The notes beneath the pieces are model-generated. The model ran no database searches and was not told the DNA's origin. It was given only the letters and a program-made list of their open reading frames with translations. Source: Mytilus californianus (lineage: Eukaryota). From it: a stretch of DNA of 64,000 nt. This document shows, in pieces, positions 1 through 64,000 of the stretch (positions are counted from its first letter, which is position 1; each line of letters begins with the position of its first letter). The stretch is taken from positions 27,466,001 to 27,530,000 of the forward strand of contig NW_026262637.1 in the NCBI RefSeq assembly GCF_021869535.1, in the 5' to 3' direction. The position numbers and the translations under genes are program-made.

Positions 1-65
1 ACACCTGTACCAGTCAAATTACAATTAGAAAAAATAGTTTATTTAATAAGAATTTATGTCTACAG

Positions 66-3000
66 ACCTTGCCAACAGTACCTGTTCCTCAGCCCAGAAA
101 AGGTAAACAAGAAAAAGATGAGGAGGATGAATCAGATGAAGAGAAAGACGAAAAACATAAGAAAGGTTAGATTGATACTATTAAGAATAATTTTTTTATA
201 ATATATTTTTTCTATTTGTTTCACTAAAAGTCTAGTGGTCTATTTTGGTGAAGATAATCAGGTTTCAATTTTTACCCCAAATCTCTTCGAAGTCTTATAA
301 AGAAAATACAGAGACAAGACTTAACAAGTTTGTCTGCCAAAACAATACAATTAGGGATAATACTGTGAGAAGAAGAATATCCTAAATTGTCAATATTGTT
401 ATGCAGAATTTTCTACAGGCTAAACTTTGTAATTTTGACCAACATGTTTCGTATTGAATATGCATATTCCTTGCTTTCAGAGTCTTTGTTACGGCATATG
501 CTGTTTAATCATTCCTCAGGTTGGTCAGTCTCAAATGTACAGTGTTTGGGTGGTTTGGAATGCAATGAGGTTCATGATTATAAAATTAATTATATCATTA
601 AAAAAAAAAACAGATTTTAAATCACATATAAGAATGTTGATGACACCAGAGTGAGATTGTGCAAGTTGCTTTGGATCTTAATTATTTTTTGTGAAATGTC
701 AACAGAACTTGAAACTCAACATTGTCATGTATATGATAAATTTTTAGATGAACTTTTGGCATTTATATTCATTACACTTTTCATGTATTGTGCAAGTATC
801 TTCACTCGTGGAAATTTTCACAGGTAGTAACTTTGAAGTTAGAAATAGACATATTACTTCAAAGCATTTTTCTATTATAGATAAAAAGAAAGGAAAGAAA
901 TCCAAAACTAAGATTTTTGGTACAACAACTGGTTTGTCAGATGAGGATGAAGGAGATGATGAGGATGAAGAAGATGATGTTGAAGAAACAAAGAAAAAAG
1001 AGATGTCAGAGGAAGAAGATGACGGAAAGAAGAAGAAAGACAAAAAGAAAGGAAAAGATAAAGAAGACAAGAAGGGAAAAAAAGATAAAAAGAAAGGTAG
1101 CCATTTGAACCTTTGTGGAATGGTATTTTTGAGTTTTTAGGATTTTTGGTTGAACAGATCAGTATTGAATGATTTAGATGAAGAGAGGAGATATGGCTAA
1201 AACTGTTATTTGATACCTGAAATTATAATTTCTTTTGTAAATCCCTTCTTATTTGTATTGATAAGTGAGTACTAAGGTACCTTAAGTGCATGTTGTGATG
1301 TTAATGAGCCTGTCAAGATTAACTTATGACATAAAATGACCAATTTACACTTAGTTTTTGCACAGTAATTGACAGTTTGAATTCTTTTTCATACGTTTCC
1401 TTTGAATTTTCTTTTTTTAAAGATTAATTAAGCAAAATGTCAATGTCTTTTAATTTTGTTGTGTAAGTCATAAGTAGAAGCTATACAAATAAGTCCATTT
1501 GCTTTTAAGTGACCAAGATTTACTATTTAACTTTTGAATATTCTTTAGCTTAAAGTATGATCAACAGATATAATTCATTAAATTTAAGTTTATCCTTTCT
1601 TTTGTCGCTTTGTACTTTATAAACAAATGGACTTTTTTAGATAAAAAAGATAAGGATAAGAAGAAGAAAAAAGGGAAGAAAAATGATGAAGATGAAGAAG
1701 AGGATGAAGACAAAGAAGAAGATGAAGGAGTAAAATCAGAAAAAGAAGAAAAGGTATTGTTTATTAAATTAAGCAATTGAAAAATACACAATACAACCTA
1801 AATTTTCTTCAACGTCTTAATCAGATAATAAGCCCAATCTTCTTTATAAACTTCACTTTAATTTATGTTGATTAATTAATTTATTTAAATTTTTTTTTTG
1901 GGGGGGGGGGGTCTCGATCACAGAGTGATTTTAGTAGTTTCACTACTGTTTCTTTAGCCTGTCAACTTGAGGCTATCCAATATCAACAATAGTGTGATGT
2001 TTTCTGATTGATTCATTTCATAATCAGTGTTTAAAAAAAATCATGGATGTATAGCAAACAGTTGCTTCAACATCCTTGCATCTCAATTGCAATATATAAG
2101 GCCATGCCTGCCCTTTGGTTACGCTTCAGTGACTTAACATTTTTAATATTTATTGAAGTATTTATATAACATCATTGATAAATGGTATGCTATAGCATTA
2201 GTATCCTTTAAATTTTCCATTCTGTATGTTGATAACTTGAAATAAATAAGTTTATCTTATACAGTTGTATAGTTGTATATGGTTTCCTTTGGAGGGGATA
2301 CTACTCGGTGGTTTAAAACTTTGCCTGTGATCAGTTTACTTACTAAGTTTGTAATATCATGTGACTTGTACATTAAAACTTTAGAATAATATTATAAATG
2401 TTATAAAATGTTAGGGTAAAGACAAAAAAGACAAGAGCAAGAAGAAAGATAAAAAAGATAAAAAGAAAGACAAGAAAAAAGATAAGGATGAAGATGAAGA
2501 TGAAAAAGATGATGAGGAAGAAGATGATGAGGTAATTGAATGAAATCTGAAAGGCCTGTAGATTTGATTTTTTTGTCTCACTTATGAGTAATTTCGTAAA
2601 ATGCAAGACACAGAAGATTTTAATCTGACAGCTAATATTTGTATAAATAGATATAAGAAGATGTGGTATGAGTGCCAATGAGACAACTCTCCATCCAAGG
2701 CAAAATTTATAAAAGTAAACCATTATAGGTCAAAGTACGGTCTTCAACACGGATCCTATAAAAGTTTAGAATATCAAAAGGCAGAAGAAGGCTTGATAAT
2801 CAATAGCTTATAAACACATTTCTAATGCTCCTAAATTTTCATCTGTCACATATGCTTTATCCTTGACTTCATTTTTATTGTACAGTGACTGAATTATCTC
2901 AGTTACAATGAGGAATAGGAAAACTATATTTTGGTTGCACCTATTCATGTGTTTTGTCATTTGGATTCCAGAAAAAAGACAAGAAAAAAGATAAGAAGAA

Positions 3001-3909
3001 GGAAAAGGACAAAAAAGATAAAAAGAAGGATAAAGACAAGAAAGGTGACAAAGATGATGAAAAGGAAGCTGGAGAGGAAGGAGAAAAAGATGGAGAAAAG
3101 AAAGAAGACAAAAAAGAGGACCCAAAGCCTTCAAATCAGAAAAAGGTATTTTATTTTAATTACTAGATAGCCAAATGAAGAGATTTAACTAAAAAAAAAA
3201 AAAGGAAAAGATAAATGTTTAGAGGAGAATCAATATATATTTTGATTCACTTATATATTGAAGATGTTGAAAGTAAATCTGTGCATGGCCATATAAACAT
3301 ATTGATAAAAAAAAAATTCATTGATCAGGATTTAGCTTCATGACACATTTAATTTAGTACCATTCAGATGTCAATGTGCTGCATTAGAATAATATTTATG
3401 ATGTAGATACCTGTTATTTTATAATAGAAATAAGATATGTGTAGGGTATACACCAATGAGACAACAACACAACAATACAAATAAGTAAAAGACATCCAGA
3501 GATCAACACATGGTATTCAACAATAGCCAGGAATCTCTACAAGAAGTCAAACTCTTAATTGCTAAAGAAAAAGTTGTGAATAAATTTAACAAGCACAATT
3601 AAAAATCTGCCATCGATACTGAAAACCCCAAATTAAAAAAAAACCTTTTAAAATGATAATAAAAAACAACCCAGCTACTGAATTGGTTCAAGATTAGGGA
3701 CAGGCACATGAATATATGGTGGTATTAAACTAGTTTTATTTTCAGAGATCAATGCCTCCCCCTTTTTAATGTTTTATATATTTATAGTAAAATTGAAGTT
3801 GTGTACAAATATAAATGTATCCAAAATAAATTGGTACGGAAATGTCTCTACATATTAATCAGTAAAATGTATATATATTTTTCAGTCATTTTCATGTACG
3901 ATATTGTGA
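66..3909 (+). CDS. 3' part of a multi-exon gene for a Lys/Asp/Glu-rich low-complexity protein ending in polybasic + CaaX (…PKPSNQKKSFSCTIL*); 5' end lies upstream of the window
   Basis: Exons 66-165, 881-1096, 1641-1753, 2415-2531, 2972-3145, 3886-3909. All have AG/GT ends and compatible phases (0/1/1/0/0/0), total 744 nt = 248 codons including TGA. ORF track 748..1140 and 2954..3166 cover two exons. Confidence 0.8.
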
Positions 3910-6181
3910 TACAAGGAGAGAATGTGTTGTAAATGAACAACTGTTGCCGCTCTCCAAAGACTAGAGGATGATAACCCAGGAGAACAGACTAGAAATCCTT
4001 TATAAAACTATGGCAGCCTATTTATCTGTGATTAATTGTTTGTTGTTAGTGCTTGTTGTTTCCGTCCATATTTTAGTACTAAGTATATTGTTAAATATTT
4101 ATAATCTGTCACCATGGTTAATTTTTATCCCATGTGATATTTATGTTTTGTACTTGTAAGGTCAATGAAGTGCAAAGTTTAGTGTCAAATGTAACAAAAA
4201 GTAATTTCAGTATTTTGTAATCATGCTTTAAAAGTAGATGGGTCTATTTCGTTATTTGCAACCAATTTGAAGAATTATGTTTTCTAAGACCATGTGTTGA
4301 TTGAAATATAAAATTGATATCAGTAAGGATAGTGAAGGTTATGTAATAGATATTTTTTTCTATGATTTTAATGATAAATTCAAAATTATAAATTTTATGC
4401 ACTATTTAAAAAAATATGACTCTCACAGGTTGGCCATTTTTTCCCCTCAAATGAGTGATATAGTTTTTTTTACTAAAATATGCCTTTTTGCAGTAAACTT
4501 GGTACAGTTTAATACTTTTATTATAGGAATGTGATAATTTTGCACGCAATTTGATTTAAAGATTTATTATAATATATTATATTATTTTATCTCATGATTT
4601 TTTAACGTATATAGGAAACTTTTGCAGTATTCAAAATACATGTAGAATTTAGTTATTAAGGATGATGTGTAAAATTTTGTCATTCTATGATGATCAACAT
4701 ATTTTCAATATGTAGCAAGAAAATTAGGGCAGCGACATCATTTTTTCAAATTAGATGCCAGAGCATATAGTATTGCACATGTCTGCCAATATCATTCTAA
4801 ATCAAATTGTTGTCTAGATTTCCTTTTGTGCAAATTTTTTTTCGTTAAACCTAAGATAAGAAACTGATTTTATAAGTGTATAATTATGAGTTATATGATA
4901 GATGACTTTCTTTTGACAAAATTATGGAATTCTTTTGTCAAATGATGCCATTAATTTGTGCATTCAAATCTAGTTGATTTTCTGAGAAGACTTGAAAGAG
5001 TTATGTTTTCTGTTTTTGTTCACAAACTTATGTTTCCACCATATATTTGTTTCGATTTTTTTTTAGAATATATGAATTTTGTTCATCTTGTGGTGCAAAA
5101 AGAAGCCCAGTGACATTTTTTTATCAAAATTTAAGAAACAACATGATATAAATTTTCAAAATTAGAAGCAAAATTCTGTTGTTTTTGTTTACAGTCTCAT
5201 ACTGACTTAAACTTATTTTAATCTTGTTATTCACAAATTCTGTTAAAACATCAAATAATTTGACAATAGAAGATACAAGGTCTATAAAAAAATAATGACA
5301 AAATTATATAGCTCTGTACATGATACTGATAGTGCATTTAGTCATTATAGTGTAAGATATTCATTTTCAGGTATTAAGACATACAGGGTGCAAAATTATG
5401 TGTGCTTTATCATCAATGTCAACATCAAATTAATTAATAGGAAATTCACAATTTTGCTGTTGATTATCAAATTTAATCAAACAACAACATTAATTTAAGT
5501 ACATTTACATTTTTTTAAAGGTTATAATAATAGCTTTTTTTTATGTTACTATAATGAAGAGTGGTCTTTTTTCATTAGAAATTTAAAAGCAGGCTATATC
5601 AGTTTTGTTGAACATTAAAAAGCATGTTTGATCATCATGTAAACTAATATCTACTACTTCAACATTAGTTAGATGTTTTATGTATCAACAAGACAAAATT
5701 TAAATTACTAAAATTTATATTATTATTCCTAGCAGTAATTTTTTCATTACAACTTTGCAATTATTTCATTTGAATGTTTGCATATTTGCCAGTCAGATAT
5801 TTCCAATATGTTTATAGGTATTATTTAATCTTAACTGGTACATGTTTGAAGTATACATTGCATTTACATATAAGTTCTTCAGGAAAAAGACAGTGAGTTT
5901 TATTATTTTTATTTGAACATTTGTTAGTGATACTTGTTATTAATTTTGTTTTAATAACTTGAGAAATAGATAATGGGTTTATAACAGTTTATTGAAGACC
6001 CTGCATTGAATGAATTGGTGAATTATTCAATTCCCTTCTTTTATTAGAATTCACAGTTGTCCAGATGAATTAGGTTGGATTTAGAATTTGTAATTTGTTT
6101 TTACATCAGATGTGTATAGGTTTAACTGAAAGGACATTTCCTTATTAAATTGCTCTTAACCAGTAGCAAAATAAGAATTTA

Positions 6182-6340
6182 TGTCCCTGGTTTGATTTTT
6201 TTTTGGTCTGTGAGTCCTTCATTCCATTAGTCCGTCCCTGGTTTGATGTTTTTTGGTCTGTGAGTCTGTCATTTCATTAGTATGTCCTTATTTTGATGTT
6301 TTTTGGTCTGTAAGTCTATCATTCCATTATTCTGTCCCTT
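6182..6340. repeat. Tandem repeat, ~50-bp unit, about 3 copies
   Basis: Recurring gtccctggtttgat(t/g)ttttttggtctgtgagtc..tcatt(c/t)cattagt unit. Confidence 0.75.
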
Positions 6341-7367
6341 CATCTGTCCTGTATCAGGTTAAAGTTTTGGTTTAACATTGTTAAGGATAAATTTATTGTC
6401 ACATTTACTTCAAACTTAACACATGCATGTACAGAGGTTCATTTTGATGTGAAATTTTTCATATATATGACAGCTTATATATATATATATATCATTATCT
6501 CTGTTCATGTGGATATATTACCCCCAAAAAATGAGCTTTTATTAAATAAAGATGGCATGACTTGGATAGCCTCTTAATAAACTTTCTCACAGCTACTGAG
6601 GGCTTTTTAGGTGACCTGTCAATAGCTGAAAGACTTTGTTGACCTCTTAATTCTATTTCATTAACATATCCCCGCATCTCTTATTATTCACATTTAATCT
6701 TAAACATCAAGTATTCAGCAATTCATCATTATTCATGGAGTACCAATTTTCGTGTATTTTGATGGTATAGCTGAAGAACAAATTTAAGTCTACAAATTTT
6801 CTATGGGCTTGTATGCAGACTTTGGCACAACCAAAATTGATACCCAAGAAATTAAGTAAATCCACAGTATGCATTTTGACGTATATTTAACAACTTGTTC
6901 TTTTGTAGAGTTATTCAGATTATTTATTGACATTTTAAAACCGATAATATTTATAACTCATGTAAAGTTAGATTTTACTATATAAGTTAGAATGGAGGAA
7001 AAGGACCAGTAGTACATGTAGGTATGAATGAAATGTAAATAATTGTACAAATGTATAATATGTAGATTATGTACAGTAAACAAAAAAGCTACCTTTTATA
7101 ATAAATGATAAGCAAACTTATAATTTGTGGTCATATCATACTTTATAAAATTGAAGTATGGAAAAGGGGATAGATAGTAATGGAATAAAGTACCCAGGAA
7201 AAGATCAGCAATGGAAAATGTAATTCTTGAAATTTATGTTTTAATGAGTACTACATTAATGTTGATCACTTAAATAATATGGTTGGGGTTTTATTTTTCT
7301 TGAATAATTTTCGGAATGTAAGAAAAATTAGTCAATCAGTTAAAAACCAAAGAGGCCAGGAAGAATA

Positions 7368-8830
7368 ATGTATATCAATGGTGCATATTCTTTAACATCA
7401 TTTACCAAGGACGAAATTTTACAAAATCACAAATCTGTCCTTATTTCTTTTGGTATCAACATCAAAGAAAACGAAGAAAATTTAGCATCATTATACTGGA
7501 TACCAAAACTACACAAAAATCCATATAAAGAACGATACATAGCTGGGTCATCAAAATGTTCGACTAAACATCTTTCTAAAGCACTGACTACTATTCTTTC
7601 TACAGTTAAAGATGGGCTTAAAAAATACTGTGATGAGATATATTCTACCAGTGGTGTTAACCAGATGTGGATTCTCAAAAATTCGAAAGATATACTGCTT
7701 AATCTTCGATCACAATCTTTGCAATTTTGCAGCAACATAAAGACTTTTGATTTTTCTACGCTTTACACTACAATTGCCCATGCTCAGTTGAAAGATCGAC
7801 TTCACCATCTCATTAAACAGAGCTTTTTCTATAAAAATGGGAATCGTAGATACAAATTTCTTGTTTTGGGTTACAATAATTCATATTTTGTGAAAAACCA
7901 CACTGAATCTACCAGAAAATATACTGAAGATGATATTATCAAAATGCTGGACTTTTTGATCGACAAGATATTTGTTGAGTTTGGAGGATTTATATTTCAA
8001 AAGACAGTCGGTATTCAAATGGGAACTAATTGTGCACCCCTACTGGCCAATTTGTTTTTGTACTCGTATGAAGCAGAATTCATTCAGAACCTTCTAAAAG
8101 ACAAAAAGAAAAAGCAGCTTGCGAAATTCTTTAATTTTACTTTCCGATATATTGATGATGTTCTATCATTGAATAACCCATATTTCAGCCAATACTTACA
8201 TCTCATATATCCCAGTGAACTTGAAATTAAGGATACTACTGATACTAGAAGGACTGCTTCATACCTTGATCTTTTCCTCAATATTGACACAGATAGACGA
8301 CTTCACACGAAAATCTATGATAAACGGGACGATTTCAACTTCCCAATTATCAATTTCCCATTTCTCAGCAGTAACATACCCTCTGCCCCTTCGTATGGTG
8401 TTTACATATCTCAATTGATACGTTATTCTAGTGCTTGTTCACACTATACGGACTTCATATACAGGAGTGTGCTTCTTACGCAGAAACTGCTCCAACAAAG
8501 TTATGAGGAGGACAGATTAAAAATGACACTCACGAAATGGTTGATCCATACGATGTGTCTTTGTCCAAACTAACTAAGGACATTTTTACCACGTGTTAGA
8601 TTGTGGTTTGTCATTACGTCGTCTGATCTTTTAATTACCGAACGTGACTTATTCCCGATTGTGACTGTTTTGCTGAGTGTGAAACCGCATTGCTGTAAGA
8701 CGTGTCATGGTACTTTTCTATCCCAAATTCATGTATTTAATTTTGATGTTATATTTGTTATTCTCGTCGGATTTTGTCAAATGTCTTAACGTCTTTTCTG
8801 TTATATTCGTGTGTTATGGTAAATGTAATT
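7368..8830 (+). mobile_element. 5'-truncated Penelope-like retroelement (Naiad-type, C-terminal RT), defective
   Basis: ORF 7368..8573 has LYWIPKLHK, motif A DFSTLYT, a long insertion-in-fingers, motif B' G.QMGTNCAP, motif C YIDD, then KRDDFNF and YGVYISQLIRY. No GIY-YIG domain follows the RT. The native-looking C-terminus HEMVDPYDVSLSKLTKDIFTTC* is in a shifted frame ending at 8600. Confidence 0.85.
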
Positions 8831-9289
8831 AATCACCCCCTTCATTTATTAGATTTTAGTTTGGTTCAACGAAATTTATACGATATATTTGGTTTACAGT
8901 TTGATTCAGAAGAAACACCAACATAGCTAGATAATACAATTAATTATCTAATTACTACCACAATTTGATATTAATAGTATTGTTATTTTCATTGTTATTA
9001 ATAAATGTAATGTCAGTATTACAGATCTAATCTTGAATCAATCCTAATTCTATCTTATTTTTGGGAAATATTTTTACAAATTCAAATGTGACGTCACTTT
9101 GTGTGTTTTTTTAGAATTTCAAATGTGACGTCACTTTGTGCGTTGAGGCTTTGGCTAACTCGGCTGTGTATTTTTATGTGTTGGATTAAGTTGTTTTATG
9201 TAATGTATCCGTTTTTATTCTGTAGTTAATCCCCACTTCGGTTTTATCATGCATATCTATTATAGTCATTTTATAAAATTTACTGTTTG

Positions 9290-9890
9290 CAAAAGTATAT
9301 ATTATTCTAAATAATAAGGATGTTCTTGTCCCAGGCGGAAAACCCTGGCCGTGTTAGGCGCAACTTTTTGGAAGTTTTGGTCCTCGGTGCTCTTCAGCTC
9401 TGTACTTGTTTTGGCTTTCAAACTTTTTTCATCTGAGCATCACTGGTTAGTCTTGTGTGGACGAGACGCACGTCTGGCGTATTAAATTCTAAACCTAGTA
9501 CCTTTTGTTAGCTATTATTCGTGTGTTTCTTTGTCCTATATGTTCTCCCATTTATTTGTATTGTAGTCATGTCATGTAATGTTGTCATTTCAATGTTATA
9601 TTTAACATTGCCATAAAAGCGGGAGGTTTGGCATGCCACAAAACCAGGTTCAAACCACCATTTTTTTCTTAAAATGTCCTGTACCAAGTCAGGAAAATGG
9701 CCATTGTTATATTATAGTTCGTTTCTGTTTGTGTTACATTTTAATGTTGTGTTTTTGTTGTGTCGTTGTTCTCCTCTTATATTTGATGCGTTTCCCTCAG
9801 TTTTAGTTTGTAACCCGGATTTGTTTTTATCTCTATCGATTTATGAGTTTCGAACAGCGGTATACTACTGTTGCCTTTATGTATACAACA
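9290..9890 (+). repeat. Composite bivalve interspersed repeat with a degenerate hammerhead motif (9436-9481)
   Basis: cactggttagtcttgtgtggacgagacgcacgtctggcgta is a decayed version of the motif at 46540. The downstream part resembles repeats at 49270-49450, 57000-57190 and 63900-64000. Confidence 0.6.
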
Positions 9891-11024
9891 AGACTGATTT
9901 GGTTTACAGTTTTGAACTCCAGTGTTATATTTTACTAGAGATGTACTTAAGTCCTAGACTTAAGACGGTCACTAAACTAGTTTTGTCAGTAGTCAACTTT
10001 GTCCATTTCACCTCCATCAATTATTGGTACTGAGAATACAAGCATTGTTACAAGGTCTGTTGAATTTTGTATTCAAACCGGGATAGACCATGTTGATGTA
10101 GTTTGAAATTACTATCTTATCATTATTTGGGTCAGAAAATTTATTTTAAGGTACACAAAACCAAAAGGCATCTAGAATTCATCATACTGTTCTCAAAAGA
10201 AAGTCTATACATCTGAATTAAAAGAGATGTGGGATAGAGGTAAATAACTGAAGTCCTCAAACTAATTAACAAAATGGCGAAAAGTTTATGATGTATTAGG
10301 GATATGCAACAATGAGATAGCAACAACAAAATATCCAATAGACAGTTTATCAAGTCATTAATTGCCACTAATCTTAATTCAAATTTGGTCGTCTCTGTTA
10401 ACTATATTCAGAATTTGTTAAAACTCTGAGGTAATTAAGAGCTTGACATATTGTATAGACATGTGTCTATTTCGAAGACCGTTTATATCTATCGTGAGAT
10501 GCTTTTGATTTATTGTGGCAATAGGGTGCTGTCTTATTAGCGTATACCCAGCATCTCCTTTAATTTATACTCCAGAACCGTTAAACATATAAAAGCAACA
10601 CATGACAGAAGATTCCATGTTTCATACTTGCACAGGATTTCCATATTTGTGGTAATCTGTAAACGAATATGTGTCTGTCCCAAGCAGAACCAGTGGTTGT
10701 GGTTGGTTGCTATCTGGTATATTTGTCTTTCGTTCATGGAAGACGTTTAGACCATGACCAATATATAGGCGACAAAAAGACAAACCACTCACAAAACACA
10801 GGAAACTAAATATTGCACTAAATGCCGGGAGTGTTTTGGGGGGATAAGCGGTTCCTCATTCAGTAATGGCACCTATCGTGTTGCTCATTACAAGTAAAAA
10901 TTCGATGGAGTCACAATCAAGGAAAAGAGCAGGGACTGTGGCGACGACAAGGGCAACGTATCAGTGGTCATCTGTGTCACATACGTTCCATAACGGTCAA
11001 TAAAAACATGACGTCCATAAAACG

Positions 11025-11255
11025 TTCATGAGCAACACAACGGGTGCTACATGTGGGGCAGTATCTGCTTATTCTTCCGCAGCACCTGAAATCACCCCCG
11101 GTTTTTTTTGTAGGATTCGTCGGTCTTAGTATTTAGTTGTGTTTTGTGTACTGTTATTTGTCTTTTCGTATTTTTTTTGTTTTTTGCTATGGCATTGCCA
11201 GTTTGTTTTCGACTTATGAGTTTGAATATCCATTTGGTATCCTTCGCTTCTCTAT
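11025..11255 (+). repeat. SINE-like interspersed repeat, family A (…cgggtgccacatgtggagcaggatctgcttacccttccggagcacctgagatcacccc…)
   Basis: The same motif recurs at ~26815-27020, 41740-41870 (partial), 44950-45200 (-), 50660-50790, 51010-51160, 60440-60560 and 60785-60945. Confidence 0.75.
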
Positions 11256-12163
11256 GCTACACAGAAATGAAAAAAACATTAGGACAATTGAAATCATTTG
11301 TTGTAAAGTATAGTTCTTTATCGACCCTCGTTGTCAATTATCTTATTGAAAGTCAAGATATCGAACAGATTGCAGGTATGGTATTTTTTATTTCAAGTGC
11401 AATAGGATAGCCAAATCGTCAATAAATGTTAACATATTCAGTGAGAGGACATCATTATTATATTGGAACGTTAAATTAAAGGAAAATGATAACTTGTTTT
11501 CATTATTCTTGAACTTTCCTCTATGAAGTCTTCCTCATGCGAATAATGGAATAAGTAGACAAGAAGAGGAGCACAGTTGGTTACCCTGGGAGAGTTTGAA
11601 ATGGGAACAAACACATTATAGAATTAATCAAACCAATTTTGAGAATCAAATAACTGTTCAGAACATATACATAGAACCATAAAATCAATAAAATGACGAT
11701 AGTTGGATGGCATTTATTTGACGGCATGCCTTACTTGACTATTACTTGCCGAGTTTTCTTTTGCTAACAATTTCATTCTACTTGTCTCCAACCCACAATA
11801 ACACTTGACATCCGTTCATTATAGGATCAAATTCTATACGTCAAAAAGTAAAGGGGAATATACTTTTAATTCAATCAAACATTGTGTCATATTATGACCG
11901 TATTAAACGACCGTAATCTTTTTAGTATAAAATAACGTTATAGGTATGCTTTCTAATGGGACAACTATCCACTATAAGACAAGGAATGAATTTTCTAGTG
12001 TAACAGCAATAGGTCCTCAATCTAATGAACATCTTAAAATGAAAATGTCTACATGATACTACAGATGAAAAAACGACATTCACTTAACAAAACGACCAGT
12101 TTGTTATCACAGATATCGCTACATCAATTATTTTCTACAGGTTTAGATTTGTCCATACATATT

Positions 12164-15100
12164 TCAACCAGTAGATGTTTTTGTTACATTAAGTCCCGGA
12201 ACAATCGGTTTGGTTTTTAGAATGTTATCTGCCTTCCAGAATTTTCCACCCGGTACTACTGGAACTGGTAAAACTTTTGAGGCCATATATCCCGGATGTT
12301 CATATAACATTTCATGGCCTTCAACACAAATGTTAAGGATTTCATAATTTCCAGATGGATCTGTTAAATATCGTACACATTCACAACCCGAGAAGGAGAT
12401 TTCAGCATTAGAAATGGGTTCACCGAGTTCATTTATTACTCGTCCAAACACTTGTGCACCTGGACATGCGCACACTTTACAACACGTTGGAACAGGTTCC
12501 GCAAAATTTGTACTACAAACTGTAAAGAAGTCAATAAATTAGATTTAGTATATAGAAACTGTTATATACCAACTGAGTTATTATCTGTTTGACCGTCAAC
12601 ACGATTTTTAAAAATTAATTCAAATAGGACTATATGTATTTGGTGTTTGAATATTAATGATACATTGAACGAAGTCCAGAAATGTTGTGTTGATTAATAA
12701 CTTCTCACCAACATTAATAAATTAGTGTTTTGTTTCATTTTTTATTAGTATTTTGTGCCTCACTAATTTGATAGACATTTTTCTATTGTTACCATAGACA
12801 TTTACAGACATGGAACGAAGTCTAGTTTGCTGAAATATTGTGTTTGATTAATATCTGCTCAACATCAATTCGTGTTTTGTATAATTTTTTATTTTATAAA
12901 TTGTGTGTCCTAAAACCCCGCATTTCATTTTATTCATATGTGTTATACTTTTCTTTACAGCTGACTATTAATCATATGCATTTTCTAAATATCATGGCAT
13001 ATTTGGGTTATATCAGACGAACATATTGTGTTATATCTTAAGTTATTTAAGGTTATTTTGAAGTGTAATGTGCTAATATTGTTTTGCATATATTGTGATT
13101 CATATCATATCAGACAAAAAGGGCAGCTACTTCAAATTAAAATCATATAATTTGTTTACCTTTTGGACCAGACGATGACAAACTTAATGATGGAAGTGTT
13201 GGGGATGGTGTTGGTTGTTCTTTTGAGTAATCTGGATTTATTGGTGATGGCGTGGGTTTCTTTGGTTCTGGTGTTGTTGGTTCAGGTGTAGATTGTCTTG
13301 TTGGTTTTGGTGTAGATACTGATGACATGGGCGGTTTTGTTGGTTCAGGAGTAGATGGTTTTGTTGGTTCTGGTGTTGATGGTTTTGTTGGTTCTAGTGT
13401 TGATGGTTTTGTTGGTTCTGGTGTAGATGGTCTAGTAGGTTCAGGAGTAGAAGTATTGGTTGATTCAGATGTAGATGGTTCTGTTGGTTGTGGTGTTGAT
13501 GATTTAGTTGGTTCTGGTGTTGATGGTTTTGTTGGTTCTGGTGTAGATGGTCTAGTAGGTTCAGGAGTAGATGTATTGGTTGGTTCAGATGTAGATGGTT
13601 TTGTTGGTTCTGGTGTTGATGGTTTTGTTGGTTCTGGTGTAGATGGTCTAGTAGGTTCAGGAGTAGATGTATTGGTTGGTTCAGATGTAGATGGTTTTGT
13701 TGGTTCTGGTGTTGATGGTTTTGTTGGTTCTGGTGTAGATGGTCTAGTAGGTTCAGGAGTAGATGTATTGGATGCTTCAGATGTAGATGGTTTAGTTGGT
13801 TCTGGTGTTGATGGTTTTGTTGGTTCTGGTGTAGATGGTCTGGTAGGTTCAGGAGTAGATGTATTGGTTGGTTCAGATGTAGATGGTTTTGTTGGTTCTG
13901 GTGTTGATGGTTTTGTTGGTTCTGGTGTAGATGGTCTAGTAGGTTCAGGAGTAGATGCATTGGTTGGTTCAGATGTAGATGGTTTTGTTGGTTCTGGTGT
14001 TGATGGTTTTGTTGGTTCTGGTGTAGATGGTCTAGTAGGTTCAGGAGTAGATGCATTGGTTGGTTCAGGTGTAGATGGTTTTGTGGGTTCAGGTGTAGAT
14101 ACTGATGACATGGTAGGTTTTGTTGGTTCTGGTGTAGAAAGTGTTTTTGGTTCTGGTGTGGATGCTTTAGTTGGTTCTTGGGTGGATGGTTTGGTTTGTT
14201 CTGGTGTAGATACTTTTGTTGGTTCGAGTGTTGATGACATAGTTGGTTCTGGCGTTGATGATGTAGATGGTTTTGTAGGTTCTGGTGTTGATGGCGGGGA
14301 TGGCTCCGAAGTTGATTGTTTAGTTGGTTCTGGGGTCGAAGGTTTAATTGATTCTTGAGTTGATAGTTTGGTAGGTTCTTGTGTAGCTTGTTCTATAGTA
14401 GACTGGGCAGCTTGTTCTGGTGTTGTTTGTTCAGATGTAGATGATTTTGTTGGTTCTGGTGTTGAAGGTTTTTTTGGTTCCAGTGTGGATGATTTTGTAG
14501 GTTGCAGTGTCGATAGTTTTGTTGGTTCTGGTGTGGATTGTTTGGTAGGTTCTGGAGTAGATAATTTAGTCTGTTCTGGTGTAGATAGTTTTGTAGGTTC
14601 TGGTGTGGATGGCTTAGATGGTTCTGGTGTTGATGGTTTAGTTGGTTCTGGTGTCGATGGTTTAGTAGGTTCTGGAGTAGACAATTTAGTAGGTTCTGGT
14701 GTAGATAGTTTGGTTGGTTCTGGTGTTGATGGCTTAGATGGTTTTGATGTTGATGGCTTAGTTGGTTCTGACGTTGATAGTTTTGTTGTTACTTGTCTAG
14801 ATGGTTTGGTTGGTTCTGGTGTTTTTTGGTCAGTTGTAGATACTTTTGTTGGTTCACTGGTAGGTTCTGGTGTTGGGGGACTGGTTGGTGGATTTGTTGA
14901 CAATGTTTGTTTCACTGATGAGGTTGGTGGTGTTGTTTGAATAGATGACGAATCTGATGTGACAGGCTTAGTTGGGATTCGCATTGCGGTAGATAGCGTG
15001 ATCTGCTCAGTCGTTGAAACTGATTTTGTAACAGCTTGAGTCGAAGATTTCGTTGATTGGATGGTTGCTAACGTTGTTGAAATTGTCGGCTGTGGAGTTT

Positions 15101-15925
15101 TCGGTTGCATTGTTGTAGGCAATTCCGAACTTGAAACAGTTGATGCTTGGACGGAGGAAGTCGGGGCTTCTGTTGGAAATATTGACACAGAGGACGCCTC
15201 TGTCAGCTTTTGTGTTGTGTAGCTGGTTGTCTTTTCTAAAGAAAAAAATATCTTTATATACATATTTGTGTTTTTTTTTGGTTAATACACATCTTATATA
15301 CCATGTCTAAGTCCGTCTAGTTTCATTTCTGGAGCCCTCTCTGTTCCATTTTGAATCACATGAACGACTTTTAACAACGACTTGAAGTCATATGTATTTA
15401 CATTACCAAAACGTTATTTAAGGATGTTCGCTCCTCTGTGTTAAAATAACAAGCTTTTTAAAAGACTGTTATAGATTGATAGTATATAAATAAAGGAACT
15501 AAAAAAGCAGAAAAAAATGAAGGGTCCGTGTGCTTGTTTTCGAGATAGAAGCCATTGAAAATTTGGCGGGAAATGATTCTCTCTAGATTTTCCATACATT
15601 TAACATTGGCACCTTTTTTATGTCTAAAAGTATGAAAAAATAACAAGGATTTAATAAAATTTTCAAAGATGGCATTTCAAAATATATTTAATCAAATTAT
15701 GAAAAGAAAAGTAGGGTTAGTGGGAATTTTTTTTTAATGGCACTACATGGTTAATCCCAGAGGAATCCGAATATCTGGCAAACATTCAAAAACAAGAGGA
15801 GCGAACATCCTTAAACAATTTGCAGATCAATCATTTCCATTGATCTTTTTATCAGAAACTAATATTAAAAAAAGATAATAAAAGAAATAATATATGCTGT
15901 AGTCTTACAGAAAGATTAAGACGCC

Positions 15926-15958
<33 letters not shown>

Positions 15959-18900
15959 AGGGGTAAAAAATCCTTAGAATTACGAAATATTTTAAGTTTT
16001 GTAAGCAGTTGATTTATAATTATGTCCATATCAATGATTATTCATGTCAACACATAAGTGCTGACTACTGGGTTGGTGAAAGATTCGGTGAGACAACATC
16101 TACCAGCAGTGAATTAAAAATGTGTACGCCAGACGCGCGTTTCGTCTACAAAAGACTCAGACGCTCAAATAAAAAGGTTCAATTGGCCAAATAAAGTACG
16201 GATTTGAAGAGCATTGTTCCAAAATAGAGTAAAACATGGTTGAAAACAATTCAAAAATTTGATTGATATAAGAGTGCCTACATAATTTGTGAAACGAATA
16301 GAATAGCATATGAAATACAGCAAAGCTATGTTATATTTAAAAAAAAACAAGTATCGTTAGGACAATTAACCAAAGAGACTTATTAACGTTAAAAACAAGC
16401 AACAACGTTGTAATGTAATATAATTTCAATAAAAACACCGCTTAGGGCAACTATGCGACCAATGCTCTCATATTTGCCTAATGTCGAAGCTTTATACATC
16501 TACATTGAATGTATATTTAAGACATATAGTACGTACTGTAAAATAAAATATTTTGTAGGTTATGAACTTCGTACTAGGTGAAATAAATGTATAGAGTTTA
16601 TTTGGTAACAAATCATCAATTTGAATAATATCATATCCAAATATATTCATGAATCTTTTCAGGTAAAATGTAGAATTTCTCCAAATCTGACTTGTACATT
16701 AAAACTTGATCAAGATATATTCAATATTTAAAGGATGAACGTTCTGGAGGTTTTGATGTTGAACAGTAAAAATAAGACAATATACCATAGTCAAAACGTG
16801 CAAACAGTCAATATCTAACGTTTAAACTTAATAAATAGATCAAAGGTTTCTTTTGATATTCAGTTTAACACATGTAAGTGAATACACGAATCGTTTTCGT
16901 AATTTTTAGGATTTGTTTTCTATTTGTCTGTTTAGTGCTTTAATTTTATTTCGTATTATCAACGTAATTACATAAATACGATATAATGGATGCTCAATAT
17001 TTTATAGTAATGTATATTGTTATTAGAGAATGTTATCTAACCATGCTTTCCTTGAACCAAGTCCATTTCATTTGGAGCAAATAAAATATGCTTTAACTGA
17101 ACTACGATTTCGACCAATTGAAAGAATATATTTGTTAAATTTAGGTTTAGTTGTGTCATTACAGTACATCATTTGAAAAAAATTGACATTTATATTAACA
17201 CATTACAGAAAGTAAGCAATTTAAATAAGAATCATTGTTGTTAAACTATTTATGGGACTTGTTGCTTCTTAAAACAGCAAAAACAATGCAAGTATTAATT
17301 GTTTTAACTGATGTGTATCGACAGAAAATGGGTAGTCATTTGTCTTCGTGGTTAAAACTCGAGCTTATCCAAAGAAAATAACCGAAAACAAGTCTTCTTG
17401 CGAATCCCTTTAAACGTTTGTGACAATTGATTTTGCCATTTGATAAGGGACTTTCCGTTTTGAATTTTCCTTGGAGTTCGGTATTTTTGTTGTTTTACTT
17501 TTTAAATAATTATTATCACTTGACGTTTAGTACATTATAAAATAAAGCTGCTTGAAATTCCAAATGAAGATAAGATAAATTACCCGTGTGCATTAAACGA
17601 TTAAAAGCGTCTCTATTGTTTCATGGAACATAAGAAAAGGGAAGACTCGACTATTAGTATCATATTTTGGTGAATAAAGTCACCATAGATACCAAGTTTA
17701 AATTGTGTACGATAGACGCGCGTTTCGTCTACAAAAGACTCACCAATGACGCTCGAATAAAAAATGAAGGATTTTTGTCCTAAGTAAAAAAAATGAACGT
17801 ATGGCAATGTTTAACTCATTATATTACTCTCCTTCCAAACAAATCAAATGACAAAATCAAAGAAGGTAAACATTACTGTTTTAATGAATAACGGCATTGT
17901 AGATAACATGTTTATCAATATAAACATAATCATTCATATCCATTAAGATACTGGACATATTTCTGTTGTATAAACGGTTGAGTATTATATCTAAAATAGT
18001 TTCTTCCACGGGATTATAAATAGACTTTGCATGTTGATTTACATTTTCTTTCAACATTTCTCCATATCCAACTGAAGATTGTATCCATGGCAATACGATA
18101 TCATACGCCGATCTGTCCTCACTGAAAACTAAGAATTTTGACTGTATTTCATCAAAAGTATCCATGCATGTTTCCTCTTCCAAATATTTTATAACGTTGC
18201 GCCGGACATCGTGATTAGTAATTCGTACATTTTCATAGTTCTTAGCAGCTTGGATACCATATTTCTGTGCAGATTTTACAACATTACTCAAATACACGGG
18301 TTGGAAACGAATATAGGGATCGGCCCAAATAACGGTCTTAAATTCCTCAAGTGAAAGTCCTATCATCAGAGGCTTTAACGCATAGTGAATAGTCAGATTT
18401 CCAAATTTTTTAAAAGGAAATACTCTTATTTCACAGAAGGAACACTTGGTTGTAAGATAATCAATGTGATCTTTGGACAGTCCAAAATCGTAGATCACTA
18501 ATCTCTGTATGTCTTGCAAAGGATATATTTTACGTACTACGTTCTTCAAAAATGCTTTCCCCTCGCTTATGTTTTCATCAGACATGGCGGTAACAATAGC
18601 CGGTGATGTCGGTTTATTCGATTGTTTTCCAAAGTCAGACTTACGTGGAGAGTTGCCAATTTTATGGATGATATACAGGAAACTCTTAACCTCGTTTTGG
18701 ATCATTTTTGGTAAATGTGATTTGTCGTCTACGTTCGATTCGTTTTTAGATATTGTAGAATTCAGTTCCAATGTAGTTTTAGTCTTATTTTCGAAAAGAG
18801 CAAGCAAAGGAGAATGAGATTTTTTTACGTTTAACACTTTTTTAATTTTGTCCGACATATTACTAGCGTATCCATGAATAACATTCAAGTTTTCTTCATA

Positions 18901-21900
18901 TGTTTTATTGGTCACGCTTTGGCAGTTGAAATGTTGATTTACTTTCTCGTCGTGGTTAGTATTGAAAAAATGGTTAAACTGACACTTCCATTTATCTGGA
19001 ATTTCAAGTTGTCCACAGGACTTTTCCGTTCGCTCGTTGATCATGTAAATAAAAAAGGTCATAGTTCCAGAGATAAGGATGAACTGTACAAGACCGAGCA
19101 TAAAATGTTTTCCGGAACATTTTTTCTTTTCTCGTTTTTCGTCGTTTTCAATGACATCCTTTTCGCAGATAGTTTTTAACTCGATATCATTTTTGGAGCG
19201 TCTCCTTCTTCGAATACACAAAATTCCCTTCCATATTGCAAGTATGGAAAGATACAAACACAGCATAGCTCTTTGTCATTTATGTTCTGGATTCTAAGTT
19301 CTGCAACAAGATCGAGTTTTTATTATGTAAATGTTAATTAGTGCCATTCATACATCAGTGATGATTATTATTATTTTATTAGTACTATCATGATAATTGT
19401 TTTTTTTATTATTATCATTATTATTTTATTATTAGTACTATCATAATATTTTTTTAAAATTATTATTAGTATTATTATTACTGTGTGTTGTTATTTTTAT
19501 AATTGCATTTCAAATTAGTAAATAGATTAAGAGACATATGCATAAATAAAAGTTAAAAAATGAATTATAATGAAAAATCTAGAATATCTTACCATTTCTT
19601 ATTTTAAAAGGACGCTACTATATCTATCCATGTCATCTGCGACTCCATACGTATTCGGTAGAAGTGCGACGATTAAGGCCTTAAGGTAATGAATGGCATT
19701 CCTAGAACATGTACTTCCTCTTTATAAACCCCAATATGACAAAATTGTTACAACGGAATATCACGTCTCGATTAAACACGATATATATATTTAGATATAT
19801 AATTCGTTGTAATTTGTATTCACCACACAGTTAGATGAATGAATGTTAAAGAAAATGACATAGATACATTGAACTCAACCAAAACATATATACATCTATA
19901 AAGATTCCGCAATGTATTATTTGTTTATAAGGATGTGTTTGCTGCTAAATTCAAAATAAAAACATTTTCATAAATGAAATCTATTATCAAAAGAAAATGT
20001 ATAATATATAAAAACTATGGGAGAAAAATAGCGAGTTTGTTATCAGCATTTGAATCATTAGATTTTTTTGGTTTGAAAGAATTGTTTCTATAGATTTTAC
20101 ATTAACAAAAATTCATGGGAGGTAATTCATGGTTGACTTTCTTGAAAAAAATCAGGAATAAGAACAGTTATCCAAATATTCTGGCAGATAAATGATTGAG
20201 AAGTAAGCTTGTAAAATATTTAGGATAAAACATCCTTCTGATTTACATATACCGAAAATAATGTAATAATCAATTATATATTTTTTTTAATATTTCGATC
20301 CAGTGTGAAAACGTAATTGAAGAGAACGAACTTGTAAACAACTTAAAATTTACTTTTATTAACATTTTTTTGGTAAATGTTTGAACATACTTTGAAAACA
20401 TGAAAATGAAAATACAACCTGTACAAAGTCCACAGAATTTACGACAGGATGTTGTGGCTATGCATTTAAATTCTTCAGCTGTACATAAATTGTTTGGTAA
20501 ATTGCCACACTTCACGGAATCTTTACACATCAGCTCATCTGAAATGTATTCAATATTCTTTCATAATTGTAACTGTAGCTTGATAAGTGTGCTCAAATAT
20601 TCTGAATCTTCAATCGATTGTAAATTTGAAAAAAAAAAAATGTTTTTATTAAATATATTCAACCTAAAAATATCTTAGTCTTCCGAAGAGTACATTGTAA
20701 TTCCAAAATACTGAAAGCATTTTCATCCTATACTTTTGTTTAAGGTTCAAGGTTTATAATGCTTTTGGTACATACCTTTGCATGTATATTCCTGTTTTCA
20801 TTGACTGATATACTTAAACTAATATGAGGAAACAATAATCTATCTATGGTAAAACCTCATAAATTCCTGTTTTTTTTAATTATAAGTGATAAATACATAA
20901 ATCAAGGGAAAACTTGAGGGAAATACATGCACTCCAAATGGAGCGAGATCAGGTGCATCCACATAGTTAGCACATTTTTTCATACATGCATCACTCGCAA
21001 AACAAAATCACCCCTCAGCCAGAAGTAACCGTTTATTTTCGTCTCTGAAAACTTAAAAAATTTACATTTTTGTACTAAAATGTAAGCACAATGCTGTACA
21101 TATATTCACAAATGATAAAAAGAAATAACTGAAATTAACTGACTACCAATCTACATCAATCTTATGTGAATTCTCAAAAGCGTTCATTCTTATATTATCA
21201 GTTGAAAGGGTTATTGTAATCATAATGATGTAATACTAAAGTATTCAAATTTCTAAGCTTACTTGTACAATATCCACATCTGCGGGCACAGTTGGTTATT
21301 GCCCATGTTGTAAAAACCCCACTGCAGGCCTCGTCGTCATAGTTTGCACAATCATCTCTTTTATCCTTGCATGCTGTTTTAATAAAGAGTATTCAAATAT
21401 GAGAATATTCTACTAATGAGAAGTATTCATAAATTATTTGGATCGAATGATTGATGGAAGGATTGGGGTTTAACGTTCAATGATAAAAGTTACACACAGA
21501 TCAGGACGAGGACATGAATGCATGTCGTGTTTTGTACTAGTCGACACTGAGTTGTTTTAACATGTTAGTTCCCAAGGAAGACACTCCACACCACAAGGAC
21601 GCATTATTATAATTCCGACCAGACTATTCTTTTCTCTTATTTCTAAATGCCACGTGCTTAGCGGAGAAACGAAAATACACATTTTGATTTAGTCAAGTGT
21701 TGCAAATGGTTTCAAACATTGATAAGCTGGAAATCTTTACAATGTTTTTTTTTTGTCATATTCTTATTTTGGTTCCTTTCAAGCAACTCATTGTCCCAGA
21801 CCTCAAAACAATAATTCGTGTTTCCTAATACAGTTTTTTAAACTTCAGTTGTTTATTTACATTTATAAAACAAATTATTAGAGAACATTATACTCTATGC

Positions 21901-24900
21901 CTACCATCACCAGTAGGAAGCACTGGTACCGTTGTGGTATTGAGTGTATTTGGCTCCTCTGTGTGGACTGTCGGAGGTGTAACATGTTTTGTTGATAACG
22001 ATGTCATCCGGGTACCGTTTCCTATCCCCTGTGTAGTGATTCCCTGTATTGTTGGTATTGTCGACTCTGTTATGTTAGCGTGGTATGGCACTACAATTCA
22101 AAGATTTCGAAATTGAAAGTCATACATATGGTAAAGTTATAATTGAAGTGCATATAGATAAAACGATGTCCAATAAAATAAAATAATGTGAAAGTCGTCA
22201 AGATAAATAACAATCAAATATATGCTTGCATTCTCTTTTTAATCGAAATAGACATATACGAAAATAATTACTCATATACAATTAGCACTGGTAAAAGTTC
22301 AATCTTCACTAGTGGTACCTGTAAGATTAAAGCAACAAGATGTTGTTGAATCCTTGCTTTGGTAAACCTACCCAAATGTCTTAGCTGTGGATTTCGAATT
22401 AATATGCATTCAATAAATGAAGTTAAAAGTGAATGAGAAATTTTACAATTAATAACTTTCACTTCTCGTGTATCACACAGATAACCTGCATGTAATATTA
22501 TGTAGTCTTAGGTTATATATAGATATGTTATCCCCCCTACCCCCCCCCCTCCAAAAAAAAAATAGTCAAGGGGTGAATATCAAACTGAATTGACAGCCAA
22601 CCTTCAAATCAAGTGTAATTAATCAAATGCATCTCAACTTGTCTTATCAATGGCAACCGTATCCTTTGATTCTTAGCCAACCTAAGAAATATATAATACA
22701 AACCATGACATTAATTATGTCTCACCATTACTGAGTTATCCCTCATCCCGTTAAATTATTTAAACATATCCCTACAATTATCAGAGTGAATCCTCGTAGT
22801 TTCAGATATTATACGTACCCCCGGATTTATCAGAGTTATTTTTCATCTTAGATGTAACATACCTTCACATTTATTACAGTATTTTCTACAGTTAGTCCTA
22901 GACCAGCCAGCATAAAACGAGTCAGTACAAACATTGTCTCCATACTCGTCACAATTAGGAAGCTTGTCTACACATGGTGGTGTATCTAAGAGAGAGAGAG
23001 AGATAAGGCTTTGTTCAAGGAAGGAACATATTATCTATGAATTAGTAAAAGTAAGATCGCACTGTAGCAATGTTGCTGGGTAGATTATTTGTCAATTTGG
23101 ATTGTTAACTAACACTGGATGTCATTTTGTTTCTTCCAAAATTCTTACAACATATAGAACTTACAGATGTCGTTATAAACCATACATATTTCTAGTATTT
23201 CATACTAGGTGTGAGGATTCTCATTTTCGTCCACACCTCATTTATTGCTTAATCACTAAATACAAAGCTACATGCATACTCTGCAACAGAACGAGTAATT
23301 GCGTAGCTTCTGAAAAATGAGTGGATCAGACGAATGACATTGGAATTAAAACAACCACTTGTAAACTTGTAAACATATTTGTGTCCTTTTGGCTGTGTGT
23401 GATGTATAAATACGAAGCCACGTCCGGTTTGAATGTCTATGCAAGATGTCGAGCTCATCCTGAATATGCATGAAATATTTGTCACTGGATGAAGAGCAAA
23501 CGAAAAAAATCAATGAATCATAAACATATGTGAAGAAAATCAGAAATATGCCTCCATGCACCTGTCTTCAGGATACAGTGTAGTGAATAATACGAAATCC
23601 CCTGCTTTAAACTACTCCAGCATAGGGATTTACATATTGTTTACTGATGGAATGATGGCTGTTACGGCCAGAGGCAAATTAAATACATATCTAGGACGAG
23701 AATATGTTAGTACGATATATAAATATGAACCCTGCTTTGTACTATAGACCGACACGCTGAAACGGATTTTTAACGTGCTAGTTCACAAGGTAACAGTCTA
23801 TATGAAGACATGTCACCCTACCCGGACACATTATTCTGGCTCCCAGCTGACCAGTATTTGCCCCGGCTGGGGCGAACACGCTACCACGAGACCACCGAGG
23901 CGGTTTATTGTGTACTGAAGACAGGTACCACCTAACCGAAATCTTATACACATTTCTTCTTAGTCTGACATTTTCAATACAGCATGAAAACGAAATTACT
24001 GTTACGTTGGCCATCTGCGCAATTCGTGAATAAACTATACCAAACGATTAAAATAAAAAAGAAGAAATCCGATGGTCAAGGAGAAATTATGGATTGTTAT
24101 TTTGAATTTTCACAGAATAAGTTACATGCATATTGGTTAAAACAAACGAAAATGAGATCTCGTGTAACAATGTTTTAAAATAATTGGAGTATGAAGGTTT
24201 ATCATGTTATTTCAAATAACACAAGAAACAACTAAAGTTTTGAGTTTTTTGGATTTAAAGGTAAGAGTTGTCAATATGCACATACCAGGACAATAGCCAC
24301 ATCTATATGGACAGTTAACTTTTGCCCAAGGCGCATAGATCCCCAAGCATTTCTTGTCATCATAGTTCCAACAGTTTTCTTTTATATCCACACACCCTGA
24401 AATAGGATTAAAGTGTACTTTGTTGATATTATAATATATCCAAGAATATTAAGGAATTTTACTAACTATTGCTTTGTTTGACGTGTTTCTATTTTTTCAA
24501 ATTGATTTCCCTCACTTATTATTCTTATTTATGTATGTCCGAAATCACATAGGGTATCCTGGTCAATCCGAATCCCAAGGAGCAATTAATGAAAAGTTTG
24601 TAACGGTGTGTAGGTAAATTCTGGATCCGATTCCCACGGAGCATAATTCCTCCGTGGGAATTAGATCCAGGTTTTACTTTCCTACAGTTTCACACTTTTC
24701 ATTGATTACTCGTCGAGATTTGGATGTCTCCACGGTTTCGGATCGGGATACCCATTGTAGAAATGGTCTTTTGAAATACAAAATTAACATTAACTGTGAA
24801 AAGAATTGATGTAATGCAATTTCAGTGATTTCTCTTCGTTGTAGTGGTTTTATTTTATCTGCCTTTAGTCACTTAGTGTTGGTTTAAGCATAACATCTAT

Positions 24901-37040: not shown

Positions 37041-37104
37041 CTACAGACTTGCGGACATTTTCAGACACACCAGACGACAGGTTGCTGATGGAGTAAATAC
37101 CCAT
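37041..37104 (-). other. Candidate upstream exon of the ShKT-mucin gene (MGIYSISNLSSGVSENVRKSV-G, phase-1 donor)
   Basis: Strong donor TAG/gtaagg at 37041; the phase matches the 33502 acceptor; AT-rich TATA-like sequence ~30 nt upstream. No signal peptide is encoded. Confidence 0.3.
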
Positions 37105-37574
37105 TGATAAAGGTATGTGCTACGTTATATTTAATATAAAACGAATTATTGAGCTTCTGAAATGTTTTCTGCAATTCATAAATTGTCAGATAATTATCAA
37201 AAACAACGAGTTGAAAGCTATATTGAGGTTTCCATCGATTTTACGCGATTCGATACTATTACAATGCTATACGTTTGCATATAAATCATTGCATGCGTTG
37301 ATAGACAAATATTCACTCATAAACACAATACTAAAAAAAGGATTAAACATAATTGTTAACAGAACGTTATATATGACCTGTTATGAATGAACATATTTTT
37401 GACTCTGCGAAATTTTGAGATTTTTTTTGGATATAAGTACAGGATATAGGGTCATAAGTGTTCATGACTGTATAACAATAATTATTTTGTTACATTCTAA
37501 TTTATAAACAAAATCTAAAACAAAATCAGTACTGATAAAGAAAAAGAGTCAAAGATCCTACTACAGTGTCAACC

Positions 37575-37915
37575 ACCTAGGTGGTCTCGTGGTATTAACT
37601 CGCCTTGAGTAAGAGATGTCGTTGGTTTGATCACTGGCCAAGTGAAAATGATGGCATGATAATAAGCATTTGCTGTTCCTCCTCTCAGCACGCGGCATTA
37701 ATGAGTAAGATCAAAGGTTGGTCGGCCTGGATTCAGAATAACGTGTCAGGATAAGGTGACATGTTTACTAAGGACAGTTACATTATGAACAAGCACGTTG
37801 AAAACCTTCTAAGCGTATCAATCCATTACAATTCAGGGTTTACATTCATATCATATTAACATGTTCTTGTTATTATATGCATGTAATGATTGTCACTGGA
37901 CGTTAAACACCAATC
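37575..37915 (+). mobile_element. tRNA-head SINE (MetaSINE-like)
   Basis: Box A tggtctcgtgg, box B ggtttgatcac, core ctcagcacgcggcattaatgagtaagatcaaaggttggtcggc, tail cactggacgttaaa. Confidence 0.6.
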
Positions 37916-37972
37916 CATTATCATCATCATACTACAGTGTTAAGTTTATTTGTTAGGTTGAGCGCTCGCTAA

Positions 37973-39650
37973 AGCCCCCGTCACACTAGACCAAGACCAT
38001 GAAGATCCCACTACGATCTATAAAAAAAAAGATCGCTGTATGATCGTAGTTTGGTCGGCTTGAATAATCAATATTTCATAGTTTTCAAGTTCATTCCACG
38101 ACCTTGCTATGATCCTGCTACGATTCCGCTACGATAGTAACACGTTGTAGTTACGATCTTGTCACGCTCTTGCTACGTCTAATAAGACCTTACCACAACT
38201 TACATGACATCTGTACGTTTCTACCAAGACCTTCCCGATCGCATTGCGATCTCAATACGAGTCTACTACGACCAAACCACGACTTCACTACGTTTCCACT
38301 CTGTTGTCACTGCGCTCTAGAATATGGCTTCATCAAATAAGTTCTCAACCCAAATGCGTCGTCACCCAAGATGAAGTATGTCATGTTTGGGTCTTCATTA
38401 GGTAAGGGATCTGACTCTGGAAATCCAATAGTCGTATCTTACAAACAATCATTTAATTCTGACGCGTTGTAAATCTGGGCGTCCGACATGAATCCATATC
38501 CACCTACATCTATCCATAAAAATGTGTAGTCTGCATCCACCAAGGCAAGGAGCACTAATGAAAAAAAAAACTTTACAGTTATGAAACAATGATCCGCTTT
38601 TTGGCCCGGCTTCTAATAGCAACATGCTTTCCATCGAGTGCGCCAAAAGCGTGTGGCACGTTCCATCTTCTCTGAAATTCTTTGGCAATAGCTCGCCATT
38701 CATTTGGTTCTGTTGGATATGATATTACTTCATCTTTATATTCCTGTACACTTGCCTGGCAAACCTCAGGAGCTAAGTACCTTAAGGTAATAGCAACTTT
38801 CAGACCGGGATCTAGTGCCTTTCTGAATCAGGTGTCTATGTTCTTACTCTGTTCAAAAATTCATAAAACATTTCTGGAGGCATCCTTGAAAAAATAAAGA
38901 ATGACTGTTGATCCGCCATCCTTAATTCTTTCATAAGTCAGTCGTAATGCCCAAATTGGAGTCTTCTTTTAACAGAAAGCCAAGGGCGCACCCAACAGGA
39001 CCTACGTTGTCTAGTATGTCTTCTCCTTCTTCTTATAACAAAAAATGTGTAGCCCGATCAGCCAAATCGATACAGTGCAGCTGAATTAAAGATTGCAGAA
39101 GTAGGTTTTGCTCATGTGTGTCAATGGTTGAACTACAGGTAGAATTTATTGCATCTGTTTTTTATATCAACAGAGGTCATGCAATTATCGTGTTTGGGAC
39201 GTAGTAGTATCGTAGTAAGGTCGTACTAAGGACGGCAAGCGCCTTGTAGCAGCGTACTATTGTCTTCTTCATCGTAGTATACTCGTATCAATATCGTAGT
39301 AGAAGCGTAATAAAGACGTAGTGAAATCGAGATAGTCGCAGTGAAATCGTAGTAAGGTCGAATCCGTTGGCTTCCCGATTGCACCACGATTTTCAATACG
39401 ATGCTTCTACGCCCATTCCGATCTTACTACGTCCTTACTACGACCTTCCTACGCTTCTACTACGACTAGTTTTGACCACAACTGCACTACGAATGTTTTG
39501 AGCGTGTTCAAAGTTGGTCGTGGACCTCCACGATCATGAAGACCTTGGCACGTCCTTACCACGAGCACCACAATCTTACTACGACTTCCAAATTTTTTTT
39601 ATAATTTCTGAGGTCGTAGCGGGATCGTGGTCCTAGTGTGATGGGGGGTA
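37973..39650 (-). mobile_element. Decayed PIF/Harbinger DNA transposon
   Basis: Imperfect TIRs ccccc(g/a)tcacactag, with TAA on the left and TTA on the right. Broken transposase on - at ~38300-38900: [71 protein letters not shown]. Many subterminal ctacga/tcgtag motifs. Confidence 0.85.
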
Positions 39651-40784
39651 TTACATGTTTAAATCTGCAATATTCTGTATGTTCCTTTCCCAAGTCAGGA
39701 GCTTGTAGTTCTGTGTTTGTTGTTGGTAGCTGTCAATCATATTTGTTTTTCGTTATATTGTTTTGTACATAAATCCGTCCGTTTGGTTTTGAATTATTGT
39801 TTTACATTTTGTCATTTCGTGGCCTTTCATAGCTTAATATACGGTATAGGTTTTGCACCTCGTTGAAGGCCATACGTTGACACAAAGTTGCTTACATTTG
39901 CGTCATTAGGTCTCTGGTGGTTGGTTGTCTCATTGGCAATCATACATCATCTCCTTATTTTTATATTCATTCATTTGTGGTAACGAAATCCTTAACTTTA
40001 TACTTAACGTGTTATACAAATATTACGTTCGATAAAATCTAAAACGTAACTACAGACAAGAGCATATTATACACCGTTAGAATGAGCCACGGAACATCAC
40101 TGTGCAAGCAAGAAAAATTAGCATGATGAAACGAAAATCGACTCTTTTGTCACTTTTTGTATGGAGTTTCCCGTGTGGAACTGAAATACTTATATCTAGA
40201 AAAGGACGTTTTTTTGTATTTAGTATTAGTTTTGTTTAAAGTCAGTTCCTGTGGGTGAATTCCGCTGTATATTTAGAGAATTCTTGATTACTTTAAGCTA
40301 CAAATACCATCAAGGTAAATCTAAGTGTTATTAAATTCATCAATTAAATGGAATAAAAACGGATCTTTATTGAGTTTGACCAGAAACTGTGATTCATGAC
40401 AATACAAAAACAAGTCTGCTATTAAAATGGCATAATTGTTGCCCATAGGAAAACACAGAACCTGTCGATAAACTATATTGCCTGAACATAAATAGTTTTA
40501 GTCAAGCTGAAAAATTTACTACTTAAGTCATCTCATCAAAGTTTCGCTAAGTATATCTTGGATATTTATCTGTATTTCATTACAGAAGAAAGCTTAATAT
40601 GAGTTGCATCAAATAAAAACGCAATTAGATTTTTTAAAAGTATTATTTAATTTAAATAAGAAAACTCGAAAGTTTACAAAAAAAACATAATCTTGGATAA
40701 ATGATCCTCACCACACTCCATAATTCTGAAGTCAATCTCGCCCTTTATATCGACGTAGTCTACTGCTAATGGTGTTCTTAGATG

Positions 40785-41185
40785 TAGATATAAGAAGATG
40801 TGGTATGAGTGCCAATGAGACAACTCTCCATCCAAGTCACAATTTGTAAAAGTAAACCATTATTGGTCAAAGTACGGTCTTCAACACGTAGCCTTGGCTC
40901 ACACCGAACATCAAGCTATAAAAGGCCCCAAAAATGACTAGTGTAAAACCATTCAAACGGGAAAACCAACAGTCTAATCTACATAAAAAACGAGAAGCGA
41001 GAAACACTTATGAACCACATCAACAAACAACAACTACTGAACATCAGATTCCTATCTTAGGACAGCTGCAAACAAATGCAGCGGGTTTAAACGTTTTAAT
41101 AGGTACCAACCTTCACCCTTATCTGAAACAATAGTGTAACATCACAACATAGAAAGACACACTATGAAATATCAATTGAAATGGC
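40785..41185 (+). repeat. Near full-length family-B interspersed repeat
   Basis: gatgtggtatgagtgccaatgagacaactctcc…ggaaaaccaacagtc…aaatatcaattgaaatggcttaact; reverse match to 35350-35760. Confidence 0.75.
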
Positions 41186-41395
41186 TTAACTGTGTATGAA
41201 ATATCCTTATCATAAAAATGAACATTTTACTAACTTTTAAGGACAACCAATTAGCAAAATGTGTGCCTTTTACATTTTGTTTCACATCTCTTTAAAGTTA
41301 TTTTGCAAAAACTGGACAAGAACAAAACGTAGACATCAAGCACACGAAGTTATTTGTTTATTATTTTACAAATCTATTTCAGAATAGAACCCAGG

Positions 41396-44300
41396 ATGTT
41401 CAGCATGGGGACAGGAGAAAATCATACAACAATGGCATGGGACAATATATCACATATTGAAAACAGAACCGTCATCTTCAGAAATTGGACAAACCCTGTG
41501 ATTGGCTGTTCCACCTGGACATCACCCAATCATTTTCTTTTTCAGCTAGCAAACTGTGTTCTATTAATAGCTCTGTTTGCCCCAGATGGAAAGAAAGGAA
41601 TACTCTTCATGCATGGATTCTTTGTTTTGGGTAATATCCCCATCGTTATCTTCTTTAATTCGACTACCAAAATATTACTCGCTAACAGTTCCTTTTTAAA
41701 TTTAAAAAATTCATTACATTCATTTTAATAGTATGCTTATAGTATGTGTTTTGTGTACTGTTGTTTGTATTTTATTTTTTTATTCTTTTTTGCCATGGCG
41801 TTGTCGGTTTATTTTCGACTTACGAGTTTGAATGTCCCATTGGTATCTTTCGCCTCTCTTTTACAGTATATCGTCAATTAATGTTATGCAATAGCAAAGC
41901 AAGAAATACACATTTGATGAAATTTTCTTCAAGGATTTATTACTCTGTTACAGTTTTTTTTTAAAGTTTATGGCAAAATGTCCAAATCCAACCCTGAAAT
42001 TATTATTGTATGCAGAGAAAATATCAGAAGTGTTTTTACATGTTCATACTGTGTATTCAATTCATATATCTTTTACAGGATTTTTACTGTTATCGGTATG
42101 GTCATGGGTTGTACTTTGTGCTCCTGATTTCTTTTCCTGGAATTTTTCTTTTATGGTCCTAAATGCAATTCAGACATTATTCCTGATGTACCACATCAGA
42201 CCAGTGAAGTTTTGTGATGAATTAGAACAAGTTTATGTGGCTCTCTTTCAACCCATGAAAATACCAAGGTATGTATAGAATAAACTGTTGATCTGTATAA
42301 AATAGAAGACGATGTCCGATTTAATCTTCTTTGCGATAAATGTTTGAAAAACATATAAATTGTTCGAAAGTGATATGATATAAAAATAAGGAGATGTGGT
42401 ATGATTGCCAATGAGACAACTATCCACCAAAGTTCAAATGAAGTGGATGTTAGTAATTATAGGCAACCGTACGGCCTTCAACAATGAGAAAAACCCATAC
42501 CGTATAATCGGCTTTAAAAGGCCCCGTCATGAAAAATATGAAACAATTCAAATGAGAAAAGTAACGGCCTAATTTAGAACAAACAATTTACGAAAAGAAA
42601 ATATGAAAGACATGAACTAACGAAAACCACTTAACTACAGGCTCCGGACTTGGGACAGGCACATAAAGCATATGGTGGGTTGCTCATCATATGATCGGGA
42701 TCGCGTTAAAGTAGAATATTGGAACAATACTCTGAATTTTTGTTTTGAAATGAAAGTTATTTTTATCGGTCTCCCCTTCACCTGTATATTCCTGCTCTGT
42801 TCCGATATCAATGTTTGTCCTGACCTTAATAACTAAGACCTTGAAAAATCACCTACGTCATAATGTTTGACTTCCAGTTAGCTTATAAAACTATTGTTTC
42901 GAATTATACAATCTGGTGAATCGTATATCAGGTTGTCCTTAGGTATATTTGCAAGATATCTATTCGACAGTATATGAAGAGCTACCATTGTGGTCATAAG
43001 GGTGATCGCACTTACACCTTAACCCCTAAAAGAGAAAGCCCGACAATCCAGGAACGGTTCCCGAGTATTAACACTCATAAAAGTTACACCTTTGAGATAA
43101 CTAGGCATACGCCAAGATAGGTATATTTTCATTTTGGGACTATCATCCCCTACGGAATACACAGTATACACTTAATATTTCATTTTTTTATTTGTTAAAC
43201 ATTTAGTGAGGCCTCAATTGGATATTAGCCAATACAAAAATCTTATAATCGGTGTACCATGTATTAATGGTTTACTAACGTAAAACCCAGATTAACATGT
43301 TAGTCTGGGCGAACGTAGTTTATTATTCATTAGTTGAAATTAGGCCTTAAATTAGCTTATAGTAACTGCGAGTACTCTTAGATCGGTTGTCCTTGATTGT
43401 TTTGTGTGTAGTTTTTATTTTTTTTTTTTTTTTTGTATTTAGTACCGAACTGATGAGTCAAGCCCTTTGCAATTGATTTTTACAGTTTTTATTCCACCAC
43501 ATTCTGTGTGTGCCTATACTAAGCTCTCAGTGCGATGAAGAACATGGAGAACGAATTGTCGATGAGGACCTTAAGTTATCTGTGGTAATATTGAAGTTCT
43601 AACTTCTACAAATACACCCTTGTTCTCAAGTGGAGTCAAACAATTTCAAGGTCGAATACTTTTTCAGATGATACTAACTGAACTATTGTTAACTTGTTTT
43701 TGCGAATAATATGAATGTAATATCTGCCACTAGGCATTGAATGACTAATAATCAATTAACTCATGTTTCAGACATTTGTTCAAGAAACTGGTTTCTACGG
43801 ATTATTGTACTCTGACATCGCTCCATGAAGGTGAGGCTTATGCTACACAAGGGATTAGTAAGACGGACAGACTTGGTCTTTTGATGTCTGGAAAGTAAGT
43901 TGTCATTAAAGAAGTGAAATGTCTTAGTCCGCATTAATTTGATAAATCTACTACAAGAATTAAACTTTACATTGCATATTCACTTTGAATTAGAGATGAC
44001 TTAAAATTTTACATTAGTGTTATGTCAAGCCTTCATTTGAGGTATTTTAAACTTTAAAAAATGATTCAAGCATACCTGGACTTCAAACTTTCAGTATTTG
44101 GTGTTCTTAAAATATTATATATATTATTTCAGCAAAAGGCTTTGTCAAATTAAATTTTGTGTCGGTGTTTTTTTTTATTACTACATGTACTACTAAGCAC
44201 TTTAGTATACTTAAATATATAAATATATAAATATATAAAAGCTATTTATCCGTACGCACTTCGGTTTTAATTATTATATGAGAGTTTATCTATTACTTAC

Positions 44301-47300
44301 CAGAGGTTGGTCATTTACCTGTAGGCACTGCTGTTGCTTTAGTTATAAAATAAAGTTTGTTTGTTAATGTTAAAAGGTTGGTAATTTACCAGTTAATGTT
44401 GTAGTTTCCATGATTTTGTATGTTTGTCTTTTACTGACCGAAGGTACACTGCCTTCCTGAAGACATCCCAGTTTTCTTGCTACCGTAACAAAGCTTGTTG
44501 CTACTGACTAAAGGTTCATAGCATTTAAGTCTACTCCACGTCCATTTTTATTCATAACAAGTCACAGTGTCATGTTTCATTTTTTTGTTTACAGAATGAA
44601 TGTTTACAGTCATAACAACCTCCTTCACCAAATACACGAAAAGGAATTTATTGACTCACCTGAATTTGAATCTGGTGTTGGTGGCGACGAGAAATACCAG
44701 GTAATAATCAAGTCATTTAATAATACTATTAACTAAAAGAAAGATATGGTTAACAATATGATAAATTCCAAGTTATCCAAACGAGGATAAAAGTTACAGT
44801 TGTGTATGTTACACTTTGTTGATAATCGATAGTAGGTTTCAATAGTTTTGAGACAAGGTTTAGGTTTAGTCAAACAAAATAATACCAACGAAATAATAAA
44901 AAACGATAAGGGAAAGAATGTCAGAAACACCATGACCAAAAGTAAAGATAAAATGGTAAACACAGCAAATAGTCTGACAGTTAAACAAGAGAGGCAAAAG
45001 ATACCAAACGGACATTCAAACTCATAAGTCGAAAATAAACTGACAACATCATGACAAAAAAAGAAAAAAGACAAACAACAGCACACAAAACACAACATAG
45101 AAACTAAAGACTAAGCAACACGAACCCGCACAAAACCGGGATAATCTCAGTTGCTCCAGAAGGGTAAACCAATTCTGCCCCACGTTTGGCACCCGTCGTG
45201 TTAGATAAATCTCCAATGGCGCGGAATAGGTCTGTAGTCATCTATTTCATAGTCGTTCCATACAGACATGTCTCGCACAGTAGGTAACCTATAATAGTCC
45301 GCAGATACACATACATATTCGTAGGACATATATTAGCCGTCTAGCGTTTTTCCCAGTCAATTTGTATTTTGTTATATTTTTACACTTCACACAGAATAAC
45401 ATTTCATAAAAATATGACCACAGAAATTCAACATCAACAATATCCTTTTATATATATATATATATATATATTGGAAACCTTGCACAGTAAGATTATATGA
45501 TTGAATGCAATGTTTCGCTTTGTAGGTATCAATCTTTGCCGGATCTATGTGTCGATATATATTTTGGTCAAGACACAGTTTGGAATATTTGTTGATAAAG
45601 GAATCTTACCTTGCTAACGTATTCAACATTATATTAGGTCGAGATATCACCAACAAACTGTATGCTTTAAATGAAAAGGTAACAGTGGCTTTTAGCTATA
45701 CTTACACGATTTTGAAAATTTTTCGAAGGTTATACAAATGCTTTGTGTTTGCGTTTATTTCTTAAAATGTCTTAATTATTGAAATTACAACAAAAGGCAA
45801 GTTTGGTTCCCTCGAAACAAATGAAAATATAATCGTAGCATGCGTTACATGTTTTTGTATTTAGATTTGAAAAGATATGTTATTTGGAACAAAGACATAG
45901 ATATTGCAAGCGTAAAACTGGTCTTGTCAGTTGTGTTTTATGCTTGGAATAAAAGTTCATCAGCAGTGGAACAAAAGAGTAAAGGATACACTGAACGTTG
46001 TTTACTTGACACATTTTTTGTATCGAATTTCATTAGATATTTATTTTAATGTCAATACTTGAAACAAATCTAAAACAAAACATTACTGAAATATTCCTTA
46101 AACAAAAGCTCTGTCAATATTAAAATATCGAGATAAATTTAAGCCATTGTTTAGAAAAGAGTATCAAAAGTTGTTCTACAATTCTGTAGGTAGCATTAAG
46201 AAAAGGATCACGAGTTGACATCAGACTACCAAGTGTTTCATCTTCTCTAAAAGCGATACAGGATTTACGTAAAACAGTAGCTGGTGTTGGAGATGAAAGT
46301 CCGTCTCACACTCCACATACTATCATTGATGATACAGGAGATGATGACGTGTATATAGATGGTACGTGTTCATTAATACAAAAAATGATAGTTGTCTAAA
46401 CCTATTAATAGAATTTTCATGAGCTTTTTAGGTATTTTTTTTGTTATATAGCCCTTCAACTGTTTCGGTTCTTACACATATTCGGCTTTCAAATATTCGG
46501 TTTTGATAGTTATCAAAGGTACCAGGCTTATAATTTGATACGTCAGACGCGCGTTTCGTCTACAAAAGACTCATCAGTGACGTCAGATCAAAATTAGAAC
46601 GTTCCTGATGAAGGTAAATCCAGAAAAGCGTTTCGGACGCATGAAATTATTTAACGTGTTGTTTTCATTTTTTTTTCAACACAAATTGATTAAAATTGTT
46701 AATTATAGATTCTTGATTTTTCAAGACTATCATAAGTTTTTTTACAATACGAGAACACGATTTCCTGTGGAAAGTTTTTGATTTATTAACTACAGTGACT
46801 TTTCAAATATTTTTGACATGAATATTAAGGTTTAAAAACTGTAAACATGAGATAACATAAATGATAAGTGTATGAATATTGTCTCCAGCTTCTTTTTTTA
46901 TTTTGTGCTCTTAAATTTGTAATAAATATTTGGCCAAAAATACATTCAGTGACATGAGAACCCCGGCAAATGAAGGGTAAGTAATGTAGTGATCCCTAAC
47001 TATAAACATTTAGTTTATATATTATTATTCAAAAATACCACTGAAAAACAATGTTTGATTGGATGCGGTTTTATATAAAACATTGATTCAACCTTAATCA
47101 AAATTTGACACAAAATTGAAATGAAGTAAATATTTCAGTCATTACTAGAACAACGGATTGGACATTAGACCTTGTCATGTTACTAGAACAAAAACTGAAC
47201 CGTTTAAGATAAGTTTTGACATATTTCTGCATTTTGCATATGACATGTTTAATTTACAGTTTAAAGTGTAACGTCAACTTATCGAAGGAAAGATATACGA

Positions 47301-47901
47301 ATACTTCTATATTGATTATTCTTTATCTTTTTCTCTTTGATAAGATGCAACTGGTATTTGCACTCCTGTACTGACACGAACAATCTTTGATGCGCTCAGT
47401 TTCTGTAAAATTTATTGTTCATAAAATGTTGAAATCATTTGTAAAACGGAGGGTTTTCTACCCTCATGTACTCAGGAGACTATTTTCTAGGAACAAAAAG
47501 ACCGGCCCTGACGGAGACAATTTGTTGTGCGTTTGCTTTACGTCATAATTCTATCTGTTTCTAGTATATTTTTTTATAGGTTGCGCTGCAAAAAAATAAG
47601 ATTTGAATAATTTTTTCCTGATTGCAAAACTATGCCTATTATTTTTCTCAATTGCTGTTTTCAAAGACTCTTTTATAAATAATTTTATCTCTTACATCAT
47701 AATTCAAAATTTCACATAATGATTATATTTTTAGAGAGTGTTGAAGACCAGGAAAAAGAAGGGCTACTGAACGGCCATCTAAGACAACCCTATTTTCGTG
47801 GTCCAAGTCTATCAACTTGTAGTGAATTTTCTCGTGGAGAGTCACCAAGATGTTCCATTAACTCTCATTCCAGCAATTCTGGGATTCATATTAAAATGTG
47901 A
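41396..47901 (+). CDS. BVES: Popeye domain-containing protein (BVES/POPDC family), 381 aa, 7 coding exons
   Basis: Exons 41396-41630, 42079-42268, 43772-43894, 44595-44700, 45526-45678, 46190-46361, 47735-47901; all GT-AG, phase-consistent, 1146 nt. N-terminal N-glycosylation sites, three TM segments, RPVKF, FIDSPEF, YQVS and GRDITNKLYALNE match human BVES motifs (RPVKI, FIDSPEF, FQVT, GKDITNKLYSLND). Orthology to a specific paralogue is untested. Confidence 0.93.
46540..46583 (-). ncRNA. Minimal type I hammerhead ribozyme with an intact core
   Basis: Minus strand: ACGUCA-CUGAUGA-GUCU(UUUGU)AGAC-GAAA-CGCGCG-UC|UGACGU. Stem I 6 bp, stem II 4 bp, palindromic stem III, GUC cleavage triplet. Confidence 0.8.
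46598..46640 (+). ncRNA. Second, hammerhead-like motif with atypical stem II (related copy at 34848-34888)
   Basis: cgttc-CTGATGA-aggtaaatcca-GAAA-agcgtt-TC-ggacg; stem I can pair with a G-U wobble. The 34848 copy has ATAA instead of GAAA. Confidence 0.45.
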
Positions 47902-48099
47902 CTGCAAAAACTTACCGTTGGATGTTGTCATTTTATTCGTTAGATACTGTGAGTTAATTTCATAACTTGAGTAAATGGAAAGATATAGTTCCTCAAGTCA
48001 GCAGACTGTTTGTACGTGCACTCATATGTCAGGGTAACATTTGCAAATCTAACATTGTTGGACTACATTTGAGACGAAGTATTTATAATGTATACGATG

Positions 48100-48900
48100 T
48101 ATACGCTATAATTTATTGTTGTGGGATACCATACGGCATATTTTGTTAATAGTGAACAAAAAAATAAAACATGCTACACAGAAGAACAAGTGATCAGTAT
48201 GCCGGAGTTTCTTATTGACAACATATTTGTTGAAATTGGAGGTAGACTTTTTCAGCAAATTGTATGCATTCCTATGGGTACAAAGTGTGCGCCTCTCCTT
48301 GCCGACCTCTTCTTATTTTCATATGATCGGAGTTCCTTCAGACACTTATCAAAAACAAGAAGATCAAACAAGCCAGAACATTCAGATATATTGATGATGT
48401 TCTTTACATTTACAATCCAAACTTTTCTGATTCGGTTCCATTAATATATCCTCCAGGACTAGAAATTAAAAAAAAAAAACAGACACGGCTTCCTCCGCCT
48501 AATTTTTAGACTTATACCTCGAATTTAACATAAGTGGTCATCTCAGTACCAGAATCTTTGACAAACGAGACGGTTTTAATTTTGAAATTATAAATTACCC
48601 CACCTTAGCAACAATATTCCAACTTCGCCTGCATATGGGATATACATTTCCCAACTCATTCGGTATTCAAAAGCTTGTAGCTGCTACTCAAACTTTATAA
48701 AAAGTCACCAGTGTCTGAGCAGAAAGTTGATGAACCAGTGTTATGTCAAAGAACGTCTCGTCCATTTTTCTAAAAAAAAGTTCATTGGAAGATACCAAGG
48801 CCTTGTTGATAAATATTCGTTATCATCTTCACAAATAATACATGATGGTCTTGAAGTATGGATTTTAGGTACTGACGTTGTTTATCATCTTAATTACGTG
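48100..48900 (+). mobile_element. Degenerate Naiad-type Penelope-like RT fragment (3' half)
   Basis: GYHTAYFV…EFLIDNIFV…PMGTKCAPLLADLFL, DKRDGFNF, YGIYISQLIRY; frameshifted. Confidence 0.85.
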
Positions 48901-51670
48901 TTATAGTGTTTTATTTTTCTTGGTATATTTTTAACCTTTACTGTTTAGTCCATTTTTGGTATATATACTTTTGGCGTAGCTAGGTATTTATACATCCCGC
49001 CATTGTGTTATTGAGCTATGGTCATTTTGTATTCTTGTCTTTCATTTTTGCTTATGTACTTTGTCTATAGAGTGTCGATATGCCATTTTGTTTTTCTTTG
49101 TTGAAATAGTTATTTGTATTTATAGTGATTAAGATTATAACACAATGTTGACTGCTGTACCCCAATTTTTGACATTTTTACCTATTATGTCTTGCTCACA
49201 CATTGTTGTCAATATAATGGAATTCTATATTCCATATGACTGTCATACAAGTGAGATGTTTAGCTAGCTAAAAAAATCAGGTTTAATTCACCATTTTCTA
49301 CATAAGAAAACGCCTGTACCAAGTAAGGAATATGACAGTTGTTTTGCATTCGTTTGATGTGTTGAGCTTTTGATTTTGTCATTTGATAAGAGACTTTCGG
49401 TTTTGAATTTTCCTTGGAGTTTGGTATTTTTGTTATTTTACTTTTTAATTGTTGTGTTAGCTCTATATAACCACACGTTATCGATGGATAACGTCTGTCG
49501 TAAAGTTGTCGCATATTTAGACATATAATATACCTACTGTTTCGATACATATCTTTTATTTCTAACTAACTCAGTTTTTTTCTTGTGTTGTTTTTCTTCT
49601 GTCTTTCTTCAGATCTACATTGTCTATATGATTATATAGAATCCCTCCTAAAACTATTTCATAAGCTTTATTCTTCTCCCAATATAAGTTCAATCCAGTT
49701 CGTAAGTGAATATTCTACAAGCTTTCTAAACAAACTGTTAACAAAAAATGTATTAACCAAAAATACCGAACTCCAATGTACATTCAAAAAGTGGGAAGTC
49801 AATAACACCTGACAAAACCATATTTCCCAACGGAACAGCTGGTGAACAACTGTCATATTCTTGACTTTGTATGGGCATTTTCCGAACAAAATGGTGGATA
49901 CAACCTAGTTTTATAGCTAGCTAAACCTCTCACTTGTATGGCGGTTGTTTATAGTTCCATCATATTGATATATTGTGGGAGCAACCCAAACAGACATAGT
50001 TGGTTGACGTGACAGTAATTCGGACCCAGCAGCCAAAATTTTGTAAACATACATCAAAGATAAACAACACGAATGACATAAAAAAAACTTCCAACAAACA
50101 TACAAATAAAGCTCACAAAGAGAACCAAAAACGTTTTGGGAGTTGATAGTACAGTGAGTTAAACATAATGACATATACACACTTTCTTGGTGAATTGCAA
50201 ATTAAGTAAAATATAAATACAAGGTAAAAGATGAAAATAACACTATGAATAGTTAATTCGTCCGAATCGCACCTCTGGAACAACAAGCATTAGGAACGCC
50301 AAAACCCGAAAGCTGGATACACAAATACCGAGCCACGTCATTAGCCATACGACCAAAAGTAACAGAATAGTACAAAGACAAATAAAGGGAGCACTACAAA
50401 GTAAATAAAATAATACACAACGTCAGCACCTAGAATATATAACTCAAGACCATCCTGTATCATTTGTGAAGCTGACACTGAATATGTATCTATTAGGTCT
50501 TGGGACCTTCCGATGAACTTTTTGGTTCTAGTATTGTTGAGTATTTATACATACAATACATAAAAGTGAGAATGTCCACAATGATATATTCATGTTTTAA
50601 TGTAATGATCCAATGCCTAAAAACTATGAATTATTTACTAGCATTTATAATATATACGACGGTTGCCACATGTGAAACATGGTCTGCTTATCCCTCCGGA
50701 GTACCTGAGATCACCCCAAGTTTTGTTAAAAAGCGTTTCGTATTGCTCTGTCTTTAGATTTTAGTTGTTTGTATTTTTTATGGTTTGAATATCTGTCATG
50801 TTTATACCGGTTACAGTCTTGGCTATACTTTGCCATAAAAAAATTGTTTCAAATTTGAATTTTCACATTCGGTCAAGTTTCAGGACTTGAAAGTTTACGT
50901 GAAGGATGGGTTATGAATTTGATGATGTCTTAGGGTAAGATTAGAGGCAATTAACAATCCGCCATTGAGTGATGCCTAATCTCTTTATATAACTTATCAA
51001 CATATTTTAGAGGACGGGTGTCACTTGTGGAGCAAGATCTGCTTTCCCTTCCGGTGCACCTTAGATCCCCCCTGTTTTTTCGTGTGGTTCGTGTTTCTCA
51101 GTATTTAGTTTTCTATGTTGTGTTTTGAATACTGTTATTTTTCATATGATCGTTTTTTTGTGTTTTTTTTATCAGAAAAATCAAAGGATATGGGGTATCT
51201 ATCCATGACACAAAATCAGTACATGCACAGTAATAAACAGAGCTTTTATTGCTGTTCTACATCTCAAAGTCACAATGATGCCTTCAACACGGGACAAAAA
51301 AAAAAAACTCTCACCTCACTGCAAGTTTAAGTTTTGCTTGTACTTATGATGTGTAATTATAAACTTCAGATTCTCAATGAGATTCTAATCAACTAGTTTT
51401 CTTTTACAGATTATTAAATTTATTTTTGTAGGCAGACATGTATGTCATACATATTTACATATCAAGTTTAAACGTTGGATAACAACTTTGGTGAATCAGT
51501 TTCCACAAAAAAGGAATTTTCAACCACTATAAAAGAACTACAAGGAATAAAAATGCACCACTAATTTACAATTTCTACAATACAGCTATATAAATATATT
51601 ATGACATTGATGTAGACAGTTTGAAATTGTTCATTCGGATGCAGTTTATCTTTACACGTTTATAAAAAAT

Positions 51671-54600
51671 TCAAACAAAAGCAAATACTTTCACTTCTGC
51701 AAGTGCCATTATAGATTTTTCTCCAAATATTGATAGTTTGACAAATCGACCATCTACTGTTTTATTGCAGGTTAACACAATTCGTTCCTTGGTACTAGCA
51801 GGACCTTTATAATGTGTGCACAATTTCATATTGTTAGTCGTTGACCCAACTGTGATATCCATATCATGAATGTAGTATCCTTGTAAAAAGAAATAAACAG
51901 AAAATGATTGACATAAGTATCTATAAAAACATACAAATCTGTATAGGTGCGGATGAGTCAAAAAAGTACAATTAAACGATCGCCTGACAAGAGTAATTTC
52001 AAGACACTATTTTGTATGAAAATGAAAATAATATTAACGAAATGTTGACAAATTAAATTTACTTAAACGGAAATGAATTCTCTTCATGTAAAGCTAAAGT
52101 TTTAAACGCAACTGATGTGGTAAATAAAAGAATTTATGTGGTTCTCTTTAATTTTATATTGATACAATATTATTGTCAATTAAGTTTGCAACGTCCGGTT
52201 TTCAAACTTTACAGGAAAAGTCCTCTTTCTAGTTTTCACTTCTTTAATTGGGAACGTGAAGTTTCTTCGGAGAAGCCGACTTGTAAGTGGATTTGCTTTG
52301 CTTTGTAACAACATCGGTTATTCCAACGAAAGTTAAATTGATCCGTGATATCTCATATGAGTTCCACAAGTATTTCATGTTAACAAATATACTGTAAACC
52401 AATTTATTTTCGCGGATACTTTATTTCTGGCGTACAAAATTTTAATCCTGGTATCACTGATGAGTTTATTTAGCCTTTTTACCCTACATCACGACGATTA
52501 AGTTTCGTGATTTTGTATTTTTTAAATGTATTTTTATAAGGAAATATCTAAGTTTTACATCGGAGCGACGATTTAATTTTGCGTTAGTTTTCAACTCGCG
52601 AAAATAAGTTGGTTTACAGTACTACATACGTAATTGTCCATGTCTTGCATTTTGTTTATTTTTTATGAACATTCTCTCCCGATTCCAAATTCTGATTGAA
52701 TGGGACACTGTGTAAAATGTTAATCCACAAGACATTTTTTTTTCATTTTTCTTATTGTAAGGACGGTAGTTATATATTAAATTTGTAAAGCAATACCGAA
52801 ACTCAAATGTTATCTGTAGTTACTAATTATAATATAAGTATGCATAAAATATTGATATTTTATCTAACATTAAATTTCATGTTTTTTCACATGTCCGAAA
52901 TTAAATGCAAAATATGTCGTTAGAAATGCAACTCACAGATTATCTGTCCTGATTATCTGAATGAAGATATTTAGCTTGTTTTATGCCTATGTTTTTTCTA
53001 TAGAAATATCTGCAATGTAGATTGTTGGCGGGGACTAAATTAAGGGATTTAAAGTAAATCCCCTTAGAATAATAAAAGCGAAATTTTGTCATATTTAACC
53101 CGATGCTTTGCTATGGACAGCCTGGACAAAGTTGTGAGGAACGCTTACAATGACAACAGGGTCATATATAAAGAAAAGGAAATATATGGATACATATATA
53201 TGAGAAATATCCAAATTTTGAGACTTTAAAATCATCTTGATCGTCAACGCAAATGACAAAATGAAAAAAATACATAGTTCTAAACACATCACACAACAGG
53301 TGTAGAAACATATTTTTAAATAGTATAGATAGAAGCTATTATGATATTTTGTGTATTACAGTTTTTCTTTGAACTTACCACAACAGTCTATACGAGCGAA
53401 GACTTCTATTCTTTTCACTGCATACACTGTTCCAAGGTCAACAAACCAGTATGGATTAGTTTGTGATGAAGTATGTGAGAATGATGAAAGACTACCATCA
53501 ACTGCATTACGTGCAGGAAACGAAGAGAGTGGATATTCTGAACTTTGTTCTGTGTTTTTGCCATTAGCCACTTCAATGATTACGTGTTCTAAAATCAAAA
53601 TTTTACATGAACATAAAGTTTAGAAATACTCGAGTTAGAAAATGACGCCCTTAGACAACGTTGAAAGATTTTCTTAGGAATACATATCAGAAAATATAGG
53701 AATAGCAAAGCGTAAGAAAATAGTTTTTGAAACATCGTTTAAATCCGCGTATATAGGAAAATATCTAGATAAGCTTGTGTTATGATATCATAAATCTTAT
53801 AATAATTATTGTAGACTTTGTATGGAACAAACAGGAGATCTTTTGTACACGTCTATGACTTTGCTTACCCGTTTTTCTTTATTCTTTAAATGTTTTATTT
53901 CATTCAAAAGGTGACATAATGGTTTGTGCACCTGTGAGTGAACATGACATTGTAGAGCTTTCAATGTGTGTTGTGTACGGATTACAATGTTTACAAAATA
54001 AATAACATAAACGGTACCATTTTTTCTGCACCAGATGCTCATTTCGAGTATCAATTTCAAGTGATGCTCGAGGTCAAAATATTTGATAATCCAAAGCTTA
54101 CAAAAAGATGAAGAGCGTTAAGTGCGACAATAGCTTTGCATGAGGGAAATACATTCCTTAATGCAAAATAATTTCCAAACTTTTGCAACAGCAACTTTTA
54201 ATAACACACAACATCCATATTTTCATACAAAAGTGCAATTGTGTAAAAAAAATATCTGCAAAGAAATTTGACATTTTTACATAAGTTTATATAAAAAGAT
54301 TTTAAAGTGGACAGAAGGATTTCGTGCTTTAGAAATCTTTCTCAAAACAGTTGCTGAAATCGAATTGAATGTAGAATGTGATTACCCGAGATTTATCAGT
54401 ATTGAATTTAAACTGTTGGCGTCCTATTTTTGTTATTGTATCTGTTAAATTCGTTCACAATTTAAGACAGGCAGGACGAGCTTTGAAAATTTTAGAGACA
54501 TTTGATTATTCCTTAAGACCATATGTTACCGTCAAAATATCTTTTTCTTGTGTGTCGTTTGATTGCTGTATCTTTGACGTAAATTACACGTCTCCTTTTA

Positions 54601-55245
54601 TTCGCATATGAATATTATTCAAGTTAGTAACATCGGCTTACCTAATAATGTTTGAGTAATGTTATTTTTCCATTCATCTGTATTCTCCTGAAAATCGATT
54701 AACTCCTTCTTCAAACTTTCGGAAAGTATACTGATTTTTAGCTTGTAATGGCTGGTCATATTAAGAAACATTGCATCGAATTTTCCCTCAACATCACGTA
54801 CCAAATCTATCAATTTTTGCTCAAAGTGTTCCCCAGAAATAGATAAATTAGAGGAATACTCCTTTAATTCCGTTTCTAAATAGTCCTGTCTTGCTTTAAA
54901 ACTATCAATCATATTAACAATTTTTGTATCATACATGTGTTTCGTCCTATTTTTTTCGTCTGAATATTCCTTTAACATCAAAGACTTGAGCACCCCTAAG
55001 TTGTTAACAATCATTTCTTCAATATTCTCATTGAAAGTTGAATTAATACTTATTTCTATGAACTGTTTCAGTTCTCTATTAACTTCGGAGACGTCAAGTT
55101 CTGCTACAAGTGGAGCCTTCATATCGTCCATTAACGGCATCCGTACAGCACATGGTCGCCCTTTGCAAGACTTTGCATCAAACCTATGAATTGTAAATAT
55201 AAGGCAAAACAGTAAAATTGTAAAACGCTTTCTAACTGTCACCAT
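51671..55245 (-). CDS. Secreted coiled-coil + F-type lectin (fucolectin-like, F5/8 fold) protein, 340 aa, 3 exons
   Basis: Exons 55245-54642 (MVTVRKRFTILLFCLIFTIHRFDA signal-like segment, then a helical region), 53588-53379 (AVDG…SHT…NPYWFVDLG…RIDCC) and 51879-51671 (…C…C…GRFVKL…LAEVKVF). Phase-1 introns; 1023 nt. Confidence 0.85.
52390..52621. mobile_element. MITE with tactgtaaaccaa(t/c)ttattttcgcg terminal inverted repeats, carrying a nested hammerhead-family 3' fragment
   Basis: tactgtaaaccaatttattttcgcg at 52390 and cgcgaaaataagttggtttacagta ending at 52621; ctggcgtacaaaat…cctggtatcactgatgag at ~52428-52470. Confidence 0.7.
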
Positions 55246-55979
55246 GTTAGTATATTGGTGTACAACTCTGAAATAAAGTTTACCCTGTAGTTTGTTTAAA
55301 ACTATAACAGAATGAATGTTGTACGGGCATGATCCATAAGGTTTTAAACCAAGATTGTTTATATTTAATTGCATTTGATTAATTTAATTAATGTCAGACG
55401 CCCATCAAATTAATCTACATATTCATTCTTTAGTTTTGTTTTATTACCTTTACAAATGAAAAATTCATAACATAGATTGTAGTAGGCACAAATGTCGTTG
55501 GAGATCAACCAGAAAACAATAATTGTGTTCTGTTAGAGAAAAATACAATTCGGAAAACATGCAGTAGATTGGAAGTCTCAAATTCAGTGACCTCAAAATC
55601 CTTTTCTACATAAAATATATAAAATATAGTAAACCGGAACAAAAACAACTGTTCCAGAAACTTCTTCAAAGTTGTTTTGAATTATTTATCATTTTTTGAA
55701 AATTGGTAAATTACACAATGAAAGCAATGAAGACATCTGTTAGTTTAACATACAGTGAATTATATACATACAATATTTAAAATGATATGGTTGTTGCAAT
55801 AAAGGCGTTTTCATTAAAGTATATGAGTACTGTGAGTTAATTTCATTACTTGAGTAAATGGAAAGATATAGTTCTTCATGTCAAAAGACTGTTTGTACGT
55901 GGACTCATATGTCAGGGTAACATTTGCAAATCTAACATTGTTGGGCTACATTTGAGACGAAGTATATATATAATGTATA

Positions 55980-56860
55980 CGATGTATACGGTATAATGTA
56001 TTGCTTTGGAATACCATACGGCATATTTTGTTAATCGTGAACAAAAAAGTAAAACATGCTACACAGAGGAACAAGTAATCAGTATGCTGGAGTTTCTTAT
56101 TGACAACATATTTGTTGAAATTGGAGGTAGACTTTTTCAACAAATTGTCGGCATTCCTATGGGAACGAACTGTGCGCCTCTCCTTATTTTCATATGATCG
56201 GAGTTCCTTCAGACACTTATCAAAAACAAGAAGCTCATTTAATTTCACATTCAGATATATTGATGATGTTCCTTCCATTAACAATCCAAACTTTTCTGAT
56301 AGGGTTCCATTAATATATCCTCAAGGACTAGAAATTAAAGAAACAACAGACACGGCTTCCTCCTCCTCATTTTTAGACTTATACCTCGAATTTAACATAA
56401 GTGGTCATCTCAGTACCAGAATCAATGACAAACGAGACGGTTTTAATTTTGAAATTATAAATTACCCCACCTTAGCAGCAAGATTTCAACTTCGCCTGCA
56501 TATGGGATATACATTTCCCAACTCATTCGGTATTCAAGAGCTTGCAGCTGCTGTTCAGACTTTATAAAAAGTCACCAGTGTCTGGGCAGAAAGTTGATGA
56601 ACCAGGGTTATGTAAAAGAACGTCTCGTCCTTTTTCTAAAAAAGTTCATCGGAAGATACCAAAGACCTTGATGATAAATATTCCCGTATCATCTTCACAA
56701 ATAATACATGATGGTCTTGAAGTATAGATTCTAGGTACTGACGTTGTTGTTGTGTTATTGTGCTATTGTCATTTTTGTATTCTTGTCTTTAATATTTGAT
56801 TATGTACTTTGTCTATAGAGTGCCTATATGCCATTTTGTTTTTCTTTGTTGAAATAGTTA
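55980..56860 (+). mobile_element. Duplicate of the 48100 Naiad-type RT fragment
   Basis: ORFs 56006..56197 and 56100..56567 (GIPMGTNCAP, FRYIDD); same 5' truncation and lesions as the 48100 copy. Confidence 0.85.
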
Positions 56861-59099
56861 TTTGTATTTATAATGATTAAGATTATAACACAATGTTGAC
56901 CTGTACCCCAATTTTTGAAATGTTTCCCTATTATGTCTTGCTCACACATTGTTCTAAATGTAATGGAAATCTAAATTATTGTCATACAAGTGATAGGTTT
57001 AGCTAGTTATAAAACCAGGTTTAATGCACCATTTTCTGCATAAGGAAATGCCTGTACCAAGTAAGGAATATGACAGTTGTTTTCCATTCGTTTGATGTGT
57101 TGAGCTTTTGATTTTGTCATTTTATAAGGGACTTTCGGTTTTAAATTTCCTTGGAGTTCGGTATTTTTGTTATTTTAATTTTTAAATTGTTGTGTTAGCT
57201 CTATATACCCACACGTTATCGATGGATAACGTCTGTCGTAAAGTTGTTGCATATTAAGACATATATAATATGCTTACTTGTTTCGATACATATCTTTTAA
57301 TTCTAACTAACTCAGCTTTTTCTTGTGTTGCTTTTCTTCTGGAGATCTACATTGTCTGTAGGATTATATAGAATTCCTCCAAAAACTATTTCATAAGCTT
57401 TTTTTTCTTCCAATATAAGTTCTATCGAGCTCGTAAGTGAATATTCTACAAGCTTTCTAACCAAACTGTTAACAAAAAATGTAATAACAAACATACCGAA
57501 CTCCAATGTACATTCAAAAAGTGGGAAGTCAATAACACCTGACAAAACCAAACGACTATATTTCCCAACGGAACAGCTGGACAACAACTGTCATATTCTT
57601 GACTTTGTATGGGCATTTTCCGAACAAAATGGTGGGTTCAACATGTATTTATAGCTAGCTAAACCTCTCACTTATATGGCGGTTGTTTATAGTTCCATCG
57701 TATTGATACATTGTGGGAGCAACCCAAACAGGCATAGTTGGTTGACGTGACAGTAATTCGGACCCAGCAGCCAAAATTGTGTAAACATACATCAAAGATA
57801 AACAACACGAATGACATAAAAAATCTTCAAACAAACATACAAACAAACATACAAATAAATCTCACCAGGTTTAATCCATCATTTTTTTTTATAGCTAGCT
57901 AAACCTCTCACTTATATGGCGGTTGTTTATAGTTCCATCGTATTGATACATTGTGGGAGCAACCCAAACAGGCATAGTTGGTTGACGTGACAGTAATTCG
58001 GACCCAGCAGCCAAAATTGTGTAAACATACATCAAAGATAAACAACACGAATGACAAAAAAAATCTTCAAACAAACATACAAATAAATCTCACCATGTTT
58101 AATCCATCATTTTTTTACATATGGAAATGTCTGTACCAAGAAAGGAATATGACAGTTGTTTTCCATTCGTTTGATGTGTTGAGCTTTTGATTTTGTCATT
58201 TAACAAGGGACTTTCGGTTTTGAATTTTCCTTGGAATTTGGTATTTTTGTTATTTTACTTTTTAAATTATTGTGTTAGCTCTATATACCCACACGTTATC
58301 GATGGATAACGTCTGTCGTAAAGCTGACGCATATTTAGACATATAATATACCTACTTGTTTCGATGCTTATCATTTAATTCTAACTAACTCAGTTTTTGT
58401 CTTGTGTTGTTTTTCTTCTGGAGATTTACATTGTCTTAGGATTATATAAAATCCCTCCTAAAACTATTTCATAAGCTTTATTTTTCTTCCAATATAAGTT
58501 CTATACAGCTCGTAAGTGAATATTCTACAAGCATTCTAACCAAACTGTTAACAAAAAATGTATTAACAAAAATACCGAACTCCAATGTACATTCAAAAAG
58601 TGGGAAGTCAATAACACCTGACAAAACCAAACGACTATATTTCCCAACGGAACAGCTGGAGAACAACTGTCATATTCTTGACTTGGTATGGGTATTTTCC
58701 GAACAAAATGGTGGGTTCAACATGGTTTTATAGTTAGCTAAACCTCTCACAAATATGGCGGATGTTTATAGTTCCATCGTATTGATACATTGTGGGAGCA
58801 ACCAAAACAGACATAGTTGGTTGACGTGACAGTAATTCGGACTCATCAGCCAAAATTTTGTAGACATACGTCAAAGATAAACAACACGAATGACATAAAA
58901 AATCTTCAAACAAACATACAAATAAATCTCACAAAGAGAACCAAAAACCAAAAAGGTTTTTGTAGTTGTTAGTACAGTGAATTAAACATAATGACATATA
59001 CACACTTTCTTGGTGAATTTCAAATTAAGTAAAATATAAATACAAGGGTAACCAGATGAAAATAACACTATGAATATTTTATGCGTCCGAATCGCACCT

Positions 59100-60240
59100 C
59101 TGGAACAACACGCATCAGGAACGCCCAAAGCCAAAATCCGAAAGCTGAATACACAAATACCGATCCACGTCATTAGTCATACGACCAAAAAGAACAGAAT
59201 AGTACAAAGACAAATAAAGGGAGCACTACAAAGTAAATAAAATGATACACAACGTCAGCACCTGGAATATAAAACTCAAGACCATCCTGTATTATTTGTG
59301 AAGTTGACACAGAATATTTATCTATTAGGTCTTGGGACCTTTCGATAAACGTTTTGAAAAAAAGGACGAAACGTTCTTTGACAAAATGTAAATCCTGGCT
59401 CATTATTGTTTTTGATCAGACACCGATCATATAGAATCCAGGAAGTCAAGGCGTTGTGATTCTATGTATGATATTTTTATGGATATAGAGACGGATAACA
59501 TCCGACTGGAAGAATTAATCAAGCGACTTAAGAAAGAGGTCAACAAAAAAAGGACGAAACGTTCTTTGACAAAATGTAAATCCTGGCTCATTATTGTTTT
59601 TGATCAGACACCGTTTTACAAAGTCTGAGTAGCAGCTGCAAGTTCTTGAATATCATATGAGATGAGATATGTATATTCCATACGCAGTAGAAGTTAGAAT
59701 TTCCTGCTAAGGTGAGGACAATTTATAATTTCACAGACTCTGCCACTAATGTAACCGTTGGTTTCAAATTCGAGGTATATATCTAAAAATATTGCAGAGA
59801 AAGCTTTGTCTGTGGATTTTAAACTCTAGTTTAGGAGGATATATTTATGGGACCCAATCAAAATGTTTGGATTGTTAATGGAGAGAGCATCATCAAAATA
59901 CGTGTATGTGAAATTAAATGATCTAGCTTCTTTTATCTTCTTGTCTTTACAAATGCGAGAAGGAACTCCAATTCATATGAAAATAAAAAAATAAGAAAAG
60001 GACGACAAGGAGAGGCGCAAAGTTCGATCCCATAGGAATGCCGACAACTTGCTGGAAAATTCAACCCCCAAGTTGAACTAATATGTTGTCAAAGAGGAAC
60101 TCCAACATGCTGATCACTTGCTCTTCGGGGCAGCATGTTCCATCCGCGGGTTTATTTTTAACAAAAGATGCCGAATTGATTCCTAAAACAATAATTTTGT
60201 AGCGTTTGGTACCCTTTTTATGGAGAGAAGCATTGTATTA
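59100..60240 (-). mobile_element. Degenerate Naiad-type RT copy in inverted orientation
   Basis: Reverse strand gives gaagagcaagtgatcagcatgttggagttcctc (EEQVISMLEFL), ggcattcctatggga (GIPMG) and ttcacatacacgtattttgatgatg (motif C region). C-terminus FIERSQDLIDKYSVSTSQIIQDGLE is in ORF 59173..59403. Confidence 0.8.
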
Positions 60241-61466
60241 TATCTTTGAGATTAAATGCTCTCATATTTCTGTTATTGATACAGTATTCGACATTGTTAC
60301 TAAGGATACCCTTTTGGTGAGTATTTATACATAAAATAAATAAAAGTGAAAATGTCCAGAATAATATATTCATGTTTTAATGTAATGATCCAATGCCTAA
60401 AAACTATGAATTATTTACTAGCATTTAAGATATACGACGGTTGCCACATATGGAACAGAATCTGCTTATCCCTGAGTACATGAGATCAACTCTAGTTTTG
60501 TTAAAAAGGGGTTCGTGTTGCTCTGTCTTTAGATTTTTGTTCTTTGTATTTTTTATGGTTTGAATATCTGTGATGTTTATACCGGTTACAGTCTTGGCTA
60601 TACTTTGCCATAAAAAAATTGATTCAATTTTGAATTTTCGCATTCGGTCAAGTTTCAGGACTTGAAAGTTTACGTGAGCGATGGTTTATGAATATGATGA
60701 TGTCTTAGGGTAAGATAAGAGTCAATTACCAATCCGCCATTGCGTGATGCCAAATCTCTTTATATAACTCAGCATATTTTAGAGGACGGGTGTCACTTGT
60801 GGAGCAAGATCTGCTTTCCCTTCCGGGGCACTTTACATCACCCCCGGTTTTTTTTGTGCGGTTCGTGTTTCTCAGTATATAGTTTTCTATGTTGTATTTT
60901 GAATACTGTTATTTGTCATATGATCGTTTTTTGTGTTTTTTTTTAATTAGAAAAAACAAAGGATAAGGGGTATCCATCCATGACACAAAATCAGTAGATG
61001 CATAGCAAAAAAAAAAACCAGCGCTTTTATTGCTGTTTTACATCTCAAAGTCACAGTGGTGCCTTCAACACGGATAAAAAAAAAAAATCTCACCTCGCTG
61101 CAAGTTTAAGACGTATTTGTGTTATACTTTTGCTTGTACTAATGATGTGTAGTTATAAACTTCAGCTTCTCAATGAGATTCTAATCAACTATTTTTCTTT
61201 TACTGTTTATTAAATTTATTTTTCTAGGTAGACATGTATGTCATACATATCTACATATCAAGTTTAATCGTTGGATACCAACTTTGGGGAATTAGTTTCC
61301 ACAAAAAAGGAATTTCCAATCACTATAAAAGAACTACAAGGAATAAAAATGCATCACTACTTTACAATTTCTTCAATACAGGTATATAAATATATTATGA
61401 CATTGATGTAGACAGTTTGAAATTGTTCATTCGGATGCAGTTTATCTTTACACGTTTATCAAATAT

Positions 61467-61675
61467 TCAAACAAAAGCAAATACTTTGACTTCTGCGAGT
61501 GCCATCACAGAGTTTTCTCCAAATATTGATAGTTTGACAAATCGACCATTTACAGGTTTCTTGCATTTTAACATGAGTTGTTCCTTGGTACTAGCAGGTC
61601 CTTTATAATGTGTGCACATTGTCATATTATTAGTCGTTTGCCCAACTGTGATATCCATATCATGAATGTAGTCTC
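61467..61675 (-). CDS. Last exon of a second F-type lectin paralogue; upstream exons probably beyond the window end
   Basis: Acceptor tttaaaag/GA; 209 nt as in the 51879-51671 exon; GDYIHDMDITVG…LAEVKVFAFV*. Intron similarity to copy 1 continues at 63630 (matches ~52810). Confidence 0.8.
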
Positions 61676-64000
61676 CTTTTAAAGAAATAAACAGAAAATA
61701 ATTGACATAAGTATCTGTAAAAGCACACAAATCTATGTCGGTGTGGATTAGTCAAAATAAAATATAAAATATAAAATAAAATTACACTATTGCCTTACAG
61801 AGTAATTTCAACACACTATTTTGTATTAAAATGAAAATAATATTAACGAAATAATGACAACTTAAATTATATTTAAATGGGAATGAAGTCCCATATTCAG
61901 GCATATGATTCTATGCAGTTTCATACACAACTAATGTGGTAAATAAGAGAATTTATGTGGTTCTCTTTAATTTTCTATTGATACTATAGTATTGTCAATT
62001 GAGTTTGGTGTTCAAACATTTAAGGGTTCTGTTTGGGTGATATCACCTTTTAATTAGATTTTTTGTAATTTTTTATTTATTTGAACAACCAGGTAACAAT
62101 GTATGTAGTTATTTTACATAAAAGTCCTCTTTCTCCATCCCACTCTGGTTTCATTTTGAAGTTTCTTCGAATTAGCTATCGTGTAAGTCTGGGTTTTCTT
62201 TCTTTGTAACAAAATCGATTACTAGTATTTAAACGAAAATGAATTGGTTCGTTGTATCACATATGATTACCAAGTATTTCATGTTAACATATAAATTACA
62301 TTTAAATTACATTCCCTGTGTTATCCTCTGAATTCACGTAGATGGTATAACTTTGCTTTGTCATAATGCTGCTAAAAGTTGCTTGATATTTTATATAAAA
62401 ATAGATAATATACATTTTCAAAATTCTTTAAAGCAACCTGTTAGTGGAGTGAGTTGCTTTGTTACTAAAACTGTTACCAATATGTCTTAATTTGTTTATG
62501 GCATACTGATCATACTCTTTAATATCTAAATTTTTGAACAAGTAAGATACAATTTTTAAATAGGATGGTAGATGAATATAGGCAACAGTAAATCGATGTT
62601 TAAACCTTGTGTATCGATTAAGAATACAAATAAAGGTCACAAACGAAAAATAATGGAATCGCCTAAACCCTAAAAAGAGCGAGACCGAGAGCGTCGACAG
62701 GGTAACCTTCTCCCCGCTATGCACACATCATATCATTAATTTTTTAGATACTTGATTTTATATCAGATTTCATGAAGTCAATGATGTCTTCCTCATTGTA
62801 CGCTGTGTCTGCATATGCCTATCAGGCTTCTTTAAGATATTTCATCATTTCAACATTTTAAAAAAAAGCAGCATCAACGGAAGAAGCAATTTCCCAAAAT
62901 ATTTCACATTTTATCTAGAGAAAACAAACATTTTCCCAGAAAGAACAATGATAGTGAATCTTTGTGCGAAGAAATCCAGAAAACATAAATGTTTCACTCC
63001 TTATCCAGAAACAACGCCTTAGGTAGACCACACACATTCGAGAACTAAAAACATTTTTAATAACAAAACAATCAACTCGAGCTATGGATTGTTATTAACA
63101 ATGCAAAAGAAGAAACTGCTGGTGTTGCAAAGATGTATTCTTTCTTTGTAAAACGCACATGCTATCTTGATCTTTTTGAGATAAATTTTTTTAATTTGGC
63201 AATTTAAGATTTCAACAATATCTTTACTGACTTAACTAACGCTAAAACCCAACATTTTAACTACTTGAACTCGCTAGGACTTTACAACCAAAACGGAATT
63301 ACAAAGAATAGCCAAATCTTTCTTATGCATTTATCAACAGAGAATTTAAGAAATGTATGTTATTAATCATGTCAACACAGAAGCACCCACTACCTAGCCG
63401 ATGATACAAATGTGGACTACAGTCCACCAACAGCGGTATCTACCAAGTGCTTCAAAATGAAAATAACACGATATAAGTTTGGTGTGTCCGAAACACAACT
63501 CAATTCATACAAAATATCAGCTCAATATCTGAATAAAAGTCAAACTAAAGTTGATCCACAAGACTACACGTGTGTTTAATTAAAAGTACGCTAACCTTAT
63601 ATAGAATTTGTAAATCAATCGCGAAACGCATATGTTATCTGTAGTTACTAATTATACTGTATGAATGAATAAAATACAATATTATATCTAAAACAGGATA
63701 ACAAAATACATAAAATTTCAAAAAACGGAAAGTCCATTAAAACTGACAAAATCAAACGGTATCAATCAACGGAACAAGTGAAAAACAAGTGCCATATTCC
63801 TGACTTGGAACAGGCATTCTCCGAAGAAAATGGTGGGTTAAACCTGGTTTTGTAGCTAGCTGAACTTTCCACTCGTATGACAATTGTTTATTCTGTAACA
63901 GCGCTATAAAACCAGGTTCAATCCACCATTTTCTACATAAGAAAATGCCTGTACCAAGTCAGGAATATGACAGTTGTTGTCCATTCGTTTGATGTGTTTG

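What the first reader, a model, noticed from the sequence alone, without database searches (positions are those of the whole stretch)
17881..19728. Glycosyltransferase-like DUF1647 gene nested, same strand, in the intron directly before the mucin exon
The ShKT-B4 donor (20419) and mucin acceptor (15235) are phase-compatible, and the 5.2-kb intron between them holds a 461-aa ORF with its own TATA-like element and leader exon. The DUF1647 frame cannot be spliced into the host: it is closed by stops just upstream of its ATG. Same-strand nesting is uncommon. A putative sugar-transferase fold sitting inside a heavily glycosylated mucin gene suggests a coupled enzyme-substrate unit. This is a hypothesis, and motif changes (WADPY, VTAMSDEN) may mean it is catalytically altered.
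Basis: partly seen in the sequence, partly recalled or inferred. Interest (0 to 1): 0.72.

Follow-up and report, generated by a model that had tools for sequence, protein, structure and literature searches.

The report
Glycosyltransferase-fold gene nested in mussel mucin gene
A conserved, separately annotated mussel gene for a Golgi-type membrane protein with a glycosyltransferase-like fold very probably sits, same strand, inside an intron of a secreted ShKT-mucin gene; the arrangement is old, but nothing shows that the enzyme-like protein acts on the mucin.

Summary
The 461-aa ORF (17881-19266, minus strand) is real, intact and under purifying selection (dN/dS 0.07-0.24). Its C-terminal domain just passes Pfam DUF1647, and its remote relatives are clear DUF1647 proteins. 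A confident AlphaFold model matches only GT-A glycosyltransferases (Z up to 15.5).

It lies in a 5.2-kb phase-1 intron between the eighth ShKT exon (donor at 20419) and a 692-codon PTS/mucin exon (acceptor at 15235) of Mytilus californianus. Order, strand and splice phases are conserved in M. galloprovincialis, M. trossulus and a much more distant mussel-like relative; M. edulis keeps the order. Public gene calls in three species show a large host gene spanning a stand-alone 461-aa gene. A conserved promoter/leader block lies upstream.

No junction read joins ShKT-8 to the mucin exon. One RNA-like run has ShKT-8 at depth 166 and the mucin exon's 5' end at 0. Nesting is therefore well supported but not shown at transcript level, and co-expression is not supported.

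The mytilid protein has replaced most residues that are nearly invariant in the family (candidate metal and nucleotide ligands), so its chemistry is probably altered.

Verdict: a real nested gene of a known kind; the enzyme-substrate link stays speculative.

The parts
20419..20538 (-). Host exon: eighth ShKT domain, phase 1-1, donor CAG|GT after 20419
   Evidence: Sequence. ShK pattern. A 1475-nt X1 contig (depth 166) lies on exactly 20419-20538 and ends at 20419, with no read-through. The sites are conserved in 3 Mytilus species and L013.
15236..20418 (-). Host intron (5183 nt, phase 1) that holds the nested gene, dispersed repeats (15288-16257, 17422-17809) and a long poly-G run
   Evidence: Colinear in M. 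galloprovincialis and M. trossulus.
19593..19770 (-). Conserved promoter-like block and putative non-coding leader exon (about 19695-19593) of the nested gene; TATAAA at 19726-19721; donor ATG|GTAAGA
   Evidence: Three-species alignment: 0.83-0.87 identity against roughly 0.6 in neighbouring intron, donor invariant. A similar motif and ATG|GTAA donor exist in L013. Not covered by any laid read.
19301..19592 (-). Putative 5'UTR intron of the nested gene (292 nt, AT-rich, with a 53-nt tandem repeat)
   Evidence: The acceptor TTGCAG|A is conserved. X1 and X3 contigs stop matching at 19298; an X7 genomic-like contig runs through.
17821..19300 (-). Nested gene exon 2 (short 5'UTR, whole CDS, start of 3'UTR); the 3' end is approximate
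   Evidence: X1 contig of 1540 nt, depth 14, 0 gaps, 63 mismatches, laid on 17821-19298.
17881..19266 (-). CDS of the nested gene, 461 aa plus stop, no intron
   Evidence: Orthologues are 89/60/57% identical. RefSeq stand-alone proteins exist in M. edulis, M. trossulus and M. galloprovincialis. dN/dS 0.07-0.24.
19039..19104 (-). Main transmembrane segment (residues 55-76), preceded by a hydrophobic N-terminus (1-17) and a basic loop (RRRRR...KKK)
   Evidence: Hydropathy and 8 N-glycosylation sequons downstream. Conserved in the orthologues.
17911..18621 (-). DUF1647 / GT-A-fold domain (residues about 216-452)
   Evidence: Pfam 26.7 bits. HMMER relatives. AF2 pLDDT 87. GT-A matches with Z 10-15.5.
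13160..15235 (-). Host exon: PTS/mucin-like, 692 codons, phase 1-1, 24-nt (PEPTKPST) repeats x about 62; no start codon or signal peptide of its own after the acceptor
   Evidence: The acceptor is conserved. An STP-rich counterpart exists in L013.
12164..12519 (-). Host terminal exon, CarboxypepD_reg-like beta-sandwich, phase-1 acceptor, stop at 12164-12166
   Evidence: Pfam 28.6 bits, below the gathering score of 32.3. Sequence. 95% identical to the C-terminus of M. edulis model P0005 and 71% to L013. The public host gene call ends here.
20539..33563 (-). Upstream host exons: signal-peptide exon (about 33563-33459), ShKT-1 to ShKT-7 and linker exons
   Evidence: tblastn of M. edulis and M. 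coruscus models. ShK pattern scan. Pfam ShK on 26276-26569.

Best explanation
The region holds a small two-exon gene: a non-coding leader and one exon with the whole 461-codon CDS. It most likely has its own promoter and poly(A) site. It lies in the sense orientation inside the 5.2-kb phase-1 intron between the last ShKT exon and the PTS/mucin exon of a secreted protein gene of Mytilus californianus (signal peptide, ShKT x8, mucin, CarboxypepD_reg-like domain).

Its product has the layout of a Golgi glycosyltransferase: a basic cytosolic stretch, a membrane anchor, an N-glycosylated stem, and a lumenal GT-A-fold domain of the DUF1647 family.

The mytilid lineage sits on a very long stem branch and has replaced most residues that are nearly invariant in the family. 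These include the aromatic/His pair after strand 1, the Ser after the single Asp at the DxD position, a C-H-R-x-D-Q-S motif and three cysteines. It is nevertheless under strong purifying selection. It therefore most likely does something other than the (unknown) canonical DUF1647 reaction: either a changed donor or metal requirement, or a non-catalytic binding role in the secretory pathway.

Shown here: the ORF, its conservation, family, fold, splice geometry and conserved synteny.
Inferred: its own promoter, Golgi location, host continuity across the intron, and altered catalysis.
For: Gene reality:
- Intact ORF.
- Orthologues in M. edulis, M. trossulus and M. galloprovincialis annotated as stand-alone 461-aa proteins.
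- dN/dS 0.21-0.24 within Mytilus and 0.07-0.12 to distant relatives.
- RNA-like contigs cover the whole CDS and break at the predicted acceptor.

Own control region: conserved block 19770-19590 with an invariant donor; a counterpart in L013, which also has AATAAA after its stop.

Nesting:
- The ShKT-8 donor is used with no read-through.
- The mucin exon starts at a conserved phase-1 acceptor and has no start of its own.
- The mucin donor and terminal-exon acceptor are also phase 1.
- Same-strand host gene calls span the ORF in three species.
- The same order and phases occur in L013, with dS>2.
- The M. edulis model P0005 contains all parts in this order.

Family and fold.
Residue replacements. 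Long stem branch (1.63 against a median of 0.35).
Topology.
Against: - No read or contig joins 20419 to 15235.
- In X1 the mucin exon's 5' end has depth 0 while ShKT-8 has 166.
- The one run on record as RNA with raw reads (X18, about 6% sampled) shows neither gene.
- The leader exon has zero depth in every run laid.
- The TATA box is not conserved as TATA.
- The host gene calls are predictions, and I could not retrieve their sequences.
- The full-length protein misses Pfam, and the domain passes by only 1 bit.
- The roles assigned to the replaced residues come from general GT-A knowledge, not from any DUF1647 experiment.
Confidence: 0.65

Rival explanations
1. Exon 2 of the 'nested gene' also serves (or instead serves) as an alternative 3' terminal exon of the host. 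ShKT-8 would splice 20419->19300 and the transcript would end at the nested poly(A) site. The product would be a ShKT-only protein with a short out-of-frame tail (41 codons in M. californianus). The 461-aa ORF would be translated only from transcripts that start at the internal promoter.
For: - In X1 the ShKT contig ends exactly at the donor 20419, which indicates a graph branch.
- The ORF contig carries 32 unlaid letters beyond 19298. That equals the 2 remaining exon bases plus 30, which is k-1 for a k=31 assembly, as expected if it starts at a branch inside a shared upstream exon.
- The leader exon has zero depth in X1 and X3, and the mucin exon is not covered in X1.
- A sense-oriented acceptor and poly(A) site inside an intron are the usual ingredients of such isoforms (PMC3192792).
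Against: - The 30 letters could not be read, so their origin is unknown.
- Depth is 166 against 14, so most ShKT-8 transcripts go elsewhere.
- The conserved leader block with its invariant donor argues for an internal start.
- The alternative-frame tail is not conserved: 7 codons in L013.
- RefSeq keeps the 461-aa gene separate in three species.
Confidence: 0.2
2. There are three tandem genes and no nesting. The ShKT gene ends in an exon I did not find, the DUF1647 gene is intergenic, and the mucin plus CarboxypepD_reg exons form a separate gene.
For: - No junction read exists.
- X1 has ShKT-8 at depth 166 and the mucin 5' end at 0.
- The spanning host models are computational.
- The ab initio models in M. 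edulis are demonstrably chimeric.
Against: - The ShKT-8 donor is used, and no exon-like coverage lies between it and the nested promoter.
- The mucin exon begins at a conserved phase-1 acceptor, without a start codon or signal peptide, and no conserved coding block lies at 17600-15300.
- All four junctions are phase 1 and stay so in a relative with saturated dS.
Confidence: 0.12
3. Enzyme-substrate unit: the nested protein glycosylates the host's mucin domain, and nesting ensures co-expression.
For: - GT-A fold and a lumenal orientation.
- The position directly before the PTS exon is conserved over a long time.
- In C. elegans, DUF1647 genes lie in clusters of glycosylation genes (PMC7614267).
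Against: - Depth patterns in X1 and X3 are not parallel.
- The nested protein has lost most family-invariant residues.
- In the 57% relative (L003) the exon upstream is an LDL-receptor class A exon, not ShKT.
- No DUF1647 protein has a known activity.
- Conserved linkage is expected for any gene trapped in an intron.
Confidence: 0.08
4. The ORF is a decaying or non-functional relic (for example a dead retrocopy) that stays open by chance.
For: Intronless CDS. Loss of family motifs.
Against: - The 461 codons are open in 31% GC DNA and in every species examined.
- dN/dS is 0.07-0.24, and the replaced residues are themselves invariant among mytilid orthologues.
- A canonical Ostrea gene is also intronless, so this is no sign of retroposition.
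Confidence: 0.02

Closest known systems
Pfam PF07801 DUF1647 (C. elegans T15D6.x-type Golgi single-pass proteins; uncharacterized bivalve proteins such as Ostrea edulis XP_056013205.1 and Dreissena polymorpha XP_052245606.1)
   Same: Homologous over residues about 215-452 (E down to 3e-22). Same layout of membrane anchor, stem and lumenal domain. Shares E235, D260, G262, K298-P299, W314, D316, R320 and P393-W394.
   Different: About 100 residues longer at the N-terminus. Only 20-28% identical. Very long stem branch. Replacements: H232N, F/Y233I, W297L, S318Y, C397S, C403E, C417Y, H418N, R419P, D421E, Q422E. Barely reaches the Pfam threshold.
GT-A glycosyltransferases, chiefly retaining families GT6 and GT8 (BoGT6a 4cj8, glycogenin 1zcu/3u2t, GTB 2y7a, LgtC 1g9r)
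   Same: Predicted fold: Z 14-15.5 over 180-215 residues; Foldseek probability 1.0. A strand followed by an Asp lies where the DxD motif sits.
   Different: No detectable sequence similarity. Identity in the structural alignments is 6-15%. The motif is D-P-Y (family: D-x-S), not DxD. No activity is known.
Intronic nested genes of metazoans
   Same: A complete gene lies inside one intron of a larger gene, with a single coding exon. About 41% of human nested genes are single-exon (PMC3192792).
   Different: It is on the same strand as the host, which is the minority class (about 37% in humans). It is conserved across deeply diverged mytilids. Host continuity is not yet shown by a transcript.
ShK-domain-rich secreted proteins of bivalves (e.g. 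Pecten maximus 'titin-like isoform X7', P0182)
   Same: The host's N-terminal half is a run of ShKT domains on phase 1-1 exons, 38% identical to the Pecten protein over part of its length.
   Different: The host adds a roughly 690-residue PTS/mucin exon and a CarboxypepD_reg-like end. Whether the Pecten gene holds a nested gene was not tested.

Membership tests
DUF1647 (PF07801) | Score at or above Pfam's gathering threshold | tested here: met
   Domain alone: 26.7 bits against 25.7. The full-length protein gives no hit. The margin is 1 bit.
DUF1647 (PF07801) | Nearest remote relatives are themselves clear members | tested here: met
   9 of 10 top remote HMMER hits score 30-60 bits on PF07801.
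DUF1647 (PF07801) | Near-invariant family residues (S-S-N-H-[FY]; W-K-P; W-x-D-x-S-x-R; C...C; C-H-R-x-D-Q-S) | tested here: not met
   Eleven positions conserved in 34-41 of 42 other members are replaced in all four mytilid orthologues. W314, D316, K298, P299 and G262 are kept.
GT-A glycosyltransferase | GT-A (Rossmann-like alpha/beta/alpha) fold | tested here: met
   AF2 model pLDDT 87.2. All top 50 Foldseek and VIA-align matches are GT-A enzymes, with Z up to 15.5. This is a predicted structure only.
GT-A glycosyltransferase | DxD (or equivalent) metal/nucleotide-sugar motif after strand 4 | tested here: not met
   The sequence after the strand TVIWA is D316-P-Y; the family consensus is D-x-S. 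The position is assigned from the model's secondary structure, not from a residue-level superposition.
GT-A glycosyltransferase | Transfer of a sugar from an activated donor | not testable with these tools
   No DUF1647 member has a reported activity (PMC7614267).
GT-A glycosyltransferase | Type II Golgi topology with a lumenal catalytic domain | tested here: inconclusive
   Hydrophobic segments at 1-17 and 55-76 flank a strongly basic loop, with 8 N-glycosylation sequons after the second segment. This is hydropathy only; no localisation data exist.
Nested (intronic) gene | Lies wholly within an intron of a host gene whose flanking exons are spliced together | tested here: inconclusive
   Phase-compatible conserved sites, a used donor, and host gene calls in 3 species. 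No junction read exists, and the mucin exon is uncovered in X1.
Nested (intronic) gene | Own promoter and own poly(A) site | tested here: inconclusive
   Conserved upstream block with a donor. ATTAAA in M. galloprovincialis and M. trossulus and AATAAA in L013 after the stop. The X1 contig's match ends near 17821. No 5' or 3' end mapping was possible.
Mucin (PTS domain) for the host exon | Long tandem Pro/Thr/Ser-rich repeats in a secreted protein | tested here: met
   24-nt unit x about 62, 692 codons. A signal-peptide exon lies upstream. O-glycosylation itself is not testable here.

The most novel reading that the evidence does not exclude
The nested gene and its host form a conserved regulatory and functional unit. 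Host transcription through the intron would gate the internal promoter, or capture exon 2 as an alternative terminal exon, so a cell makes either the full mucin or the ShKT-only form plus the DUF1647 protein. The divergent, motif-altered GT-A protein would act specifically on the host's PTS domain, as a new transferase or as a non-catalytic glycan or mucin-folding partner.
Probability: 0.08. Interest if true: 0.7.

Novelty: new member of a known kind. Interest (0 to 1): 0.35.

Why it matters
It is a clean, deeply conserved example of a sense-strand nested gene in a mollusc. It corrects chimeric public models: M. edulis CAG2253669.1 and CAG2190566.1 fuse the nested ORF into the host.

It gives fold-level evidence that DUF1647 proteins have a GT-A glycosyltransferase-like fold. 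It also defines a mytilid lineage whose conserved loss of the family's signature residues makes it a candidate pseudo-glycosyltransferase or re-tooled enzyme.

If the nested protein really served the mucin that surrounds it, that would be an unusual eukaryotic case of an enzyme gene housed inside its substrate's gene. Nothing here shows that.

Tried and rejected
- Pfam on the full-length protein: no hit. Only the isolated domain scores.
- phmmer and profile search against PDB sequences: nothing meaningful.
- Word search with the mucin exon's N-terminus to fetch the host model: blank. The likely cause is that host models are non-representative cluster members; P0005, at 1861 aa, sits in a cluster represented by a 461-aa protein. 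The blank therefore says nothing.
- Word search with the ShKT half of P0005: only a Pecten protein.
- Logan contigs encoding the protein or the terminal exon (L001, L007-L012) all proved colinear with genomic DNA, so they give no splicing information.
- Raw RNA reads of X18 covered only dispersed repeats.
- Retroposition as the origin: rejected as unsupported, because a canonical Ostrea gene is also intronless while the Dreissena gene has at least 5 coding exons.
- A coding role for the alternative frame entered from the host donor: the tail is 41 codons here but 7 in L013, so it is not conserved.
- Literature searches for the accession numbers and for a glycosyltransferase nested in a mucin gene found nothing.
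- Earlier scan notes: none for this place or these words.


Full report
WHAT IS THERE

The window is part of scaffold JAKFGE010000015.1 of GCA_021869535.1, the Mytilus californianus reference genome (PMC9710001). It contains no N.

The ORF named in the finding exists as described: 17881..19266 on the minus strand, 461 codons from an ATG. In DNA of about 31% G+C, a frame of this length cannot be open by chance.

It is open and colinear in every relative recovered:
- M. galloprovincialis, M. trossulus, M. edulis and an unnamed Logan sample: 89% amino-acid identity.
- Two more distant relatives from host-associated metagenome assemblies: 60% and 57%.

Pairwise dN/dS is 0.21-0.24 within Mytilus and 0.07-0.12 to the distant relatives, with dS above 2. 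It is therefore a functional protein-coding gene.

FAMILY AND FOLD

The full-length protein gives no Pfam hit. The C-terminal 256 residues alone reach PF07801 DUF1647 at 26.7 bits, one bit over the gathering score.

An exhaustive HMMER search found 176 relatives at E<=1e-3, but only two below 1e-30. All match residues about 215-452. Nine of the ten best remote hits are clear DUF1647 proteins at 30-60 bits. The named ones are uncharacterized proteins of oysters, pearl oysters, unionids and Dreissena.

A 46-sequence domain alignment gave a confident AlphaFold model (pLDDT 87.2, pTM 0.87). Foldseek against the PDB and an independent all-against-representatives search with VIA-align returned only GT-A glycosyltransferases among the top 50:

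| Match | Z |
|---|---|
| BoGT6a | 15.5 |
| Glycogenin | 14.9 |
| GTB | 14.5 |
| LgtC | 14.2 |
| Kre2p | 13.7 |

There is no sequence-level link to any solved structure. 'Glycosyltransferase-like' therefore holds at the level of predicted fold only. No DUF1647 protein has a known activity. In C. elegans the family is noted only as Golgi-type single-pass proteins sitting in clusters of glycosylation genes (PMC7614267 and PMC3534327).

TOPOLOGY

There are hydrophobic segments at residues 1-17 and 55-76, separated by a strongly basic loop. Eight N-glycosylation sequons follow the second segment. This puts the GT-A domain in the lumen. That placement is an inference from the positive-inside rule.

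ALTERED MOTIFS

Compared with 42 other family members, all four mytilid orthologues replace the following:

| Position in the 461-aa protein | Other members | Mytilid clade |
|---|---|---|
| 232 | H in 34/42 | N |
| 233 | aromatic (F/Y) in 40/42 | I |
| 297 | W in 38/42 | L |
| 318 | S in 40/42 | Y |
| 397, 403, 417 | C in 41/42 each | S/A; E/N/G; Y |
| 418 | H in 39/42 | N |
| 419 | R in 41/42 | P |
| 421 | D in 39/42 | E |
| 422 | Q in 41/42 | E |

They keep E235, D260, G262, K298-P299, W314, D316, R320 and P393-W394.

By the model's secondary structure:
- 229-233 is the loop after strand 1.
- D316 follows strand 4, where the DxD motif sits in GT-A enzymes.
- 417-423 precedes the long C-terminal helix.

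In well-studied GT-A enzymes these three places bind the nucleotide and the metal. This is established knowledge of GT8, GT6 and GT2 enzymes, applied here by inference without a residue-level superposition.

The clade sits on a stem branch of 1.63 substitutions per site (median branch 0.35), with short branches inside it. That pattern is a burst of change followed by conservation. The likeliest reading is a changed or lost catalytic chemistry with a retained, selected function.

GENE STRUCTURE OF THE NESTED GENE

- The frame is closed by TGA four codons before the ATG and by TAG just inside the exon.
- A strong acceptor (TTGCAG|A) puts the exon start at 19300.
- Contigs of two RNA-like runs from different studies (X1, depth 14, covering 17821-19298 without gaps; X3) stop matching at 19298. 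A genomic-like contig of X7 runs straight through.
- Upstream, a block at 19770-19590 is 83-87% identical in M. galloprovincialis and M. trossulus, against roughly 60% for the surrounding intron. It ends in an invariant donor ATG|GTAAGA.
- Its TATAAA (19726-19721) reads GATAAA in the other two species.
- L013 has a similar motif, an ATG|GTAA donor, an acceptor about 50 nt before the ATG, and AATAAA after the stop.
- The leader exon itself had no read depth in any run laid, so the transcription start is inferred.

THE HOST

Mapping the M. edulis and M. coruscus models onto the window, together with a ShK pattern scan, gives the following on the minus strand:

| Element | Window coordinates |
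|---|---|
| Signal-peptide exon | about 33563-33459 |
| Eight ShKT exons with linker exons, the last being ShKT-8 | 20538-20419 |
| The nested gene | see above |
| PTS/mucin exon (692 codons; 24-nt repeats x about 62) | 15235-13160 |
| Terminal CarboxypepD_reg-like exon (Pfam 28.6 bits, below threshold) | 12519-12164 |

All four junctions around the mucin exon are phase 1 and have good consensus sites. After its acceptor the mucin exon has no start codon or signal peptide. I saw no conserved coding block between the nested gene and that acceptor.

The exons sum to about 1307 residues. The public gene call that spans the ORF on the same strand and ends at 12164 has 1239 residues. That total cannot be reached without most of the mucin exon.

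Equivalent spanning calls exist in M. galloprovincialis (1409 aa) and M. trossulus (1524 aa), each with the 461-aa gene called separately inside. RefSeq names the 461-aa proteins as stand-alone uncharacterized loci. Three older models are chimeras or fragments: CAG2253669.1 and CAG2190566.1 run from ShKT-8 through its donor into the ORF.

CONSERVATION OF THE ARRANGEMENT

The whole 6-kb region is colinear in the three Mytilus genomes. The ShKT-8 donor, the nested acceptor and the mucin acceptor are all conserved.

L013 is a 389-kb contig from a much more distant relative. It shows the same order on one strand:
- ShKT exons ending with the ShKT-8 orthologue (donor TCAG|GTAAGA, phase 1).
- The ORF.
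- A 514-codon S/T/P-rich open frame entered at a phase-1 acceptor.
- A terminal exon 71% identical to the host C-terminus, also entered in phase 1.

In the 57% relative (L003, only 2.4 kb) the same-strand exon upstream is an LDL-receptor class A exon. That relative is either a paralogue or has a different host.

TRANSCRIPT EVIDENCE AND ITS LIMITS

- The one run on record as RNA with raw reads (X18, about 6% sampled) covered only dispersed repeats.
- X1 behaves like RNA, because its depth falls on exons with sharp edges.
- In X1 a 1475-nt contig at depth 166 covers exactly 20419-20538 and ends at 20419, with no read-through. The donor is therefore used, and the assembly graph branches there.
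- The same run has depth 14 on the nested exon and 0 on 14900-15287.
- Organism A's copy of that mucin stretch can be laid at the threshold used: a low-depth, genomic-like contig of X7 (run of the same organism label) lies on 14900-15216.
- X3 has the nested gene with almost no ShKT-8.

Three things follow. The junction 20419->15235 was not seen. The mucin exon is skipped or silent in X1. The nested gene and the host are not expressed in parallel.

The nested contig carries 32 unlaid letters beyond 19298. That equals the 2 remaining exon bases plus 30, which is k-1 for a 31-mer assembly, so it probably starts at a branch inside a shared upstream exon. Whether that exon is the leader or ShKT-8 could not be read. 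This keeps open a rival in which exon 2 doubles as an alternative terminal exon of the host.

COMPARISON WITH KNOWN THINGS

Nested intronic genes are common in animals. About 63% of human ones are antisense to the host and about 41% are single-exon (PMC3192792). A sense-strand case is the minority class but not exceptional.

The intronless CDS is not evidence of retroposition: a canonical Ostrea DUF1647 gene is also intronless, while the Dreissena one has at least five coding exons.

I found no paper on a glycosyltransferase nested in a mucin gene, and none on these accession numbers.

VERDICT

The structural part of the interpretation (a sense-strand nested gene with a GT-A fold and altered motifs) is well supported, but it lacks the decisive junction read. 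The functional part (an enzyme-substrate unit) has no support, and the little expression evidence available points the other way.

The case is a new, well-conserved member of known kinds: a nested gene, and a divergent DUF1647/GT-A protein. It is already present as separate loci in RefSeq annotations.

Noticed in passing
window 15935-15975: On the minus (host sense) strand there is an uninterrupted run of about 40 G inside the host intron. Read laying reported reads 'cut' at 15918-15973.
   Followed up: no
window 17422-17809 and 15288-16257; further copies at 9388-9481, 46508-46582, 49370-49448, 57108-57187, 58187-58271: Short dispersed repeats (SINE/MITE-like, sharing a 'GTAGACGAAACGCGCGTCT' core) in the host intron. 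They reach very high depth in all runs, up to about 270,000 in X7, and 95% of the laid X18 reads run on into unlike sequence. The signal therefore comes from copies elsewhere.
   Followed up: partly
window 19279-19277: An upstream ATG lies 13 nt before the main ATG, out of frame, and opens a roughly 30-codon overlapping uORF. The ATG is conserved in M. galloprovincialis and M. trossulus.
   Followed up: partly
P0005 (CAG2253669.1) and P0009 (CAG2190566.1), M. edulis: These public ab initio models read through the ShKT-8 donor into the nested ORF. P0005 goes on into the mucin and terminal exons (1861 aa). They are chimeric annotations of two genes.
   Followed up: yes
L003:172-417 (+): In the 57% identical relative, an LDL-receptor class A exon lies about 500 nt upstream of the ORF on the same strand, instead of a ShKT exon. 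This is either a different host or a paralogous locus.
   Followed up: no
window 41354-42278 (+): Two exons of a Popeye-domain (POPDC1-3, PF04831) gene; the second scores 80.9 bits.
   Followed up: partly
window 7368-8573 (+), 48121-48444 (+), 56100-56567 (+): A reverse-transcriptase-like ORF (401 aa; RVT_1 E 0.018) and two shorter related fragments sharing the 'FRYIDDV' motif. They are retroelement remnants.
   Followed up: partly
window 57648-58087: A 240-bp unit repeated 1.8 times at 99% identity, pointing to a recent tandem duplication.
   Followed up: no
window 54619-55374 (-): A 251-aa ORF with an internal hydrophobic, signal-like stretch and no Pfam match.
   Followed up: no
window 16339-16723: A 977-nt X1 contig (depth 5.9) matches this intronic stretch with many small indels, and the rest of the contig lies elsewhere. 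It could be a repeat copy or a structural difference; this is unresolved.
   Followed up: no
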